64,000 nucleotides of DNA, from assembly GCA_000004985.1 (NCBI GenBank), contig GG738848.1, one strand, 5' to 3'. The translations under genes and the position numbers were made by a program. Of this stretch, positions 1-64,000 are shown one piece after another. Numbering within the stretch: position 1 is the stretch's first letter; each line of letters begins with the position of its first letter. The notes under the pieces were generated by a model, which ran no database searches, was not told the DNA's origin, and was given only the letters and a program-made list of their open reading frames with translations. This DNA is from Naegleria gruberi (taxonomy: Eukaryota).

Positions 1-957
1 ATATTTACATCCAACTCTTGAACTTTGTTCAAAAATTCTATATGCCATTTGGTTATACTCATCAAGTTGTTGAAGGAACTCATCTGCCAACCGATCTTCA
101 GGTATTGGAACTGTCGGTGCAGATGGAGGTTTTGTTCTCATTTCTTTTGGTAGTTCCTTTTGAGAAACAGCTCTCTTATCCAAACATTGAGGAATGTGGA
201 ATGTTAGAGAGTCTACATTCAGATACTCCCTTCCACACAAGTGGCAACAATAAGCAATAGGCTTTCCATTAATATCCCTCATAGGAGCCTTCTTTTGTGA
301 AGACGATGATCTACTCTGACTCACTGCAGTTTTTGAGACAGAATCTCTCACTGGAAGGTATTTATCAATATTTTGAGATGCTATTGTAGCTGATTTGTTC
401 GATGAATTTGATCCTATTGAACCTGAAGAACTTTCTCTCACTAGTTGAGATTTTGAATTTGAGGGAGAGGTTTTTGGAGGAGTGTATTGAACCTGACGAG
501 GAGGTGAGCAGGATCGGGGTGGTTGTATTGTTGATGATTGTTGTTGTTTTTTGGGTGATGAAGCAGAAACTGAGGGCTTGTTATTTTGTTGTTGTTGAGG
601 TTGTTGCATTGTTTGTTGATGATGTTTTGGACTATTATCAGATGGATTGCATCTCAGAAAATGTTCTCCCAATTCACTAGCCTTGAATAATTTCAAACAT
701 GACGGGCATGGATTTAGACTCTCCTGACAATACAACAATTTCGCATAAGTATTATACTTCTCAATGCTAGCCTTATCTTTAGAAGAGGAAGGCATCATCA
801 TGGAAGGCAAACCCCGAGGAGGATACATCCTCTGCAATTCGGGAATCAACTTCTGCTGTTGAGCATGCCAATTATTAGAGCATTGAAACATGTGGTCCTT
901 CAAATTTCCAAACTCCTCATTCTCTCCACAATAATAACAAATAAGCTTTGCAGACAT
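1..957 (-). CDS. C2HC-type zinc-finger protein (ZC2HC1/FAM164-like); start codon is in the window and the gene continues past the window start
   Basis: The reverse strand reads as an open frame from an ATG (complement of 955-957) to position 1 with no stop. I checked the first ~120 codons by hand (MSAKLICYYCGENEEFGNLKDHMFQCSNNWHAQQQ...). There are three C-x2-C...H-x4-5-C motifs (CYYCGEN..HMFQC; CPSCLKLF..HFLRC; CHLCGREY..HIPQC), typical of zf-C2HC_2, plus poly-Q and S-rich linkers. The ORF track does not list it because it has no stop in the window. Confidence 0.6.
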   Translation of the reverse strand, partial: MSAKLICYYCGENEEFGNLKDHMFQCSNNWHAQQQKLIPELQRMYPPRGLPSMMMPSSSKDKASIEKYNTYAKLLYCQESLNPCPSCLKLFKASELGEHFLRCNPSDNSPKHHQQTMQQPQQQQNNKPSVSASSPKKQQQSSTIQPPRSCSPPRQVQYTPPKTSPSNSKSQLVRESSSGSIGSNSSNKSATIASQNIDKYLPVRDSVSKTAVSQSRSSSSQKKAPMRDINGKPIAYCCHLCGREYLNVDSLTFHIPQCLDKRAVSQKELPKEMRTKPPSAPTVPIPEDRLADEFLQQLDEYNQMAYRIFEQSSRVGCKY

Positions 958-1772
958 TTTTTAAAATCAATGTTCATACAAAATTGTAGTTGCACCCTTA
1001 TTGAATTCTTCTAGCAACAAACCATTACAATTTCGAAAGTATTGATACAATTTAACATAAATTGATTTTGTAATAAACCAACAAACTTTCATCAACATAA
1101 TTCAAAGTTGATGCTCAAGGTACTAATATTTCATCAACAAACCAAACAAAGCAAAGTCCTCAAATGTTTAAGTTGGTTCACGAATCAATGAATTAATTAC
1201 CCATGGCAAATGACCAGATTCAGACATTTCCTAACCATTTAAACAAATTATAATCCTATTCAACTCATACCTATTTGTATCTGAATATTCTTCAATATTA
1301 TATATTCTCTTAATTGTTTAACAAAATTTACAATATTGTTAATCAGTGCCATCCATTTCCTATTCAATTCTTCAATAGCAATAAAAACGTGTTGGCTTCC
1401 CCATTAGAAGTAAGTTTTCACCTTCAGTTCATGTAGAAAATTCCTTCCTTCTTCATGCCCCTTCATAGAATTGTGCTTAGCAAAAGGTACTTTGACAAAC
1501 TAATCAATTGTCTTCCGAACATGCGGTCTGCTCATAAAAGACGTTGTGGGATACCATAACATAGAATAAAAGAGGCAGCTGTCCAAAGTGTATTTTGTCA
1601 CGCCACAAGCGACAAGAGGTGAAGAATAATTTATTCGCTAAAAAACGTCAACAAGTGTAACCCTCCTTTCTTACCTGTACAACAATTAGAACAGTTATTC
1701 GAAAGGTTTACATCATCTTTTGAATACATTGTTGCATTTTCACAATTAGAATAATTTAAACTTTTCATCACA

Positions 1773-4488
1773 ATGGTCAATTTCACTACCTTTGTCAAAT
1801 CAAAAAGGAAGAGAAAAAAGGATATAACTTTTCAAGATATTCAGGAAAATTTTGATCTTCCTATCAAGGAAGCAGCCGATGCTTTACAAATTTCGTTAAC
1901 TCAACTCAAGAGAATTTGTAGAGAGAATGATATCCCTCGTTGGCCATACAGAAAGGTGAGTTTTTGCTTGTATATCACACATAACTGACAGTTATTATTA
2001 TTGTTTATCATTCCTTGTTCAACTGTACATGTATTCAATGTTACGACGATCCGCCTGTACTATTATTACATACGAAAATATTCTTAAATTGCTGTTGAAT
2101 GTTATCTCCTTCTCATTTGTTACCCAATTTGATAATTAATATTCTCTTTTTGATGGTCAAAAAACTCTTTGGATATGAAACGACCATTTGACTGTTCTTG
2201 TTGGACAAACAACGAATTCATAACATTTTAATGATGAAATGTTGTTCGACTTGTATTATACTTTTTCTATTCGAATCAAATAGTTACAAGCTCTACAAAA
2301 CAAATTACAAGATCTTCAAGATAGTTTAGCACAAGCAGATGAATTAACCAAGCAAAGAACACAAAGCAAAATAGATTCCATACATGAGGAGATTAAATTC
2401 ATTCGTGCCTATCCTAAAACAATTATTGAAAGTGGTGGCAATGGAGGAAAGAGAAATTCCATAACAAAATCCAAACGTTGGTCACTTCCATCAATGATGT
2501 CAGGAGATTCTATGAGTTCATGTGGAAGTGGAGCATCAACGAGTAACATTTTGGATCAAACCTTTGGTGGAGCTAATTCTGCTGCCAACAGACGTTCACA
2601 AAATGAAGAGGAATTCTTTAAAGATCTACAACAACGTTTGAGTAAACAATATGGTGGAATGCCTGCTGGATTAATGGGTCATGAAGAAGAGGAAGATATA
2701 GATGAAGATGAGATAATTGGTGATGCTGATGAGGATGAAGATGCTGAAAATAATAAGAAACAATCAGCAGCCAAGACGAATAATAGAAATAAGAGATTTT
2801 CAATGCCATCACTCTCTCATAATAACAGTAATAATAGTAGCAGTAGTAATATTTTGAATAGTTTAACTCCAAAGAGTAGTACTGCTAATCATTCTACAAG
2901 TGCTTTCACTACAGTCAATTCGAACACTAATCATCACCAACTTCATCATCATCAACAACAACAGTGGAATACATCCAATAATAATAATAATCAATTTAGT
3001 TATCCAACTCCATCAACAACAACGAATAATGCCACTAATAATATTATTCATCATCATCCAATTGGAAACCAATATCCACATCACCACCACCACCATCCTC
3101 AACCTCATCATGTTGGTTCTCCTCCACAACATATGACTGTTCAACATCAACACCATTCCTATGTTACACATCCACAACAAACAACTTCTAATTCGGGGCA
3201 TTCTCACGCATATCCTCCAATGGAGTCGCAAGGTCACTATGGAGTTGTTTCATCCCATCATCAGCTTCACCATTCTCATCATCATCAACACCAACCACAA
3301 CAACAACCTATCTATCATAATGTAATAGGTGGCAATAGTGGTGGTGGTCAATTGTATAATCATAATAATGTAAATGTGCCAACTCAATCAGTTTCTCCTC
3401 CACAACATTACCCAACCAATTATCAAGCCAATCAACATCAACCTCTAAATAATGTTGGCCACCTGCCTAATTCGTCAACTCAAAATTATCAACAACAGGG
3501 AATGCAAGGCCACCAAGTGATAAATCCTCAGCCAAACCAAAATAACATTGTTAGTCAACCTGTTGGTTTCGGTCATCCACAGCATGTTACGACAAGTAGT
3601 GCCCCACCTCAAAACGATCCAAATAATCAGGCAGCAATTCATAGCTTACATCACCAACCTTTGAATTCTCCCTCAAGTAGCTCAACTACAAGGGAAAGCG
3701 GTTTACCTTCAAGACAGCACGATTTCTTTTCCTCTGGATTTTCACATCACCATACTCCATTCAGTCATTCGAATAGACCTAGATCACTCAATATTAGCAC
3801 TCCATCTTCGGACTCTTATGGTTTTACTAAGTACTTACATCAAAATGGAAATTACCTGCCATCACTTGCTCAGGTTTTGAAGGAGAATGAATCTGACAGA
3901 ATGCAAGACTCACCTATAGCAGTGAATGAGCCATCACCCTTCTCAACGAGACCAACATTACCACCTGTAAATCGATCATTTGATCAACCACCAGATCTTC
4001 CAAATGATTCTCAGAGAAGTGATGCATCCAAGATTTCCCAAGCTTTAAGTATTCTTAAGAAGAAGAATACCAATGCATCCTCAACAAGCGCCTTACCACA
4101 ATCAAGTAGTGCAGGTAATTTAGAGCAGATACCAAGCAGTTCTTTCGATAATTTCCAATATTCAGGATATGGTGGAAATAATACTCATAGAGAAAATCTT
4201 CACTATCTCAGAAAGGGTGTCCACTCAACCGAGTTTGAGTATCCACCATTACAACAATATTATCAACAGTACCCAGATCAATTCATGGGTTCACAGCCAT
4301 TAACATCAACAACCCATTTCACACAACAGCAAATAGATCCAAATTCGCCAACTTCGAAAGGTATCGATGATAAGAACTCTAAATCAACAAATGGTGGTAA
4401 GGAAAACTCATCATCGGGTGGCAGCAAACTGTCCTTCCTAGAGAATTTATTCAGAAAGAAAATTCCATTCATAAGAAAGAGAAAGTAA
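1773..4488 (+). CDS. RWP-RK domain transcription factor with a long His/Gln/Asn/Ser-rich low-complexity C-terminal region; two exons, 1773..1955 and 2284..4488
   Basis: Exon 1 encodes ...FDLPIKEAADALQISLTQLKRICRENDIPRWPYRK and ends at the donor aag|gtgagt (1956). The acceptor ...aatcaaatag| at 2283 continues in frame as LQALQNKLQDLQDSLAQ..., completing the RWP-RK consensus (RWPxRK-L..L...I). It joins in phase with the 664-aa ORF 2494..4488, which carries HHHHHH, QQQQ and NNNNN tracts. The 328-nt intron is the longest in the window. Confidence 0.7.
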
Positions 4489-4874
4489 TGTTAAAGCATT
4501 TCATTTCCAAACCAAGGATTACACACGAAAGAAATTTGTAAATAAACTCATCAATTTTGTTTTAATCACCTCAACAACAAGAAATGTGACTATTCTCACT
4601 ACTGAGTCATTTGCAAAAACTATCAAAAATGATCAACAACCAAATAGTTCATTTTCTACCTTGAAATAAACTTAATTTCTGATATTCACAACTTTGAGCA
4701 TCCAAAGGTCTCCAGAAGAATATTTGAAACCACCAGCAAATGTTCAACAATTTTGAAGCACCAAATTATTTTTGAATTTAAAATTTTTGAAAAAACTTGC
4801 GAGAAAAAAAATCATTAAACCTCCTACTCTCCATTGTTCGTTAATTAAAGTCTCTTTTAAACTCGGAGTAAAGA

Positions 4875-7346
4875 ATGGTCAAGAAAACAAAATTAAATAA
4901 TGAGCGTTTGGATAAATATTATCATATGGCCAAAGAGCAGGGATATCGTTCCCGTGCTGCTTTCAAATTGGTACAATTGAATAAGAAGTATGATTTTTTA
5001 GGAACTGCTAGAGTAATGTTGGATCTGTGTGCTGCTCCTGGAGGTTGGCTTCAAGTAGCTAAAAAGTTTATGCCTGTCAACTCTACACTTGTTGGTGTTG
5101 ATCTTTGCCCTATTAAAGCTATTCCACACGTAACAACAATTCAAGGAGATATCACAACTAAAAAGACAATGACAATGGTTAAAAACGTTTTGAGAGGACA
5201 AAAGTGTGATGTTGTTCTTCACGATGGTGCTCCAAACGTTGGTGCTAACTGGCTCAAAGATGCCTTCTCACAAAGTGAATTGTGTTTGTTTGCTTTAAAG
5301 ATGGCTACTGAATTTTTGAAACCTGAAGGATTGTTTATTACCAAAGTCTTTCGTTCTAAAGATTATACATCATTAATGTGGGTTTTGAATCAATTCTTTA
5401 CAAAAGTAGAAGCAACTAAACCAAAAGCTTCAAGAGATGCTTCTGCAGAAATTTTCGTAGTATGTTTTGGATACAAAGCTCCAAAAGAAATTGATCCAAA
5501 ATTATTTGATGCTTCTTTAGTTTTCGAGGATGTTGAATCACAAAAGAAGAAATTGAGACTTTCATTCAAGGACTTAGCTCAACAACAAAAGAAACCAAAC
5601 AGAGAAGGTTATGAAGAAGGTATGACTTTGCTCTATAAGAAACGTAGTATTGCAGAATTCGTTGAAAGTGATCAACCAATCAAGTTTTTGGTTGACTATA
5701 ACGAACTTGAATTTGATGAAGCATCACAAATTTATCTCAATCACCCACTTACAACAAAAGATATAATTGAAGCTTGTGAAGATTTACGTGTTTTGGGTAA
5801 ACCAGATTTCAGAATGTTGCTCAAATGGAGAAAGAATATGAAGGATTACAAGGATGAATTGGATGCTGATAACGATGAAGATATTATTGAACAAGATGAA
5901 GAAGATGAAGTTATGGAACCAATCCACGAAGATAACGAATTATCAACAGGTATTTCCAATGAAATGGATATTCCATCTGATGAAGAAGAATTAGACGGAG
6001 AATTGAAGGAATTGAAGAATAAGCAAACCAAAATTGAAAAGAAGAAGGAAAAGAAGGTTAGAGAAAAGCAAAAGAAGCTTGCTATCAAGGCTGCTGTTGA
6101 AAGACAAGAAGATATGCTCGATACCATTGATGATGGTTCTCTTTTCCGTATGAATGATATTTCAAGTAAGGATATGTTGGATGCTGTTCTAGATCCATCA
6201 CTTACCAGTAAAGTTTATAATGAATATTTGGAAAAGAAGGAAAAGACAAAGGAACAATTAAAGAAGCAAAAGGAAGCCATGGGTAGAATTGAACTCGATG
6301 AAGAAGAAGAAGATGATATTTTGGAAGCTGAACTTGATGCTTTATATCAACAACTCATGGATAAGAAGACAAGAAGATTCAAGGCTAACATTTTACAAAC
6401 AAGAGACCTCAGAGATCAAACTAAGAGTGAACTCTATGATGCCATTCAATATGAAGAAGAAAAATATGGCGCTCCAAATACTAATCCACTTTTAATTGAA
6501 CATAAGGAATTGGGATCCAAACAAACCAAAGCTAATCAATTCTTTGACCAACAAAATATTTTCAGCGTTTTGATGGAAGAACAAACTGGTAACAGTGACG
6601 ATGAAGATGAAAACGGTACTAGAACTAAGAGACGTAAACTTGGTAGATTGGACAATATTACTGAAGAAGAATTGGCTCAAGACTCATCAGATTCTGAATC
6701 AGAAGGTGAAGAAGACGATGATGATGGTGATGCCATTTCTGAATTCAAGAGAAAAGCCAGTGAAGGTAAGAAACAAGATGTTGGTGGATTTGAAGTCATG
6801 CCAAAGGAAATGAATGATCCAGAAGTTAGAGCTACTGCTCTTGCTTTGGGTAAGAAGCTTTTGAGAAAGAAGGAACGTAGAGAATTTATTGATAGTGCAT
6901 TCCATAGATATGCTTTCAATGATGAAGATGTTCCAGATTGGTTAGCTGACGATGAAGCCAAATCATATAGAAAACAAGACCCAATAACGAGAGAAGAAGC
7001 TGACGAAATTAAACGAAAGATGGCCGAAATTGATGCCAAGCCAATTAAGGCTGTTCTTGAAGCTAAGATTAGAAGAAAGATCAGAGCCCAAAAGAAGATC
7101 AAGATGGTAAAGGAAAAGGCTGATGTTATTGCACAAAGTCAAGAAATGACTCCACAAGAAAAGTCTAAGGAACTGATGAAACTTTACAAGGATGCCTCAG
7201 TGAAGACTCAAAGAAAGAAGGTCTACGTTGTTGCTGGTGGTAAGAAGATTATTGGTAAGAAGGCACCTGGCTCTATTATGAAGTTTGTAGATAATCGTAC
7301 AAAGAAGGATAAGAGAGCTACCGATGCAAAGAAGAGAAAGAGATAA
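4875..7346 (+). CDS. SPB1: AdoMet-dependent rRNA 2'-O-methyltransferase, Spb1/FtsJ3 family; single exon
   Basis: The N-terminal 200 aa align with Spb1/FTSJ3 (YYHMAKEQGYRSRAAFKLVQLN..LDLCAAPGGWLQVA...DGAPNVG...ITKVFRSKDY...ASR..SAEIFVVC). A long acidic/lysine-rich Spb1_C-like tail follows. The start is ATG at 4875 and the stop is TAA. Confidence 0.92.
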   Translation: MVKKTKLNNERLDKYYHMAKEQGYRSRAAFKLVQLNKKYDFLGTARVMLDLCAAPGGWLQVAKKFMPVNSTLVGVDLCPIKAIPHVTTIQGDITTKKTMTMVKNVLRGQKCDVVLHDGAPNVGANWLKDAFSQSELCLFALKMATEFLKPEGLFITKVFRSKDYTSLMWVLNQFFTKVEATKPKASRDASAEIFVVCFGYKAPKEIDPKLFDASLVFEDVESQKKKLRLSFKDLAQQQKKPNREGYEEGMTLLYKKRSIAEFVESDQPIKFLVDYNELEFDEASQIYLNHPLTTKDIIEACEDLRVLGKPDFRMLLKWRKNMKDYKDELDADNDEDIIEQDEEDEVMEPIHEDNELSTGISNEMDIPSDEEELDGELKELKNKQTKIEKKKEKKVREKQKKLAIKAAVERQEDMLDTIDDGSLFRMNDISSKDMLDAVLDPSLTSKVYNEYLEKKEKTKEQLKKQKEAMGRIELDEEEEDDILEAELDALYQQLMDKKTRRFKANILQTRDLRDQTKSELYDAIQYEEEKYGAPNTNPLLIEHKELGSKQTKANQFFDQQNIFSVLMEEQTGNSDDEDENGTRTKRRKLGRLDNITEEELAQDSSDSESEGEEDDDDGDAISEFKRKASEGKKQDVGGFEVMPKEMNDPEVRATALALGKKLLRKKERREFIDSAFHRYAFNDEDVPDWLADDEAKSYRKQDPITREEADEIKRKMAEIDAKPIKAVLEAKIRRKIRAQKKIKMVKEKADVIAQSQEMTPQEKSKELMKLYKDASVKTQRKKVYVVAGGKKIIGKKAPGSIMKFVDNRTKKDKRATDAKKRKR

Positions 7347-7368
7347 TTTATATAAAATACTTGTAAAT

Positions 7369-9420
7369 TTAAAATGTTAAAAGATCTCCAACAATTTGAG
7401 CAGGACTTTCTACTTCTTCTTGTTCTTCCTTTGAATTGATATCAACCAATCCCAAGACTAAATTGATAGCTTTTTGTCTTTCACTATCTTTAAAGTTGTT
7501 TAGGAAGTATCGTTTAACAGAGTTGAAACCGTCGTTCATTAAACCTTGTGCACTCTTTTGGAATTTGAGAGCTTCAGTACCACTGTATAAAACTGAAACT
7601 CTGTCACCATTATTAATCCAGAATGTTCTGAATGTTTGATCAAAAGCAGGATAGTTTTCCATCTTGTCATCTCTTGATTTAGTGATACCCATTCTGTACA
7701 ATTGTTCCATCATCATGTATTTAGCAATAAAGGTTTCAATATAATTGGTTCTGTCACAACAGTCAATACAATTGACACGGAAAACACCATTTTGAAGTTC
7801 ATATACTTTTACATCCATAGAGCTATTTGAACTCATAGCAAATGGATCATCAAATGAGGCAACATTTGGATTAGAAGTATTGCCAAATGATTCTCCAAAA
7901 TCTAACAAGTTTGACTTTTGAGCTGCTGGTTGTTGAACAGGAACAGGTTGTTGTTGTTGAGCAAAGTTTGATCCAAAATCGTCATCAAATCCAGATGTTG
8001 AACTATTGGATGGTGTTGTTTCATCATCCCAAGGGGTTGAAAGTAAAGGAGTGGAGTATGTTCTACCTAAGAATGTGAAAGCCTTTCCATCATCTGGTAA
8101 CCACATTCCTTCTTCCTTACTTTCTTGAAGTCTACATGAGAAATATTTGATATTTCTCATACTGTCCTTGATACTTGGTAAGAACATTGTATAGAGCTTT
8201 GTTGTATCGTGATTTTTACATTCATTGTGGAAATCGAAATGATTATAAGTGACTCCTTGAATATGTTTAACGTAGCTTGTATAGAGCTCGCTCAACTTGC
8301 TTTCTTGACCAGTCTTCTTACACAAGTTGACAGCAGTAATATTATTTTGATATTCTCTCAAAATATATTGGAAATGTTTTTCAAATGCTGTTTGTTGCTT
8401 TTGCTTGTCAGTCAAGAATTTAATCTCTGGTGTATATTTGAGATTGGCTTCTTGAGTCCAAATAAGAGGAATAGAACCACGAATTTGGAGGAAAGCACTC
8501 AAAACACCGTCATAATAAGCGAATTGTTCACTTTCAACAAAGTTAGCAACATAACCATTTTCATCAGCTCCTCTCATAATGTATCTAGTACCAGCTCTCT
8601 TGGTACTTGTTCTTGAAACAATACCAAAAGTAAACACTTTACCATTCATATTACAAGAAGCAATTTCCACAATACCTCTGATTGCTGGCATGATAAATCC
8701 ATCCATTCCCTTGCTAATGAGAGATTGTAACATGTGTCTATTCCAAAAGTACTTGTTGTGAGCTCCACGCCAAGCAGATAAATTTTCAGTGTCAAGACCT
8801 TGAATAGTTGAGAATGTGTGTTGCAAGTGATGAGTTAAATCAAGAGTATAACTCATATAGAAACTATTATCTTCAACAATGGTTCTATTCATCATTTCAA
8901 TGTATTGAATTTCTCTTTCTTTCAATTCTTCAGTTTGAGATTTGAAATTAGAAGGTTTAAATGGAATAAATTGAATCTTTTTAACTCTATAGATTTTGTG
9001 CTTGGCAATCATTCCGATAAATTCCTTTTCCAACACAACAATAAGGAATGGTCCAGAAACAAGAGTAACGATACCCATAATACCAAATATTCTAGTCATT
9101 GTCTTCATCTTTTTAAACAAATTATCCCTGACTTGGGTATCGGATGGATTGATAGACAATCTAGAAACAAGTTGTGTATCTCTATCGATCAAACACATAT
9201 TTTCATAAAAGAGTACCCTTCTCTGTGGAGTTGTTGTTGAAGGTACTTTGGGTACCACAAGAAAACGTCTGCTGTTTTCATACAATTCATATTCATCGTA
9301 GACTTTCATTTTTTTATGATGAGAAAAATCCGTTACATGTGATGAGTTTTCATCATCTATTTTAAAATCACTTTTTGAAATTAACGGGAAAACAGAAGGC
9401 GAGGAGGATCCAGTACGCAT
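7369..9420 (-). CDS. SAC-domain phosphoinositide phosphatase (Sac1/Fig4-like); single exon
   Basis: The SacN region (FGIMGIVTLVSGPFLIVVLEKEFIG..HKIYRV) is present. The catalytic CX5R(T/S) motif appears as VNCIDCCDRTNYIETF, downstream of a Q/S-rich insertion. The start is ATG at the complement of 9418-9420. Confidence 0.8.
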   Translation of the reverse strand: MRTGSSSPSVFPLISKSDFKIDDENSSHVTDFSHHKKMKVYDEYELYENSRRFLVVPKVPSTTTPQRRVLFYENMCLIDRDTQLVSRLSINPSDTQVRDNLFKKMKTMTRIFGIMGIVTLVSGPFLIVVLEKEFIGMIAKHKIYRVKKIQFIPFKPSNFKSQTEELKEREIQYIEMMNRTIVEDNSFYMSYTLDLTHHLQHTFSTIQGLDTENLSAWRGAHNKYFWNRHMLQSLISKGMDGFIMPAIRGIVEIASCNMNGKVFTFGIVSRTSTKRAGTRYIMRGADENGYVANFVESEQFAYYDGVLSAFLQIRGSIPLIWTQEANLKYTPEIKFLTDKQKQQTAFEKHFQYILREYQNNITAVNLCKKTGQESKLSELYTSYVKHIQGVTYNHFDFHNECKNHDTTKLYTMFLPSIKDSMRNIKYFSCRLQESKEEGMWLPDDGKAFTFLGRTYSTPLLSTPWDDETTPSNSSTSGFDDDFGSNFAQQQQPVPVQQPAAQKSNLLDFGESFGNTSNPNVASFDDPFAMSSNSSMDVKVYELQNGVFRVNCIDCCDRTNYIETFIAKYMMMEQLYRMGITKSRDDKMENYPAFDQTFRTFWINNGDRVSVLYSGTEALKFQKSAQGLMNDGFNSVKRYFLNNFKDSERQKAINLVLGLVDINSKEEQEEVESPAQIVGDLLTF

Positions 9421-9650
9421 GAATGATGATGATCAAGAAGAATAAACTTCATCATGTTTCATCAGAAGCTAATAGACAAATTGGAACATGTGGGTGTTAT
9501 TGTTGATGGTCTTGTAATAAAAGCTTATTAATAGATAAGTTTCAAATTGGTTTCAACAATGCAAAAAGGAAAGAAAATGATTTAGTGTTTGGATTGAAAA
9601 TGAGAAAGAAATTGAGTTGAAAGGCATATTTCAATTATAATTTAATCATG

Positions 9651-11054
9651 TCATTCGCGAAAGCTAATGCCATTCAGAAGCTTTAATTGTTTGAATTGTG
9701 AAAATACTTCATTCTGCACGAATGTAAATTGATTATGCCTAATTGATAGTGCCGTTAATTGATTCATATTAATCATATGCTTTACCCCCTGGTAAGACAA
9801 TTCATTATTGTTCACCTCGAGAGCTGTTAACTTTTCCAATTTAGTGAGATATAGTGATCCCTCATCTGTAATATAATTGTTTGAAATATCCAGTATTGTT
9901 AATTCGTTCAAATCACCCAAAGATTTCATTCCATCATCAGAAATTTGACAATCATTAACAAATAGTTCTGTCAATTGTTTAATCTCACTGATGGATTTAG
10001 CCCCATCATCACCGAATGCATTTGAAGAAATATTCAAATGTGTTAATTGACTCAATCCACTTAATTGCTTAACTCCTTTAGCACTGATACCATTCGATTT
10101 AATATCTAGCAATGTTAATTGTTTCATTTTGCTAAGCTCCTCACATTCATCGAGAATAGTACAATTATTTATGCTTAGGGAAACCAATTTGTTCATTTTG
10201 CTAATTGCATTAATTCCGTCAGGATTTATACGATCAATTGAGAGAGCTGTTAATTGGTCCAACTCGCTCAACAAGATCACCTCCTCATCACCAACCTTAT
10301 TATCACCTATATCAAGATAAGTTAGTTGTTTCATCTGACTTATGGCTTTGGCACCCTCTCCTCCAATCCTATTTGATGAAACATTTAGCCAAGTCAATGT
10401 TTTCATTTCACTAATTACTTTTGCTCCTTCTGCACCAATATAATTATATCTAATACTGAGAGATTCTAATTTTTCCAATTGGCTAATATAATTTGCTCCT
10501 TCCAACCCAATCCCATTAAAATCAACACAGAGATGAATCAAATGTTTCAATGTTCCAATTGACTTTAAACCATCCTCATTAGTAAAGTGACTTCCTAATG
10601 TGAGGTGTGTTAAATTTTTCATTAAAACAAAACCTTGAATTACCTTAGCTCCAAGAGTATTATAATTAAATGTTAGAAATTTAATTTGCACTCTTTCAAT
10701 ACTTTCCAAGAATTGACTTTTCATTAACGATTCTACTCTTTCACTATCAAACGGAACATTAAAATCCAAATAAAACGTAACTCGACTTTTGATAATATTT
10801 AAAAACTGTGTTGAAATTAATGTACAATTTTTCAAAATAAACCAATCATCCAGAAAACAAATAATTTCATAACAAATATCATCGGGAAATATTTCCTCTA
10901 TTATTTACCAAATAATACTAATATTTAACTACTATTTTCACTACTAATAATTACCCTGATGATGAATTTTTATAGCTTTACTCATTGGTTGAATTTCCGA
11001 ACTTTCACATGTAATAGAATCATTTGCAAACTCTTCTCTTTCTAATCTTTTCAT
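9651..11054 (-). CDS. F-box / RNI-type leucine-rich-repeat protein; two exons, complement(9651..10897, 10955..11054)
   Basis: The 394-aa ORF 9651..10835 carries about thirteen 24-aa repeats of the form LTxLxISxNxIGxEGAKxISxMKQLT, the ribonuclease-inhibitor-like LRR. The ORF-track start is TTG. A 57-nt intron (donor cagg|gtaatt, acceptor aataatag) joins an upstream ATG exon, MKRLEREEFANDSITCESSEIQPMSKAIKIHHQ. The junction encodes the F-box-like segment EEIFPDDICYEIICFLDDWFILKNC. Confidence 0.7.
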
Positions 11055-11151
11055 TTTTTTTAATTAATATTTAAATAATAATTTTCAAATTGAACTTTCC
11101 ATTGTAATCTGTGAATTAATCCATCTTTGTGGAGGAAAGAACTTTAAAAAA

Positions 11152-12411
11152 ATGAAAAGACACACCACAGAGGAAGCATCATCTCCATCAAAATCCAGCA
11201 AAACTGTGCCAACAGCTGCACCTTTTTCATCGGAGAGTTTGGCACAAATTTTGTGTTTTCTACATGTTGAAGATGTTGTGAGTGCTTCGATGGTTTCTAA
11301 TCAGTGGAATGCAACTTGTATTGATTATCAGGAAACTATCTGGAAGGCTGTCTGTTACAATTCATTGAATGATCTGGAAAAGTATCCATTCATGAAGAAT
11401 GTTAAAGGAGGAACATTTGATATTCAAGCTTATGAGGGAATTTATTCTTCATGGAAGGAAACTTTTGTTAAAATGTAGGTTTAAAGTTTAGCTTTCACAT
11501 AATTACTATTATCATGGTGAAGGTTTTATGGACAACTCAAGGAATTTACATCCCAATATCAAATGTATGTGAATGAAGTGTTTGCTGATGTAGAGGATAA
11601 GGAGAATATATTAGAGACCATGAAGAAGAGATCCACTCTTGCAATTCCCTACACTTTTAAAGGTCAACAACAAGAGCAAAATGAAGTATTTGGAGACGAG
11701 GGGACTGAAGAAAAGAAAGATGATGAGGAAAAAGATGAAGATGAAGAAGGAGATTGCAAAGACAATACCCCTATTGGATCAAGTAAGATTGGTGGACTTC
11801 CTGACCTACCAAAAGGAATGAAATGGCCAAATGTAATCGATGACGAAGAACAATTGCTCAAGTTTGTGTGTCAAATCGATTTGAGAGATCTCAAAAACTA
11901 TCACTCAGTTAAGGGAATATTACCAAGATGTGGCTGGTTGTTTTGCTTTATTGATTGGGAGAATTTGGAAAGTGATGACTACAAAGAACCATATTCTTTC
12001 TATTGGAATGGACCTATTGATATGCTTGAAAGGGTGAAACCAGAAGATGGATTGGAATATGAAGAGAGTAAGGTAGCTCAAATACAGTTCAAAAAGGAAG
12101 TAGTTCAACCACTCTCACCAGAAAATGCTCTTCGTATGGATGTTAACGAAAAATACTCAAGCAGTAAAGCTGATTTGGGAACATCAGTAATGGGATATCC
12201 TGAAGCAGTTCAATCAGAAGATGAAATGATTTGTGATGATCGTTATTTCATTCTCCAATATCAAAATATGTCACTGAACAACAATCTGGTTGATACTGCT
12301 GACTCTGTATTTTATTGGATGCTCCCTTTAGAAAGTCATGAAAAAATCAGAAATATCAAAGATGATAAGAAACAAATCAGAGTTCCACTATTCACAACCT
12401 TCCAATGTTGA
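11152..12411 (+). CDS. F-box protein fused to a DUF1963 (YwqG-like) domain; proposed exons 11152..11474 and 11523..12411
   Basis: Exon 1 carries an F-box-like motif (LAQILCFLHVEDVVSASMVSNQWNATCIDYQETIWK). The downstream ORF 11563..12411 carries DUF1963-like motifs (SKIGGLPDLPKGMKWP; LLKFVCQIDLRDL; GWLFCFIDWE). Both lie in the same frame, separated by one TAG. A 48-nt GT..AG intron (aaaat|gtaggt ... gtgaag|) removes that stop and keeps the frame. The alternative is two separate genes. Confidence 0.5.
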
Positions 12412-12724
12412 GTATTAAATGTCAAAAATAGTTTTGTAACATATCAAAGTTTACAACATTGGTTGTAAACCCTGAAAACACCCAAAATTTATTAAAAAAT
12501 TTACGCAGCTTTAAATTATACACTTTAACTCTATAGGTATTGGTGGCGAGTTGAATTGATAGAGCTCTGTAAGCTTTTTTGGCTCATTAAGGTTGTGATT
12601 CTAAACTAAATTTATTAAAAAAATGCAACACGTCGCTATCAAGAACATAAAGAGAAACTCCTGTTAGATTCACCTGGTCAAAAAACACTTGTTGAAAGCC
12701 AACCTACGATTTAATCATCATGTT

Positions 12725-13344
12725 ATGGAAGAAACAGAAAAGGTGATGAAGCAAATGAGTACAAAAATACTAGAGGTTTAAACTCACATACTCTAATTGG
12801 ACCAAGAGGTATTGGTAGCACCATTGATATTCCCAAAAATCATTCCCATTTATATCTCATACTTAGAAATTGAAAATGAGCTGTTTCTCCAAAACCACAC
12901 TGTTTTGGAGATTGGGGAGATGGTGCTAAATGAACAGGGTATTACAATTGAAACAGAGGGAGGAAGATCTAACAACATTACGAGAGCTCTACAAAGGGAA
13001 GATAAGTTTGTACTTGTATTGTAGATGAAATAGATCAATGTTATTGTATCAAGTTACTCCACACGGTTATAGCGAAACTCTTATCAAGATCATTAGGAGA
13101 ACTGGCTTCCATTGGTGATAACAGTAGTGGAAGATTTTCGGCTGCTATATGTAGTTCTTCTTCACGAATTTCATTACTTGTTAATGCTAATGGTAAAAAA
13201 GATGCTGTTACAGTTAAAGAGTTTCCTCATATTGCTTGTTCCCCTAATTTGAATGGAAATAAGTTTAGAGTACGTTTTTTACATCTCTCCATGTTGAATC
13301 AAACCCTCAGGCCTTGGGTACAATACAAGAGGGCATTGAAGTAG
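12725..13344 (+). CDS. Candidate multi-exon roadblock/LC7 (dynein light chain)-like gene; exon structure unresolved
   Basis: Short coding segments read MEETEKVMKQMSTKILE (ATG at 12725), then ...VLEIGEMVLNEQGITIETEGG... (around 12880-13010), then ...RISLLVNANGKKDAVTVKEFPHIACSP... (13063-13341, TAG at 13342). They loosely resemble the roadblock N-terminus (VVNTEGIPIKS) and core (FLRIRSKKNEIMVAPD). I could not find phase-consistent splice junctions. Confidence 0.25.
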
Positions 13345-13788
13345 ACGATTTGGATCATTGGATTTTCCATCTATTTGATAGAGACTTCATAACAGTTTGT
13401 AAGATCAACAATGGAAGACCAGACGAAATTTACCCCTACTCGCTCCACATGTTGTTAAGATGAAATGACAGAGAGTGTTAAAAAAGAGGATGCAAGAAGA
13501 ATGTCGGTATGGTTTCATGAAATGTGGGATGGTAACTCTACTTCTAAGAACCTTGCACTAATTGCATTTGCAGTATGCCAAAGCACTTTGAGAGGTTTCT
13601 AATTATTTTGATCAAAGGTTTTTGAATAAAAGTTGACCTTTTGTCTTGGCACATCACAAATAATTGCCTCACGAACAAGATACTAATTATACTTTAATAT
13701 TGACCTTGCATGCCTGCTAGGACGGTCTTCAAAACACCTTCCAATGTTAACAATTCTATCAATTTACATAATTTATTGTAATTGTTCA

Positions 13789-14641
13789 CTATTGGGTATT
13801 CTTATAAATTTTCTTCACTAGAGTGGCATGATGTTCAAGCTCCTCCTTTTGTTGCTCAATTATCTTAACCAGCTCCTTCTTTGAAGTTATTGATTCCATT
13901 ATTGTTTCAAAGTTACTCGATATTTTTTCAATTAGGGACCTTGTTGAGTTGTGAGATTGACTTGTTAAATGAGCTCTTTGTAAGGCTCCATTTAATTCAT
14001 CTATCGTTTAGAGTTGGAATCACAATCAAAAATTTAGTGTCAAACTTACCAATCATTTCTCTCATTTCCAGAATTTGTCGTTCTCTTTCTAAATATTTTC
14101 TTTTGAGATTGTTTACATATTGTTGATGTCTCGAAACGAGTCCAGAGTATTCCCTAGCAACTTGAATAGCTCTCTTCTCTCTTAGTCTTGAATTTTGATA
14201 CTCCTTTTGAAGTTTTATCACCATGTATCGCAGTCTTTGTTTTTCAACATCATTGGAACCATCATTCCCTAAAATTACAGCCGTGTTATTCGGAGATCCA
14301 TTGCTGGACGTGGAAACAGACATTATTTTCTTAATGTTTCGCTGAGAGTTTTGTTGAGGAAGTGACTTTGGTGAGAGATGATTTTTTACCTTCTCTCTAA
14401 TTGCACTCAGCTTGGCATCAATTTCATCCGTTTGTTTTTGAAATTCTCTTCTTGTTGTTGTTAAATTCCCCCTTTTCTCAGGTGTTGTTTCTAACACAGA
14501 CGATTCGGACTCTCTTTCATCTCTATCATCTATGGATCTTATTATTAATTCACTTAGTTGTTTTTTAATTTCATTAAGCTCATCCGAAGAATCTCTCGAT
14601 TTGTTATCCAACGATACATTATGTAATTGTTTTAATATCAT
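13789..14641 (-). CDS. Coiled-coil protein, function unknown; at least two exons, complement(13789..14000, 14050..14641), with a possible further upstream exon up to about 14930
   Basis: The ORF 13997..14641 is charged and heptad-rich (…EKQRLRYMVIKLQKEYQNSRLREKRAIQ…). It runs straight into G|gtaagt at 14049. A 49-nt intron ending ...cgatag continues in frame as DELNGALQRAHLTS...KELVKIIEQQKEELEHHATLVKKIYKNTQ, with a stop at 13789-13791. Confidence 0.45.
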
Positions 14642-14945
14642 TTCCTCATCAAGATTGGAAACAAGTTTTTTCCCTACATGAATTGGTAAATTCCTTAAAA
14701 TTATAAATATTAAACTTACAGAATTCTAGCTCTCTTTCATCCCCATCAGAATTATTTTCAGTGTGTTTATCTGTATTATCAGTAATTTCCTTTGACTCTA
14801 TTCGTTCATCCTTGTACAACAAATGGGATCGATTAGGTTTTTTAAGGCTTAATTTTTTCATCTTTTTTTTAATATTTTTTTTATAACAGAAAATTAGTGG
14901 AGGGAGTTTATTGTTCGTTAAATTGCCCATTCAAATAAATGTCGT

Positions 14946-15787
14946 CTAGCCAATTGTTAAATCATCATTATACATGAGATGGATGGCAGGAATGTAATAG
15001 TCATCTCTAATCCCCAACTCTTCAAACTCTCCATCTTCATCCTCAATTCCATTCTCAGATAAGGTTTTTTCTACAATTCATTTTACGATAGGACCAATTA
15101 GTGATATTAAATTGTGAACTTACCCATATCTAAAACTTCTCCTAGTCGTTTCCATGTGTAACTTGCTGCATGAGCATTGAAAACCAAGTATCTATCCAAA
15201 ATCTCCCTTAATGTCTCCTCAGAACAGACTTCCAATTGATGATCATCTTGTGTTAGTGTATTGATAATTCTTATAAATCGGGTTTTCCTTGATAAATACC
15301 CAATCATGTACTTTGAGTCTTGCCACCAAGGCACTACAGGAATCACTTCTTGAGTTTTTGATTTTGCTTCATAAGGTGGTGCAGGTACATGTAAAAATCT
15401 CTTCATTGGTGTATAGAAGGCTCTTTCGTTAATGATTGGATCTATCCATGTTTTTACATCTTGTGTTGTTGCATCAAACCAATGGGAAATATCCCTTCCA
15501 GCATTAGCAACAATTGGTTCAATTAATACAGAAGCTAAAATCCAATTTGATCATTATTCCGATTTGTAGTATAGTGATTACATACTTTTGTTTAGAGCAA
15601 TGAGTGGAGTAAGGTTGTACACCTTATTTAAAAACGACACCCAACAATCACTAGCACAATTATGTTCACTCACTTCATAGGGTGTATAAAATCTCCTCTT
15701 CTTTGCATTCAAAGTCAAGTTATGATATTCCAATGGTGGAAGAGCACTGGCAGTTGATGATGCTCCCTCCGATGATGAACCACTCAT
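14946..15787 (-). CDS. CYB5D1: Cytochrome b5 domain-containing protein 1 (CYB5D1) orthologue, a cilia-associated protein; three exons, complement(14946..15070, 15124..15534, 15586..15787)
   Basis: Exon 1 carries a cyt-b5-like heme-binding motif (YTPYEVSEHNCASDCWVSFLNKVYNLT). Exon 2 (…RDISHWFDATTQDVKTWIDPII…KRFLHVPAPP…WWQDSKYMIGYLSRKTRFIRIINTLTQDDHQLEV…YLVFNAHAASYTWK) and exon 3 (…ENGIEDEDGEFEELGIRDDYYIPAIHLMYNDDLTIG*) align along the length of human CYB5D1. The 51- and 53-nt introns are phase-consistent with gtatgt/gtaagt donors. Confidence 0.75.
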
Positions 15788-16653
15788 TCTTTTTTGCTTG
15801 AAATAACGTAATTGAATGGCGCCAAATTACATCCACCTACCGTAAATAACATCATCGGGATTTATTGCTACAATCTATTTCTCTAATTTTGTGTTGATTT
15901 GTACTGCCATTACGTTGTGATGGGTCGGTTTTCTCTCATTCCTACTATTGATAGGAGTTAGTGCTGTCCAATGATTAGTCAACAGTTTCTGCTTCTAATT
16001 ATTTAACAAGGTGAATTAAAGTAGATAATTGTTGAGGTAATTTTCTAATGCATGAAACAAAGTGAGTGGCACAATACTTTCAAAGGACTTTTTGTGGCAG
16101 TTTAGAATGACATTAACAAATCAATATTAGAAAACTTTTCCCAATTTTCTCAAGTCGCCAATTTATTGACCCTTTAAAGCCACAACGATTCGTTCTGTCT
16201 CGTCGTTAGCCTTGTGAATTTCCATTCTCCAATTTCCAACACTTCAATAGTTTACTAATAACAAGACGACTCGAAACTGCATCAAAACAACAAACCACTT
16301 TATATAATTGGTTGTGGTGGATTGTCAATTTGATTGTAATTTGAAATTAATTGCCATGCAACAATAGAAATGACCAAATCATAAGATGAACACTATGAAG
16401 TAACGAATTTCATAACCGAATCCTCTTTCTGTGCAGTAAGTGAACAAGGAAAAGCGCAAGTCGTTTGTCAAAATCGAACGAGAGCATCCTCAACACGCTC
16501 ATGTCAGAGAGTTTTAGGCTCTCAGAGGGCAAAGAGAATTGACACGATAGACGGATGACATTGTTTTTTCCAACAGCAAAAAAAATCCATCATCACCCTC
16601 TTCTTTTTATTCAAAAATCTTTCCCACCATACTTTCATTAGAAAATACACAAA

Positions 16654-17837
16654 ATGTCTAATAACAAAACTTGTAAAGTTGTCGCTGTTGGTAAGTATTT
16701 ACTATTGAATTCAAAGTTTATTAATTTGAATTTACAGGTGACGGTGCTGTCGGTACGTAGGAGAAGAAATTTCGTTGTTGATTATTAATTGATGGTTTTA
16801 AATTGACATTTGACAATAACAGGAAAGACTTGTTTGTTGATGGTCTATGTTAATAATGAATTTCCGGAGGATTACATTCCTGTAAGTAAAATAGCCTAAA
16901 CTTGTTGTTATAACCTTTCATCATCATCATAGACTGTCTTTGATAAGTATGTATTTGTGCGCTCTATTTGATGAATTAAATTCATCCAAATCACATCATT
17001 CTAATAACAACAATAACAAAATAATATATAGCTATGATACCAATGTAAAATACCAAGATAGTGTTGTTCGTTTGAGTTTATGGGATACAGCTGGTCAAGT
17101 AAGTAATAATTCGTTCATGAAAAAATTAATGCTAAATTGATGAAAATTTCAATTATTTGATTTTGTTTTTCTAACATTGTTCCATGATGAATACGTATTC
17201 ACTCTCTTCCTAAACGTTAAATAGGAAGGTAAATATTATTATTTATTTAAATTTATATTCATGGTGATGATTTATTATAATAGAGTAAGTATTATTCTTG
17301 TTCAATAATTATTGAAGGTTTACTTTCTTCTTGCTTGTTTATTTTGAAAATTTCTCTATTATTCAAAAATAGATATGATCGTCTGAGATATCTTTCATAT
17401 CCAAATACCAACGTTTTTATTGTTTGTTTCTCCGTAAATAGTAGATCATCATATGATAACGTTAAAGAAAAGGTAAGTTTCGAATATTTTACTGAGCAGT
17501 AAAGCTCACATACGTTTAGTGGCTTAAGGAATTGAATGAATACAGCAAGGGAACACCAATCATTCTCGTTGCCACCAAGATCGATATCAGAGATGACAAG
17601 GCAATGATTGAACAATTAGCTAAAGATGGTGAAAAAGTTCTCACAGCAGAAGAAGGTGAAAAACTTGCAAAGGAAATCGGAGCAGCCCACTACATTGAAA
17701 CATCAGCTCGTACACGAAAGGGTGTTGATGAAATTTTCCAAAAAGCTTTGGATGTTCGTTTTGCTAAAGGAGGAAAAGCTGCAACTCCAAGCAATGAATC
17801 TAAAGGAAATGGTGATGGATGTTGTATTTTAATGTAA
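16654..17837 (+). CDS. Rac/Rho-family small GTPase with C-terminal CAAX (CILM); at least 7 micro-introns; one junction does not keep frame
   Basis: Exons are 16654..16690 ([13 protein letters not shown]), 16738..16752 (DGAV), 16823..16881 ([20 protein letters not shown]), 16933..16946 (TVFD-N), 17032..17098 ([22 protein letters not shown]), a 4-nt exon gaag at 17225..17228, 17373..17472 (..[33 protein letters not shown]) and 17520..17837 ([26 protein letters not shown]...CCILM*). All introns are 46-126 nt with gtaagt, gtacgt or gtatgt donors. The junction gaag | atatgatcgt is one nucleotide short of giving EDYDRLR. Confidence 0.7.
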
Positions 17838-18140
17838 AGTACAATAATTGACAACTCAAAGAATTTATATTTATATTGAAATCAAATGGAAAAGAAAACA
17901 TTTTCTTTACATATCTCTCTTCACACAAATTTTTCAAAACTTTCACATAATCACTACTCACACTCCTTCAACACTACCAATGTCCAAAAAAACACACAAC
18001 TAGATTTTGTACGATATTATTAAACAGTAAAATTCTTTATTTGTTAATTGACTAGATCTTGGTGCTGAACACATTATCATTAACTCAAACCATGTTGTGA
18101 AATTTGATCTAGTCCTTCACACAGTAAAGATAACAACGCT

Positions 18141-18170
18141 GTCTTTTTTGGTCAATCAATTTGTTGGCAA
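18141..18170. repeat. Exact 30-nt repeat, copy 1 (gtcttttttggtcaatcaatttgttggcaa), intergenic between the Rac-like gene and the F-box/LRR gene
   Basis: The 30-mer is identical to 22580..22609. Similarity continues after a 14-nt indel (ttttaacaccaagaatc versus atttcacaccaagaagg). Confidence 0.7.
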
Positions 18171-18734
18171 TTTTAACACCAAGAATCAGTAGAGGTTCTG
18201 ACTATTAATTCATTAGGTATTTATTTTCAAAAGAAACGAATCACTGATCCATGATACACTCAAGATGAAGTTCCTTTCAGAAATACAACAGTTTCCTATC
18301 CTTTGGAAGATGGCAGAATTATAAGATTTAACGTAAATTCGTATATTTCATAATATATAACTGGTGATCAACTCTTTCAAGTTTTATCTTCGGAAATTCG
18401 TACAACTTCATCTTTCTAAACCAGTTTCTCCATTCAAGAGATGTTTGAAATTGGTTAGATTTGTTTTAACTCTATTCAGGAGTTTATGCCAAACAATTAA
18501 TTGATTCCATAAGAAAGTAATAAATTCAATTAAAATTAAAAGTTTTAAATTGAAAAAAATGCTTTCACAAAATTGTCAATTACGGCAACAACCCATCAAG
18601 TCGCCATCAGCAAGAATATTTCATTCGATTGGATTGCAATCTGTTGAATGGAACTAAAGCAAAATGGACCACATATTAGGAATTAGTATTTCTGGTGATT
18701 AAAGTTCCACAACAAAAATTAACAAATTAAAAAA

Positions 18735-20036
18735 ATGGAAAGAGATGATGCATTTCATGATGATGTTATTTATGAAATTTTATCATTTCATGATGATTTT
18801 AAATTTCTTGTCATGAATTGTTCGTTGGTTTCTAAACAATGGTACCATGTTGTGTTAACAATGTGCAAGCAAATGACATTGAAATGCCATTCCGATGTAA
18901 ATGGTCACTTTATACAAAATATTGCAAATCTTGTGATTGAAAAACAATCCAATGTTTACAAGAATTTATTATTGATGAAATCATTGACAAAACTGTGTAT
19001 TTCATATGGCAATAAGAATAAGAAATTCAAAGTTGATGATGAAACACTTCAATACATTGGTGAATTGAAACAATTAACAAGTCTTCATATTCATGGAATT
19101 GGTATTGATAATGTTTGGGACATAGCTGATTTGAAACAATTAACAGAACTTGACATCTCTGATAATAAGATTAATTCTGAAGGAGCTAGAGTTATCAGCG
19201 AATCATTTAAACATTTAACAAAGCTTGATATATCCAACAATACTATTGATGTAGGAACCAAATATATAAGCCAATTGAAACAATTGACCTATCTGGATGT
19301 TTCTAATAATGAAATTGAAGAAGAGGATGTTAAATATATTGGAAATATGAACGGATTAACAAGTCTATCTATTCAGTACAATCATATTGGTAATATTGGT
19401 GCTCAATACATTAGTGGACTGAAACAGATAACTACTCTCTCTATTTATAGCGGTGATATTGGTGATGAAGGAGCTAAATATATCAGTGAAATGAAACAAT
19501 TAACAAATCTGAATATTGGTTTCAATAATATCAATATAAGAGGAGCTATACACATTTCTAAATTGAAACAATTGACAGAACTTTCTATTTCTGCGAATAA
19601 CTTTGGTTCTGGAGGACTTAAATACATTACTCAATTAAAACAATTAACAAAACTTTATTGCTGTGACAGTGAAATTGATAGTGAGGGAGTTAAATATATA
19701 AGTGAAATGAAACAATTAACAGATGTTGACCTTAGTTATAATAACATTAACAGTGAAGGAGTTAAATATCTTAACAAATTGAAAAAATTAACTAAACTTT
19801 ATATAGGAGGCAATGATTTAGGTAATAAAGGAGCTATGTACATAAGCAGACTGAACCAATTAACACATCTAGATATTTGTAGAAATAATGTTAGTGATGA
19901 AGGATTCAAGTCAATTAGTAAAATGAAACAATTGAGCAGTCTGTTTATTTCTGAAAATACTATTTCTGGTGAAGGAGTTGAATACATACGTAAAATGACA
20001 CAAGCAGCAAGTATTTGTGTGGACTTTGGAGATTAG
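18735..20036 (+). CDS. F-box / RNI-type leucine-rich-repeat protein; single exon; paralogue of 9651..11054
   Basis: ATG at 18735. The N-terminal F-box-like segment is DDVIYEILSFHDDFKFLVMNCSLVSKQWYHVV. About thirteen 24-aa repeats follow (LTxLDISxNxIxxEGAKYISxLKQLT), the same repeat type as the gene at 9651..11054 on the opposite strand. Confidence 0.75.
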   Translation: MERDDAFHDDVIYEILSFHDDFKFLVMNCSLVSKQWYHVVLTMCKQMTLKCHSDVNGHFIQNIANLVIEKQSNVYKNLLLMKSLTKLCISYGNKNKKFKVDDETLQYIGELKQLTSLHIHGIGIDNVWDIADLKQLTELDISDNKINSEGARVISESFKHLTKLDISNNTIDVGTKYISQLKQLTYLDVSNNEIEEEDVKYIGNMNGLTSLSIQYNHIGNIGAQYISGLKQITTLSIYSGDIGDEGAKYISEMKQLTNLNIGFNNINIRGAIHISKLKQLTELSISANNFGSGGLKYITQLKQLTKLYCCDSEIDSEGVKYISEMKQLTDVDLSYNNINSEGVKYLNKLKKLTKLYIGGNDLGNKGAMYISRLNQLTHLDICRNNVSDEGFKSISKMKQLSSLFISENTISGEGVEYIRKMTQAASICVDFGD

Positions 20037-20239
20037 TTTAGATTAGTTTTAACTTTAACGTATAAACTTGTGGATTCAATCTTGACCAATTTAAATCATA
20101 ATTGTTTTTATCAATATTCTTTGAATCAATTTCTTATTAATTAGAGATGGAGTAGACACACATTTTTTCTAATTTAAATTATGAATAAGCATTTAAGGTA
20201 TTTGATAACAATTAAGGTTACGCAAATGCTTTGAATGAA

Positions 20240-20312
20240 GCTGGCGTAGCTCAGTCGGTAGAGCGTTGGTCTAATAAGCCATTGGTCGCCGGTTCGATCC
20301 CGTCCGTCAGCA
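20240..20312 (+). tRNA. tRNA-Ile (anticodon AAT)
   Basis: The 73-nt cloverleaf was folded by hand. The acceptor is GCTGGCG/CGTCAGC with one G-U pair, the D stem is GCTC/GAGC, the anticodon loop is CTAATAA (AAT), and the T loop is GGTTCGATCC. There is one C-U mismatch in the T stem (50-64). No CCA is encoded and a T4 run lies 3 nt downstream. Confidence 0.8.
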
Positions 20313-20558
20313 ATACGTTTTGCTTATTGGTTTTGAAGTTAAATTCTCACAGCAATTTTTCTTAATAATGGACACAAGATAACCTACATACTCTATCTCC
20401 AGCTTGTTTGTTATCAGCAAGTTGAATTTTTGACATATGATCTTTTTCAGGCTATTCTGACCTTTAAAATTTTGAGGAGGTGGGGTTTATAAACAACAAT
20501 AATGATGAGTAACCTCACGGTGTTTGAAGAACATTCATTGAAAGTTTGAATTTGAAAT

Positions 20559-21062
20559 TTATTTTATCAACAACAACCGTTTAGTACTGCACTCGAGTCG
20601 TTGTGTTGCTAATGATATCCTTATAGATTTTTTCATTGGGTTCGTTTGAGTTGAAGAACGCAAAAACATCTTTCCCAAGAAAATTTTGTAAACCCAATCC
20701 ACTTCAATACCACCATTTGAGATTTTTAACCAAGACTGTTTGCATGGTAGATACTCATATGTAAGATTGTTTTCATCATCTAAATAACAGGTTTCAGCAA
20801 TAAGCAGAGCTCCGTCCTCTCCGTTCTGTCCAATGACTTCTAGAATGTCTTCTGAATATCTGAATACTACTATCACCAATGTAACACTCACAGCATCGCT
20901 TTGCAAACTTGGTTTTGAAGTGACCGGAAGTTTGGGAAGTAGTTTCACAGCTTCGTTAATTTCAGTTTGTATATGTTTCAAGTTGAATGAATCCTCTTGT
21001 TTTAGCTTAATTTCTAATAGCATTAGTTTATGGGGTTTATTAAAGGTAAACAGAGAAACCAC
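20559..21062 (-). CDS. Hypothetical protein; no recognisable domain
   Basis: A 167-codon ORF whose ORF-track start is GTG. The first ATG is 13 codons in, so an upstream exon is possible. The composition looks coding, but I recognise no family. Confidence 0.3.
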   Translation of the reverse strand: MVSLFTFNKPHKLMLLEIKLKQEDSFNLKHIQTEINEAVKLLPKLPVTSKPSLQSDAVSVTLVIVVFRYSEDILEVIGQNGEDGALLIAETCYLDDENNLTYEYLPCKQSWLKISNGGIEVDWVYKIFLGKMFLRSSTQTNPMKKSIRISLATQRLECSTKRLLLIK

Positions 21063-21355
21063 TATTTAATGGTATTGGAACACCGAAACAAAAATTGGTT
21101 ATATTTGACTGCTTCAAAATGAATGGAAGGGAATCATATTTATGGCTAATTATTGTAGATTGTGGTAGCAAACTAGGAATTATATCTGTTTGAACTTCCT
21201 GGGTTGTTAATAAGTGTGTTTGAATATTCGATTACAAATTTTTCCAAAGGTACTTTCTTCTCCTGAGATCAATGAGCTTATCTGATCTACCAAAACATCC
21301 ATTGCTGCTAACTCCAAAAATTTAGACTTATCGAATATGGGAGCTAGTGTATAAG

Positions 21356-22500
21356 TTAATGATTTGATTTCTCACACCAATATGGAGTGTATTGTTTCAG
21401 TGATGATATTATACTGTGTTGAAGGATTTTTGGAATATTCAAGTAAATCAATTCATCTTTCACGTAAAAATGAATGAGAAAAACAGGCAAGAGCTCTATT
21501 AGAAATCTTAATCTTCCAATGTATTGGACTATTGCTGAAGATGGTATTGGAATGCCAAGACAAAATAAGGTGAATAACTTAGACACCAATACAGCTTGTT
21601 CCTCCAATCTGAATGGTAACATCTGTTGATTTTTGCCATGCTCTATTGTTCAACACAGCTTCAATCTTTTCAGTTGTTTCCAATCTTGTTTGATTTGATA
21701 AAATATAGCAAATTGAATTTCTCATAATTCTTGGCACAGTTCCAGCATATTCCTTTAGCAAAGTGATAAACTTTGGTTCGTCCTTCAAACCTAATAATGA
21801 CAATACATGTGATAACGATGTGTGTTTGCCACCAAGATTGACTACTGTACACTCCAGAATTAGCTTTAACTTTTCATCATCCATTGAAGGTAGAAATACC
21901 ATTTGATAGTCAGATGGAGATCTGTCTGTTTGTAGTTGATATTGAATAGGTGAGTGGCCACTCACAATGACTGAGCTTCGCTTACCAACTACAAGAGGTG
22001 CAACTGTATTAAATAGTGTTTCCAAAGGTTTGATACTGTTGTCCTTTTCGCATAATCTATCCACCTCATCAAAAAAGACTAGATAACCTTCTGGGGCATG
22101 TACAGAGTCAATATGATCTAGCATGTCATATGCAGTTCTAAATTCAGATAATTCTTCATTGAACTTCTTTCTCAATCCTGACATTTCTTGTGTTGTAGAC
22201 AAATCGTGCACTAATTGATTTCTGTACGCATTCAAAACACTTTTTCTTATGTACTCATCAACTGTATTGGTTGGTGCACAACAAGTAATTTCAAATCCCT
22301 AACAAACTTTGTGGACTCATCCCATTCGAAATGATTGTCTTCATACACTTGCCTAAACTTTTTAACAAGCGAAGATTTACCAATACCATAGGTCTGGAAA
22401 TCAAATTAGCCCCACGGTTAGTAGTCAAAGTTCTCACAATGACTCTATTTACAAACTTTAGTTGAAAGAATCTGAAGAAGTGTAAATCTTTTGCAATTTA
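21356..22500 (-). CDS. AAA+ ATPase, ORC/Cdc6-like (possibly an ORC4/ORC5-type subunit); multi-exon, junctions unresolved
   Basis: An upstream exon (around 22330-22440) encodes the Walker A motif TYGIGKSSLVKKF. The 218-aa ORF 21579..22235 carries the Walker B motif YLVFFDEVDRL (the hhhhDExD of ORC/Cdc6) and LFNTVAPLVVG. The overlapping ORF 21356..21622 looks like a C-terminal exon. Confidence 0.35.
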
Positions 22501-22579
22501 CGTGGTGTTAGTATATGTTGTTCAGCCTTTCTTTTGTTGGTTTGAATTGGAGACTCATTACCACTTTCCGAATAGAATT

Positions 22580-22609
22580 GTCTTTTTTGGTCAATCAATT
22601 TGTTGGCAA
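22580..22609. repeat. Exact 30-nt repeat, copy 2, ending 10 nt before the ATG of the gene at 22620
   Basis: This is the same 30-mer as 18141..18170. Here the downstream similar segment includes the ATG and the first codons (HQEG) of the CN-hydrolase-like gene. Confidence 0.7.
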
Positions 22610-22619
22610 ATAAGAAAAA

Positions 22620-23843
22620 ATGATTTCACACCAAGAAGGGGAACAAGTTGTCTCACAGCAGCAGCAAATCATTGATGACAATAATGTGGAGAATGTTTCA
22701 TCATCGGATCAAGCTAATAATGAAACCAATATTATTGTTGTTCATCCAACAAATTTAAATCAAGATTATTATCGGAATGAAGAAACATTCAAGCAAGCTA
22801 TGAATAATTTTGTAGATTTAGCATCAAAACAAGAAGAATCAATAGATAAATCCTTTAAAAGAAATATAATAATATTCCCAGAAATGATTGGAGCATGGTT
22901 AATTTGTCTAAATGAACAACCCTTCACTTTTTGGATTCCTTCACAATTATTAGCAATAATATTTATTGCATTTTCAAATATTATTCAATTTATAAGATAC
23001 TTTATTAATGAATGTTGGATTTACTTTTCAGAAATTAAAAGATTGACTAATTTATTAAGTTTTGTAGCATGGGAGGGAATAATTTATAGAAGTATTTTCA
23101 AGATGAAATCACAATTAATGTTTGATGTTTATTTGAGTACATTTTCAGAGATTGCCATTAATAGGAATGCCTATGTCATTGCAGGTTCAATTTATTTACC
23201 AAAAATTGAATATACTCACAAGTTCAAGAGATTGACCAATGATGGATTTTACAATCAATCAATTGTTTTTGATCCAAGAGGAAATATTTGTCATATTAGT
23301 GTCAAGGCATTCCCATCAGAAGATGAACATTACATTCTCACAAAGCAAAAAGATAGAATTTTCAAATCGAATGATTTCACCTTTGAGATTGAAGATTTTG
23401 GAAGAGTTATTCTCTTGATTGGATATGATTCATGGTATCCAAATTGTTATCCAACAGCCATTTCTAAAGAAAAGGATATGCCAAAACTTGTCATTGTTCC
23501 ATTTCTTTCTTCACCAGCAAATTCTTGGAAAGAATGTTGGCAAGGTTTTCAAGACAATGGACCTCTTCCACAAGATTTTGATGAATTTAACTTGGCAAAT
23601 TCAACAAGTTTGAGTGATTTATGGAAAGGTGATGGTGCAGGTTTGAGAATTTTCAAACAAAATAAGACCACCTCAAATCAATTATCAACCACAAATAATA
23701 TTAACACCTCATCATACTTTATTTGTTGTCAAATGACTGGAAAAATTTGGAGTTTATCAGCTAATGGTGAATCATTTATTAGAAACTCTGAGAAAGTACT
23801 ATTAGAAACTAACCTCAATGGATTTAATATTTCAATAAAATAA
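22620..23843 (+). CDS. Carbon-nitrogen hydrolase (nitrilase superfamily)-like protein with hydrophobic segments; catalytic Cys apparently not conserved
   Basis: ATG at 22620. The pattern matches CN-hydrolase: IIIFPEM (Glu region), ...KFKRL.., then FDPRGNICHISVKAFP...FEIEDFGRVILLIGYDSWYP and KLVIVP. The usual I-C-(W/Y)-(E/D) site appears as IGYD. The exact 30-nt repeat 22580..22609 abuts the start codon. Confidence 0.4.
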   Translation: MISHQEGEQVVSQQQQIIDDNNVENVSSSDQANNETNIIVVHPTNLNQDYYRNEETFKQAMNNFVDLASKQEESIDKSFKRNIIIFPEMIGAWLICLNEQPFTFWIPSQLLAIIFIAFSNIIQFIRYFINECWIYFSEIKRLTNLLSFVAWEGIIYRSIFKMKSQLMFDVYLSTFSEIAINRNAYVIAGSIYLPKIEYTHKFKRLTNDGFYNQSIVFDPRGNICHISVKAFPSEDEHYILTKQKDRIFKSNDFTFEIEDFGRVILLIGYDSWYPNCYPTAISKEKDMPKLVIVPFLSSPANSWKECWQGFQDNGPLPQDFDEFNLANSTSLSDLWKGDGAGLRIFKQNKTTSNQLSTTNNINTSSYFICCQMTGKIWSLSANGESFIRNSEKVLLETNLNGFNISIK

Positions 23844-24278
23844 TAATAATTAATTTATTTTTGTTCTTGAGCCGTCAACCATTATCCAACCAATCACCTT
23901 GTTCACCTGTCAAATTTCAATCCTATGAATCTGCACCAGTTGAACTCTTGTTCATCCACAAACAACTCAACAACAGACCTAAAAACCAACTACTTTTCAA
24001 TACGTGTATGATTCTTTTCTAGAAGTGATACTGGTGTTTGTTGTTGTGCATTGCGCCCAACCATAACGTTAAAATTCTCCATCTATTTCTGTTTCATCTT
24101 CTCTCTGTCGCGCATGGAAAGAGAAAATTAACGGTTCGAAAAGAGCACAGAAAGAAAATTTGGTGGTTTAGCTATTTTAAAAACAGTTGTAAAAAAATAA
24201 CCAATATTTTTGGAGCCATTTTTAAAAAACAAGAGGAAACTAACGTTTTGTCTTACTAGTTGTCAATATATATAAAGG

Positions 24279-25110
24279 ATGGATTGCGACGTTTTATACA
24301 AAGGTAAGATGAGTTTGATGATGATTTTATTTAATTTTATATTTGATGATGATAGTTGTTGTTATTGGAGATTCTGGTGTCGGAAAATCAAATTTAATTA
24401 CCAGATTTACTCAAAATAAGTTTACTAAAGACACAAAACCAACTATCGGTGTTGAGTTTGGTGCTAAATCTATTGAATATGATGGTGTAACTATCAAGGG
24501 TCAAATTTGGGATACGTACGTAGTATAATTATTATTGTTGTGTTTTAATAATAATCAATGACATTGATACGTAATAATATCATGTATAATTATTGTTTTT
24601 AGTGCTGGTCAAGAACGATTCAGAGCAAGTAAGTATATAATTTGATTATTTTAATGTCTAAACAATTTTATAGTTTCTGCTGCTTATTACAGAGGTGCTA
24701 ACGGAGCTCTTATTGTTTATGATATTACAAACCAAGAAAGCTTTGATAATTTGGAAAAATGGTTCAAGGAAATTGAAAATCAAGGAGAAAATGGTTGTAT
24801 CAATATTTTAGTTGGTAACAAGTGTGACTTGAATCACTTGAGACAAGTAGAAACAGCAACTGGTAGAGCTTTTGCTGAAAAACATAACGTTTCATTCATG
24901 GAAACATCTGCTTTGGATAGTACTAACGTAGATGAAGCTTTCACCACACTTTTGAAGGAAATTTACAAGACCCAAAGCCGAAAGAGTAAGAAACCAGAAG
25001 AGGATCGTAAAGATGAACCAATAGGTCCAAGTGACAAGGTCATCATTGATGATGGTGAAGGTGATAAACCAAAACCAAAACCAGCTCAAGGTGGTGGTTG
25101 TGGTTGTTAA
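24279..25110 (+). CDS. Rab-family small GTPase (Rab11/Rab2-like) ending GGGCGC; exons 24279..24303, 24356..24515, 24603..24628, 24674..25110
   Basis: The spliced product reads [26 protein letters not shown]...[52 protein letters not shown]...NKCDL...[10 protein letters not shown]. Three introns of 52, 87 and 45 nt have gtaaga, gtacgt and gtaagt donors, and all phases close. A TATA-like tatatataaagg lies just upstream. Confidence 0.85.
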
Positions 25111-25199
25111 GTTTGAGTGACACTCTTTATTGTAAATATTTAATGTATAAACTCAATTCAATAGAAATCCACAATAATAAATTGATGAAATAATTTATT

Positions 25200-28100
25200 T
25201 TAATAAGTTGGAGTAAAATCTTGCATTTCTGGCATGACACTTTCACTGATGGCAGCTGCATTGACACTCTTTTTTCTTTGGATTTCATTCTTTTTTGTAA
25301 AACGAAGGATCAATATCACAATAATTATGATTATAACAATTATGGTGAATACAATTACAAAAACAATTGGTATAACAATTGCAGCAACAATATTTGGTCT
25401 AAAAGCACGAGGAGGAACATCTTTTGAGTATGTACAAAATGCTTCATTCACCTGAACTAGAGTTCCATTTGTTGATGTCAACACCAAAGCATAAGGTTGA
25501 CTAGTTGTAACTGAAGCCAATTGATTCATATAAACTGCAACACTAACATATGAAGCTGCACCCAAAGAATTAACAATAACCTTTTCCAAATTATTTACAG
25601 TGTCCACTGCTCCTAAATCATTACCTCCATACACTACAAGATTTTTGAAACTTGTTCCATCAGTGGTGAATGTATTTACAATCAAATCCAAATTATTAAT
25701 GAGTGGAACAAAAGAAGAAATATCACTTGGATAATCGTACCAAGCTAAAGTTGCTTTGATCCAACTTGCACTTTCAACTTTGTAACATAATTTGAATGAT
25801 TGAGAGGAGGCAGTGAACGAATTTTCAAAGAATGTCAAGCCAACATCATTTCCAGTTTCAGTTTTCAGCAATGATCCCAAGGAAACAATACCATGACCTT
25901 CAACAGGATTTGGTTGAAAATAGGCATTTAGCTCAACTCTATCAGTTTCGTCTCCATTCAATGAAACTGTTCCTTTAGATGGAACAGCTGATTGGACCAA
26001 GAGAGCTTTAATCAAAGGTCCTGATGGGTTGGAAACTCCTCTATTCTTCTGTAAATATTGTCTTATCAAAGCTATTATTAGTGTTGAAACTTAAGTTGAA
26101 ATTGAAATAACTTACCAGCAGCTCCAGCCTTTAAAGGAATATTAAATATAATATTAAATAATTAAATACTTACCATTAGAGGTGTACTCATTGAAGTTCC
26201 TCTCTATTTTCAATGAGTTTATGTGAAAAAAGTTTAAAAAAACACAACTTACCTTTGAAAGAAGAGCAGCATCGTTTCCTTCTTTTGGACGACCAGTTCC
26301 ACATTGATTGGTAGTAATTATACCATCAGAGTGAGCACTCACAATATTTTCTCCAACTGCAACTAAATCTGGTTTAATTCTTCCTCCATCTTCATTTACC
26401 TTAATTAACTTGTAAAAATCAAAGAAAACATACCAGCAGGTCCTCTACTCGAAAATGAAGCGATATTCATCTCATTGTAAGCTTTAGTATCTTTAAACTG
26501 ATTTTCAACATAACTTGGGCAACAGTATGATCTCACATTGGTAGATAATGATAAACAACATTCTTCAGGTCCAGCAAAATTTAGAGATGCTTCCTTAATC
26601 TTTGTATAGTAATCTTCATAATACAGTGAGGTAAGAATTCCACTATTTGAAGAACGAGATGATCCAACACTAATGATATTCTTTGAGTTTGATTGCTCTG
26701 TGAGAGTTCCTTGTTTGGCGAGTGCTCCATCATTTCCTTTTAAGTGTTTAGAATAAGAAATTCCAATTTGGAAACAACTTACCTGCAGCAAAGAGAATAA
26801 CTGCATCCTGTTTATCCCACAAATACTTGTCAAGGTTATAAGCTGAAGAAGTGTAAAAGTTTGTAATGGAACAACATGTTTCAGAACCAAACAATCTGTT
26901 ACACTGGGCATCAGTAATCGAATCACCAGAATTGAATGAATCAAATGCATTGACCACTCTACAATTCTTACAATCATAAGAACAAGTAACATAGACAGAA
27001 GCAGAGGTTCCGTAACTGTTGGAGAAAATTCTTGCGCCGTAATTATATCCTTGTTTAAAGAGAACTGTTAAATCATTAGACATGAACATATTGTCATTGT
27101 TTGAATCTTTCATATCAACAAAGAATAGTTTTGAAGCTGGAGCCATTCCATGATATTGATTGACAGTGTCAGAAAAATCTGTATTTTCCATTGAGCCAGA
27201 GATGGAACCTGCTACGTGAGTACCATGTCCAGAAACATCATCCTTAAAATCTGTAGTAATCTTTTGATTATTAAATTGGAATGTAATTGTATTATATGAC
27301 ACAATCTTTCTATGATTTTCATCAAAGACATTGACATTGGAAGAATCTCTAAAGAAGCAATGATCGTGATCAATACCAGTATCACTCAATCCAATTATCT
27401 GTCCCTCTCCATAAATTCCAAGATCATAGAATGGACTAGCTCTTGCCACAGAGTTGGCATTAACTGATTGTGAGATGGAAACTCCATTCTTATTGAAAAA
27501 GCCAAGTTGATGGACCTTTTCAACATAGTGTACGTTTGGGTGACTCTTCAAAGTTTGTCCAACTCTTGCAGAAACTAGAGGTGAAAATTGAATTTCGAAA
27601 TGACTATCTGAAATTACTTCAATTGGGAAGAAATCCCTTCCTTTGATAAGTTGACTTCCCAATAATTCATTAAGATTATTGGCTATTTGTTGAGCTGATT
27701 CATTTTGCTGTTCAGTTGTGAGAGAATCCAACGAATGGGTAAGAGAAATTGAAGCCCTCAAATATCTTGGAGTGGTCAGAGATCTCTTTGAGCTATTCAA
27801 ATATTGGATTGAAATGTGTTCAATTTCTGCAAAATCTAAAATTGACTTGAATCTTTCTTCATAGTTTCCAATAAACTCTAAATCATCCTTAAAAGCCAGC
27901 AATTGACTCAACTTTCCAACAACTTTAAACACACCATGATTTAAAAAATTTCCTACTCTTGTCAAAGGATGATTCCTCTCCCTTTCACTCTTAATCTTTA
28001 TAATATATTCAGCAATTTGTTCTTCTTGTTTAATTCTTCTTTTCAAATTACCATGAAGAATGTTATTCTCTGAATTAAGTATATAATTATTACCCTCGCC

Positions 28101-28319
28101 TTCTATTCTATTATTACTATTCATCATGGCCTTAAAACTAATAAATTCTTCACTTATTGATGGTGCTGCCAAAGCCCTCTCGGTCATCATTGTTGTTATG
28201 ATAATCAGCAGAAAACAACTTAGCACCAAATTCTTCATCATCATTCTTGTTGCACTAATTCCTTCTGAATTGTTGCAACTCTTCCTCAGCTTTGAACACT
28301 TAGAAGAATTGTCTCTCAT
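25200..28319 (-). CDS. Subtilisin-like serine protease (peptidase S8) with N-terminal signal peptide and C-terminal transmembrane anchor; at least 6 exons
   Basis: Exon A (26783..28319) holds a signal peptide, DTGIDHDHCFF (Asp) and HGTHVAGSISGS (His). A 46-nt intron (donor gcag|gtaagt) leads to GNDGALAKQG... then ...SFSSRGPA. Further 44-85-nt introns give DGGRIKPDLVAVGENIVSAHSD... then RGTSMSTPLM (Ser) then AGAAALIRQYLQ... This runs into the ORF 25200..26069, which ends in a hydrophobic TM segment (IVAAIVIPIVFVIVFTIIVIIIIIVILIL). Confidence 0.8.
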
Positions 28320-28611
28320 AATTATTTAAAACAACCACCAGAAGCTACAAGTTGATTTACTGTTGATTTTTTTTGAACTTGCAAAAGGTCGTGCCTCAAT
28401 TAAGAGAAATTGTTGGTGAATGATCTATTTCGGAAATAGGTGTGCCTTACGCATAATTTGGGTACTACTGTATTGTTTGCTGAAGGAGGTTTATTGTGTA
28501 CGCTTCTAAGACGTTTCAAACATTCTAATTTGATGATCACAAGTTATTAAAACATAATAATAAATTCAATAAAAAGCAATATATTAAGTGTTCAAAGAAC
28601 AGATAGTACTT

Positions 28612-31600
28612 TTAGAAAAGGGTATAACTGTCTGGGAATCTCATCTTCTTATTATTTTTCAAGAGAGTGGACCAATGGTTGAATCCCATCTCTCCAGTGA
28701 GCTTGGATATGAGATCATACAATTTGGATTCATTTTCATTTTGTTCTCCCAATGATTTAATCAACTTTTGAAGGGCAACTGTTTGATATTTAAAGTATAA
28801 ATCATATTGGACATCTGTGAAGAGGAATTTCTCTGTTGGATCAACAAATTGTCTGAGGGTCTTCATTGTTTGCTTGATTAGAGTATCTCTGTCCGAAATT
28901 TCTGAGCCAGTTGTATCATCTAACAACAAATCGAGTTTGGTTTGCAATGAATTAATGAGTGCATCCTTCTTCTTATCCATTTCTTTACATTTGAGTTGGT
29001 ATGCTTGTTGTTCGAGTTCAGATTCTTCATCTTCGTTCTTTGTCTTATTCTTTGGTTGACTACCATAGTGAATAATCAAATCAGAAATGTTAGCGACTTC
29101 AGTGACACTATCAACAAGTTGAGTAATTTGATTGACGAGATCCTTCTTTTCAGTGCTGGTCTTGAGTTGTTCCTTGAGAATATCAAGCTTCAATAGAAGA
29201 AGTCCCAAATACTTTGGATTGTTCTCTAAAAGTGTGTTGACAAATGGTAAAGCTTCAGCTTTGAGCTTTTTAAGATAGGTTACTTGTTGTTCAATAATGT
29301 AGTCTTGGAACTTTTGTTCTGCCGTTCTTTCATCAGCCTTATTTTCCTTTTCAGGAGTTGATTTTTCACTTGCCAAGAAAGAAGGTGGAACCACAAAGGT
29401 AAGTGGAACAGTGGCAACATCAACACCTTGATATTGGAATTTACCAGTCAATCTATCGCCAGCCTTAACCTCCTTTGGTAAATCCTTTTCAACTCCAGAA
29501 TATCCCAAGGCATAGGAATTGCTTCTACCATAACTCAACTTGAATTTTTCATCTTGTTTATCAACATCAGTAAGAGCACCATTGATGTGCTTGAATAATT
29601 TGAGTGAAATTGGTTTGGCAAGTACGTGAGTAATGACGAGAGGATAATTCTTGAGCTTTTGTAGGGTTGCAATATTGTCATGTCTGAATTGTGCTCTGAC
29701 AACATAGTCACCCTTCTTCAACTTGAATTTTTCAGGATGGTAATCAGAAACCTTGACTAATTTCTTATTCTTATTGAAGATCATAAGCATTCTTGATTCA
29801 ATATTGCATTCATAGAGTAATTTGGAGAGAACTGGTAGTGAGGTGATAATTTCATGATCTGATGCCATCTTGAGATTATAGTCAAGTATCATTTCATAGC
29901 TACACTTTTCAGTATCAAAATAGGTATTTCTTGGATTGTTTTGAATTTGAATGAGTTTTGAATCTTCACTATTGGTTGGAGAGAGTGTTTCTTTCCAAGA
30001 ATCAAGTTTTGCAGAAATATTCATTTCCATATTTCTTAATGATGAAGTGAGTTGTATCTTTCTAGCAACTTCACTTCCATCAAAGAATATCTCATCATTG
30101 GAAATATTGATAGAGTCGATTCCATAGAATTCTACATCAACTGTAATTTTACATTGTCCAGGAGAGGACCAGAATTGACCAAATGTCAATTCTAGAGTTC
30201 TATTTGGAACAGTCTTAATATTGTGAGTGGAAACATCTGACTGAGAAACTTGAATGAATTTTCTGGTGTCATATTTAGAATAGGCTTCCCTGTCCAAAAG
30301 TTGTGTAGCATGGAAGACGAGCATTTTTTGTGTGTCCATTTCATCAGCTCTCAATGATAACTTGCAGTATTGAATAGAGCATGAAGGGGTGCTAATATAT
30401 TGTCTATAGAGTTCTCCTGATTTCATTTGATAGGTGAAAGTCTTTCTATATTCTACTTCGGTATCAGATTTGACTAGCTTGTAAGGTTTCATTACAGTAA
30501 TTGGAACAGAGAAAACTGGACCGAATTCCATATTATCACAATCAAGAGCATCAATTCTGGCAAAATAAACATTATTTTCGTCTAAAATTTCAGTATTAAT
30601 TTGAACAACGAATGAGAATGTTCCTGGTATGTGTAAGAATTCTGGTGCTTTGATGAATTTTGGAGTCTCATTTGCTTTGTGATCTGTGACTGTATTTGCA
30701 TTATTGCTAGAAAAAATAGGTACAAGTTTGAATCTCTTTTCAAACTCGATCTTGCTCATATTCTTTGTTTTCTCATTGTAGACAAGATCAATACTGACTG
30801 TATAGAATTGGGTTGAGTGAGTCTCCTCAAATTCTCTTAAATAAATGCCTCTTGCATTATTTCTTTGTGGAATTGAAATTACATATCTATAATCGTCAGT
30901 GTCTGGATTGAATGGCTTTTGCTTTTCAATAAATTTAAAGGCGTCCAAAACTTGAACTAATCCTGAACCAATAGATAATGGATGATGGCTATGCTCATCC
31001 ACATTCTTTTCATCATTTTCATGATTATTTCTTGCAGTATTTTCCAAAACTTTTTTGATGTAATAAGGATTCCATTTTCTTCCCTCAGCTATTAAGGCAC
31101 TATAAAGCAATGCAAGACAACCGGAACATTGAGGTGAAGACATGGAAGTTCCATTACATCGATTTACAGATTGTAGAGTATAGTTTGGTACACTGGTAAT
31201 AGCAGCACCCAAGCTAGAAATAGTTGGGCACAATTGACCATCCTCTGTTGGACCTCTGGAAGACCATGTAAATTGGGAATCTGGAACTGTCTCAGAAAGT
31301 CCATACTGAGCTTTTATCATAGACTGGGTTACATAAGCTCCAACACCTATACATGAGTCAGATAAGGAAGCAGGGGCACCACAAGTTGTATAGTTTGGTC
31401 CAGCGTTACCAGCTGAGGTGACAAATGTAACATTGTGATTGTAAACCAATTCTTCCAACTTTTCTCTAAAGATACCAGTGTTAGCAAGAGAGCTTGGCTC
31501 GCCGTATGACATATTAATAATGGAACACTTATTTTCATAGCAGGAAATTAAGCCTCTATTGAGAGCTGTTCCAGTTTCCATAGAACCCAATCTATTATCA

Positions 31601-32532
31601 CCAATTTTGCATGAAACAATTTGGCAACCAGGTGCTGCACCGTTCAATTCTGGTTTATCTGGGAAGTGAGCGCCAACAATTCCTGCAACGTGTGAGCCGT
31701 GAGATCCTGAGGTAGTAACAATAGAAAGCAAGTTACCATTATCATAAATCTTGAAAGAATAGTTCAATAAATCAAGTTCTGTGAAGGTGGAATATTCGTA
31801 ATTCAGGCTATAGTCACTCATCAACTTTTCATTACTCAAATCGACAACTTGTTCATCAAAACTAGAGGTTTCAAAAATATTCTTCTCAGCATCATAACTA
31901 TCATGAACAACCACAGCTCTATACACGTTGGCCTTCTCGTCTAAAAATACAATACAATCCAAAAGTGGACCAGAGTCTTCATAATTCTTCATTAAATCGT
32001 TCAATAAATCGAGTTGTTTTTCTAATTCTGAAAGTTCCTTCTTTGATTTTTCATCGGTAGAATTTTTCAATAAATTAGATTTTTCCTTAATTTCATTCAC
32101 TTTCTCTGTTTGTTTCTTTTGGAATTGTTTTTTTCTTTCTTCCTTAACTCTATCAATCAATGGTTTGGGATACAATTCGAAAACACTCTTTATACCAACG
32201 TGATACTCATTGGAACTATTTAATTCCTTCCATTTTGCATCAATTTTTAATTTCCTTCCTGTCTTTCCAATAACAATTCCATTTGCATCAGGGTTGACAA
32301 TAGTTTTGGTATCTACATCACCGGATCCTGTACAATCAACAACATCAATGATTTTTCTTTTACCATCCGTTGTCAAGCCATTTAAACCTGGAGCTCCGAT
32401 ATCAATTCCAGTGTCAAATATTGCAACTCTTACTCCTCTACCATCGTAGTTTGGATAAAGTTTTAAAAATTCAAGGCCTTGAACTTCACTCTTTGGATTA
32501 AGACCTTCAACAGGGTATTCACTTTGTGGCAT
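28612..32532 (-). CDS. TPP2: Tripeptidyl-peptidase II (S8 family giant exopeptidase); single exon, 1306 aa
   Basis: ATG at the complement of 32530-32532. The N-terminal subtilase domain has DTGIDIGAPGL, HGSHVAGIVGAHFP and GTSMSSPQCSG. The long TPPII-type C-terminal region gives a length close to human TPP2 (~1250 aa). Confidence 0.9.
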   Translation of the reverse strand: MPQSEYPVEGLNPKSEVQGLEFLKLYPNYDGRGVRVAIFDTGIDIGAPGLNGLTTDGKRKIIDVVDCTGSGDVDTKTIVNPDANGIVIGKTGRKLKIDAKWKELNSSNEYHVGIKSVFELYPKPLIDRVKEERKKQFQKKQTEKVNEIKEKSNLLKNSTDEKSKKELSELEKQLDLLNDLMKNYEDSGPLLDCIVFLDEKANVYRAVVVHDSYDAEKNIFETSSFDEQVVDLSNEKLMSDYSLNYEYSTFTELDLLNYSFKIYDNGNLLSIVTTSGSHGSHVAGIVGAHFPDKPELNGAAPGCQIVSCKIGDNRLGSMETGTALNRGLISCYENKCSIINMSYGEPSSLANTGIFREKLEELVYNHNVTFVTSAGNAGPNYTTCGAPASLSDSCIGVGAYVTQSMIKAQYGLSETVPDSQFTWSSRGPTEDGQLCPTISSLGAAITSVPNYTLQSVNRCNGTSMSSPQCSGCLALLYSALIAEGRKWNPYYIKKVLENTARNNHENDEKNVDEHSHHPLSIGSGLVQVLDAFKFIEKQKPFNPDTDDYRYVISIPQRNNARGIYLREFEETHSTQFYTVSIDLVYNEKTKNMSKIEFEKRFKLVPIFSSNNANTVTDHKANETPKFIKAPEFLHIPGTFSFVVQINTEILDENNVYFARIDALDCDNMEFGPVFSVPITVMKPYKLVKSDTEVEYRKTFTYQMKSGELYRQYISTPSCSIQYCKLSLRADEMDTQKMLVFHATQLLDREAYSKYDTRKFIQVSQSDVSTHNIKTVPNRTLELTFGQFWSSPGQCKITVDVEFYGIDSINISNDEIFFDGSEVARKIQLTSSLRNMEMNISAKLDSWKETLSPTNSEDSKLIQIQNNPRNTYFDTEKCSYEMILDYNLKMASDHEIITSLPVLSKLLYECNIESRMLMIFNKNKKLVKVSDYHPEKFKLKKGDYVVRAQFRHDNIATLQKLKNYPLVITHVLAKPISLKLFKHINGALTDVDKQDEKFKLSYGRSNSYALGYSGVEKDLPKEVKAGDRLTGKFQYQGVDVATVPLTFVVPPSFLASEKSTPEKENKADERTAEQKFQDYIIEQQVTYLKKLKAEALPFVNTLLENNPKYLGLLLLKLDILKEQLKTSTEKKDLVNQITQLVDSVTEVANISDLIIHYGSQPKNKTKNEDEESELEQQAYQLKCKEMDKKKDALINSLQTKLDLLLDDTTGSEISDRDTLIKQTMKTLRQFVDPTEKFLFTDVQYDLYFKYQTVALQKLIKSLGEQNENESKLYDLISKLTGEMGFNHWSTLLKNNKKMRFPDSYTLF

Positions 32533-32708
32533 TTTTTTATGTTGTAAAAAATCAGGAAATTGTTATTTTTAGTTGTTGTAATACAATGCAACAAGATAAC
32601 ACAAGATCTAGATAACTGTAAATGCCACAATTTTTTAAGAACCTGACAATCATTACATTGCTTTTAAAATTGTTGATCAACAAGATTTGAAAACATGTAA
32701 AAAGATTT

Positions 32709-32782
32709 TACCGACAATGGGGCTCGAACCCACGACCCCAGGATTAGAAGTCCTGTGCTCTATCCAACTGAGCTATGACGGC
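32709..32782 (-). tRNA. tRNA-Arg (anticodon TCT)
   Basis: The reverse complement folds as a 74-nt cloverleaf. The acceptor is GCCGTCA/TGTCGGT with one U-U mismatch and one G-U pair, the D loop is AGTTGGATA, the anticodon loop is CTTCTAA (TCT), and the T loop is GGGTTCGAGCC. It has a discriminator A, no CCA, and an oligo-T downstream on that strand. Confidence 0.75.
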
Positions 32783-32956
32783 TTTATATACACATCTCAA
32801 AAATTCTAATCTTCTCATTACCCACTTCCAAATCAGGCTATTTATTTTTTTTCAATTTAAAATCAAAAAAGCATTGAAATTTCAATAAATTATTTGATAC
32901 AAATTTATAGAGACATTTATAAAAACGAATATACTACTCGAGTTAGGTTGGCAATA

Positions 32957-33193
32957 TTAATCCGAACTTCCACCACCACACAAACCACCACCTCCTCCTG
33001 AACTTCCATGGAATCTATTCTTCACATTTGTTTCTGGTTTAATTAACATGTCAGGTTGAGTATCACAATATTCAATAAGTGATTTAGCTGCTTCGGAGAC
33101 TGGGATTGCTTTTTGGCATGCTTCTAATTCTTTTCGCAGTCTTTCGTTTTCTTGGACCAACTGCTGGAGTACAAAGTCATTCATACGAGACAT
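32957..33193 (-). CDS. G-protein gamma-like (GGL domain) small protein without a C-terminal CAAX box
   Basis: MSRMNDFVLQQLVQENERLRKELEACQKAIPVSEAAKSLIEYCDTQPDMLIKPETNVKNRFHG aligns with G-gamma (coiled-coil, SKAAxDLxxYC, DPLL...NPF). It ends GGGGGLCGGGSSD* rather than CaaX. The true ATG is at the complement of 33191-33193; the ORF-track start is further upstream. Confidence 0.5.
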   Translation of the reverse strand: MSRMNDFVLQQLVQENERLRKELEACQKAIPVSEAAKSLIEYCDTQPDMLIKPETNVKNRFHGSSGGGGGLCGGGSSD

Positions 33194-33612
33194 TTTTTCA
33201 AATTTGATGGATGACAGCAGAGCAACTGGCGATTGACATTTTAAAAAAATGAAGAACAAATGTGAGTAGTATTGGGTTGTTATCGGTGTATTTAATATGG
33301 TATTTTTCTTTCATTAGCTATTGAGAAATGGTCTACAAAGGTATTTAAAATTTTTGTAACAATTTGTAAAATGTTATTGAAATATTGAAATATTTATGAA
33401 AAATAGGATTGTGAAGAATGGGCTGGTGAGATTGGTCTTTCAAAAAATAATAAGAAATTAGCAAAGAAATACACTGGGTAAATATCACACTTTCCGATTA
33501 AATTAACAGTTTCCATTGTGTTTATTCGAAACAATCACTTTCGGAACTACTCGGAACAAATAGAACTGACTTGGTTGCTCTCTTCAATCAATGCGCTGGA
33601 GATTTAGAAACA

Positions 33613-34250
33613 ATGGATGAAGCTTTTAATCATGAATTTTTACCTCTTGGAGAATTAAAGACATTACTTTTTCAAGTTGAGAGAATTAGAGAAAATTTAT
33701 TGACATATAATGATGATTTTGTAAAATATGAGAAATTGAGACAAGAAAAGAAGAAAAAGACAAAGAAAAAGTCAGCTCTCTCAATGAATTCTACAGCATC
33801 ATTTGCTTCATCTAATTTTATTGATGATCCATTCATGTTTTCACGTGAAAATATTTTAATGAGAACACCAGAGGAAGGTAAGTTTGTTATGGAAATATGT
33901 ATATGGTTCTATGCTATGGACTATATGAATTGTTTCTAGTTGGTGACTTGATTGTTTTATTGTGGAAGTATGCTCTGAGGAAATATAGAACTCCAATCTC
34001 AGCTCAACAAATTGATTCTGTCACAAATGATTTGAAACAATGTATGGTAAAGATGGGAATTAATGGAGAAGTTTTCTTGGAAATGAAAGAGTAAGTTGAA
34101 ATTGGAGATTTAATTTCTAAATTAAATTTCAATGATGACAGAGTTTCTGATTGGAATTTCTTCTTTGCCAAAGAATTGGTTAAATATTTGGATATGACTG
34201 AATTATTCTCTGTAATTGTTTATGATTTCATGCCAACAAAGAAGGAATAA
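33613..34250 (+). CDS. Hypothetical protein; three exons, approximately 33613..33877, 33937..34091, 34149..34250
   Basis: The first in-frame ATG (MDEAFNHEF...) lies after the TTG used by the ORF track. The donor gaag|gtaagt and acceptor tttctag| give ...PEE-VGDLIVLLWKYALRKYRTPISAQQIDSVTNDLKQCMVKMGINGEVFLEMK. A second intron (ga|gtaagt ... gatgacag|) continues as EVSDWNFFFAKELVKYLDMTELFSVIVYDFMPTKKE*. Confidence 0.4.
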
Positions 34251-34587
34251 AACAATTGTAAAAGAATATATTTAAATTTTAAATTTAGTTAGTTTTGTAA
34301 ATAAATAGAGTTGAGTATTGTTTTTTTAAATATTTATTGAGGTGACTGAGGAGTATACACCATTTGTACAAGAGTTTTTAAAACTCTAAGTGTCAATCAA
34401 AGTGTGCCGATTCATCTTGAAGTTCTAGTTCCAGATCAAGCACGCCACAAAATCGACACATATCATTCCAAAATGAATTGAGAAAATAGAATGATAAAAT
34501 GTGTGAAAAAAAGATGACTGCGACAAACTTTGACCGAACGGAATAAGCAGTAACTCTCCTCTAACCACTGCTAAATTCCGCCAGGTC

Positions 34588-35904
34588 TTAAATGAAGTCA
34601 TCTTCGTTGAATTGGTCTTCAGCCAAGTGCTCATCATTTTCATAATAAGCAACTTCATCCATATTCATTGGATAGGTCAAGATACCACCCATACCACCGA
34701 AACCTCTACAGAATTGAGAACCTTCAGGAGTACTGTTAGTAATAATTTCCAAAGTACAACCCTTAGCCTTATAGTTTTCAACCAACCATTCAAGGAGAGT
34801 AATTTGTTCAAATTCCAAAGGAAGACCATTTTCATCACAAGTATGTTTACCAGTCTTGAGATCTTCTGGCATCAAGTATTTGACAACAAATTCTCCATTA
34901 GTTTGCTTGACGCTAACTCTGAGATGTGGAAGATTTTCCCAAACAATCAAAGTCTTAATAGCACCCATATCCATAGCTGAAATAGTTTCTCTGACACCAA
35001 ATACGAACTTGTTAGTATCCTTAGAAATTTCAGTGAAGAATTCATCAATAATTTTCTTTTCACGAATAAAGTTGACTTCCTTCAAACAATCTTGAGACAA
35101 TTCAATAGCTTGTTGGAAACCAATTTCACCACCATAAGCAATATCGACAACCTTCAAAATAATAGCTTGAAGACGTTGATCGAGCAAATCAGTCTTTGTC
35201 AAATCACTCTTAAAGTCAGCAGAACCAGCAAGAATAAGACCGGAAACGTTTGGTCTATCGTTGGTAATAAAGTGTTGAACAGACAATTCAGCACATCTTC
35301 TGACATAGTTGTGTCTCTTTTCCAAACGCAATCTAGCAAAACGCAAAGCAGATTGACCACCACGACCGTGCTTCTTTGGCAAATCGACAGTAATCTTTTG
35401 AAGAACAACACTAGTGTTTCCTGATAAAGTACCATATAAACAACCGTTACCATCCATAATAATAAAACCAAACTTTTCGTCACTTTCAAGTAATTCTTGC
35501 AATGGTTCAACATGGAATTTGTTATCACACAAATACAATGAAGTATTAATTGGCTTGAATGGTTCCATATCATAAGTAACTCTCTTTTCCTTACCGTCTT
35601 CAGTAAGAACAGTACCGGAATAAACAACCAAACCATTTTCAGGAACTCTGGTAATTAATTTCAAACGTTGAATTGTAGAAGTAATAGCATCTTGAACAGA
35701 AATTCTGTTGACTCTACTTTTAATGTTTGAAGCGGTACCATATTCTTCTTGCAACATTTTAGTTACTCTGGCAATTTGATCCTTTGGAGGAATAATCAAA
35801 GAAATCATGGAGGTACCGTTACCTCTGGCTTCAGACAAGTTTTTAATCAACTTCTTTATTCTCCATTGTTCAATGGTTCTATCTTCGTGTGCCGATTCAC
35901 TCAT
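34588..35904 (-). CDS. ETF1: Eukaryotic peptide chain release factor subunit 1 (eRF1); single exon, 438 aa
   Basis: The eRF1 hallmarks are present: NIKS-region ([14 protein letters not shown]), GGQ ([15 protein letters not shown]) and the C-terminal domain. The true ATG ([14 protein letters not shown]) is at the complement of 35902-35904; the ORF-track start at 35937 is TTG. Confidence 0.93.
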
Positions 35905-36371
35905 AATGACGCGATGATGAAAGAATATTTTTTTCAATTCAAAAATTCAGGTGATGACCCAATTGTTGTAAAGGAGATTTTGTCGTCTTCAAGCTTGTTG
36001 GAGATCATCATGCAATCTATTCTTATTTCATATCTAGAATGAATTTGTTATTCTTGAAATTCAATGTCATGCTTTACCTTCAAAATATAAAAATAAATTA
36101 ATTAATATTAAAAATTAATTAAATATTAAAACAGAAACCTGAATTGGATTTGTTTTTTTAAGGGTTTTTAAAGCTTTTTTTTTTGACAACATTATTTAGC
36201 TGGGAGGTTCCTTATTATATCAAGGATACTGCTCGATTATAAGAACTCTTTTTCGATATTTCAATTAACAGCTTATGGCTCGAACAAAATATGAATTAAT
36301 AAGGAGAAGAGTAAATTGTGAACTTGAGTCTTCACAAAATAATAAATAAATTATAAAAGTTTTTTAATAAT

Positions 36372-38231
36372 TTATTCTCTCAAAATATCGACTGTGGCAT
36401 AAATTTCGTCGGTAATTCTATCATAATTGTCTTGAAGTTTCTTCCATTCTTCACCTTCCTTCTTCTTCAATTGAGAAAGTGTCTTAATAATGTCGAACTT
36501 TTCAGCTTCTCTCTTTTCAATCTTATTAATGTGGACAATTGACTTGGCATTCAAGTTTGTTAATTCAGTAACAATATCCTTCTTGATCATTTCGCTCAAT
36601 TCTTGTCTCTTCTTATCAATAGATTCGATAGTTGATTGATTATTGGAGGCAACAGCTTGTTCGACTTCTTGATACCAGTTATCTCTTTCAATGAATTTTT
36701 CAACATAGAGTTCAGTCAATTCATGTGCAGTAGTTTCACGTTCATTTTCAAGTTCCTCATCAGACTTGGAAATTGAAAGATCCATTCTGACATAAACCAT
36801 GACGAACAAGCAGAAACCAAAAAGAGCAGAAATGACCAACAATGGTTCAAAGTAAACAGCAGAAGCTGGAAAAGTGTAGGAAAGGAGGAAGTTTTCATTG
36901 TGTTCTGGGACAACATTCTTCTTATTAATAACAGAAACAGTTCTACCAGAAACATCGAGATAGGTCTTCAAATTTTCCTTTGATTCAGAGTCAATTGGGA
37001 ATGAAGTTTTGAATTCAACATCATCAGCACCTTCTGGAACAACAACTCTAAGAGTGAGATCCTCAACTGGAGCATCGAATGGAACTGAGAATTTGTATCT
37101 CAATTTGTGCTTTTCTGGATTATTCATGGCAACAGTAAGGTAATCATTGATTGGTAAATTGTATCCAATATAGAAACGAATCTTCCAACCTCCAAAAAGT
37201 GGGAATCTTGGATGGAAATCAACTTCAAGATTCTTTCCAGAAACACGAATATCCGAAGATGAAATGTTACCAATTCTATCTCTAAAGTAAATATCATTAG
37301 CCAAGAGTGGCAAAGTAGCAGTAATCTTTCTGAAAGAAGCTGGTGAAGTTTGTCCAGGATTCTTAGAGTATTCAAATCTAGAGAATGGACCAACTAACTT
37401 GGCACCAGTGTGCTTAATTTCGTAGTGTTCTTCGACAGCCAAATTACCCCAGTGAGAAATTTCAACAGTTCTTTCAACTGAGGAAACAACAAAACATGGT
37501 CTATCGTTAACATAGTGCAATCTAACACCAGCAGTAGTGAATGGAACAACATCACGGAAAGGACCATATTGAATACCATTTCCTTTGTTTTCAACAGGCT
37601 TAACAGTGTTAGTGTATGATTCAACAGCTGATGTTCCGAGTTTGACAAGGGTAATTTGTGATTTAACCTTGTATGGTGTGAAGAAGTAGGCATTATCCTC
37701 ATAAACAACCTTTTGGTGTTCATCTTGTTTGATTTCCTTTGGGAATGGAGAAATAACATTGGTGAGGGCAATATTGACAACCAAATCAACCTTTTGCTTT
37801 GGAGACAATGGTGAAGCGAGTTCAATTTCATAGAACAAAGCATCCCTATAATTATGATCAAAATATTAATCATGATGACATTATTAAAAATCCCAAGCTA
37901 ATAAAACTAATACTTACTTGTTCAATTCATCATTGAATTTATGCTTTGGAACATTCAATGTTGTAGATTGTTGGCGAGCAGAAACATAGGCAACATTATT
38001 TAAAGCGAGTTCCTTTGGGAAAGCCAAATAGAAGAATTTAGCATCGGATGATCCAACATTTTGAATAGTTAATTTCACTTCATGTCTAACAACAACATTT
38101 TGTGTGGTATCAATACTTCTATCTATCGACAAGATTTCAATATCCGAATAAACGTTGGATTTAGCTTGAGTAAAAACAGCCAAAAGGCAAACAATTAAAA
38201 ACACAGATAGCGTGGTTTTAGTGATCATCAT
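36372..38231 (-). CDS. OST1: Ribophorin I (oligosaccharyltransferase subunit OST1); two exons, complement(36372..37845, 37918..38231)
   Basis: Exon 1 gives a signal peptide (MMITKTTLSVFLIVCLLAVFTQA) and the start of the luminal domain. The donor aa|gtaagt and a 72-nt intron ending ttatag join in phase to DALFYEIELASP... The protein aligns with ribophorin I over its length (FRDVVPF, VEISHWGNLAVEE, HTGAKLVGPFSRF, FPLFGGWK, TM, charged C-tail). Confidence 0.85.
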
Positions 38232-38616
38232 TTTTACAAGCCAAAATGTGATGATGCGTTATTGCTTGTGTTTTTTATTTTTTAAAAATTAACTTTGAGA
38301 AAATTGCTTTCTTGTATGTGACGAACAATACGACACAATACAATCTTAACACATTTTCGAGTGGTGTTGTGAATAAAATGTTGGCCATTGCTCTATGAAC
38401 TTTATTTAATGAATCCTTGTAATAAGATAAATCCTATTTTCTATATTACTCTCCCATTAAAATGATAATATCAAGATACATGTAAGGAAGTTTTTGAAGC
38501 AATGCATTTACATTCAACACACAGCAGTAGCTATTCTATTGAGCGGATAGAAAAGGTCTTGATAAGGTTGTGGTATTCTCAAATCAATAATATTTGAATA
38601 TTCAAAATTGAAAAAA

Positions 38617-39234
38617 ATGATTTCTTCCACTCAACAACCAACTTCATCCATGACTGTACTCTCATCCTCCGAAGATAGGGAGGGTAATGGTGCATCTTCT
38701 ACAAATGTTGACTCTCTGATAACATCAGTTGAATCTATTGAAGACATTTCAACAAGTCGTAGTATGAACACTTCACAAATACCAAATTTACTTCAACAAT
38801 CAACAGCAACAACCAATAATTCCGATCATCATGCAACAACAGAGGAAACAGAAGAAGGAGATGAACCACCTTTTGAAATATCAGTTATTGGAAATACAGG
38901 AGTAATTGCTATAGCTTTGAAGGATAAACAGGATTATATTCACTCTGACATTATTCCAGCAATTACGAAAAAATTGGATAAATTATTTAGATTGGCCAAA
39001 GCAAAGCCAAAAATTCATAAATATTCGAGATTGAGCGAAATATGGGAAGAATTCAAAGAATGGTTTGGAACTAATGCTTGGGAAGTTTTCTTGTTCAGAT
39101 TGTTCGATTGTTTGATAGTCATGTCTGTACTATTCTGCATGAGAAAGATTTTACCTACAAGTATTTCAAGACTTTTGGAATGGTTTATTGATCCAGTCGA
39201 TGAGGGTTTCCCTTACAGTCAACAAGAACAATAA
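38617..39234 (+). CDS. Hypothetical protein with Ser/Thr-rich N-terminus and C-terminal hydrophobic segment
   Basis: The ORF-track start at 38608 is TTG; the first ATG is at 38617 (MISSTQQPTSS...). A C-terminal membrane-like stretch reads FLFRLFDCLIVMSVLFCM. I recognise no family. Confidence 0.35.
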   Translation: MISSTQQPTSSMTVLSSSEDREGNGASSTNVDSLITSVESIEDISTSRSMNTSQIPNLLQQSTATTNNSDHHATTEETEEGDEPPFEISVIGNTGVIAIALKDKQDYIHSDIIPAITKKLDKLFRLAKAKPKIHKYSRLSEIWEEFKEWFGTNAWEVFLFRLFDCLIVMSVLFCMRKILPTSISRLLEWFIDPVDEGFPYSQQEQ

Positions 39235-39268
39235 ATTAACTATACAGTGTTAATATTTCAGTTTTTGT

Positions 39269-41309
39269 TTACATTGAATACTGGAAATAGGTAGCTCCAT
39301 GTTTGTGGTAAAGTTCTCGTTTGTATGGATCTCCCAAAATGGAGAAGGCATAGTTGATTTGTTTGAATCTTTCAATAATTTCTTCTGTGGTCCATTCCTC
39401 ATCGTTTGTTTTGGTTTGTGTTGTAGATGATTCTTCTTGTTCTGGTTCGCCTGAGATTTCAGATGATGAGAGAACAGATTTTCTTTTACTGGAATTGAAC
39501 AAATCAGGATGGTAAATCATAGCAAGCTGAGACAGTTAGGTTGAGTGAATTTAAAATACTTGCCTTCTTATATTGAGATCGAATTTCTTCTTGAGTATAC
39601 AAGCTAAACTTTTGGGCATCAAGTTCTAAAAGAGAGTATAAATCACAACCCTTACTGATTTCAATGGCAAGGGCAGTATTACCATCTGATGGGTTAGCAC
39701 AATACTTCCAGGCATTCGAGTAAATTTTTTGTAATGGCTTGTTGGAAATATACTTGTTGTGAACGTGGACAGCAAACTTCTTATGGTGCTCCTTATGTAA
39801 TAAAGGTTTGTAGTATGTCTCTGTGCTAGCTCCAAATGCAGCAAATAAAGAAAAGAAAAATCCATAAATTAATGAGCTATAGATGTCAATAAATGGGAAT
39901 AATGAGGAAATAATACCCCAACCAGAGTAAACTCCTGTAAAGTATGATAAAAATAATTTAGGGAAACTGTATGGTACATATCCTGTCACATAGCTTGTAT
40001 CAATGCCGTTTGTAAATGAGTGGAACGTATGTTCACCATGAGACAAGTTTCTAACCTTATGTCTAATATGGAATGGACTGAAAAGTTTAAGGGTATGTGG
40101 AAAATTGAGAACATCCTGTTTGACATAGACAGGAATATAAATCATTTCCTTTTTGTGTAATTTGAAATCAGTTTTTTCAATATTAAAATTAGAAAGTTGA
40201 ATAGTTGGAGAATCGAATAAAGTTCGTTCTTCTGTGGAGGTTATAGTTTTGGAGATAATTTGTTTCATGCTTTCTTGGAGTTTGTGAGGTACTGTATTAT
40301 CCAAAGCCAATGACCAAGATGTTTCCCAATCGACAGTATAATAATCGACAGAATAATCTCTTTTAAATGATGATCTCTTGAACCATGATTTGATATCATC
40401 CCACAAATTTTGATACCATTTCAATTTGTAATTAATTTTTGAAATATAGGTAGGGTCTGTGAGGTATTTCTTATCTATTTTATATGCAATTCTATTGATA
40501 TACCTTCTCTCAAAAGAAGTTGATGCATATATTGTGGCATAATCATCAACCATCGTTTCAGTACCCAATAATTTAGTTGGCTCGACATGTTCGTCCAATT
40601 TGATATGATCTATAATACAGCTAATAGTTATTTCTGAGCTTGTAAGAGTTTCAATTTTGAAGGTATGGTCTTGAATTTGAAATTGATTTTTCAGAATTGT
40701 TTTCATAATATCAGCAAGTTCTTTCAATCTGCTTTCATCTTCCAATTTTAACTCTTTCAAAATTTTCTTTTGATTCTTTTGCTTTTGATGTACATCTCTT
40801 TGTGAAAAATCCTCAGGATTAGCGGTCAATATGAGAGGATCCTTTTCAGGAATAACTTCCTCAATTTCTCCGAACAAATTGGTCAATAATTCTCTTTGTT
40901 TCCTTGGATCGATAGTAATCCTTGTTTTTACTTTATATCCACAAGCATCACCATATTGAAAAACCCACAATGGAACATAAACTTGTTCAGGATACACATC
41001 TGGTTTGTACCAACTTCTTGGTCCATAGAATCTATTTTTCTGATGAGCATACTCCACAAAAGCATCACTAGCATCCTCAGGTGATGCTCTAAATTCACTA
41101 GCTACTTTCAACTTGATTTCTCCAAGATCTTGCTGCTCATCTCGGGTGATCGTCTTTGTTCGGAATGAAAAATTCCTTGTTGCACTATTTTCCACAATTT
41201 TATAATTCTTCTTATTTGATGATAGGCTTGATGATAACAGCAGTAGTGATGTTATCTTTTTCCTAGTACTATTACCAGCAGGGACAACAAGCCTTTTAAG
41301 TGATGGCAT
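39269..41309 (-). CDS. Polytopic membrane protein with a C-terminal J (DnaJ) domain; two exons joined by a 37-nt GC-AG intron, complement(39269..39526, 39564..41309)
   Basis: The large ORF ends ...DLYSLLELDAQKFSLYTQEEIRSQYKK, which is J-domain helix I-II. The donor aag|gcaagt and acceptor tctcag| continue as LAMIYHPDLF..., giving ...QYKKLAMIYHPD (consensus AYRKLALKYHPD). An acidic insertion follows, then ...FKQINYAFSILGDPYKRELYHKHG (helix III-IV). Hydrophobic segments (GWGIISSLFPFIDIYSSLIYGFFFSLFAAFG) precede the J domain. Confidence 0.6.
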
Positions 41310-41401
41310 TTTTTAATGATGATTTAAAATTGATTGAGTTGAAATATGTTTTACAATGTGTTATTTAAATATTTCGGTATTATTGGATCGGACATTGGTA
41401 T

Positions 41402-44022
41402 TTATTGATCTTCTAAGGAGATATCACACTTTGATTGGCACAATTCAATCATGTTTGCTGCCAATTTATCATTACGTCCATTAAGCAATTGGTGATCGAA
41501 ATATTGCTGGAAGAGCAGTAGTGCATTCGAATAGTCAGATTCAAAGTACATGAGACATGCATTATTGTAGGTTTTCCACTTTTGTTTCTTTTCTTGTTCT
41601 TCCAATTCGTACATCCATTCTAAAAGAGAGATAATCAATTTTCAAATAATTCAATTGAACTACTTACCATCTGCATTTCCTTGAGTGGAATCTCCAATTT
41701 CAAAGATCTTTTCCATTTTGGAATGGTCCTCTATTCCATTAATGTGAAGGCTTTCTGAATATTCCACAACTGATGAGTAATTTTGATCTTCAATCATTTT
41801 CACATATCCAACAAATCTTGTGTGATATTGAGATTCAATTGCTTTTTGAATGGAATGGGAAGAAACTAATTTCAAATCGAATTCTCTTGCCCTTCTCAAC
41901 ATGGTTTCCAAATTACTTTTGGCATTTGAAATAAGCGTGTAATTCTTACTATCATTTGTTCCAACATTACCACAAACACATTCTTGAAGACAGATGGCAG
42001 CTCTAATTTCCAAATCATCAATCAAATGCTTGTCAATTTTCTTTGCAAATCTGTTATTAGAAGAAAGCCATTTCTTCTCCTTAATTGACGAAAGTTTTTC
42101 CAGAATCATTCTTGTTGCTACCACTGCCTTTTCCTGATGTTTACTCTGGGCAGAAGTTGTATTGAATGAAATTGTAATGGAATCATTCTCAAATGAACCA
42201 AGTAATCCTCCATGTGTTCTGCATATAGTTGTGATTTGATCGAAGAAATCAGTCAACATATGAATTGTATCATGTGGAGAATGAATTGAGTTCAATACTT
42301 TTGAAAAATTATCTATCATGATGTTACTAATGGAAACTTTCTTCTTTTCTAAGAATAGAGAGAACATATCAGCCTTGATACTTGAATATTTGGAACCTTT
42401 TGAAGAATTCTCTGTATGATTAGTTCTAAATGATTCCTTCACTTGAGAATTGCTTTTGAATGAGCTCGAAATTGATTGTAACTCATTTGGCTTAGTTCCA
42501 TTCTCTTCAGAGGAGCCCATACCCTTCTGATCCAATTGAGCAAGCAAATGAGGTGGAAGGAAAGCTCTATACATTTTGATAGTGTTGGTCATTTCTAAAA
42601 AGTGTTTTTGTAAAGTTCTAACTTCTGAAAAAGTACTTGGTTGAACATTGACATTTTCCAAGTCCATGTGAGAAACTGCTTCGAATTGTTCGATGAGATT
42701 GTTGAATGGTTTTACAATTTTTATGGAAACGAGAACAGAGAGTGAGATAGAGACTGAAACAATAATTAAGGCGCCCAAAAGTGACGAAACAATTCCAATA
42801 ATTACTGATCCCATATAGTTCCACTTTGGAATACTCAGAACAAACATCCAATCAATGTTGGTATTTAGACACAATCTATATATCGAAACATAATCAGTCA
42901 TGTGGTCAAATGTTTTAGGAGTGTTGCAGGCAATGTTCGATTTAATATCTCCTTTAGCAAAATCAACAATTACATTGTAGATACTATTGATTCTTGTGTC
43001 CTCAATATTGGAAGCCGTCTTTCTGGCAACGTTTCCATTATCATCTAGAACGGCAGTTTTGGTATCCCTGTTATCAACTTTATCAATGGTCAACTTGGTG
43101 TTCAATAAAAAAAATACTTACTAGCAACTAGATAATTTTGGGCAACTTCAAATATAAAACTCTTGGACCCATCGATGATTTTCGTCTTATTAATCAAGAA
43201 ATCAGATGCACTAGCCACTGTAATATCAAATCCTTGAAAATAATCAAATTTAATGGTATCCTGAGCTGATCTAGCAGTGAAAGAGAAACAATAAACTAAT
43301 GAATAGAAGGTATCCAAATTTTCAGTGGTAACATCCACAAATCCTCTTGTAAAGGTCAGTTTTTCAGGATGTTCATTACAAGTCTCTATAATATAGTCAA
43401 CATCTAATGGGTCTTGAATTATATCTGGAACATTTCCTCTCTGACATGTTTCATACTTTTCTAAATCTGGATCACATTTGTAAAATATCTGATGGTCTTG
43501 TGTACAATTGAGAATTGAAACATCTGTTCCTGAATTGTAAATTCCAAGATTAGTTCCAGAATTCTTTCCAACATAAATTGTTACAACAAGGTCAGAGTTT
43601 GCTCTCTGTTCTGATAAATAGGTCTGATAGACAATCTTTTCTATCTGATCATAGTTTTCAAAATCCAACAGGAATCTAATTTGAGCTCGCATGGTGTCAG
43701 CCCCATGAGTAACATCAAGCAAAATCTTCTTGACCGAATTGACTATTTCATTAAACTCTGAATCTCTTTCAGTTAAACTCAAATTGAAATTAGAAGGAAG
43801 TAAAGAGCTCATCCAAATAGCCGATAGAAAAAGAACACTAATCAATACTATTACTGAAATTAGAATAATAATACAGAACTTGATTGAAGCGAATGGTTTT
43901 CTTGATTCATCGAAATTTGTTTTTTCTAAAACTTTTTCAGAGTGAGAAGCTGAAGAAAAAACAGCACTTTCTTCATCAACATCATTGGGATGAATTGCAT
44001 TTGAGGACTTGTTGACCACCAT
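41402..44022 (-). CDS. Receptor-type protein with N-terminal TM, extracellular domain, second TM and a cytoplasmic class-III nucleotidyl-cyclase-homology domain (degenerate); three exons
   Basis: ATG at the complement of 44020-44022. The first TM is IIILISVIVLISVLFLSAIWM. A Cys-containing ectodomain of about 250 aa follows, then a 43-nt intron (a|gtaagt ... gataaag|), then the second TM (VIIGIVSSLLGALIIVSVSISLSVLV). The cyclase-homology region (..TDFFDQITTICRTHGGLLGSFENDSITISFN ... ICLQECVCGNVGTNDSKNYTLISNAKSNLETMLRRA..) has the metal-binding F-x-D-I-x-G-F-T replaced by IMIDNFSK. A last 39-nt intron joins ...NAD-EWMYELEEQ.... Confidence 0.5.
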
Positions 44023-44401
44023 TGTATTTTCTTTTGAGGTTTTTTATTAATTGATGTTTTTTGACCTCTGTTGTGATAAGTGACATTGAAGTTAATTAGT
44101 AGGGATAGAGCGGCAGTGACAGAAAGAGATATATTCCTTTTGAGGTAAATTAAGAATCGTCTAAGGACTTTTCTCAATATTTGCACTCAATTTTCATCAT
44201 CTCTTTCAATAGACATTAATTTTGGGCCCGTAGTTGACTTTTATTTATCTAATCCCCGTGAAATCTCTTGAATCTTTTTGCTTCATTCTCCTATTACTAC
44301 AATAAATATGCATTGCCAATAAATTAAAAATGGAAAGTTTATTTACAAATCGAATATTTACAATTTTGGCTCCATTTAAATATAAGTGAATGCACTTGCA
44401 A

Positions 44402-45037
44402 TTAAACATGTTGTTGTTGTTGAATAATTGGATAATGAACAATTGGAGTTTGGCTATACACAACTGGAACTTGAGCCATAAATTGAGATGGCATTTCTTC
44501 TTCCTCTCTTAATGGTTGATGAGATTCTTTCTTTTGTAATGAAATAGAATAACCCTTCTTCTTCAAAATGCAAAATGTAATAGAAGCTCCACAAATTAAA
44601 CAAGTAGAACAAGTCAAGACAATTCCTCCAATTATTGCCAAAATCATTCCAAATGGAAATCCACGTTCATTTTGACGAGATTCTCTTTCATTGTTATCCA
44701 AATTGGAATTGTTATCATCTTGAGCAGATTCAGTGTTTGATTGTTGGGATTCGTCTTGTTGTTTCTTAGGTGGCTTGGAAGAATGTTGAGGTTTTGGTCT
44801 TGGTGGCAATTGACCAGATTGTTGAGGAGTAGGTCTTGGTGGCATATGAGAATCTTGTGGCTTTGGAGGCATTCCACCAGAAGGCATTGGTCTAGGTGGC
44901 ATTGATCCATTTGGTCTTGGAGGTCTTTGCTTATTCGAATCTTGTTGAGTTTCTTGAGCGAAAGCAAATGTCAAACATAGCAAGAATGTAACAATGAAGA
45001 GAATTAATTGTTTTGAGCACATTTTCATATTAAACAT
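44402..45037 (-). CDS. Type-I membrane protein with signal peptide, proline-rich MPPRPxP repeats, one TM and a short cytoplasmic tail
   Basis: MFNMKMCSKQLILFIVTFLLCLTFAFAQ is the signal peptide. Five PPRP/PPKP repeats follow, then the TM ILAIIGGIVLTCSTCLICGASITFCIL, then a Q-rich tail. Confidence 0.45.
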   Translation of the reverse strand: MFNMKMCSKQLILFIVTFLLCLTFAFAQETQQDSNKQRPPRPNGSMPPRPMPSGGMPPKPQDSHMPPRPTPQQSGQLPPRPKPQHSSKPPKKQQDESQQSNTESAQDDNNSNLDNNERESRQNERGFPFGMILAIIGGIVLTCSTCLICGASITFCILKKKGYSISLQKKESHQPLREEEEMPSQFMAQVPVVYSQTPIVHYPIIQQQQHV

Positions 45038-45709
45038 GTTATTGTATTTTAATTTGTTTGTTCAATTAAAACTCGATATCTTTTGGTTTTATAGGAATTC
45101 TAAACTTGGAACTCAATAAATGCGACAGTAATACACTCAACGTTGGTCAACTCTTCCAAATTGAAATGGAAGAAGAATTAAGGATTGCGGATTTAGAGTT
45201 CATAAAACAAGTTCTTTTAGAAGTTTGTGTTTTTCTTTTCAGAGAAGTAATTTGGTCATTGAAAATATGGCCTAGTAATGAAATTTCTCAAACAGTTGAA
45301 GCTGAATCTTTTTATGTATAAATTGAAATTGGTAATTTATATACAATCTGCATTTTATTCTAATTGGCTGGGTTCAATAGTTTCGAATAAGATTACGATT
45401 GTAATGATCATGATGATTGGAGATTGAAAGTCGTTTCGACCAAGAAGATCAATAGATCTGATCTTGACAACTGTAATTCTTGGAAACAAATTGTAATAAT
45501 ACATGTTAATATTATTATAATAAATATTGTAAAATGTTTGAGGAATAGTTTTATCAGAAATCAACCGAATCACATGCTGATGTGTAATATTTTTCTGCAA
45601 CGTTACAATTTCCATTGGATAATTTGCCCAATGAATTCATCCAAATCCGACAATACCTGAAGAAATTGATTAACACTTCAAACGTCAACTGTTCAAAAAA
45701 AAAATCAAC

Positions 45710-48700
45710 AATGTTTGGTTCGCAAGTAGGGGGCGTAAATGACTTGGCAGGGGAGTATCCAACACTTGATGTGAGCACTCCAAGATCCTCGGGAGGTTCT
45801 TTCGCCACAACATCTTCTTCATCATCCAATGTTTCGAATATTGTTGATATTTTCAATTCGAAAGAAAAATTAATAGTTATTGTTGATTCCATTGACAATT
45901 ATAAAAATTCAGAAATCTACGGATCATCAACAGTTGCTTCTTCTAATAATTCAACAAATGATCAAGCAGGTGTTTATGTTCGAGTCAATTTTGACAATCA
46001 AGTTAGAATAACAGGTGTTAAAACATTTTACAGTAATACAAATCCTTGGAATATTAAATTAGGTAAAAGAGTTATTATTCCGTATGGAATTAGTGCTTTA
46101 CAAAGTGGAAAGTTATCAATTGAAGTATTCGAAACACAGACAGGTGAAGCCAAAGTACAAATAGATAAAAGATTGGGAAAGACTGAACCAATCAAAATTA
46201 ATGTAAGTTTTTGTTTTTTTGAATGAATTCATATTTATTGATGCTTTGACTAATTTGTAAAATAATAATAAATTATTATTAAAATATTTTACAAAATTAA
46301 AATTGGAAAATATTAGGTATTCGATATGAATCATCCAGTTGAATTTTCACTCAATTTAAGTGATGATGTTCAAGTACAATTTAGATTTATGAGAGCTCCA
46401 CTTGCCAATAAGGGACATTATAAAGCAATGGAAAGAAGTATCTATTCACTTCTTTTGAAAATGAAGCAATATGGTGAAAATGCACTTTCTAGAATTAATA
46501 ATCCAGAAGAAGATGATGATGATTACGATCCAGAGAAGGAAGAGGAAGAAATCTCAACAAGACAACCAAAAATACTCAAATCTGGATTCATGTTAAAAAG
46601 AGGACAGGGTAATTTTGCCAAGTGGGCTCGTCGTTATATTGAATTGGATGATACACTCTTATTGAAATATTATGCATCTGATTCAGAGGAAGATAGGAAA
46701 GAACCTCTAGGTATTGTTGTTATTGACAGTGATGCAATGGTTTATGTGCCACGAGATGAAGCCATGGAAAAGGAATTACAAAAACAAAAGAATATTGAAA
46801 AATCAAAGGAATTTGTCTATTACAATCAGGCTCTATTGGATGAAGATGATGCACAGAACAGTTTTGAGAGTATTGACGATTTGGAAGCTGACGAACAACA
46901 AACCATCAACATTATTAGAAGAAAACGTAGAGAATTGGAAAGAAGAGGTCCAATGCTTGATTTGGATGAATTATATCCTTATTATTTACTTGCTTCTAGT
47001 GAAAGTGAAAGAGATAGAACACTCATCATTGATGAAATCATTGAATCAATTGAAAAGGAAGAGTCTGGTGAATCAGTCACTATTAAATCTCACACAAAGG
47101 AAGAGAGAAAATTGGAAAAATTCTTAAATTTGGTAAATCCAAAAGGTTTCAAGTTTTCCCTTCAATGTCAAACTAGTTTCAGTAACGGAAAGGAACATAA
47201 TTTGAGAGAGCATCAATTCATTACTGATTCTGAAGAAGCTAGAAAGGAATGGATAACTGCTATCTGTGAACACATCTTACTCGAAGAAAAGAGAACTGAT
47301 TTGAGAGATCCTGAAGAAGAAATTCACTCCAAGATTTTCCCATATCTGGACTTTTTCGAATTATTAACAACTGAAACACCACTTCAAGAAGTTGTCAGAT
47401 GTTTCAATTCCTTCCAACTCAATGTTTCTGAAAAGATGGTTGCTCCTCTGTTAACACTCTTTGATGCCTCTGATTCACCAAAGACAAGTGTGGAATTTGT
47501 CAAAAGTGCCATCTCTGTCGAAGTTGACAGTGCAGAATCTGCTGGTACCCTTTTCAGAAGAAACAGTTTATCATCCAAATTGGTAACCTTATTCTTTAAA
47601 GTTTTTGGTTTGCGTTATCTCACCAAAACTATTAAACCATTCCTCATGAAACTCATCAAGGAAAATAAGAGTTATGAAATTGATGACGAAAAGGTTGCAT
47701 CAGATATTGCTGATAAGAATGCTGAATTATTGAAGGGAATTTGTGATGAAGTGTTAAATTTGATTATCAATTCAAAGTATGAATGTCCACCTCAAATCAG
47801 AGAAGTCCTAGCTCATACTTTTGAAGAATCTGAGCAAAAGTATGCAGCAAGTGGTGAATTGTGTGTTGGTGGTTTGCTGTTTTTGAGATTCTTCTGTCCT
47901 GCCCTTGTTACTCCACAACTTTTTGGTTTAATTAAGGATTCACCACCAAAGAATGTTCAACGTACATTAACATTATTGACAAAGATTCTCCAAAATATTG
48001 CCAATCAAATTAGAACTAGTGAAAGTAAGAAGGAAAAATTCATGAAGAGAGTTGAGGCCTATACTGGTGCTCAAATTGACAGTGTGAAGGATTTCTTGAG
48101 AAGTATGTCAGAAGAACCAAAGAAATATGTCAGAGAAACTAAGGAAATAGTTCCTGATCTCATCAAATTACAAAGTTTGGAATTTATTGCTCACCACTTT
48201 GGTGAAGCATTTACCAAAAAGTATTACAATTTCGAAAATGATATCATTACTGAGGCCACATTCCACAAGTTTGCCAATCGTTTGGCACTCATCTCTAAAG
48301 CAGGTCTCGATAAGAAAATCAAACAACTTTCACAAGATGATCCAAATGCCCTGGTGAGACCTTCAACTAAATCCACTTCATCCAATACTACTGGCGGTAG
48401 TGCTGGGAGTAGCAGGCCCAATCTCAGTATTTCAACTCAAAATCCATCGCCTTCTAAGACGATAAACTCACCCACTACCAAATCTCACTCTCCACACACT
48501 GTTTCCTCACCAAAACCAAAATGTGCCTCTCCTTCCACTTCTCCACTCACAACAACTGATAAACAACAACCAACCACTCCTCGAGGAATTACTTATAAGA
48601 ATCGTTCACCATCTGTCTCTGTAAACGATGTAGGACGTCTCACAAAGAATGTGAAAAAGATTGGTGGAACTGAATGGGACAGAAAAAGAGAAAGGAGAGC

Positions 48701-48893
48701 TGGAATCATAGTCAACCCAACCACATCAACTGCATCTTCATCAACTGATACAACTGCTACTACTAGTGCAACAACTTCCAATACTTCCGACTCCACAACA
48801 ACCTCAACAACAGATTCTTCTGCATTATCAAAGAGAGGTTCCATGAGAATTTTCAAACGTGTTGGAAACTCAAATTCCTCTCTCTATGATTAA
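45710..48893 (+). CDS. Ras GTPase-activating protein with C2-like and PH domains; two exons, 45710..46204 and 46317..48893
   Basis: ATG at 45710; the ORF-track start at 45615 is TTG. The donor aat|gtaagt and a 112-nt intron to attag| join in phase (..PIKIN-VFDMNHPVEF..). The PH domain is KSGFMLKRGQGNFAKWARRYIELDD...VVID. The RasGAP arginine-finger motif is TLFRRNSLSSKLV and the signature is FLRFFCPALVTPQLFGL. The C-terminal S/T-rich tail has homopolymer runs. Confidence 0.85.
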
Positions 48894-48988
48894 ATTTGGA
48901 AAACTCATTCCACAAAATAAATAATGTTAAATAAGAATCCATCCAATAATACCATTAGTTGAAACATTGTTTGCTACCTTAAACATTT

Positions 48989-49464
48989 ATGGAACTTGAA
49001 CTTATAAAAAAAATGGCGCAACAAGTTGTTCACTTGATAACGAAAGATAATGTCGCGCACACGCTTGAGGATGTAATCGTGATGAGTAGAATGTGGGAAA
49101 AGCTAAAGGATTCGGATGGTGAGGAAATTGTTAGTATTCACCTTCCGAATATTAATCACTTGACTTTACAAAAAGTTATTGAATATTGTGAGTATTATTC
49201 TCTACCTGAAAGAGTTGAAAGAAAGTTTCCAATGATGGGGACAAGGAAGGAAGAAATCAGTGATTGGGACAATCAGGTTAGTAATTGGAAAGTAAATTTT
49301 AATGAAATAATGTGAGATAGTTTTTAGAATTGGATTCGGCTCTATTGATTGATATTGCATTATCTGCCAACTATTTGGATATTACAAAGTTAGTGAACTC
49401 TTCATGCTTTAAGATTGCTTCATTAATTGAGAATGAAAACAGTAGTATACTGCAGGGTGAGTAG
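48989..49464 (+). CDS. SKP1: Skp1-like protein; exons 48989..49276 and 49321..49464 if it ends at the TAG; see the finding on the alternative splice into the DUF4116 ORF
   Basis: Exon 1 matches the Skp1 POZ region (..DSDGEEIVSIHLPNINHLTLQKVIEYCEYY..ISDWDNQ). A 44-nt intron (cag|gttagt ... gatag|) joins it to FLELDSALLIDIALSANYLDITKLVNSSCFKIASLIENENSSILQ, which matches the Skp1 dimerisation helix [37 protein letters not shown]. Confidence 0.6.
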
Positions 49465-49498
49465 GATGTTGACATTTTGTCTCTTAATCAACATTTAG

Positions 49499-50583
49499 AA
49501 TTACTGCAATGTACTAGTCTAGATTTCTATTATGACGAAGATGGTAATCATGTTTCTGATTTTATCATTGATTCAATTAGAGATAGGTTTTTTATAATCA
49601 TTCGTGTATTGGGCATTGTGCTATTTAGTTTTAATTCGTTTACAATAATTCTGGACAAGTTAAGGTTTTGGGAAAATAGAGATTTCTGTATGGAGGCAGT
49701 CAATAATGATGGAACATTACTTCGTTATGTTTCCAGCTATCTTAAGAATGATAGAGAAATTGTTTCCACAGCTGTCAATAATACTGCTTATGCACTTACA
49801 TATGCACCAACACAGTTTAAAGAGGACAAGGAAATGATTTTGCAAGCTGTGAAACAAGGTGGAGATATTTTACATTTGGTACCTACAGAGTTACGGAACG
49901 ATAGAGAAATAGTTGAGCAAGCAGTAAAGAAAAATGGAATGGCCATAAAGAATGTATCAGAAGAGTTGAGGAAAGATAGGAATACTGTTTTAGAGGCTGT
50001 CAGGCAAAGTGGTTGGGCGTTTCAAGAGGTTCCAGAAGAATTCAAGAAGGACAGAGAGATTGTTTTTGAGGCAGTTAAGCAAACACCACAAATGCTCGAA
50101 TTTGCTGATACTGGACTGGTTAATGATAGAGAGTTCATCTTACAGATTATCAAGAACAATGAAAATATCTTGGAATATGTTTCAGAATCATTTAGGAATG
50201 ATAGAGAGTTCATCCTTCAAGCTGTGAAAGTTAGAGGTTTTGTGCTTTCTCATATTCCAGAGGAATTGAAGAAAGACAGAGAAATTACATTGGAAGCAGT
50301 TAAAGAAAATGGCCTTGCTATTCAAGCAGCACACGAAGACTTTACAAATGATAGAGAAATTGTTTTGGAAGCCATCAAACAAGATGCCAAAGCTTGGAAA
50401 CAATTATTAGAAGAATGTAGAGACAGTGCCGAAATGCAAATAGAATTATTTGGTTTGGCTCTCTACTCCGCTTCACAAGAATTGAGAAATGATCCTGAAA
50501 TTTCCCAATTTGCATCCCAAGAATATGGAGAAGAAATACTAGAACTAGGCCAGAGTTATCTCAATCCTCCCCCAATGGAATAA
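49499..50583 (+). CDS. DUF4116 repeat array (about six ~50-aa repeats, xxLRNDREIVLEAVKQNG.AL..V.EE); probably continuous with the Skp1-like exons upstream
   Basis: The repeats have the DUF4116 signature (LKNDREIVSTAVNN..; LRNDREIVEQAVKKNGMAIKNVSEELRKDRNTVLEAVRQSGWAFQEVPEEFKKDREIVFEAVKQ...). The ORF-track start at 49477 is TTG. The first in-frame ATG is about 70 codons in, inside the repeat region. Confidence 0.6.
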
Positions 50584-50602
50584 ACTATTTCTTAATAGTT
50601 GT

Positions 50603-52246
50603 TTATTCGCAGGTATCAAGATCTTCTTCATCAATATAGAAAGCAAATCCACTTCCTTTCAGTAAATCTTTACCAAATACCTTTTTGAATTCTGCAATTC
50701 TTTTTCTTGCATCAGTAGATAATGGTAACATGTTGAGTAATTGGCTTGGAATAATTTCTCTATTGAAGAAGATTGATAATCCATCATTCTCTTCAAATTC
50801 CAATCCTCGTTTCTTTTCAGCCTGTTCATTGAATGTAAAGTATTTGTTTTCTTCCAACTTGCTCTTTAATTCATCGTTCAAAGGTACCCATGTATAGGTA
50901 TCAAAACAAAGAATTTCACTTGGGCTGTATTGACCCTTGTATTTCATCTTTTGGCAACTGTGAATATAAAATCCAAGATAGTAATATTTAAAATTTGGGA
51001 ACTTCTCACTTTCCTTCTTGATCATTTCAATTTCTGTAAGTGCAGAGTAAATACCAAGTGATAAATCCGAGTAGTCAGCATCGTAAAAGAAATAGACAGA
51101 GCTCAATCCAGTTGGAAGAACATCTAGAACGCTCACAGCAATCAATTTGTTGTCCAATCTGTATTGGAGATGGAATGTACCATATCCTTTCAATGGTTTC
51201 TTGTCTGATGTGGAATCTGTATCCACGTTCAACAAGCTAGAGTCACAGAGGAATCTCTGGTATCCTTTTGGAGTGCTATCATCTTCTTTGTGGACGATCT
51301 TTTGATACTTTTGATAGAGTTTGTATTCCTCTTCTCTATATTCAGAATCCATTAGAACTGTCTTGATTTCATGTAGTCTAGGATGAATCGCCTCTTTTTG
51401 AGTCGACTCTTTTTGCTTGGATTGTTCAAAATTTTTCTTTAACTGTTTGTCCAAAAGTTCAATATTAATATATCCGTTTTCTTCAATCTTGATAGAAATG
51501 TGATACGTTTCTTCCCATGAATGTTCATTAAGAAGTGAAACAATTTTTTCAGCCAATTCTTTCTTTTCAATTTCCTTGCAACCAAATTTCTTTTGCAATC
51601 CAAAGATTGAAAATGCTATTGGTGTTGACAATAAGTTTGGATTCTTCTGATTGGTTTGAATTCTTTGTTTTTCAAAAACTTGTTCTAATTGCTCTTTCAA
51701 TTTTTCTGTATTGTTACAGCCCTCAAATAAATCAACAATTTTTTGCATATTTTCCTTCAATAATTTTCTAAAATTATTGGTAATAGTTTCTACAATTGAA
51801 TTTTCATCCTCGAATTTTCTCTTTTTTGGATCTTTTTCACTTGTAGAGCTGTTATTATTTTCCTTCGATTCTTCATGATGAAAGGTACCCGTTTCCAAAT
51901 ATTTATCCATCTTTTTCATCACCTTTTTCTGATTCTTATTCATTTTAAACTCCAAACAATTTAACCTAATAGCATATTGTGGACAACATGTCTTATCATT
52001 CTGTGGTTGATAATAATACACTCCCGATCTTCTCATATTATGATACATCATCTTTTCATAAATATTGGCAGGAAGTTGATAAACGTGAAATCCAACACTC
52101 ACAGAGGTATCGGGAGTTCTCACATTCTTACCCGACTCATCTAATGTCTTACAATAACCACAACTATGAGCATCCTCTCCGTGAAAAATAATTGGACAAT
52201 AGTGTTGTTGTGGTTGCTTTTGTGCGGATCGATTTCGTTGACTCAT
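50603..52246 (-). CDS. ATE1: Arginyl-tRNA-protein transferase (ATE1; N-degron pathway); single exon, 547 aa
   Basis: The ATE_N Cys cluster is present (CGYCK..., ...DKTCCPQYAIRL). The ATE_C motifs are FHLQYRLDNKLIAVSVLDVLPTGLSSVYFFYD and YYLGFYIHSCQKMKYKGQYSPSE. ATG at the complement of 52244-52246. Confidence 0.85.
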   Translation of the reverse strand: MSQRNRSAQKQPQQHYCPIIFHGEDAHSCGYCKTLDESGKNVRTPDTSVSVGFHVYQLPANIYEKMMYHNMRRSGVYYYQPQNDKTCCPQYAIRLNCLEFKMNKNQKKVMKKMDKYLETGTFHHEESKENNNSSTSEKDPKKRKFEDENSIVETITNNFRKLLKENMQKIVDLFEGCNNTEKLKEQLEQVFEKQRIQTNQKNPNLLSTPIAFSIFGLQKKFGCKEIEKKELAEKIVSLLNEHSWEETYHISIKIEENGYINIELLDKQLKKNFEQSKQKESTQKEAIHPRLHEIKTVLMDSEYREEEYKLYQKYQKIVHKEDDSTPKGYQRFLCDSSLLNVDTDSTSDKKPLKGYGTFHLQYRLDNKLIAVSVLDVLPTGLSSVYFFYDADYSDLSLGIYSALTEIEMIKKESEKFPNFKYYYLGFYIHSCQKMKYKGQYSPSEILCFDTYTWVPLNDELKSKLEENKYFTFNEQAEKKRGLEFEENDGLSIFFNREIIPSQLLNMLPLSTDARKRIAEFKKVFGKDLLKGSGFAFYIDEEDLDTCE

Positions 52247-52526
52247 TTTTTTTGATCTTTAAATAAATAAAATTCCACCAATAAGAATAACATTAATGAG
52301 TTGATCATTACAAAATTGTTTTGAATAGAAGATGGAATTGAGAAAACAGTTATTGTTAGATGGGACAAATAGTCTATACTGAATAAGCAGTGTCGGATAA
52401 TAGTTAAACACGTTTGTGAAATGTCCACCAACATTTAATAGTCGTACATTTACACGTGTTTCGAATGGTTTGTGGAATTATTTAACAAGCTCACATTTTG
52501 GTCATTCTTTGAAAATCAAAAACAAA

Positions 52527-53717
52527 ATGCAAACCCAAGTTATAATTATTGGTGGTGGAATTGGTGGATTGGCTCTTGGACAAGGTTTGAAAAAAGCTGG
52601 AATTTCTTTCATAATATGTGAAAGGGACCTGTCAAGAGATTATAGACCTCAAGGATATAGATTACGTATTAGTTCAGAAGGACATGATGCTCTTGAGAAG
52701 TTGCTACCAACAAATGTTTGGGAATTATTCAATAAGGTCATTATTACAAACAAGTTAAAGTTTACAAATATTGATGCATTGGAGGGAAAAGTTGTTCCAA
52801 TGGAGAGATCTCCACCGAATCATGCTGATCCAAATAAGCCAAATACTGCTGATAGACATGTTCTTCGTGCATTGTTGATGTTTGGTTTGGAAGATGATGT
52901 TAAATTTGGATGGGAATATCAAGAACATCAGTTGACCAATGATGGTGTTAGGGTTTTCTTTAAGAATGGTCAAACAATTGAAGGTAATATTTTGGTAGCA
53001 GCTGATGGTGCCAATTCCAAAGTTAGAGTGGCAGAAATTCCTGATCACAAACTTTTGGACACTGAAGGTAGAGCCATATTTGGTAAAACTCTTCTTACTA
53101 ATGAACTAGAATCCAAATTTCCAAAGGAAGGTCTTCAGAACACAACCATGATCACTCAATCTGAACCACTGGTTAATTTATTTCTCGAACCAGTTTCCTT
53201 CACTCATGATCATGAAATGATTTCAGGAGGAAAAATCCCTAAACCTCACAACTATGTTTATTGGGTTCTTGTTTTGAATAGAGTCAATTTAGAGTTACAA
53301 GATAAGGAACTATTTCAATTATCAAAGGAAGAATTGAAGAAATATGCTCTTCAATTGACAGAAAATTGGAATGGCAGTGTTAGATCATTAATTGAACTTT
53401 CTCAAGAAAGTGAAAGCTCTTTTATTAGAATCTCATCTTTTTCACCAAATATTCCAGAGTGGAAAACTGAAAGATTGACCTTTGTTGGAGATTCCATTCA
53501 TGCCATGACTCCAATTGGATTGGGAGCAAACCTAGCTATGAAAGATGCTGCAATTCTATGCGACTGTCTTGTCAAGAATGGAATTAACAAGGAATCCCTT
53601 AGAATTTATGAGAAGGAAATGAAACTCTATGCTGAAGAGAACATTAGACTATCAAGACAAGGAGGTTTCAGATTATTTAGACAACCAGAATTTGAAAACT
53701 GTAAATTTATTCAATAG
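52527..53717 (+). CDS. FAD-dependent aromatic-ring monooxygenase (salicylate hydroxylase / zeaxanthin epoxidase-like)
   Basis: The true ATG is at 52527 (MQTQVIIIGGGIGGLALGQ, the Rossmann GxGxxG). The ORF-track start at 52416 is GTG. The DG motif is VAADGANSKVR and the FAD-binding GD motif is FVGDSIHAMTPIGLGANLAMKDA. Confidence 0.8.
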   Translation: MQTQVIIIGGGIGGLALGQGLKKAGISFIICERDLSRDYRPQGYRLRISSEGHDALEKLLPTNVWELFNKVIITNKLKFTNIDALEGKVVPMERSPPNHADPNKPNTADRHVLRALLMFGLEDDVKFGWEYQEHQLTNDGVRVFFKNGQTIEGNILVAADGANSKVRVAEIPDHKLLDTEGRAIFGKTLLTNELESKFPKEGLQNTTMITQSEPLVNLFLEPVSFTHDHEMISGGKIPKPHNYVYWVLVLNRVNLELQDKELFQLSKEELKKYALQLTENWNGSVRSLIELSQESESSFIRISSFSPNIPEWKTERLTFVGDSIHAMTPIGLGANLAMKDAAILCDCLVKNGINKESLRIYEKEMKLYAEENIRLSRQGGFRLFRQPEFENCKFIQ

Positions 53718-53840
53718 TAATAGTTAGGAAGAACAAGATTTTAATTAGCTTAGAAACTTATTCAACACTTAAAATCTTTACAATACTTCTGCAACTTTCA
53801 ATGTCGAATTTGAAAATAAACAAATTTAACACATAAAAAA

Positions 53841-54458
53841 ATGTCTCAAATACCTCCATCATCATCAACAACAACACTTTATGCTGTTCAATTCAGTGGT
53901 CATATTGATCTAACAGAGGAGGAATTCAAACAATACTATCTATCACATCTGGAAGAAAGTATTTCCAACAATGAACAAATCTATGTGGGGGGAGCAAAAG
54001 GCGCTGACGAATTAACACAAAAATTTGCACAAAAATTGATTTCCGAAACTAAAACGAGTTTCAAATTAATGATTGTTTGTGATTTGAAAAATGATGATTT
54101 TCGAGTGGATAAGAGATTTGACTGTAGGAAGGGATTTTTGAATCATACAGCACGTGATGAAATGATGACAAAGAATACCTCAAGAGATGTTGCCTTCATT
54201 CGATACAAGCCAATGTCATTGGGAAGTGGAACGTTGGCTAACATTTTGAGGAGACAATTTGGATCTAATATCAGTAAAAAGTTTAAGAGACATGCAAGAG
54301 ATTTGTATGCAAAGGCAACAGATCAAGAATCGAAAGAATTATTTGATGAAATAATTGAAACATTCGTGAAGAATATGGAATCTATGAAAGGCAAGTATGG
54401 ATTAGAGAAATTGCCCCAAGTTATTCATTCACATACAATGGGATACGGTAATAATTAG
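53841..54458 (+). CDS. Hypothetical small protein with a possible SLOG-like (YpsA/DprA-type Rossmann-like) core
   Basis: ATG at 53841. The pattern LYAVQFSGH...IYVGGAKGADELTQKFAQKL...KLMIVCD resembles the strand / G-G-x-x-G-x-D-helix / strand core of SLOG-family domains. This is a weak assignment made from memory of the motif. Confidence 0.25.
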   Translation: MSQIPPSSSTTTLYAVQFSGHIDLTEEEFKQYYLSHLEESISNNEQIYVGGAKGADELTQKFAQKLISETKTSFKLMIVCDLKNDDFRVDKRFDCRKGFLNHTARDEMMTKNTSRDVAFIRYKPMSLGSGTLANILRRQFGSNISKKFKRHARDLYAKATDQESKELFDEIIETFVKNMESMKGKYGLEKLPQVIHSHTMGYGNN

Positions 54459-54559
54459 AATTTAAGGAAATTTCACAATATAAATTACAGTCGTTTAATA
54501 AATTAAGTTATTTCTTATTTCCAAACTGTTGAGAAATATGTGTTAAAATAATTAAATAT

Positions 54560-57319
54560 TCAACTACTTACAATTCCCCAAATTGAGGGACTAGTTTCAA
54601 CAAAAACTTTTTGTGCAATCTTGTCCATTTCTTCTTCTTTGAGATCAAGTAATTGCCCAATAACCTTGAGAAGTTTTTCTCTAACAATCTTCTCATCTGA
54701 GGTCAAGAATGAATATAAAATATTCTTCAAGTATTCTAGGTTAGGATCACCTCGTTTTTGAAGTCTGTGTAAATGTTCAATTTCTTCTTTCAATTGCTTT
54801 TCCAATTCTCTAAATGATTTTTCACTACTTTCTCTGTCTTTAATTATTTCCTTAAGCTTGTTAATAGTTTCCTTATAGTGATTAACTTCATTATCTCTAC
54901 CTGCTTGAATATTGGCCAGTTCTACCAATTGATTGAAATCTCTTTCCAGAGCTGGCGTGGAAGTGGTAGGGCTCTGCTCTTCCTTTGAAGGAGTGGAAGG
55001 TTCCTCACCTGAAAGAGCATTCTCTAAAATTTGACTTTGATCAATCTTTCTTGGAGTTCTAGAGCTTGATGGTGAATCAAGAGCATTATTCATTAGATCA
55101 GTAATTTGATTTCTAAGAGATTGATTTTCGTCTTTCAAAATGGTAATTTCATTTTCTAAAGAAACATTCTTCTCTTTAAGGGATTCAGCCTCTTCGAATT
55201 GTTGTTTGGATTCGGAAATCTTCATTTGGAGCTTGGTAATTTCTCTTTCCTTATCATCCAAGATTCTTCTACTTCTTTCTCTTGAAATTCTCAACTCTTT
55301 TCTGAATTGATCATCCAACTCATCATTCTTATTTTCAAGAGTCTTCATGGAAGCCTCATATTCTTGAATTATATTTGCCTTCTCTTGATTGAACTCCTCC
55401 TTACTTCTCTCAATCTTCTTTTCCAAAGATCTGATTCTGTCCTCTAAATCATCTTTTTCTGAGTTTACACGATCAAGTTCTCCTCCAAGCTTTACAGCCT
55501 TTTCTTGAATTTCAAGTAAACTTTGAACTTGATCTTGCAAATCTTGAACTAGTTTTGTTGATTCCTCATGTTCCTCTTGCTTCTTGGTGACAGCTTCATT
55601 TAGTTGAGTGATTTGAGTTTCATAATCAACCTTAGCTTGATTAAGAGCGTCTGTTTTCTTTTTCAAGGCAGCGTGTGCTCTAGTCTTATAGGTTTTGAGT
55701 TCTTCATCCTTATCATTCAATAACTTAACCTGCTCATCATACTTATTAGTTAATTCGGATAATTTTGTTTGGAAGTTTTCTTCCAATTCCTCAATAATTG
55801 ATTTGCCTGGTACCAATGTATCAAACGATTCTGTTTGACTTTGCTGAGAATAAACTTCCTTCAGTAAATCGTGCTGCATCCATTCAAGATTTGTTTTTTC
55901 TTCGTCTGTGTATTGGAAATAGAACCACAAAACTCCATCTATTAGAATCTTTTTGAGAATCTTGATATCCTTATAACTCTTTTTAACAGGCTCTGAGACA
56001 ACTGGTGGCGTATTCTTTACAGTTTCACAAAGATCAGTATAAAGCTTGTCCTTTTCCTCAATGGTCTTCTTTTGATCGGAGATTTTTTCGTCACTCTCCT
56101 TGAGTTGTTTGTCGTTTTGTGATATTTGAAGTTTCAGCTCCTCGATTTGTTTGTTCAGCTTCTCAATTGATTCATCCTTTGTTTTCAATTCTTGTTGAAG
56201 AGATGAATTGAACTCGGCAGATTTGTTTCCCTCCTCTGTTTTCTTATTTAATTCTTCAATGGTTTTTTCCAAAGTAGAAACTTGCTTTTTGAGCTCTTCA
56301 ATTTTCTTCATATCCTTATTACTGATTACTTTCACTTTTTCTTTCCAATCCGTGACCTTTGTTTTAAAAGTGTTCAATTCGTTCTCCTTCTCTTTGTACA
56401 ATTTCTCAAATTCTGCACACTTTTTCCTGATATCTTCCTCAGAAACATTTGCATCTGCATTTGAAGAAGATTCAACCTTGTCACTTGGTTGAGCATTTGA
56501 TGAAACTTCCTCATTTGTTGTTTCAGCCTTTTGATCTTCTGGATCCTTTTCCTTCTTCTTTACATTTTCATAAACTTTAACTGTTTTGGAAATCTTTTGT
56601 AAATTAGTTCCCATTTTACTCATCTTTTCTGTGATTGCCATATCACGTTGCTCGTATAATTGATCAATTTGTGTCATGAATCCCATAATCATTTGTTGTA
56701 CAGTTGGATCCAAAAGTGTTCCTTTCTGAGAGTCCTCCTTCTTTTGTTGGGCAATAGAACTCGATAATCTTCCACTATTTTCCTTTGATTTAGTAATACT
56801 ATTTTCACAAGTTTGTACTTTTTGTGAAAACTTGTCAGTGAAGGAGGTAAATTCATCAGACATTAAATTGCAATGGTTTTGAATAGTATCAGTGAGTGAT
56901 TTCAATAATTCTTCATTATTACTTGATGATGTAACTTGGTGACTGTCAGTAGATTCTGTGGTTGTTGCTGATGATGGAGTATTATTATTTACACTGATAT
57001 TTGTTTCTTCTTGTTCTGATGCAGGAGGGGAATCAACTACAACTGACGATACTTCTTCAATTGTCGATGACGGTACTTGATTCGACTCTTGTTCCGATGA
57101 TGAAGCTGCCACAATTTCTGGTTCTTGTTGCTCCGATTCTTGTTGATCAACATTTACCTCGGAAGAGTGACTGGAAGTTTCTGTAGTAGGTTCAACTACT
57201 ACTTGTTGTGATTCCACATTCTCAGAGGTTGAACTTGTTTCGGTTGTTGTTGATGTTGTTTCTTGTGGTTCATTTGTTGTTGTTGAGGTGGTATTCTTTG
57301 ACTTCTTCTTTTTAGCCAT
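54560..57319 (-). CDS. Long coiled-coil golgin with C-terminal GRIP domain; single exon, 919 aa
   Basis: The N-terminal third is S/T/E-rich, followed by about 600 aa of heptad coiled-coil. The C-terminus NLEYLKNILYSFLTSDEKIVREKLLKVIGQLLDLKEEE matches the GRIP consensus (EYLKNVLLxF........LxxVIxxLLxFSxEE). Confidence 0.65.
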   Translation of the reverse strand: MAKKKKSKNTTSTTTNEPQETTSTTTETSSTSENVESQQVVVEPTTETSSHSSEVNVDQQESEQQEPEIVAASSSEQESNQVPSSTIEEVSSVVVDSPPASEQEETNISVNNNTPSSATTTESTDSHQVTSSSNNEELLKSLTDTIQNHCNLMSDEFTSFTDKFSQKVQTCENSITKSKENSGRLSSSIAQQKKEDSQKGTLLDPTVQQMIMGFMTQIDQLYEQRDMAITEKMSKMGTNLQKISKTVKVYENVKKKEKDPEDQKAETTNEEVSSNAQPSDKVESSSNADANVSEEDIRKKCAEFEKLYKEKENELNTFKTKVTDWKEKVKVISNKDMKKIEELKKQVSTLEKTIEELNKKTEEGNKSAEFNSSLQQELKTKDESIEKLNKQIEELKLQISQNDKQLKESDEKISDQKKTIEEKDKLYTDLCETVKNTPPVVSEPVKKSYKDIKILKKILIDGVLWFYFQYTDEEKTNLEWMQHDLLKEVYSQQSQTESFDTLVPGKSIIEELEENFQTKLSELTNKYDEQVKLLNDKDEELKTYKTRAHAALKKKTDALNQAKVDYETQITQLNEAVTKKQEEHEESTKLVQDLQDQVQSLLEIQEKAVKLGGELDRVNSEKDDLEDRIRSLEKKIERSKEEFNQEKANIIQEYEASMKTLENKNDELDDQFRKELRISRERSRRILDDKEREITKLQMKISESKQQFEEAESLKEKNVSLENEITILKDENQSLRNQITDLMNNALDSPSSSRTPRKIDQSQILENALSGEEPSTPSKEEQSPTTSTPALERDFNQLVELANIQAGRDNEVNHYKETINKLKEIIKDRESSEKSFRELEKQLKEEIEHLHRLQKRGDPNLEYLKNILYSFLTSDEKIVREKLLKVIGQLLDLKEEEMDKIAQKVFVETSPSIWGIVSS

Positions 57320-57476
57320 TTTTTTGTGATGTCATCAACAATGCTGGTGTGGATGATAGAAGGCGAATTGACCAACAAAATCGAAAGAATTGTTTTTATT
57401 GATATGTGAAAATCTAGGAATGTGAAGATTACTCATCGACACATTTAAAAATCTAGGAGCAGAGACAAAATTGTGC

Positions 57477-57746
57477 TTATTGTCTTCTTCTCTTGAAGAA
57501 AGCCATGAAAAAGTCAAAAACTGCATAACCAACAGAAAATCCGATAGCAGCAGAGAAAGCAACAAAGAATGGTTTAACAATAAAGTTGGAAACATTAGCT
57601 TGAGCTTCCAAATAGGTTTGTCTACGATATCGCCAAACCTTAGCATCAGAATTACCTCCAGTGGTAAGGAATGAATGATCATCATCCAAGATATCGTTTC
57701 CTCCTCTTTGTGGTGTGCAAGGAGTGCTTTCTAAAGATTGGTCCAT
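57477..57746 (-). CDS. Small protein with one C-terminal transmembrane segment, function unknown
   Basis: ATG at the complement of 57744-57746. The 89-aa product has the hydrophobic stretch FFVAFSAAIGFSVGYAVFDFFMAFF before a basic C-terminus. Confidence 0.35.
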   Translation of the reverse strand: MDQSLESTPCTPQRGGNDILDDDHSFLTTGGNSDAKVWRYRRQTYLEAQANVSNFIVKPFFVAFSAAIGFSVGYAVFDFFMAFFKRRRQ

Positions 57747-57944
57747 TTTTTTGGTGGGTTTTTTTGAATTAAATTTTAGGCGGGAACATTATTGGTGCTA
57801 AATAACAAAATAAACACAACAATATTTGTTGAAAATAAGTACTAGTTAGAATCCATCAAATAATAATTAAATTTAAATTATAAAATCGTAATACACTCTA
57901 CGTGTAAACTTCGTCATCAAATAATAAAAAAATTATATAAAAAA

Positions 57945-58847
57945 ATGTCTAAAACATTGGACGGCTTCCCAGAATTACTTTCAGTGAGAAATGCTCTCTT
58001 CCTTGGCAATCACACTGTGTGTTTGAGCAAAATTGCCCAAACATCGATCAATGAAAATAATGTGGATATGAAATTGGAAAGAGATGTTCTTTCATATAGA
58101 GCACACATCGGATTGGGACAACATGATCTTGTATTACAACAAATCAAGGAAAGTGATAGTCTTGCTATTCCTCTTAAATCAGTCCGATTATTGGCTGAAT
58201 ATTTCCAAGCTGCCAAAAGAGGATCACCAAATGATTCTATTATTGAAAAAATCGACTCTCTCCAACAAGATCCATCATATTCTACTGACAATACTTTTGC
58301 TGTTGTTTCTGCTACTATTTATGCTCATGAAGGAAATGATATTGCTTGTTTAAAGACTCTTCACGATATTTCATCATTGGAAGCCTTTGCTCTTCGTGTT
58401 AGAACACTTATTAGAATGAATCGTGCTGATTTAGCAGAGCATACATTTAAAAAGATGTCCGAACAATATGAAGATGCTACATTAACTCAATTTACTGGTG
58501 CTTTTGTTTCCTTGGCTAAAGGAACAAAGGAAAGAGTTTCTGAAGCTGAACTGACATTTAAAGAATTATCTGAAAAGTTTGGACAATCTGTTGCTCTTGC
58601 CAACGGTTTAGCTTTATGTTTAATGTTTGATTTTGAATTTGAGGATGCTGAAAAGATCTTGATGAATGCTTTAGGTATTTCAACAAATGATCCAGAAACT
58701 TTTGTTAATCTTATTGCTTGTAGTTTACATTTGAAGAAAGACGCTTCCAGATTTATTTCTCAATTGCAATCTTCTTCACCAAATCATCCTTGGATTAAGA
58801 AATATAACTCACTCTCTGAAACTTTTGACAAATTGACAAACCATTAA
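57945..58847 (+). CDS. COPE: Coatomer subunit epsilon (epsilon-COP); single exon, 300 aa
   Basis: It is collinear with epsilon-COP: ELLSVRNALFLGNHTVC (DELFDVKNAFYIGSYQQC), LSYRAHIGLGQHDLVL, EDATLTQFTGAFVSLAKG (EDATLTQLATAWVSLATG), DPETFVNLIACSLHLKKD and HPWIKKY (HPFIKEY). Confidence 0.88.
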   Translation: MSKTLDGFPELLSVRNALFLGNHTVCLSKIAQTSINENNVDMKLERDVLSYRAHIGLGQHDLVLQQIKESDSLAIPLKSVRLLAEYFQAAKRGSPNDSIIEKIDSLQQDPSYSTDNTFAVVSATIYAHEGNDIACLKTLHDISSLEAFALRVRTLIRMNRADLAEHTFKKMSEQYEDATLTQFTGAFVSLAKGTKERVSEAELTFKELSEKFGQSVALANGLALCLMFDFEFEDAEKILMNALGISTNDPETFVNLIACSLHLKKDASRFISQLQSSSPNHPWIKKYNSLSETFDKLTNH

Positions 58848-59141
58848 AGTGTATCATTAATAATACAATCAAAATTCGATTTTTATTATTTTAAAAAATA
58901 GCCATGATTATTCGGTTAGGAAAGAAAGTATGTTTAATACCTCTATAATAATCAGGATTGCTTGACAGAGCGCACTATCATCACAAACTTTACATTATTT
59001 TAAATCACAATATAATATTTGGATAATATTTAATAGGCTATTGTTGGAGGAGCAATCACTCTCGGAGTTGGTTATCAACAAAAGAAAGACTATGATAATA
59101 GAAAAACTCTAGCTCTAGAGTTTTTAGTGGATAGACCATCA

Positions 59142-59351
59142 ATGTCCAATGATGAGGATGACGATTTTGCCATAACAATTATTGATGAAAGTCAAGAAAA
59201 ATTACATACTCCAATTCGAATTGCAAATCCAACAGCAGATATTGAAAGAATCAGAAGAGAAGAACAAATGAAATTAATGTTCGGTGTTGGTACTCCCACA
59301 AAGGAAGAATTACACAAATTATTACAACAAGATTTGAAAAAATCAAATTAA
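59142..59351 (+). CDS. Small acidic hypothetical protein; may be the last exon of a spliced gene
   Basis: The ORF-track start at 59127 is GTG; the first ATG at 59142 gives MSNDEDDDFAITIIDESQ...FGVGTPTKEELHKLLQQDLKKSN. The frame stays open upstream to an acceptor-like tttaatag followed by a Gly-zipper segment (AIVGGAITLGVGYQQKK), so an upstream exon is possible. Confidence 0.3.
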   Translation: MSNDEDDDFAITIIDESQEKLHTPIRIANPTADIERIRREEQMKLMFGVGTPTKEELHKLLQQDLKKSN

Positions 59352-60064
59352 TCTCGTCAAACCATTGGAATTTGAAAACTTGACACAAACGAGCATGCAT
59401 AAATGTAAATAAACAACAAAATTATAGAGATGTCGTGGTTGTGTTGATATTAGGACTGACCCACTAGTTTAATTAGCATTGCCAGCAGAAACCTTTCACT
59501 TATAATTTCACTTGCCTTGATGACCGCACATGTATTTGACAAAACATGTTTAGTTAACTGAATAGCAAATTTAGCTGATAACCTTTTGGTAAGTGTTGAA
59601 CTGTCCTCTTCCTTGCTTGGAAAACTTGTTTAAAATAATTGTGGTTGAAAAAATTAATTAATTTTAAAAAACTGTGAAAAGCCTGAGCATGAAGGTATTT
59701 TATTTCCAATTAATCCATTTAAGTTTTACATTAAGACTGTTCAGTTCACAAGTTCGGTTTGGGTTTAATTAGCTTTTGCGCAACCACACAAAATAGAAAG
59801 CAATGACCCTTTTCACTCAAATAAAATCCACTCCTCAATCTTAAAAACATTGAAAATTCTCAAACAAAACAACATTCCATGGTTTTCAACCTATTGTGTT
59901 TCATGGCAATGAGTTGGTTTGCATGTTGAGGAACAAACCATTGTTTTTCTGCATAGGAAAGGCTTCGGAAAATTCATAAAAAATTCCTTCACATCAACCA
60001 CTTAAGGAGGTATTGTCGAGTGCATTTCCGCCATTTACATTCACCTCATCAATTTGCTACAAAC

Positions 60065-61369
60065 ATGTTTGATCCTCTGAAGAATTACAATTTTGATCGC
60101 ATGAACAATCTTGTGCGAGAGATTGGTTCCGAACAAGAAAGGAAGCAAGCCAATACTACCAACTCAACAACATCATCAATAGAGTTTAATGAAGAAAATA
60201 CTGTGGAAGTTAATTTAAAGTTTGATGAGTTTATGGATAATATTGAATTGGTGAAGCCTTTTCTTTATAACATTGAGAGATTTATAATTTCATATAATGA
60301 ATTGAGTGAAGAACAAGCCAGTGAAAAAGTTGACATGTCTCCTCTTTCAAAGAAGTGTAAAATATTGGATGCAAGTCATAATAATTTCAAGAACATGTCT
60401 CATGCATTTTGGAGTTTTTTATTCAATGCATCCATCACTTACTTTAATTTATCCAATAATTGCCTTGTAGAATTTATTTCTTCCAAAATGGATGCTACAT
60501 GGTTGCCTAAATTGGAATATTTGATATTGGCCAATAATTCCATCTGTTCACTCATCAACTCAACAGAGACCTCATTACTTTCTTCTCTTATAAGGCTCGA
60601 TTTATCAAACAACCTTGTTGATAATGATTCTTTGAATAATATTTTATTTGGTGGAAATCTTACAAACCTCAAACACCTCTATGTGAAGAATAACAAAGTC
60701 TCTGGTACTTTGAAAAATGTGAACTCGGTCAATCAATCACTTGAAGAAATTTATTTGGATGAAAATCAAATTGAGCAAGTAGATAATTCATGGTTTTCCT
60801 CATTACCAAATCTCAAAGTCATTTCTTTACCATTCAACAAAATTCAAGATATAGACATCCAAACCAATAACAAAATTGAAAAGATCTACCTTCATTCCAA
60901 TCAAATCAAGAGTATTGACAGCATTAAGGCTGTTTTCTCTGATTCCTTAAAAGTTTTTTCAGCCCATCAAAATCAAATATCAACCATTCCTGAAGAAATT
61001 TCAAACTCTATTTCTCTCAGAGAAGTTACGTTTTTCAACAATACTATTCAACAATTACCAAAAGGATTGTACAACTTGATCAATATTGATACGCTATATC
61101 TTCAAAATAATGAAATTGCTGAACTTTTACCAGAATTAGGAAATTTAACAAACTTGACAGAATTGGATTTATTCAATAACAAGCTCTCCTCGCTTCCTTC
61201 AACAATTGGTAATCTTACCAAATTGAAGAGATTATGCCTTGATAGTAACAGATTGAAAACTATTCCTGCAGATGTTGTCAATCTTTCCAATTTAATTTCC
61301 TTCACTTTCCACAATAACCCTGAACTAAAAGTTTCACCATACATCCAAATGATGTCAACAGGAATGTAA
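60065..61369 (+). CDS. Leucine-rich-repeat protein of the SHOC2/Rsu1 (Ras-group) LRR type
   Basis: The true ATG is at 60065 (MFDPLKNYNF...); the ORF-track start at 60020 is GTG. The C-terminal half has typical 23-aa LRRs (LxxLxxLxLxxNxIxxLPxxIGN), for example LTNLTELDLFNNKLSSLPSTIGNLTKLKRLCLDSNRLKTIP. Confidence 0.7.
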   Translation: MFDPLKNYNFDRMNNLVREIGSEQERKQANTTNSTTSSIEFNEENTVEVNLKFDEFMDNIELVKPFLYNIERFIISYNELSEEQASEKVDMSPLSKKCKILDASHNNFKNMSHAFWSFLFNASITYFNLSNNCLVEFISSKMDATWLPKLEYLILANNSICSLINSTETSLLSSLIRLDLSNNLVDNDSLNNILFGGNLTNLKHLYVKNNKVSGTLKNVNSVNQSLEEIYLDENQIEQVDNSWFSSLPNLKVISLPFNKIQDIDIQTNNKIEKIYLHSNQIKSIDSIKAVFSDSLKVFSAHQNQISTIPEEISNSISLREVTFFNNTIQQLPKGLYNLINIDTLYLQNNEIAELLPELGNLTNLTELDLFNNKLSSLPSTIGNLTKLKRLCLDSNRLKTIPADVVNLSNLISFTFHNNPELKVSPYIQMMSTGM

Positions 61370-61376
61370 ATAAAAA

Positions 61377-62390
61377 TCAATTCTTCTCCTCCTTTAATTC
61401 GTTCACATCAATAAATTTTGGCTTTTGATTTTGGTTTGGTGGTGGGAGAGCTTCGGTTTTGTGTCTATTAAGAACTACAGATGAAAAGAATCTGTAATAT
61501 TCATTCACATACCAAACCATTGTAGAAAGCCAATTTGACGATTTTTCTTCCTTTGGAGGTGTCTCTTTAGACCTAGTATTGATTTCAAATTCCCCAATAG
61601 TTGAAATAAGAGAATAGTACGTTGTTGCAAATGTTATGAGTGATAACAACGCCATAATAGATAAATAAACAAATGTGAATCTCCAAGATTGATCAAATGT
61701 TTGCTTTCCAGCTATTAATACTGAATCTTTTGGATCTATAGGATTAATTCTCACAAGAATAACCTCGTCCTTTTTGAATTCTTCAACCAATCCCAATAAA
61801 TTATTTTTCATTTCTTCTCCACTTCCAACAAACCAGTATGGAACTGTCCAAAATACTCTATCATTATTAAATATTCTTGGCTTTCCACTTGTTATCACTA
61901 ATGGCTCCTCTGGATCAATAGAAGTAGGCATGAGAGGAATAAATACATTACTATCCTTTTCATCCAAAAACAACTTTTTTGGTGTTAAATCAATTTTTCT
62001 ATAGCCCGACCCTGTTGGATGTTTTTGATAGTATTGACTAGTTCCTAATTTATATTCATATTTAATATTCAATCTACAAGCATTTGTTAATCCGAATAGA
62101 ATTTTACCTTCCTCTAATTCTACTGATTGAATAACTCCTTGGGCAAAAGGCCAATGATTCGATTCATCAGCCTTCTTCAAAATTTGTCTTGTTTCACTCA
62201 CTTGTTTCCAAGCCTTCCACAATGGCAATGATGAAACAGCAAGACTTCCAACAAGCACAAGTCCTAATCCTCTCTTTTGAATATTATTGGTAATTTTAAA
62301 GAGTGATGATGATTCGGAGATTTTGTGTTTAATCAAATTGTTGCCTCCTTCCAACATTATCAGCAAATTGTTGTTGCATGATTTTTTCAT
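61377..62390 (-). CDS. Hypothetical membrane protein with two predicted TM segments
   Basis: ATG at the complement of 62388-62390. Hydrophobic segments are LGLVLVGSLAVSSLPLW near the N-terminus and FTFVYLSIMALLSLITFATTYYSLI near the C-terminus. I recognise no family. Confidence 0.4.
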   Translation of the reverse strand: MKKSCNNNLLIMLEGGNNLIKHKISESSSLFKITNNIQKRGLGLVLVGSLAVSSLPLWKAWKQVSETRQILKKADESNHWPFAQGVIQSVELEEGKILFGLTNACRLNIKYEYKLGTSQYYQKHPTGSGYRKIDLTPKKLFLDEKDSNVFIPLMPTSIDPEEPLVITSGKPRIFNNDRVFWTVPYWFVGSGEEMKNNLLGLVEEFKKDEVILVRINPIDPKDSVLIAGKQTFDQSWRFTFVYLSIMALLSLITFATTYYSLISTIGEFEINTRSKETPPKEEKSSNWLSTMVWYVNEYYRFFSSVVLNRHKTEALPPPNQNQKPKFIDVNELKEEKN

Positions 62391-62817
62391 TCTTGTTAAT
62401 TTTTTTTAAAGTTATAGAAAAATTACTAATTATTGTTTTATTGAATGGTGAATTCATGTGTGCTGATGAATTAATAACTTTCACATAATTACATTACTCT
62501 GTAATTATTATTTATTATATGCTTGTTGCTTTTACAATTATAAAAATTGTAAACCTCGAAAATCCACTCAAATTAATTGGGAAAAATTTCCAATCATAAC
62601 CCACTTTTCCTTATATAAATGATCTTACAGTAACCTATTTAAAATCCCTCAATTTCAAATATCTAACAAAGGTCTATTAAAAGTTTTGTAAAGTTGATAT
62701 CAACTCCTTCGCTTGCTAATGCTTGGTCCCTTCTATTACTTCTGCTGTCTCTCGCAGAAAATAAAAACAAATAAAATTCAAAATTATTTTTCGCGTTTAA
62801 AAAAATAAAACAACATC

Positions 62818-64000
62818 ATGGCTGAACTCACACCACAACAAGTTCTCGGTCTCTACTCTGCCATTAATTTGGCTTTAGAAGCTGAACAAGAAACCTTGAA
62901 GACTTTGGAAGAAGCTGCTCAAGAAAGGAGAGGAGATGAAATTATTGCTAAAGCCGCTACTGAAGCTGGTATTAACATGGACGAAGCTGAAATTGTTAAC
63001 CAAGGCTTGAGAGTTGGTGAATTCAACGAAGAAGTCGCTGCTGCTATCAAGAAGTTCAATTCAATCAGACCACAATCCAAGAATGCTAAGAAGAAGCTCG
63101 AAAAGAGAATTTCTTCCATGCAAAAGAAGTTGGAAAAGAAGTTGGAAAAGCAAAAGGCTCAAGGTGATGAAAAGATCGATGAAGACAGCTTGGATCCAAG
63201 CAAGTACTATGAAATCAGAAAGAAGAATATTTTGGAATTGGAAAAGGAAGGTTTTGATGCTTTCCCACACAAATTCAATGTTGACACTACTGTTCCAGAA
63301 TTCATCAAGAAGTACTCTCACTTGGCTGCTGAACAACGTGTTCAAGAAGAAACTGTTGCCCTTGCTGGTAGAATTATTACTAGTAGACCAACTGGTAAAT
63401 TAGTTTTCTATCACATTAGAGCTGAAGGTGAAGATCTCCAAGTTATGAGTGGTATCAGTGATTATGCTGAAGGTGAAGATGCTTTCAAGAAGGTTCACTC
63501 TGTTCTCCGTAGAGGTGATATTATCGGTATTAACGGTTTTGCTGGTAAGAGTAAGAAGGGAGAATTGTCCATCATTCCAACCAAGATTACTTTGTTGACA
63601 CCATGTTTCCACATGTTGCCAAAGGAACATTACGGTTTGACCAACCAAGATACCAGATATAGACAACGTTATTTGGATTTGATCATGAATAAGAAGTCAA
63701 GAGATATCTTTGTCACTCGTAGTAAGATTATTGCTCACTTGAGAACTTTCTTGAATGAAAGAGGTTTCCTTGAAGTTGAAACTCCAATGATGAACATGAT
63801 TCCAGGTGGTGCTAATGCTAGACCATTCACTACTTATCACAATGATTTGGAAATGCTTTTGTATATGCGTATTTCTCCTGAATTGTACTTGAAGCAATTG
63901 GTTGTCGGTGGTTTGGAAAGAGTTTACGAAATTGGTAAGAACTTCAGAAATGAAGGTATTGATTTGACTCACAATCCTGAATTCACTGCTTGCGAATTCT
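62818..64000 (+). CDS. KARS1: Lysyl-tRNA synthetase (class II), 5' part; continues beyond the window end
   Basis: ATG at 62818 and the frame is open to the window edge; the ORF track does not list it because there is no stop in the window. The N-terminal K-rich extension and anticodon-binding domain are followed by class-II motifs ([13 protein letters not shown]..., [61 protein letters not shown]). Confidence 0.9.

What the first reader, a model, noticed from the sequence alone, without database searches (positions are those of the whole stretch)
11152..12411. F-box fused to a bacterial-type DUF1963 (YwqG-like) domain via a 48-nt intron
The F-box ORF (11152..11478) and the DUF1963-like ORF (11563..12411) lie in the same frame, separated only by one TAG. 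A GT..AG intron (11475..11522) removes that stop exactly. DUF1963 is mainly a bacterial family (established knowledge, recalled from its GGxPxLPxxxxWP and Q-I/L-D-L motifs). Its recruitment as the substrate-binding end of an SCF F-box protein would be unusual.
Basis: partly seen in the sequence, partly recalled or inferred. Interest (0 to 1): 0.5.

Follow-up and report, generated by a model that had tools for sequence, protein, structure and literature searches.

The report
Naegleria F-box protein with YwqG-type domain
This is a real two-exon gene of the amoeba Naegleria gruberi, already in the databases. It joins an F-box, the handle that plugs a protein into a ubiquitin ligase, to a mostly bacterial peptide-binding domain, a rare combination that no paper I could find describes.

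Summary
The window is Naegleria gruberi NEG-M. Splicing 11152..11474 to 11523..12411 (intron 11475..11522, 48 nt, GTAGGT...AG) gives a 403-aa protein. It is identical to the annotated protein EFC49202.1 / XP_002681946.1 / UniProt D2V1Q5 ("F-box domain-containing protein").

The two ORFs are separated by four in-frame stops, not one TAG. All four lie inside the intron.

Comparison supports the intron well. Three homologous loci from environmental Naegleria-like genomes have an intron at the same codon and phase, 38, 44 and 41 nt long. None of these is a multiple of 3. The peptide encoded just upstream of the second ORF's ATG is conserved, and that Met is not.

The C-terminal domain is a YwqG-family DUF1963/TYPP domain: Pfam 56.9 bits, and the only significant PDB fold match is 1PV5. 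The N-terminus is a divergent F-box: borderline in Pfam, but every PDB hit of the family profile is an F-box protein.

A Stenamoeba (Amoebozoa) transcript encodes WWE + F-box + DUF1963 in the same order, so the architecture is a small eukaryotic family.

The most likely function is an SCF substrate receptor that binds an extended peptide. This parallels FBXO3 (F-box + SUKH). Interest is modest.

The parts
11152..11474 (+). Exon 1. It runs from the start ATG at 11152 and encodes aa 1-107 plus the first two bases of codon 108. It holds the F-box and a short conserved linker ending ...SWKETFVK(M).
   Evidence: ORF. The spliced product equals EFC49202.1. The orthologue L002 is 72% identical over this exon.
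11224..11355 (+). Divergent F-box, about aa 25-68 (PFSSESLAQILCFLHVEDVVSASMVSNQWNATCIDYQETIWKAVC).
   Evidence: Pfam F-box 21.1 bits (cut-off 20.5) and F-box-like 21.7 bits (cut-off 24.3). The homologue P0013 scores 35 bits on F-box-like and the Stenamoeba homologue 35.9 bits on F-box. For the family profile, all 18 PDB hits with E<=1 are F-box proteins. Foldseek top hits for the low-confidence model are almost all F-box chains, but none is significant.
11475..11522 (+). Spliceosomal intron, 48 nt, phase 2 (it splits codon AT|G). Sequence GTAGGT...GGTGAAG, 71% A+T. It holds four in-frame stops at 11476, 11482, 11500 and 11518.
   Evidence: Homologous loci have an intron at the same position: L002 478..515 (38 nt), L003 1806..1849 (44 nt), L006 2380..2420 (41 nt).
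11523..12411 (+). Exon 2. It encodes the last base of codon 108, aa 109-403 and the stop TGA at 12409..12411.
   Evidence: Against the 98.8%-identical strain L001 this exon has 6 synonymous and 2 non-synonymous differences.
11524..11562 (+). Coding segment FYGQLKEFTSQYQ, upstream of the ATG (11563) that opens the mechanical second ORF.
   Evidence: It is conserved as FYGQLKQFTSQYQ in L002, where the following Met is Ala. So 11563 is not the start of an independent gene.
11677..11757 (+). Acidic low-complexity stretch, about aa 160-186 (EGTEEKKDDEEKDEDEEGD...), just before the TYPP domain.
   Evidence: Read from the sequence and modelled at pLDDT <50. Acidic stretches also occur in L002, L003 and Stenamoeba.
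11761..12408 (+). YwqG-family DUF1963 / TYPP domain, about aa 188-403, with both repeats. Repeat 1 has G193, S195, GGLP 198-201, DLP and Q225. Repeat 2 has G332-Y-P, Q338 and Q353.
   Evidence: Pfam PF09234 at 56.9 bits. AlphaFold2 pLDDT is about 90. Foldseek against PDB gives 1PV5 YwqG as the only significant hit (E 3.8e-7, prob 1.00, 252 columns). Hallmark residues are conserved against 71 YwqG-type relatives.

Best explanation
A two-exon nuclear gene of Naegleria gruberi encodes a 403-aa FBXO-type F-box protein. It has four parts in order: a divergent N-terminal F-box, a short conserved linker, an acidic low-complexity stretch, and a complete YwqG-family TYPP (DUF1963) domain.

Proposed mechanism: the F-box docks on Skp1 and so joins a Cul1-Rbx1 (SCF) ubiquitin ligase. 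The TYPP domain acts as the substrate-recognition end. It would bind an extended or disordered peptide of a client protein in its conserved Gln-lined pocket, as the related TYPP domain of PDCD2/Tsr4 binds the disordered N-terminus of uS5.

Shown here:
- the gene structure;
- the conserved intron;
- the identity of both domains;
- purifying selection;
- the same architecture in an amoebozoan transcript.

Inferred and not tested:
- Skp1 binding;
- peptide binding;
- ubiquitination;
- the identity of the substrate.
For: Organism and annotation:
- Neighbouring ORFs and the spliced product match N. gruberi NEG-M proteins exactly. The product is EFC49202.1 / D2V1Q5.

Intron:
- The boundaries are GT-AG, and all four in-frame stops lie inside it.
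- Four homologous loci have an intron at the same codon and phase, with lengths 48, 38, 44 and 41 nt.
- In the three others the exons are in different frames, and splicing restores a collinear protein: 64% identity over 310 aa for L002 and a 427-aa product for L003.
- The peptide upstream of ATG 11563 is conserved and that Met is Ala in L002.
- Two other short GTAAGT..AG introns in the window (72 and 114 nt) reproduce annotated proteins exactly.

TYPP domain:
-.

F-box:
-.

Same architecture elsewhere:
- Stenamoeba stenopodia transcript ORF P0020 has WWE + F-box + DUF1963.
- It aligns collinearly with the window protein, aa 28-372 against 153-505, E 5e-16.
- In neighbour-joining bootstraps the two TYPP domains fall in a group of 8 or fewer of 141 sequences in 83% of 200 replicates.

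Selection:
- Exon 2 has 6 synonymous and 2 non-synonymous differences against a 98.8%-identical strain.

Functional analogy:
- The TYPP domain is predicted to bind peptides or act like a chaperone (PMC4275035).
- The PDCD2 TYPP domain is required for binding uS5 (PMC7736825).
Against: - No transcript data for this locus were available, so splicing rests on annotation and comparison.
- The F-box is weak. It scores 0.6 bits above the Pfam cut-off, falls below the F-box-like cut-off, lacks the usual Leu-Pro start (it has Phe-Ser), and is modelled at pLDDT 40-70.
- The fold matches to F-box chains are individually non-significant (E >= 0.38).
- Skp1 binding is untested.
- No YwqG-family protein has a known ligand.
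- The paralogue's F-box has a large acidic insert and no Pfam F-box hit.
- Exon 1 shows 1 synonymous and 2 non-synonymous differences against L001, too few to judge.
Confidence: 0.7

Rival explanations
1. There are two separate genes. One is a 108-aa F-box-only protein (11152..11478). The other is a stand-alone 282-aa YwqG-like protein translated from ATG 11563, as prokaryote-style gene callers annotate it.
For: Metagenome gene callers call the two ORFs separately in L001, L002, L003 and L006. Stand-alone YwqG proteins of about 260-300 aa are the norm in bacteria, and horizontally acquired ones exist in yeast and Entamoeba.
Against: - Only 84 nt separate the ORFs.
- The 13 codons before ATG 11563 are conserved at protein level, and the Met is replaced by Ala in L002.
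- Intron position and phase are conserved in four loci while the length varies.
- The Stenamoeba transcript is one continuous ORF.
- The reference annotation joins the two ORFs.
Confidence: 0.04
2. The gene is spliced as proposed, but the N-terminal helices are a degenerate F-box that no longer binds Skp1. The protein would then act as a YwqG/TYPP-type chaperone or adaptor without ubiquitin ligase activity, or in a non-SCF Skp1 complex.
For: - The Pfam scores are borderline and the Leu-Pro start is missing.
- The structure models have low confidence in this region.
- The paralogue has a long insert in the F-box region and no Pfam F-box hit.
- The characterised TYPP proteins (PDCD2, Tsr4) are chaperones, not ligase subunits.
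Against: - Every hit of the family profile in the PDB is an F-box protein aligned over its F-box.
- Close homologues pass Pfam cut-offs: P0013 at 35 bits and Stenamoeba at 35.9 bits.
- The Stenamoeba protein adds a WWE domain. From general knowledge, that domain is typical of ubiquitin-ligase proteins.
- The F-box exon is 72% identical between orthologues.
Confidence: 0.2
3. The DUF1963 ORF is bacterial contamination, or a very recent and non-functional bacterial insertion in the assembly.
For: DUF1963 is predominantly bacterial. Most of the 596 relatives found look like bacterial YwqG-type proteins of about 290 aa.
Against: - G+C (about 32-34%) matches the flanks.
- The ORF sits inside a 712-kb scaffold between eukaryotic genes.
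- It carries a spliceosomal intron.
- It recurs with the same flanks in an independent metagenome assembly.
- It has diverged orthologues and paralogues with intact ORFs, and it is under purifying selection.
- Its nearest relatives are other F-box-linked eukaryotic copies.
Confidence: 0.01

Closest known systems
YwqG family of the TYPP superfamily (Pfam DUF1963, PF09234; B. subtilis YwqG, PDB 1PV5), as defined by Burroughs & Aravind 2014 (PMC4275035)
   Same: - Two-repeat all-beta domain.
- GGxP motif and conserved Gln in repeat 1; GxP and Gln in repeat 2.
- Pfam score well above the cut-off.
- The fold matches 1PV5 and nothing else in the PDB.
   Different: - Eukaryotic and intron-containing.
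- Preceded by an F-box and an acidic linker.
- The N-terminal fusions listed for the family are C-type lectin, ankyrin, BRCT, TM and WGR, all bacterial. No F-box is listed.
- The C-terminal repeat is more divergent: the Pfam match covers positions 1-161 of 216.
FBXO3 / SKIP16 and fungal F-box + SUKH proteins (Zhang, Iyer & Aravind 2011, PMC3113570)
   Same: The logic is the same. A protein-binding domain that is mainly bacterial was acquired by eukaryotes and placed C-terminal to an F-box, where the substrate-recognition module of an SCF ligase sits. FBXO3 is also among the best sequence matches of the F-box region.
   Different: The substrate-end domain is SUKH, not TYPP. The two folds are unrelated. 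FBXO3 is widespread in plants and animals, whereas this family was seen only in Naegleria-like genomes and one amoebozoan.
PDCD2 / PDCD2L / Tsr4 (eukaryotic TYPP-domain chaperones of ribosomal protein uS5)
   Same: Same domain superfamily. It gives the only experimental precedent for what a TYPP domain does, which is to bind a disordered N-terminal region of a client protein.
   Different: A different TYPP family. There is no PDCD2_C Pfam hit at E<=1 and no MYND insert. PDCD2 proteins have no F-box and act as chaperones, not ligase subunits.
Horizontally acquired stand-alone YwqG genes in Lachancea (Kluyveromyces) thermotolerans and Entamoeba (Rolland et al. 2009, PMC2715888)
   Same: They are YwqG-family genes in eukaryotes, interpreted as bacterial transfers, duplicated and under purifying selection.
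   Different: Those are single-domain proteins 38-48% identical to Bacillus YwqG. The Naegleria gene is fused to an F-box, has an intron, and groups with another F-box-linked eukaryotic copy.

Membership tests
F-box proteins (Pfam PF00646 / PF12937) | Sequence match to the curated F-box profile at or above its gathering score | tested here: inconclusive
   PF00646 scores 21.1 bits against a cut-off of 20.5, which passes barely. PF12937 scores 21.7 against 24.3, which fails. Homologues score higher: P0013 at 35.0 bits on PF12937 and Stenamoeba P0020 at 35.9 bits on PF00646.
F-box proteins (Pfam PF00646 / PF12937) | A family profile recovers bona fide F-box proteins specifically, aligned over their F-box | tested here: met
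   A profile of four family N-termini was searched against PDB sequences. All 18 hits with E<=1 are F-box proteins (GID2/SLY1 4e-4, FBXO3 1.7e-3, FBXW11, beta-TrCP, FBXW7, FBXO31 and others).
F-box proteins (Pfam PF00646 / PF12937) | Three-helix F-box fold | tested here: inconclusive
   Helices are predicted at aa 27-36, 45-52 and 57-77, but pLDDT is 40-70. Nearly all of the top 50 Foldseek hits are F-box chains (Cdc4, FBXO31, Fbw7, beta-TrCP, cyclin F and others), with E >= 0.38.
F-box proteins (Pfam PF00646 / PF12937) | Binds Skp1 and assembles into an SCF complex | not testable with these tools
   This needs pull-down or two-hybrid assays with N. gruberi Skp1, or a multimer structure prediction.
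YwqG family, TYPP superfamily (Pfam DUF1963 PF09234) | Match to PF09234 above its gathering score | tested here: met
   56.9 bits against a cut-off of 23, E 5e-15, aa 195-344. The paralogue scores 63.8 bits.
YwqG family, TYPP superfamily (Pfam DUF1963 PF09234) | GGxP motif and highly conserved Gln, in two repeats (PMC4275035) | tested here: met
   Repeat 1 has G198-G199-L-P201 and Q225. Repeat 2 has G332-Y-P, Q338 and Q353. These align with columns conserved in 82-100% of 71 relatives.
YwqG family, TYPP superfamily (Pfam DUF1963 PF09234) | Fold of B. subtilis YwqG (PDB 1PV5) | tested here: met
   The AlphaFold2 model has pLDDT of about 90 over aa 190-403. Foldseek against PDB gives 1PV5 at E 3.8e-7, prob 1.00, 252 columns, TM 0.50 on the target. 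The next hit has E 0.54. A sequence-only phmmer search of the PDB did not find 1PV5.
PDCD2 / PDCD2L / Tsr4 families of TYPP | PDCD2_C profile match; MYND insert (PDCD2); role with uS5 | tested here: not met
   No PDCD2_C or MYND hit at E<=1. The best relatives are YwqG-type. The protein is not filed under these families.
Spliceosomal (U2-type GT-AG) intron | GT...AG boundaries, and removal yields an uninterrupted ORF | tested here: met
   GTAGGT...AG, 48 nt, holding all four in-frame stops. The product equals the annotated protein.
Spliceosomal (U2-type GT-AG) intron | Position conserved in homologues while sequence and length vary; splicing needed to keep the frame | tested here: met
   Four loci have phase-2 introns at the same codon, with lengths 48, 38, 44 and 41 nt. 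Three of these are not multiples of 3.
Spliceosomal (U2-type GT-AG) intron | Spliced junction observed in RNA | not testable with these tools
   No reads or ESTs were available. The only transcript-level support is the continuous ORF in the Stenamoeba Trinity transcript, which is a different species.

The most novel reading that the evidence does not exclude
F-box-TYPP proteins could be an undescribed class of SCF substrate receptors shared by Heterolobosea and Amoebozoa. In this reading, a bacterial-type, chaperone-like peptide-binding domain (YwqG family) has been turned from holding client proteins to marking them for degradation. The targets might be proteins with exposed basic or disordered tails, such as unassembled ribosomal proteins. 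The acidic linker and the PDCD2-uS5 precedent hint at this. The WWE domain of the Stenamoeba member could link the system to poly-ADP-ribose signalling.
Probability: 0.12. Interest if true: 0.6.

Novelty: new variant of a known kind. Interest (0 to 1): 0.3.

Why it matters
No ligand or function is known for any YwqG-family (DUF1963) protein. An F-box fusion gives a testable hypothesis. It places the domain where substrate-recognition modules sit, so it predicts that the domain binds a specific protein or peptide. Finding that substrate in Naegleria or Stenamoeba would also inform the large bacterial family.

It is also another example, beside FBXO3/SUKH, of eukaryotes building ubiquitin-ligase receptors from mainly bacterial binding domains.

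In practical terms, the N. gruberi paralogue appears mis-annotated, and prokaryote-style gene calling on metagenomes splits these genes in two.

The gene model itself is not new, and the biological surprise is moderate.

Tried and rejected
- **Stop-codon reassignment (ciliate-type read-through of TAG):** rejected. The gap also has TAA twice and TGA in frame, and the organism is Naegleria.
- **Alternative GT..AG introns:** five other frame-preserving candidates of 75-195 nt exist, but their donors are poor (GTTAAA, GTATCC). They would also delete conserved residues.
- **Sequence-only search of the PDB with the full protein:** it found only a spurious low-complexity match and not 1PV5. The fold search was needed.
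- **Word-indexed homology searches:** the first two returned almost nothing beyond the protein's own fragments.
- **Foldseek against afdb50:** this would have listed eukaryotic homologues with organisms, but the library was not available.
- **Structure predictions:** A separate exon-1 model stayed at low confidence, pLDDT 54.
- **Tree building:** Biopython neighbour-joining timed out, so I wrote a numpy version. Strict clade tests (all Naegleria-type sequences monophyletic, with or without Stenamoeba) had support of 6% or less, because three of the sequences are partial. Only the looser 'small group' measure and the nearest-neighbour lists are informative.
- **Supplement of PMC4275035:** it was searched for Naegleria TYPP members, but the stored file is truncated.
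- **Naegleria genome paper:** it is not in the library, so genome-wide intron statistics could not be cited.
- **Neighbouring gene:** my model of the F-box-LRR gene and one other spliced model did not match any annotated protein exactly.

Full report
**Where the window comes from.** Composition is even at 29-37% G+C and long ORFs are densely packed. Several ORF translations are identical to proteins of Naegleria gruberi strain NEG-M on one 712,659-bp scaffold. These are Spb1 rRNA methyltransferase EFC49201.1, tripeptidyl-peptidase II EFC49355.1 and EFC49358.1.

**The observation.**
- ORFs 11152..11478 (108 aa) and 11563..12411 (282 aa) exist on the + strand in the same frame.
- A GT at 11475 and an AG at 11521-11522 bound 48 nt. 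Removing them gives a 1,212-nt ORF of 403 codons.
- The statement that only one TAG separates the ORFs is wrong. The in-frame translation of the gap reads M*V*SLAFT*LLLSW*, with stops at 11476 (TAG), 11482 (TAA), 11500 (TAA) and 11518 (TGA).
- All four stops lie in the proposed intron. The acceptor follows the last one directly, as expected for non-coding sequence.
- Of six frame-preserving, stop-free GT..AG combinations, only this one has a consensus-like donor, GTAGGT.

**The gene model is already annotated.** The 403-aa spliced product is found letter for letter in the protein collection. It is EFC49202.1 / XP_002681946.1 / UniProt D2V1Q5_NAEGR, named 'hypothetical protein NAEGRDRAFT_62658' by NCBI and 'F-box domain-containing protein' by UniProt.

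**Independent support for the intron and the fusion.** A full HMMER scan of 1.84 billion representative proteins returned fragments that prokaryote-style gene callers had cut at the same place. Their contigs gave three further loci.
- **L002** (1,100 bp, ENA metagenome) is an orthologue, 64% identical over 310 residues once spliced. Its exon 1 ends ...WKETFVKM. Its intron, 478..515, is 38 nt (GTAGGT...GAAG), and exon 2 is in a different frame.
- **L003** (4,640 bp) comes from the same metagenome as L001, a strain 98.8% identical to the window. It is a paralogue with a 44-nt intron, 1806..1849 (GTAAGT...ATAG). It gives a 427-aa protein ending in a DUF1963 domain of 63.8 bits.
- **L006 and L005** carry a third type with a 41-nt intron, 2380..2420 in L006.

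In all four loci the intron interrupts the same codon after its second base, just after the conserved W-K-x-x-(F/Y) linker motif. The intron sequences are unrelated beyond their ends. Three of the four lengths are not multiples of 3, so only splicing keeps the protein in frame.

The 13 codons between the acceptor and ATG 11563 (FYGQLKEFTSQYQ) are conserved in L002 (FYGQLKQFTSQYQ). The Met that opens the mechanical second ORF is Ala there. This rules out an independent gene starting at 11563 about as firmly as DNA comparison can.

Two more short GTAAGT..AG introns in the window, 72 nt in ribophorin I and 114 nt in a RasGAP, reproduce annotated NEG-M proteins exactly. Short introns of this type are therefore normal here, and 48 nt is at the short end.

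Against the near-identical strain L001, exon 2 has 6 synonymous and 2 non-synonymous differences. Exon 1 has 1 and 2, and the intron has none. No RNA data for this locus could be examined.

**The C-terminal domain.**
- Pfam DUF1963 scores 56.9 bits against a cut-off of 23, over aa 195-344.
- An AlphaFold2 model built on 78 sequences has pLDDT of about 90 over aa 190-403.
- Its only significant match among solved structures is B. subtilis YwqG, 1PV5: E 3.8e-7, probability 1.00, 252 aligned columns. The next hit has E 0.54.
- The hallmarks given by Burroughs & Aravind (PMC4275035) are present in both repeats. Repeat 1 has GGLP 198-201 and Q225. Repeat 2 has G332-Y-P, Q338 and Q353. These sit in columns conserved in 82-100% of 71 relatives.
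- That paper unifies DUF1963/YwqG with Tsr4, PDCD2 and PDCD2L as the TYPP superfamily. [quoted passage not shown] It lists its fusion partners as C-type lectin, ankyrin, BRCT, TM and WGR, without an F-box, and proposes peptide binding or a chaperone-like role.
- Experimentally, the PDCD2 TYPP domain is required for binding ribosomal protein uS5, and Tsr4 recognises an unstructured N-terminal region of uS5 (PMC7736825).
- The window protein is not a PDCD2-type member. It has no PDCD2_C or MYND hit.

**The N-terminal domain.** On its own the F-box call is borderline. PF00646 scores 21.1 bits against 20.5, and PF12937 scores 21.7 against 24.3. The usual Leu-Pro start is Phe-Ser. Three things strengthen the call.
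- Homologous exon-1 products score higher: P0013 at 35.0 bits and the Stenamoeba protein at 35.9 bits.
- A profile of four family N-termini, with no known F-box sequences added, was searched against all PDB sequences. It returned 18 hits with E<=1, and every one is an F-box protein aligned over its F-box (GID2/SLY1, FBXO3, FBXW11, beta-TrCP, FBXW7, FBXO31 and others).
- The low-confidence exon-1 model (pLDDT 54) draws almost only F-box chains among its top 50 Foldseek hits, although none is significant.

I accept it as a divergent F-box. Whether it binds Skp1 is untested.

**Distribution and origin.**
- Of the 150 best relatives, only the Naegleria-type sequences and one other carry an F-box.
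- That other sequence is P0020, a complete ORF from a Trinity transcript of Stenamoeba stenopodia (Amoebozoa; EukProt). Its domains are WWE + F-box + DUF1963.
- It aligns collinearly with the window protein from the F-box through the linker to the end of the TYPP domain, E 5e-16.
- In a crude neighbour-joining analysis of 141 TYPP domains, the five nearest neighbours of each F-box-linked sequence (four of the five tested; the truncated L006 copy is the exception) are the other F-box-linked sequences. Naegleria and Stenamoeba fall together in a group of 8 or fewer sequences in 83% of 200 bootstraps. Strict clade tests fail because half of these sequences are partial.
- The remaining relatives look like bacterial YwqG proteins. 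Examples are an Anaerolineae MAG protein and IMG 'uncharacterized protein YwqG' entries, some fused to ankyrin repeats.
- This points to a small eukaryotic F-box-TYPP family. It probably derives ultimately from a bacterial YwqG gene and is older than the N. gruberi lineage. Whether it passed vertically or between amoebae is open.
- Transfers of YwqG genes into yeasts and Entamoeba have been proposed before (PMC2715888).
- No hit from N. fowleri or N. lovaniensis appeared in any search. Clustering and the word index limit what that absence means.

**How it most likely works.** By position and analogy the protein is an FBXO-type substrate receptor.
- The F-box binds Skp1 and thereby Cul1-Rbx1.
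- The TYPP domain, at the substrate-recognition end, binds an extended peptide of a target in its Gln-lined pocket.
- The acidic stretch before it (aa 160-186) may favour basic clients.
- The WWE domain in the Stenamoeba homologue is, from general knowledge, typical of ubiquitin-ligase proteins that read poly-ADP-ribose. This fits a ligase context.

The domain identities and their order are shown here. Every binding step is inferred.

The main rival (confidence about 0.2) is that the F-box is degenerate and the protein acts as a plain TYPP adaptor or chaperone. Separate genes (about 0.04) and contamination (about 0.01) are effectively excluded.

**Comparison with what is known.** The closest conceptual precedent is FBXO3/SKIP16, together with fungal proteins that independently fused an F-box to a SUKH domain. 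SUKH is another mainly bacterial protein-binding domain recruited as the substrate end of an E3 (PMC3113570). No paper in the searchable library mentions F-box together with YwqG. None of the papers found with the terms DUF1963 or TYPP, where I examined them, mentions an F-box fusion.

**Verdict.** The gene model is already public. The F-box-TYPP architecture is a new variant of the known FBXO theme. Interest is modest (0.3). Its main value is a testable handle on the unknown function of the YwqG family.

Noticed in passing
window 9651..11054, minus strand: The divergently transcribed upstream neighbour also looks like an F-box protein. Exon 1 is 11054..10955, a putative 57-nt intron (GTAATT...AATAG) is 10898..10954, and exon 2 (10897..9651) encodes 'EEIFPDDICYEIICFLDD...' followed by LRR_6 repeats. 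My 448-aa model is not identical to any protein in the collection, so the reference model differs or is absent.
   Followed up: partly
L003 1366..2693; NEG-M protein P0158 (615 aa, on a 427,589-bp scaffold): N. gruberi has a paralogous F-box-like + DUF1963 gene. In the NEG-M annotation its exon 1 is joined to the upstream membrane-protein gene, and the model stops at the unspliced TAA. The DUF1963 exon is therefore left out, which is probably a mis-annotation.
   Followed up: partly
window 37846..37917 (minus) and 46203..46316 (plus): Two further short GTAAGT..AG introns of 72 and 114 nt. Splicing them reproduces exactly the annotated ribophorin I (EFC49357.1) and RasGAP (EFC49209.1).
   Followed up: yes
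window 12747/12748; L001 1694..1885: The 98.8%-identical environmental strain carries 192 extra bases (a multiple of 3) at this point, downstream of the gene. They have no copy elsewhere in the window. It could be an indel in a neighbouring gene or an assembly difference.
   Followed up: partly
window 20240..20312 (+) and 32709..32782 (-): Two tRNA genes, tRNA-Ile (AAT) and tRNA-Arg (TCT), lie between protein-coding genes.
   Followed up: no
window 26405..28319 and 28612..32532, minus strand: There are two adjacent subtilase-type genes. One is a complete tripeptidyl-peptidase II (1306 aa). Next to it is a shorter Peptidase_S8 ORF that overlaps another ORF (26405..26992) in a different frame, which suggests an unresolved intron or a decayed duplicate.
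   Followed up: no
window intron 11475..11522, and the homologous introns in L002, L003 and L006: The donor GTA(A/G)G sits in phase 2, so an in-frame TAG or TAA follows the exon directly in all four loci. Intron retention would therefore always yield an F-box-only protein of about 108-147 aa. This may be no more than a side effect of the donor consensus.
   Followed up: no

Follow-up and report, generated by a model that had tools for sequence, protein, structure and literature searches.

The gene at positions 41,402 to 44,022 of the window (the whole stretch of 64,000 nucleotides of Naegleria gruberi DNA that was analysed) encodes a membrane receptor with a cyclase-like cytosolic domain, and it raises the question of whether such a receptor still produces cyclic nucleotides or signals by other means. 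We first established the gene model. The gene lies on the minus strand, starting with an ATG at 44022 and ending with a TAA at 41404..41402 (Table 1). The three exons proposed in a preliminary description of this DNA were confirmed, with two GTAAGT...AG introns that measured 44 and 48 nt instead of the 39 and 43 nt initially given. Both junctions were backed by a gap-free alignment of six Naegleria homologues, in which 'YLVAIDN' spans intron 1 and 'NADEWMYELE' intron 2, and by a 98% identical metagenome contig (L001) that keeps both acceptor AGs. Compared with L001, the introns diverge by 10-14% and contain all the indels, while the exons diverge by 0.9-1.9%; for intron 1 the divergence is 13.6%, against 1.4-1.9% in the exons on either side. 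The best named homologue shares 46% identity with the 842-aa protein, and the neighbouring genes (TPPII, eRF1, ribophorin I, RasGAP, ATE1 and a GRIP protein) offered no functional clue.

Table 1. Position of the gene, its exons and introns, the protein regions and the codons of the catalytic columns in the window.
Feature	Position	Strand	Support
Whole gene, three exons, 842-aa protein plus stop	41402..44022	-	Homologue alignment; comparison with contig L001
Exon 1 (residues 1-300 and first base of codon 301)	43122..44022	-	
Intron 1, 44 nt, GTAAGT...AAG, phase 1	43078..43121	-	
Exon 2 (residues 301-770 and first base of codon 771)	41668..43077	-	
Intron 2, 48 nt, GTAAGT...TAG, phase 1	41620..41667	-	
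Exon 3, residues 771-842 (helical TPR-like tail) and TAA stop	41402..41619	-	
TM1, residues 49-71	43810..43878	-	Kyte-Doolittle, 19-residue window, up to 3.2
Ectodomain, residues 72-388, split by intron 1; predicted double-Cache, 7 Cys, 3 N-x-S/T sequons	42815..43809	-	
TM2, residues 389-419	42722..42814	-	
HAMP-like helix-connector-helix (residues 420-475) and conserved 'YRAFxPxHLLxQL' helix (to 483)	42530..42721	-	
Low-complexity Ser/Lys/Asn-rich linker, residues 484-538, predicted disordered	42365..42529	-	pLDDT below 50
Degenerate class IIIb cyclase-homology domain, residues 539-766	41681..42364	-	
Met554 codon, metal-binding Asp1 column (end of beta1, F-x-D-I-x-G-F-T)	42317..42319	-	
Ser595 codon, substrate-specifying Lys column (four residues before Asp2)	42194..42196	-	
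Glu597-Asn598-Asp599 codons; D599, retained metal Asp2 (beta2-beta3 turn); E597 and N598, family-specific signature	42182..42190	-	
Thr681 codon, retained class IIIb substrate-specifying Thr	41936..41938	-	
Asn689 codon, retained transition-state Asn (alpha4)	41912..41914	-	
Met693 codon, transition-state Arg column (Asn+4)	41900..41902	-	

The encoded protein begins with a cytosolic N-terminus and is arranged as TM1, ectodomain, TM2, HAMP-like hairpin, disordered Ser-rich linker, class III cyclase-homology domain (CHD) and TPR-like tail. The succession of TM, ectodomain, TM and cyclase-like domain that had been described at the outset is thus borne out, and the ectodomain does carry Cys residues, although it spans about 317 aa and not about 250. 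The HAMP-like segment, the linker and the conserved tail were additional elements. As regards the sensor, where Cache or CHASE domains had been suggested as candidates, the Pfam Cache and dCache profiles did not match the 842-aa protein at E values up to 10, and MCP-like_PDC_1 gave weak matches in two distant relatives only. The predicted structure, built on a 46% identical N. fowleri homologue that stands in for the protein's own ectodomain, started with a long N-terminal helix and continued into two PAS-like alpha/beta modules stacked on each other, with TM helices on both sides, which is a double-Cache fold. Six of the seven Cys are conserved in those paralogues that bear Cys, with C351 and C370 never varying. 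On this model, the ectodomain is a disulfide-bearing double-Cache domain. A single Cache-containing protein has been reported for Naegleria, a 'bacterial-type adenylate cyclase' (Upadhyay et al. 2016, PMC4822843). Since the predicted dCache of this receptor family escapes Pfam, Cache receptors in Naegleria outnumber the one reported, and dCache sensors are commoner in these eukaryotes than profile searches show.

The segment that follows TM2 presents the hallmarks of a HAMP unit, with about 50 aa, a conserved Pro in AS1 and a Glu opening AS2 (P424 and E452, both invariant), and the AlphaFold model places its helices at residues 423-436 and 451-472. At the sequence level, neither the family profile, which covered the whole HAMP of NarQ with an E of 0.017, nor Pfam HAMP, matched by 5 out of 24 family members with a best E of 0.012, reached significance, and the 842-aa protein itself had no Pfam HAMP match. 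Between this segment and the CHD lies a disordered insert of 59 aa, ranging from 40 to 90 aa across the family, which varies in length among homologues. At the other end of the protein, W785, Y788, A791, C792, A803, L806, F807, N817, D821 and C831 of the tail are invariant among homologues; Pfam returned no TPR match for the 842-aa protein, and the tail of the relative P0056 matched Fis1_TPR_C weakly (E 2.4e-4, below the cut-off).

The homology of the CHD to class III cyclases, on which the preliminary description depended, was established by both sequence and structure searches. The 842-aa protein scored 15 bits with Pfam Guanylate_cyc (PF00211; E 0.019) against a gathering cut-off of 21.9, so that membership at the Pfam level was not reached. 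Significant matches were obtained with phmmer against Pseudomonas aeruginosa CyaB (E 3e-6) and with the family profile, which matched Cya2, CyaB and CyaC at 1.5e-8 to 1.5e-4 (Cya2 1.5e-8, CyaB 3.4e-8). The AlphaFold models are monomers, and the one on the CHD side spans residues 420-770, with pLDDT above 90 for the CHD. Class III cyclases alone made up its top Foldseek matches, CyaB reaching E 4e-12 with TM-scores of 0.79-0.80. In this model, M554 ends beta1, the beta2-beta3 turn holds D599, beta5 holds T681, and alpha4 carries both N689 and M693, as in canonical CHDs.

The catalytic positions were then read from an HMM alignment whose columns were validated on two active cyclases, recovering D/K/D/T/N/R in CyaB and D/K/D/S/N/R in P0112, a canonical relative from Willaertia magna (KAL9648894.1). 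The same columns of the 842-aa protein read M/S/D/T/N/M. Three of the six catalytic residues are therefore absent (the metal Asp1, the substrate Lys and the transition-state Arg), while Asp599, Thr681 and Asn689 are kept, with Thr681 lying in a 'YTLIS' that aligns with 'YTIIG' of CyaB. Two motifs had been regarded as replaced in the preliminary description. IMIDNFSK is indeed a degenerate F-x-D-I-x-G-F-T, although its Asp is not the metal ligand: each of three independent alignments put D556 at the variable x of D-I-x-G-F-T, opposite the 'E' of 'DIENFT' in P0112, and it was rejected as metal Asp in favour of Met554 as the occupant of that column. VCGNVGTN, by contrast, is a normal class IIIb motif, matching 'TVGNFGAD' of CyaB and 'VVGNIGSE' of Cya2 residue for residue, and its G-N-x-G does not vary within the family. 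A class III active site forms between the two chains of a dimer, one contributing both Asp and the other Lys, Thr/Asp, Asn and Arg; the metal Asp and the Arg are required for catalysis, as known from mutant-complementation work on Rv1625c and from structures of tmAC C1/C2. With M554, S595 and M693 the catalytic set is not intact, here or family-wide, which supports the pseudo-cyclase reading of the locus and suggests that the domain is inactive.

To determine whether these losses are peculiar to this gene, we examined its relatives. The family comprises 134 clusters at 50% identity with E <= 1e-30, with several paralogues in each Naegleria genome looked up, and its named members are all heteroloboseans (three Naegleria species, Willaertia, Percolomonas and Pharyngomonas). 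In the 150 best representatives of the family, practically all CHDs that could be scored have the same losses. Among the 55 closest 50%-identity cluster representatives, the column of residue 554 is never Asp and that of residue 693 never Arg; in the family, the Lys column is occupied by S, N or H and the Arg column by L, M or I. The retained positions are more variable than a shared signature nearby: in these close relatives the Asp2 column is D or E in 37 out of 55 and N or G in 15, Asn689 is kept in 47, and the E597 column is acidic in 50, which makes it better conserved than Asp2. K/R678 is also conserved in the family. Mean pairwise identity among paralogues amounts to 43% in the CHD, 40% in the dCache and 19% in the linker. 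Relative to L001, 27 codon changes are synonymous and 12 non-synonymous, none of the 12 falling in the CHD. Other paralogues carry NIT or solute-binding-protein domains as extracellular sensors. A bacterial origin of the longer Ank-containing relatives was rejected for P0061, whose contig holds eukaryotic genes (DHHC, Rpn3 and RWD-Kelch). Literature searches found no description of this receptor family or of receptor pseudo-cyclases in Heterolobosea.

Taken together, sequence and models make it probable that the locus encodes a ligand-gated pseudo-cyclase receptor, derived from bacterial-style class IIIb adenylyl cyclases, that relays its signal non-catalytically. A small extracellular ligand would bind the membrane-distal Cache module, and the signal would travel through TM2 and the HAMP-like unit as in bacterial dCache receptors. 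The CHD dimer is predicted to be unable to make cAMP or cGMP because each chain supplies neither complete half of the cross-dimer site, and it would act as a non-catalytic output. Its conserved pseudo-site (E597, N598, N606, H614, Q665, GNxG, K678 and N689) probably still binds a nucleotide or other small ligand and, together with the TPR-like tail, may pass the signal on through conformational change and protein-protein contacts. Several observations count against this explanation: Asp2, Thr and Asn are still present in the pocket, which has also gained an acidic residue, Glu597, that is highly conserved, precedes Asp2 by two positions and might conceivably stand in for Asp1; the 59-aa disordered insert obscures how HAMP and CHD would be coupled.

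A regulatory role in heterodimers, in which the pseudo-CHD would pair with the CHD of one among many active cyclase paralogues of the same cell and modulate or silence it in a ligand-dependent manner, we consider unlikely. Parallels to such an arrangement would be the degenerate site found in mammalian tmAC or sGC and the chytrid NeoR/RGC heterodimers. Class III cyclases are commonly hetero- or pseudo-heterodimers in which one site is degenerate and regulatory (PMC8815786), Naegleria genomes encode at least 81 cyclases (PMC9928731), and conservation is good here in the core of the CHD and around GNxG. However, a canonical partner would leave both composite sites defective, one without Lys and Arg and the other without Asp1, so that any effect on the partner could only be inhibitory. 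Furthermore, the missing Arg is supplied by no scored CHD among the 150 best representatives except the canonical relative P0112. Complementation inside the family was likewise rejected, as the scored CHDs do not fall into complementary C1-like and C2-like classes.

The constraint on the whole pocket, including K/R678 and N689, raises another alternative, namely that the protein is still an adenylyl or guanylyl cyclase with relocated residues, with Glu597 in place of Asp1 and K678 or another basic residue close by in place of Arg, much as the catalytic Lys has moved in WNK kinases. The strong conservation of E597 would fit such a relocation, and some mycobacterial cyclases (Rv1900c and Rv0386) reportedly stay active when only the substrate-specifying Lys is lost. 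Nevertheless, we judge it quite improbable: on the basis of established mutagenesis work, activity is not known for any class III cyclase in which a metal Asp and the Arg are missing, the proportion of D or E in the Asp2 column is unexpected for a working two-metal site, and no conserved basic residue lies near the Arg column, R695 and R696 not being conserved. As for a decaying cyclase gene or a gene-model artefact, for which the sub-threshold Pfam score of the CHD might speak, it is essentially refuted by a frame that stays open through three exons with canonical splice sites, by the excess of synonymous changes and purely intronic indels relative to L001, by the confident CHD model and by the retention of the degenerate state in more than 100 diverged clusters from several heterolobosean genera, two of them represented by transcriptome sequences; purifying selection on the gene and on the family as a whole rules out decay.

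Extending the pseudo-cyclase reading from this gene to its relatives, we lean towards the view that heteroloboseans hold a large conserved family of receptor pseudo-cyclases, in which varied sensors (dCache here, NIT or solute-binding-protein domains in paralogues) would be joined to an enzyme turned into a non-catalytic signalling module that keeps its pseudo-active-site (E-N-[D], F-N, H, Q-E, G-N-x-G) and TPR-like tail. If this is true, the family would be the cyclase counterpart of receptor pseudokinases, and some of the 'cyclases' in the repertoire for whose size Naegleria is famous would make no cyclic nucleotides. That repertoire has been counted as sensors producing cAMP or cGMP, and the sub-family described here is predicted to be non-producing and yet selected. 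Its practical importance is modest for now; the presence of members in the pathogen N. fowleri, together with a predicted extracellular ligand-binding domain, makes it experimentally approachable.

Among known systems, the best matches in sequence and fold are the bacterial class IIIb cyclases P. aeruginosa CyaB (3r5g), Synechocystis Cya2 (2w01) and Spirulina CyaC (1wc1), which likewise have Thr as substrate-specifying residue and a G-N-x-G motif. The layout is also that of bacterial sensor-TM-HAMP-cyclase receptors, with a sensor between two TMs, then a HAMP-like unit and finally a single CHD that has to form a dimer. Unlike the bacterial enzymes, the Naegleria protein has Asp1, Lys and Arg replaced, is encoded by a eukaryotic gene with spliceosomal introns, and has its normally short helical link into beta1 broken by the disordered insert, where P0112 reads 'FVPVKVLENIL...AKLILEPANVTIMFLDIENFT'. 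Dictyostelium adenylyl cyclase G (ACG) and the trypanosomatid receptor adenylyl cyclases, likened here by description, are likewise protist single-CHD receptors with an extracellular sensor. The osmosensing ACG and the trypanosomatid receptors are active, with intact catalytic residues, and have different ectodomains, of CHASE type in ACG and periplasmic-binding-protein-like in trypanosomes. ACG is also mentioned in the pangenome study (PMC9928731). Closer by lineage are the Naegleria 'bacterial-type adenylate cyclase' (PMC4822843) and the canonical relatives, which have in common with the present receptor the Heterolobosea, a Cache-type ectodomain and a class III CHD; P0112 even has the ectodomain and TPR-like tail of the family, and differs in keeping all catalytic residues and in scoring 71.7 bits on Pfam Guanylate_cyc. 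A CHD surface kept for regulation without catalysis is known from the forskolin site of mammalian tmAC C1/C2, from sGC and from chytrid NeoR/RGC (PMC8815786). Those dimers retain one complete active site, whereas here neither half is complete, so that no catalysis is predicted for the receptor as a whole. Conceptual analogues only, with an unrelated fold, are the receptor pseudokinases and, within receptor guanylyl cyclases, the kinase-homology domain: what receptor pseudokinases and this family are predicted to have in common is a ligand-binding receptor whose conserved, dead enzyme-like cytosolic domain would signal by conformation or scaffolding.

The receptor gene consists of three minus-strand ORFs between 44022 and 41402 which, spliced via two GTAAGT...AG introns, give a single CDS of 2,529 nt and 842 codons. 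Both junctions were spanned without gaps when the spliced protein was aligned with six Naegleria proteins. The metagenome contig L001 (ENA ERZ929261, k127_565881; positions 864..3758) was 98% identical to the window across the whole gene, with 10-14% divergence in the introns and 0.9-1.9% in the exons; all indels were confined to the two introns and both acceptor AGs were kept. ORF joining, homologue alignment and the L001 comparison agreed with the coordinates and the three-exon count of a preliminary description, which had given intron lengths of 39 and 43 nt, each 5 nt too short. Prokaryotic gene calling on L001 cut the receptor gene into three 'genes' at the introns. Given the 98% identity, the sample contains the window's organism or a very close relative.

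Features of the receptor gene and its product (catalytic positions by the residue occupying each column)
Feature	Position in window	Residues	Strand	Remark
Exon 1	44022..43122		-	
Intron 1	43121..43078		-	44 nt
Exon 2	43077..41668		-	
Intron 2	41667..41620		-	48 nt
Exon 3	41619..41405		-	
Stop codon TAA	41404..41402		-	
Ser/Lys/Asn-rich linker	42365..42541	480-538	-	59 residues, 14 Ser; between HAMP-like unit and CHD
CHD (class III cyclase-homology domain)		539-766		
Metal Asp1		Met554		lost
Substrate Lys		Ser595		lost
Metal Asp2		Asp599		kept
Substrate Thr (class IIIb)		Thr681		kept
Transition-state Asn		Asn689		kept
Transition-state Arg		Met693		lost

Hydropathy revealed two membrane segments, TM1 (residues 49-71) and TM2 (residues 389-419). 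The 317 residues that separate them contain three N-glycosylation sequons and seven Cys; of the latter, C183/C193 and C215/C245 were kept in paralogues bearing the Cys-rich insert and C351 and C370 were invariant, a pattern that fits a predicted extracellular domain. A Pfam search of this ectodomain gave no domain match, and the ectodomain falls outside the Pfam profile definition of double-Cache (dCache). The model was built for the N. fowleri homologue of this region, using an alignment that included the two pieces from the window (pLDDT 78.8, pTM 0.76), and by structural definition it identified the ectodomain as a dCache sensor. Directly after TM2 we found a helix-connector-helix with invariant Pro424 and Glu452, labelled HAMP-like: its alignment with the NarQ HAMP was full-length but weak (E 0.017), and Pfam HAMP was matched by 5 of 24 members (best E 0.012). 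A conserved 'YRAFxPxHLLxQL' helix comes after this unit, before the linker, which was disordered in the model, ranged from ~40 to 90 aa across paralogues and showed the lowest conservation of any region. This Ser-rich segment might serve as a tether regulated by phosphorylation. The tail encoded by exon 3 is helical and conserved, and one relative showed a weak TPR-profile match for it.

As a single sequence, the CHD scored 15 bits in Pfam (threshold 21.9) and matched the active class IIIb cyclase CyaB of P. aeruginosa at E 3e-6, while a 39-sequence family profile matched the bacterial cyclases Cya2, CyaB and CyaC at 1.5e-8 to 1.5e-4. The AlphaFold model of residues 420-770 had a pLDDT above 90 across the CHD, and Foldseek with this model retrieved class III cyclases exclusively, CyaB being first (E 4e-12, TM 0.79-0.80). 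The protein is clearly homologous to class III cyclases, as had been proposed, and its cytosolic domain is, according to the model, a class III cyclase fold.

In order to locate the catalytic positions, the retrieved family members and CyaB were aligned to a family-CHD HMM, in which 128 CHD segments were placed. The columns were considered validated because canonical residues were recovered in CyaB (D/K/D/T/N/R) and in the canonical Willaertia relative P0112 (D/K/D/S/N/R); in the predicted secondary structure they map, as expected, to the end of beta1, the beta2-beta3 turn, beta5 and alpha4. Alignment with active cyclases showed that three of the six positions were lost in the window protein and, since these three residues are defining, it is placed outside the catalytically competent class III cyclases. 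The two motifs initially described as degenerate fared differently. 'IMIDNFS' does lack the metal Asp, but its D556 lies outside that column and aligns with the variable x of D-I-x-G-F-T, a position that P0112 fills with Glu ('DIENFT'). 'VCGNVGTN' turned out to be a canonical class IIIb motif, comparable to 'TVGNFGAD' in CyaB and 'VVGNIGSE' in Cya2. Class III active sites span the dimer: one chain contributes Asp1 and Asp2, and its partner contributes Lys, Thr/Asp, Asn and Arg (PMC8815786). The window chain supplies neither half complete, and therefore no complete site is predicted, whether it pairs with itself or with a canonical paralogue. That the protein acts as an inhibitory or regulatory heterodimer partner for active cyclases seems to us rather unlikely.

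A word-indexed search found only Naegleria proteins (36-46% identity) and the 98%-identical metagenome fragment. Exhaustive profile searching retrieved 7,788 proteins with E <= 1e-3, of which 134 reached E <= 1e-30; among the 150 best matches, most spanned the same architecture. Named members that were looked up belonged to N. gruberi, N. fowleri, N. lovaniensis, Willaertia magna, Percolomonas cosmopolitus and Pharyngomonas kirbyi, the last two known from transcriptomes. Among the 55 closest cluster representatives, the Asp1 column held Y, H, L, K, F or V (D in none), the Arg column L, M or I (R in none) and the Lys column S, N or H; N was present at the N689 position in 47. A family-specific signature was conserved more strongly than Asp2, which was D or E in only 37 of the 55: the E597 position was acidic in 50, N598 was N in 46, and N606, standing in place of the Gly of 'FG', was invariant (55/55), as was G-N-x-G, with H614, Q665 and K/R678 also conserved. 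These sequences indicate that loss of the catalytic residues characterises the family and is no accident of one protein. An enzyme still active with relocated residues, for which E597 would be a candidate, appears more doubtful still than a heterodimer partner. Mean pairwise identity among the seven closest homologues was 43% in the CHD, 40% in the sensor, 19% in the linker and 61% in the HAMP region, and codon comparison of the window with L001 gave 27 synonymous changes and 12 non-synonymous ones, all 12 falling outside the 228-residue CHD. CHD conservation on a par with the sensor, together with this synonymous excess, therefore rules out a decaying gene, and we give very little credence to a pseudogene or artefact.

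Sequence, profile, structure and family-wide evidence support the pseudo-cyclase interpretation advanced earlier, the inactivity itself being predicted, and we consider a receptor with a non-catalytic pseudo-cyclase output the probable reading. A small extracellular ligand would bind the dCache domain and, much as bacterial dCache receptors do, the protein would pass the signal on via TM2 and the HAMP-like unit. Conservation of the pseudo-site, together with the TPR-like tail, suggests a non-catalytic output, which could consist in binding a ligand or nucleotide or in recruiting proteins.

Further relatives carried other domain combinations. P0051 (N. fowleri FDP41_004922) has a NIT ectodomain followed by a degenerate CHD and the tail, and P0152 (Pharyngomonas kirbyi) a bacterial solute-binding-protein domain, a CHD with Asp1 and Asp2 kept and Lys and Arg lost, and a C-terminal SAM domain. 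The metagenome protein P0061 carries ~390 aa of ankyrin repeats N-terminal to a degenerate CHD, and this longer form was located on a eukaryotic contig; P0067, also metagenomic, likewise combines a related CHD with other domains. From these sequences, sensors appear to have been shuffled onto a related output module. Among the CHDs scored, P0112 (Willaertia magna KAL9648894.1) was the sole family-profile match with fully canonical catalytic residues, and it shares the ectodomain and TPR-like tail. It has a short link where the window protein has its disordered linker. Its annotation shows poly-Thr/Asn low complexity at the expected TM2/HAMP site, which may be a gene-model problem.

The window is AT-rich (~33% GC) and the neighbouring genes are ordinary eukaryotic ones (tripeptidyl-peptidase II, eRF1, ribophorin I, RasGAP, arginyl-tRNA transferase and a GRIP-domain protein). 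A 601-aa ORF with hydrophobic C-terminal segments (39504..41309, minus strand) begins 92 nt downstream of the receptor stop codon; it had no Pfam match at E <= 0.001 and also follows the receptor gene on L001. A 211-aa ORF (44402..45037, minus strand), likewise with no Pfam match, encodes a product with a signal-like segment at its N-terminus, Pro-rich repeats ('PPRP/PPKP'), a single TM helix and a short tail, resembling a small single-pass membrane protein of mucin-like type. A protein of five DUF4116 repeats (E 7e-98) is encoded at 49477..50583 on the plus strand. Rfam and ARAGORN detected nothing across the window beyond tRNA-Ile(AAT) (20240..20312, plus strand) and tRNA-Arg(TCT) (32709..32782, minus strand).

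No description of the degenerate CHD family was found in the literature searched, and genome papers tally such proteins as cyclases without further distinction (PMC9928731). Among eukaryotes, the nearest case on record is the one Cache-containing 'bacterial-type adenylate cyclase' noted in Naegleria (PMC4822843), and the nearest relatives by sequence and fold are the bacterial class IIIb cyclases. Altogether, the family would represent a receptor cyclase that became a pseudo-enzyme and underwent expansion within Heterolobosea.

Follow-up and report, generated by a model that had tools for sequence, protein, structure and literature searches.

A single gene of Naegleria gruberi, made up of three exons and two short introns, is predicted to encode a protein in which a truncated Skp1-type domain is spliced onto an array of DUF4116 repeats, an uncommon combination of domains. 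The gene lies on the plus strand of the window, the 64,000-nucleotide stretch of contig GG738848.1 analyzed here, and the favored model, join(49013..49276, 49321..49456, 49499..50583), would specify about 494 residues. We place the probability of this gene structure, and of the fusion that it predicts, at roughly 0.75. A slightly longer form had been proposed in an earlier, sequence-only reading of the same DNA. When read and translated, this form, join(48989..49276, 49321..49456, 49499..50583), indeed amounts to 1509 nt, that is, 502 aa and a stop codon, and the Skp1-like and DUF4116 domains assigned to its two halves are both right, as judged by Pfam, profile, and AF2 results.

The locus and its neighbors

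The origin of the window is clear from a neighboring ORF on the minus strand (50603..52246), which is 100% identical over 547 aa to the NCBI arginyltransferase of N. gruberi. Pfam matches place the locus between a PH-RasGAP gene (46326..48893, plus strand) and this ATE1 gene. The space between ATE1 and RasGAP is occupied in N. fowleri and N. lovaniensis by actin-like, SRP54-type, and FKBP genes, and no Skp1-DUF4116 orthologue is present at the syntenic site of either species; the N. gruberi gene is thus placed at a break in synteny. A search for the same architecture found no paralogue either. No N. gruberi reference product of the gene was returned from the protein collections searched, and the gene is apparently unannotated in this organism. 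The window had also been thought to hold three F-box genes. These are three LRR ORFs, and an F-box match is seen in just one of them, below the threshold (15.4 versus 20.5 bits).

A truncated Skp1-like domain

Exon 1 (49013..49276) encodes the N-terminal half of a Skp1-like BTB/POZ domain, and exon 2 (49321..49456) continues with helices H4 and H5 and the start of H6, including an SANYLDI motif. The Pfam family Skp1_POZ (PF03931) matches aa 16 to 70 of the product above its cut-off of 21.9 bits, scoring 22.7 on the fused form and 25.4 on the short one. A phmmer search of PDB sequences matches human SKP1 with E=1e-13, aligning query aa 30-145 with SKP1 25-140, and 1.8 billion representatives, scanned exhaustively with HMMER, yield 1745 matches at E<=0.001, the best 150 of which have Skp1-type lengths. 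A custom Skp1 profile, built from 91 sequences among the HMMER matches, scores 120 bits; it scores 53.8 bits on exon 1 and 37.8 bits on exon 2, which keeps the nearly invariant Skp1 columns A103, N105, Y106, L112, L113, and C117.

Structure prediction agrees. The Skp1 part reached a pLDDT of 30-50 when the full-length protein was modeled by AF2 with a mixed alignment; it was hence remodeled with a clean Skp1 alignment, which gave a pLDDT of 80-95 over residues 1-130. The top 50 matches listed by Foldseek against the PDB are all Skp1 chains, with a probability of 1.00 and a target-normalized TM-score of 0.62-0.85. By sequence and modeled fold, the N-terminal part is a real Skp1 homologue, an assignment with far better support than the Pfam score would imply.

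From its sequence, however, only part of the Skp1 domain is present, with the core fold and H4-H6 predicted to be kept and H7-H8 to be absent. The Skp1 profile alignment ends at model position 147 of 185, just past a stretch, LDFYYDED, that is the equivalent of 'NDFTPEEE'. The Skp1 C-terminus is not encoded in any frame of 48800-50700. Among the three Pfam domains named for the conceptual protein by the sequence-only reading, the HMMER/Pfam search recovered Skp1_POZ and DUF4116 (317 bits), whereas the Skp1 C-terminal domain that comprises H7-H8 (PF01466) gave no match at E<=1. Residues 147-163 of SKP1 form the helix that is inserted into F-box proteins (PMC13237083). The earlier label of 'SCF adaptor domain' is too strong, because the C-terminal helices that hold F-box proteins in canonical Skp1 are absent; the Skp1 homology stands, the complete adaptor does not, and truncated Skp1-like domain is preferable as a name. 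The hints of Cul1 or F-box binding consist of motif conservation only, namely the LPN and ANYLDI motifs and the nearly invariant columns.

A second strain and the 5' end of the gene

The sole product of the locus found in the exhaustive HMMER scan is P0241, a 104-aa read-through of exon 1 on a metagenome contig, with 96% identity. Nine candidate products of the locus (the fused forms of 502 and 494 aa, the unspliced forms of 143 and 135 aa, the DUF4116 ORF from its ATG, 297 aa, or from TTG, 368 aa, a read-through of intron 1, and ORF3 of the related contig described below) have no exact copy in a collection of 15 billion proteins, and a word-index search with the N-terminal 204 aa found nothing. 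Negatives of the word-index kind are weak, because the exhaustive scan found P0241, which the word-index search had missed.

P0241 led to L004, a metagenome contig of 1835 bp. Its sequence, which comes from a closely related strain, differs from the N. gruberi window at about 1.3-1.6% of sites. Three indels between the strains fit the gene model: one of 12 nt in exon 1, one of 5 nt in intron 1, and one of 1 nt upstream of ATG 49013. The last of these bears on the start codon, which had been placed at ATG 48989. In L004, a 1-nt insertion between ATG 48989 and ATG 49013 shifts the former into a different frame from the remainder of the gene, and the Skp1 profile alignment starts at M9, the second Met, encoded by ATG 49013. 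Translation therefore probably starts at ATG 49013 rather than at 48989, giving 494 aa. The possible 5' extension on the plus strand at 48989..49012, which would add MELELIKK, is probably 5' leader and not coding.

Intron 1 (49277..49320, plus strand) is 44 nt long, in phase 0, and reads GTTAGT...GATAG; the end of exon 1, ...SDWDNQ, directly precedes its GTTAGT. The alignment with human SKP1 crosses the junction of exons 1 and 2 without a gap (WDNQ|FLELD versus WDQEFLKVD), and the L004 deletion of 5 nt, which is not a multiple of three, falls within the intron, while the 12-nt insertion in exon 1 is in frame. Since homology is ungapped at the junction and the second strain carries this deletion, intron 1 is predicted with good support and can be taken as solid.

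The DUF4116 array

The C-terminal half of the predicted protein is a typical DUF4116 array, whose solenoid takes up the last 300 residues. Within exon 3, the plus-strand segment 49672..50583 encodes about 11 units of 24-25 aa and a C-terminal tail, and ends in the stop codon TAA at 50581-83. Pfam DUF4116 (PF13475) matches in 6 stretches with 317.1 bits, compared to a cut-off of 24.9, and homologues reach E values as low as 1e-107. The family is expanded in Naegleria; more widely, DUF4116 is a large uncharacterized repeat family of bacteria and protists. AF2 models this half as an α-solenoid with a pLDDT above 90, in agreement with the α-solenoid obtained for DUF4116 by contact-based trRosetta modeling (PMC8078820). 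A fold search of the PDB with the solenoid returned nothing at E<=0.001, and the weaker matches are generic helical repeats.

As had been pointed out, the DUF4116 ORF is listed from a TTG (49477) and its first ATG, at 49690, is codon 72. The first repeat unit, ENRDFCMEAV, begins 6 codons upstream of this ATG, which is position 7 of the unit (ENRDFC-M-EAV versus NDREIVLEAV). ATG 49690 lies inside repeat unit 1, and therefore coding must begin upstream of it.

The junction between the two halves

The sequence at the junction is as the earlier reading had described it. Left unspliced, exon 2 continues as far as ILQ-G-E-TAG, whose stop codon occupies 49462-64; the 5' splice-site context CTGCAGG|GTGAGTAGG is present; and the proposed intron 2 (49457..49498, plus strand, GTGAGT...TTTAG) is 42 nt long, ends in ACATTTAG, and joins in phase 1 into the DUF4116 frame. 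Exon 2 shares its genomic frame with the DUF4116 ORF; nothing but one TAG, embedded in GTGAGTAG, stands between them. The intron is thus a multiple of three that contains an in-frame stop, and this stop lies within the 5' splice consensus. Removal of the 42 nt would delete the sole in-frame stop between the Skp1 and DUF4116 halves, while retention would leave a 135-aa Skp1 stump. The peptide across the join in the predicted fusion protein, whose mass would be about 57 kDa, is ...NSSILQELLQCTSLDF....

Several observations bear on whether this intron is real. Under the local noncoding composition, the probability of 71 open codons without an ATG before ATG 49690 is 0.0063. Consensus-type donor hexamers number about 97 in 128 kb (both strands), and from such counts we estimate that a donor within a few codons of the stop, followed at 30-120 nt by an in-frame TAG acceptor, would arise by chance roughly once in 100 to 300 cases. 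About 15 other introns, inferred in the window from the ORFs that they bridge, are 40-114 nt long, begin mostly with GTAAGT and sometimes with GTATGT or GTTAGT, and mostly end in TAG. Intron 2 matches them in length, acceptor, and a branch-like motif, CTTAAT; no other clear donor in the window reads GTGAGT, the dominant form being GTAAGT. In L004, the donor, acceptor, and TAG are all kept, with one substitution and no indel in the intron. With exon 3 added, the sequence gains 3 bits against the Skp1 profile, a rise that is not decisive, since 1.9% of shuffled tails and 5.7% of real-ORF tails achieve the same. AF2 lays helix H6 across the junction of exons 2 and 3. Two patterns of sequence neighboring the junction gave 0 matches in JGI metagenome contigs. 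Intron 2 would be the simplest explanation for a DUF4116 ORF that lacks an ATG and follows in the same frame straight after a Skp1 exon; support for its splicing is circumstantial but coherent.

Between the junction and the array lies a linker (49499..49671, plus strand), an open frame without an ATG that encodes the end of H6, the Skp1-like LDFYYDED stretch, and then a unique region. This linker of about 55 residues contains a very hydrophobic helix. A 19-residue segment, IIIRVLGIVLFSFNSFTII (49594..49650, plus strand), has a mean Kyte-Doolittle value of 2.14, the maximum of the protein, and is modeled by AF2 as a long helix with a pLDDT of 60-77. The helix could pack in the protein interior or insert into a membrane, or it could be partly spliced out at 49587-49628. 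A TM-like helix is odd between two modules of cytosolic type.

The codon log-likelihood ratio of the linker is -11.4, compared to -12.5 +/- 6.2 for the noncoding null, and only 1.2% of coding windows lie lower. Its synonymous codon score per codon, -0.088, is nonetheless matched by exon 1 (-0.090), whose coding nature is proven by homology. The noncoding-like composition of the linker is largely an effect of its amino-acid composition, and the codon test does not discriminate, because exon 1 is equally poor in synonymous score; codon usage was accordingly rejected as decisive evidence against a coding linker.

Alternative explanations

The same locus could hold two neighboring genes, one for a 135-aa truncated Skp1-like protein ending at TAG 49462-64 and the other for a 297-aa DUF4116 protein starting at ATG 49690, in which case the resemblance to splice signals and the intervening open frame would be coincidental. 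The junction of exons 2 and 3 is predicted from sequence only, the composition of the linker is noncoding-like, most Naegleria DUF4116 proteins are stand-alone arrays, and the 225 nt from the TAG to ATG 49690, more than the 120-nt spacer between RasGAP and Skp1, could accommodate a promoter. Yet this arrangement would call for three joint coincidences, namely the same frame (1 in 3), the run of 71 open codons (P=0.0063), and a donor at the stop with an in-frame TTTAG acceptor (about 0.003-0.015); moreover, the Skp1 stump would end in the middle of helix H6, and ATG 49690 would truncate the first repeat unit (ENRDFC|MEAV). We consider two genes unlikely. The same judgment applies to a locus that makes a genuine fusion with other exon boundaries, but more strongly. 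In-frame acceptors at intron lengths of 66 (TCTAG), 84, and 126 nt would serve as alternatives, and the linker could lose a further 42 nt at 49587-49628 (GTTTTT...TTTAG), and with them the greater part of the hydrophobic helix; this T-rich segment, whose length is divisible by three, ends in TTTAG and holds 2 of the strain differences. However, the acceptor of the 42-nt intron is the first TAG after the plausible branch site CTTAAT, and GTTTTT is unlike every donor inferred in the window, so that such a structure appears very improbable.

A decaying or non-functional chimeric locus, in which the TAG is a nonsense codon in an ORF that was once continuous or never functional, the intron-like signals are unused or inefficient, and no stable fusion protein is made, would fit the identical reading frame on either side of the TAG, the weak codon bias across the whole gene, and its lineage-specific presence at a synteny break. 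It would also fit the substitutions between the two strains, for which pN/pS is about 0.83 (10 nonsynonymous, 3 synonymous), compared to about 0.2 for the tail of RasGAP. Against decay, the TAG falls exactly within the GTGAGT donor, which is paired with a typical acceptor 42 nt downstream; the entire frame is open in both strains, and indels that are not multiples of three occur only outside the proposed coding sequence; and the DUF4116 repeats are still highly regular (317 bits, pLDDT >90). Decay of the locus is, in our estimate, about as improbable as the presence of two genes. The reading that we prefer is thus the fusion spliced at 49457..49498. Because the fused gene is lineage-specific and weakly constrained, these data suggest that it is young as well as fast-evolving, and it may be of marginal function.

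Comparison with known proteins

Canonical Skp1 proteins (human SKP1, yeast Skp1, Arabidopsis ASK1) share with the N. gruberi protein the BTB/POZ core, helices H4-H6, the LPN loop, and the ANYLDI motif. Identity to Skp1 representatives is 30-39%, and the predicted fold matches theirs. Unlike canonical Skp1, the N. gruberi protein is without H7-H8, the alignment ending near human residue 140-147, and has about 350 additional C-terminal residues. Elongin C, a small protein that stands alone and binds BC-box partners, also has a Skp1_POZ-type fold that ends without H7-H8, but the best matches found here are to Skp1 and not to Elongin C. The plant type II SKP1-like proteins ASK20 and ASK21 resemble the N. 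gruberi protein in having a Skp1 domain followed by additional C-terminal sequence. Their C-terminal extensions are not known to consist of DUF4116 repeats, and the Skp1 domain of these plant proteins is complete. 'SKP1-like protein 20' is among the PDB matches of the Skp1-like domain.

Skp1 and DUF4116 do not occur together in one protein among the best 150 Skp1-type cluster representatives or among 120 DUF4116 proteins. Although the C-terminal half of the N. gruberi product is like other DUF4116 repeat proteins, most members of the family in Naegleria are arrays alone. A few DUF4116 proteins carry kinase, RING, BTB, EF-hand, ankyrin, or DnaJ modules, and none of those examined carries Skp1. 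Other ubiquitin-ligase modules are thus found joined to DUF4116 arrays: in P0096, a RING-H2 domain and DUF4116 are encoded by one continuous metagenomic ORF. A gene model of N. fowleri, P0029, combines a BTB domain with DUF4116 repeats, which it shares with the N. gruberi protein, whose Skp1-type head is in contrast without sequence similarity to the P0029 BTB domain. P0029 was downgraded as a precedent: two genes may have been merged in this model, which depends on a predicted intron of about 850 nt with a 125-aa ORF inside it and in which the DUF4116 ORF possesses ATGs of its own.

In layout, the N. gruberi protein resembles the BTB receptors of Cul3 (BTB-Kelch, BTB-MATH), in which a single chain likewise starts with a cullin-adaptor module of POZ fold and continues into a repeat domain. 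The resemblance is one of layout only, as the BTB domain proper (PF00651) gives no Pfam match in the N. gruberi protein.

A possible function and its implications

From this architecture, the Skp1-like head would dock on a scaffold of cullin type or on some other partner of Skp1, and the covalently attached DUF4116 solenoid would present the surface for binding a partner or substrate that is normally provided by an F-box protein. Such a protein would be a one-piece adaptor-receptor, analogous, from its architecture only, to the BTB-domain receptors on Cul3, and by that analogy this may be the most economical reading of the Skp1-DUF4116 arrangement. The more specific proposal, that N. gruberi possesses an F-box-independent, one-piece receptor of SCF type, with a Skp1-derived head that still docks on a cullin despite the loss of the helices that grip F-box proteins and is fused to a substrate-binding DUF4116 solenoid, is speculative and, on balance, doubtful.

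For N. gruberi, the analysis flags a gene for which no reference product was returned and corrects its likely start codon. If the proposed receptor exists, it would be a Skp1/Cul1 counterpart of the Cul3 BTB receptors and would offer a first way into the function of DUF4116, as a recognition module associated with ligases. Thus, if the fusion is made and binds a cullin, the Skp1 branch of adaptors can evolve the built-in receptor layout so far typical of BTB/Cul3, and a role of DUF4116 in protein recognition within ubiquitin pathways would be indicated.

Gene order around the predicted Skp1-DUF4116 gene

Synteny with the related amoebae is broken where the predicted Skp1-DUF4116 fusion lies (window 48894-52246 versus the N. 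fowleri and N. lovaniensis comparison stretches L001, 11672-15908, and L003, 11627-15802). In N. fowleri and N. lovaniensis, the interval between the arginyltransferase gene ATE1 and the RasGAP gene is occupied by actin-like, SRP54-type GTPase, and FKBP genes; in N. gruberi it contains the Skp1-DUF4116 gene only. On the far side of ATE1, where N. fowleri has a transaldolase gene, the window carries two other ORFs in its place, one FAD-binding (52416-53717) and one unassigned (53841-54458). The Skp1-DUF4116 gene and ATE1 (minus strand) are convergent, and their stop codons, the former's TAA at 50581-50583 and the latter's at 50603-50605, are separated by a gap of 19 nt. Thus, the 3' UTRs of the two genes must overlap.

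The linker and an N. fowleri BTB-DUF4116 model

Within the linker between the Skp1-like domain and the DUF4116 array lies a T-rich segment (49587-49628, plus strand) of 42 nt, a multiple of three, which ends in TTTAG, but whose start, GTTTTT, is non-consensus. This segment codes for most of the hydrophobic helix, and 2 inter-strain differences fall within it.

The N. fowleri protein P0029, annotated as BTB-DUF4116 (L005, 3001-5959), is joined across an intron of ~850 nt that contains a 125-aa ORF. Its DUF4116 ORF has in-frame ATGs of its own, and the model may be a merger of two genes.

Other ORFs of the window

The sequence-only reading counted three F-box genes in the window. What was found instead is three leucine-rich-repeat ORFs (9651-10835, minus strand; 18735-20036 and 60020-61369, plus strand), of which only the second gives an F-box match, at 15.4 bits and below the threshold of 20.5. 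F-boxes may be present in exons further upstream.

Several long ORFs (300-660 aa; 2494-4488, 22620-23843, 39504-41309, and 41660-44022) match no Pfam family at E≤1e-4.

An indexed protein search without matches is weak evidence of absence: P0241, an exon-1 read-through product from a related strain (96% identical to the query over 89 residues), was missed by the word-indexed protein search and recovered by an exhaustive HMMER scan.

Upstream of the PH-RasGAP ORF, a predicted plus-strand intron (46203-46316; GTAAGT...ATTAG; 114 nt, a multiple of three; 14% GC) joins it to an extra exon ending at 46202, and homology to N. fowleri extends upstream as far as ~45960. The gene has at least this one upstream exon, and the 855-aa ORF therefore represents only part of the PH-RasGAP protein.
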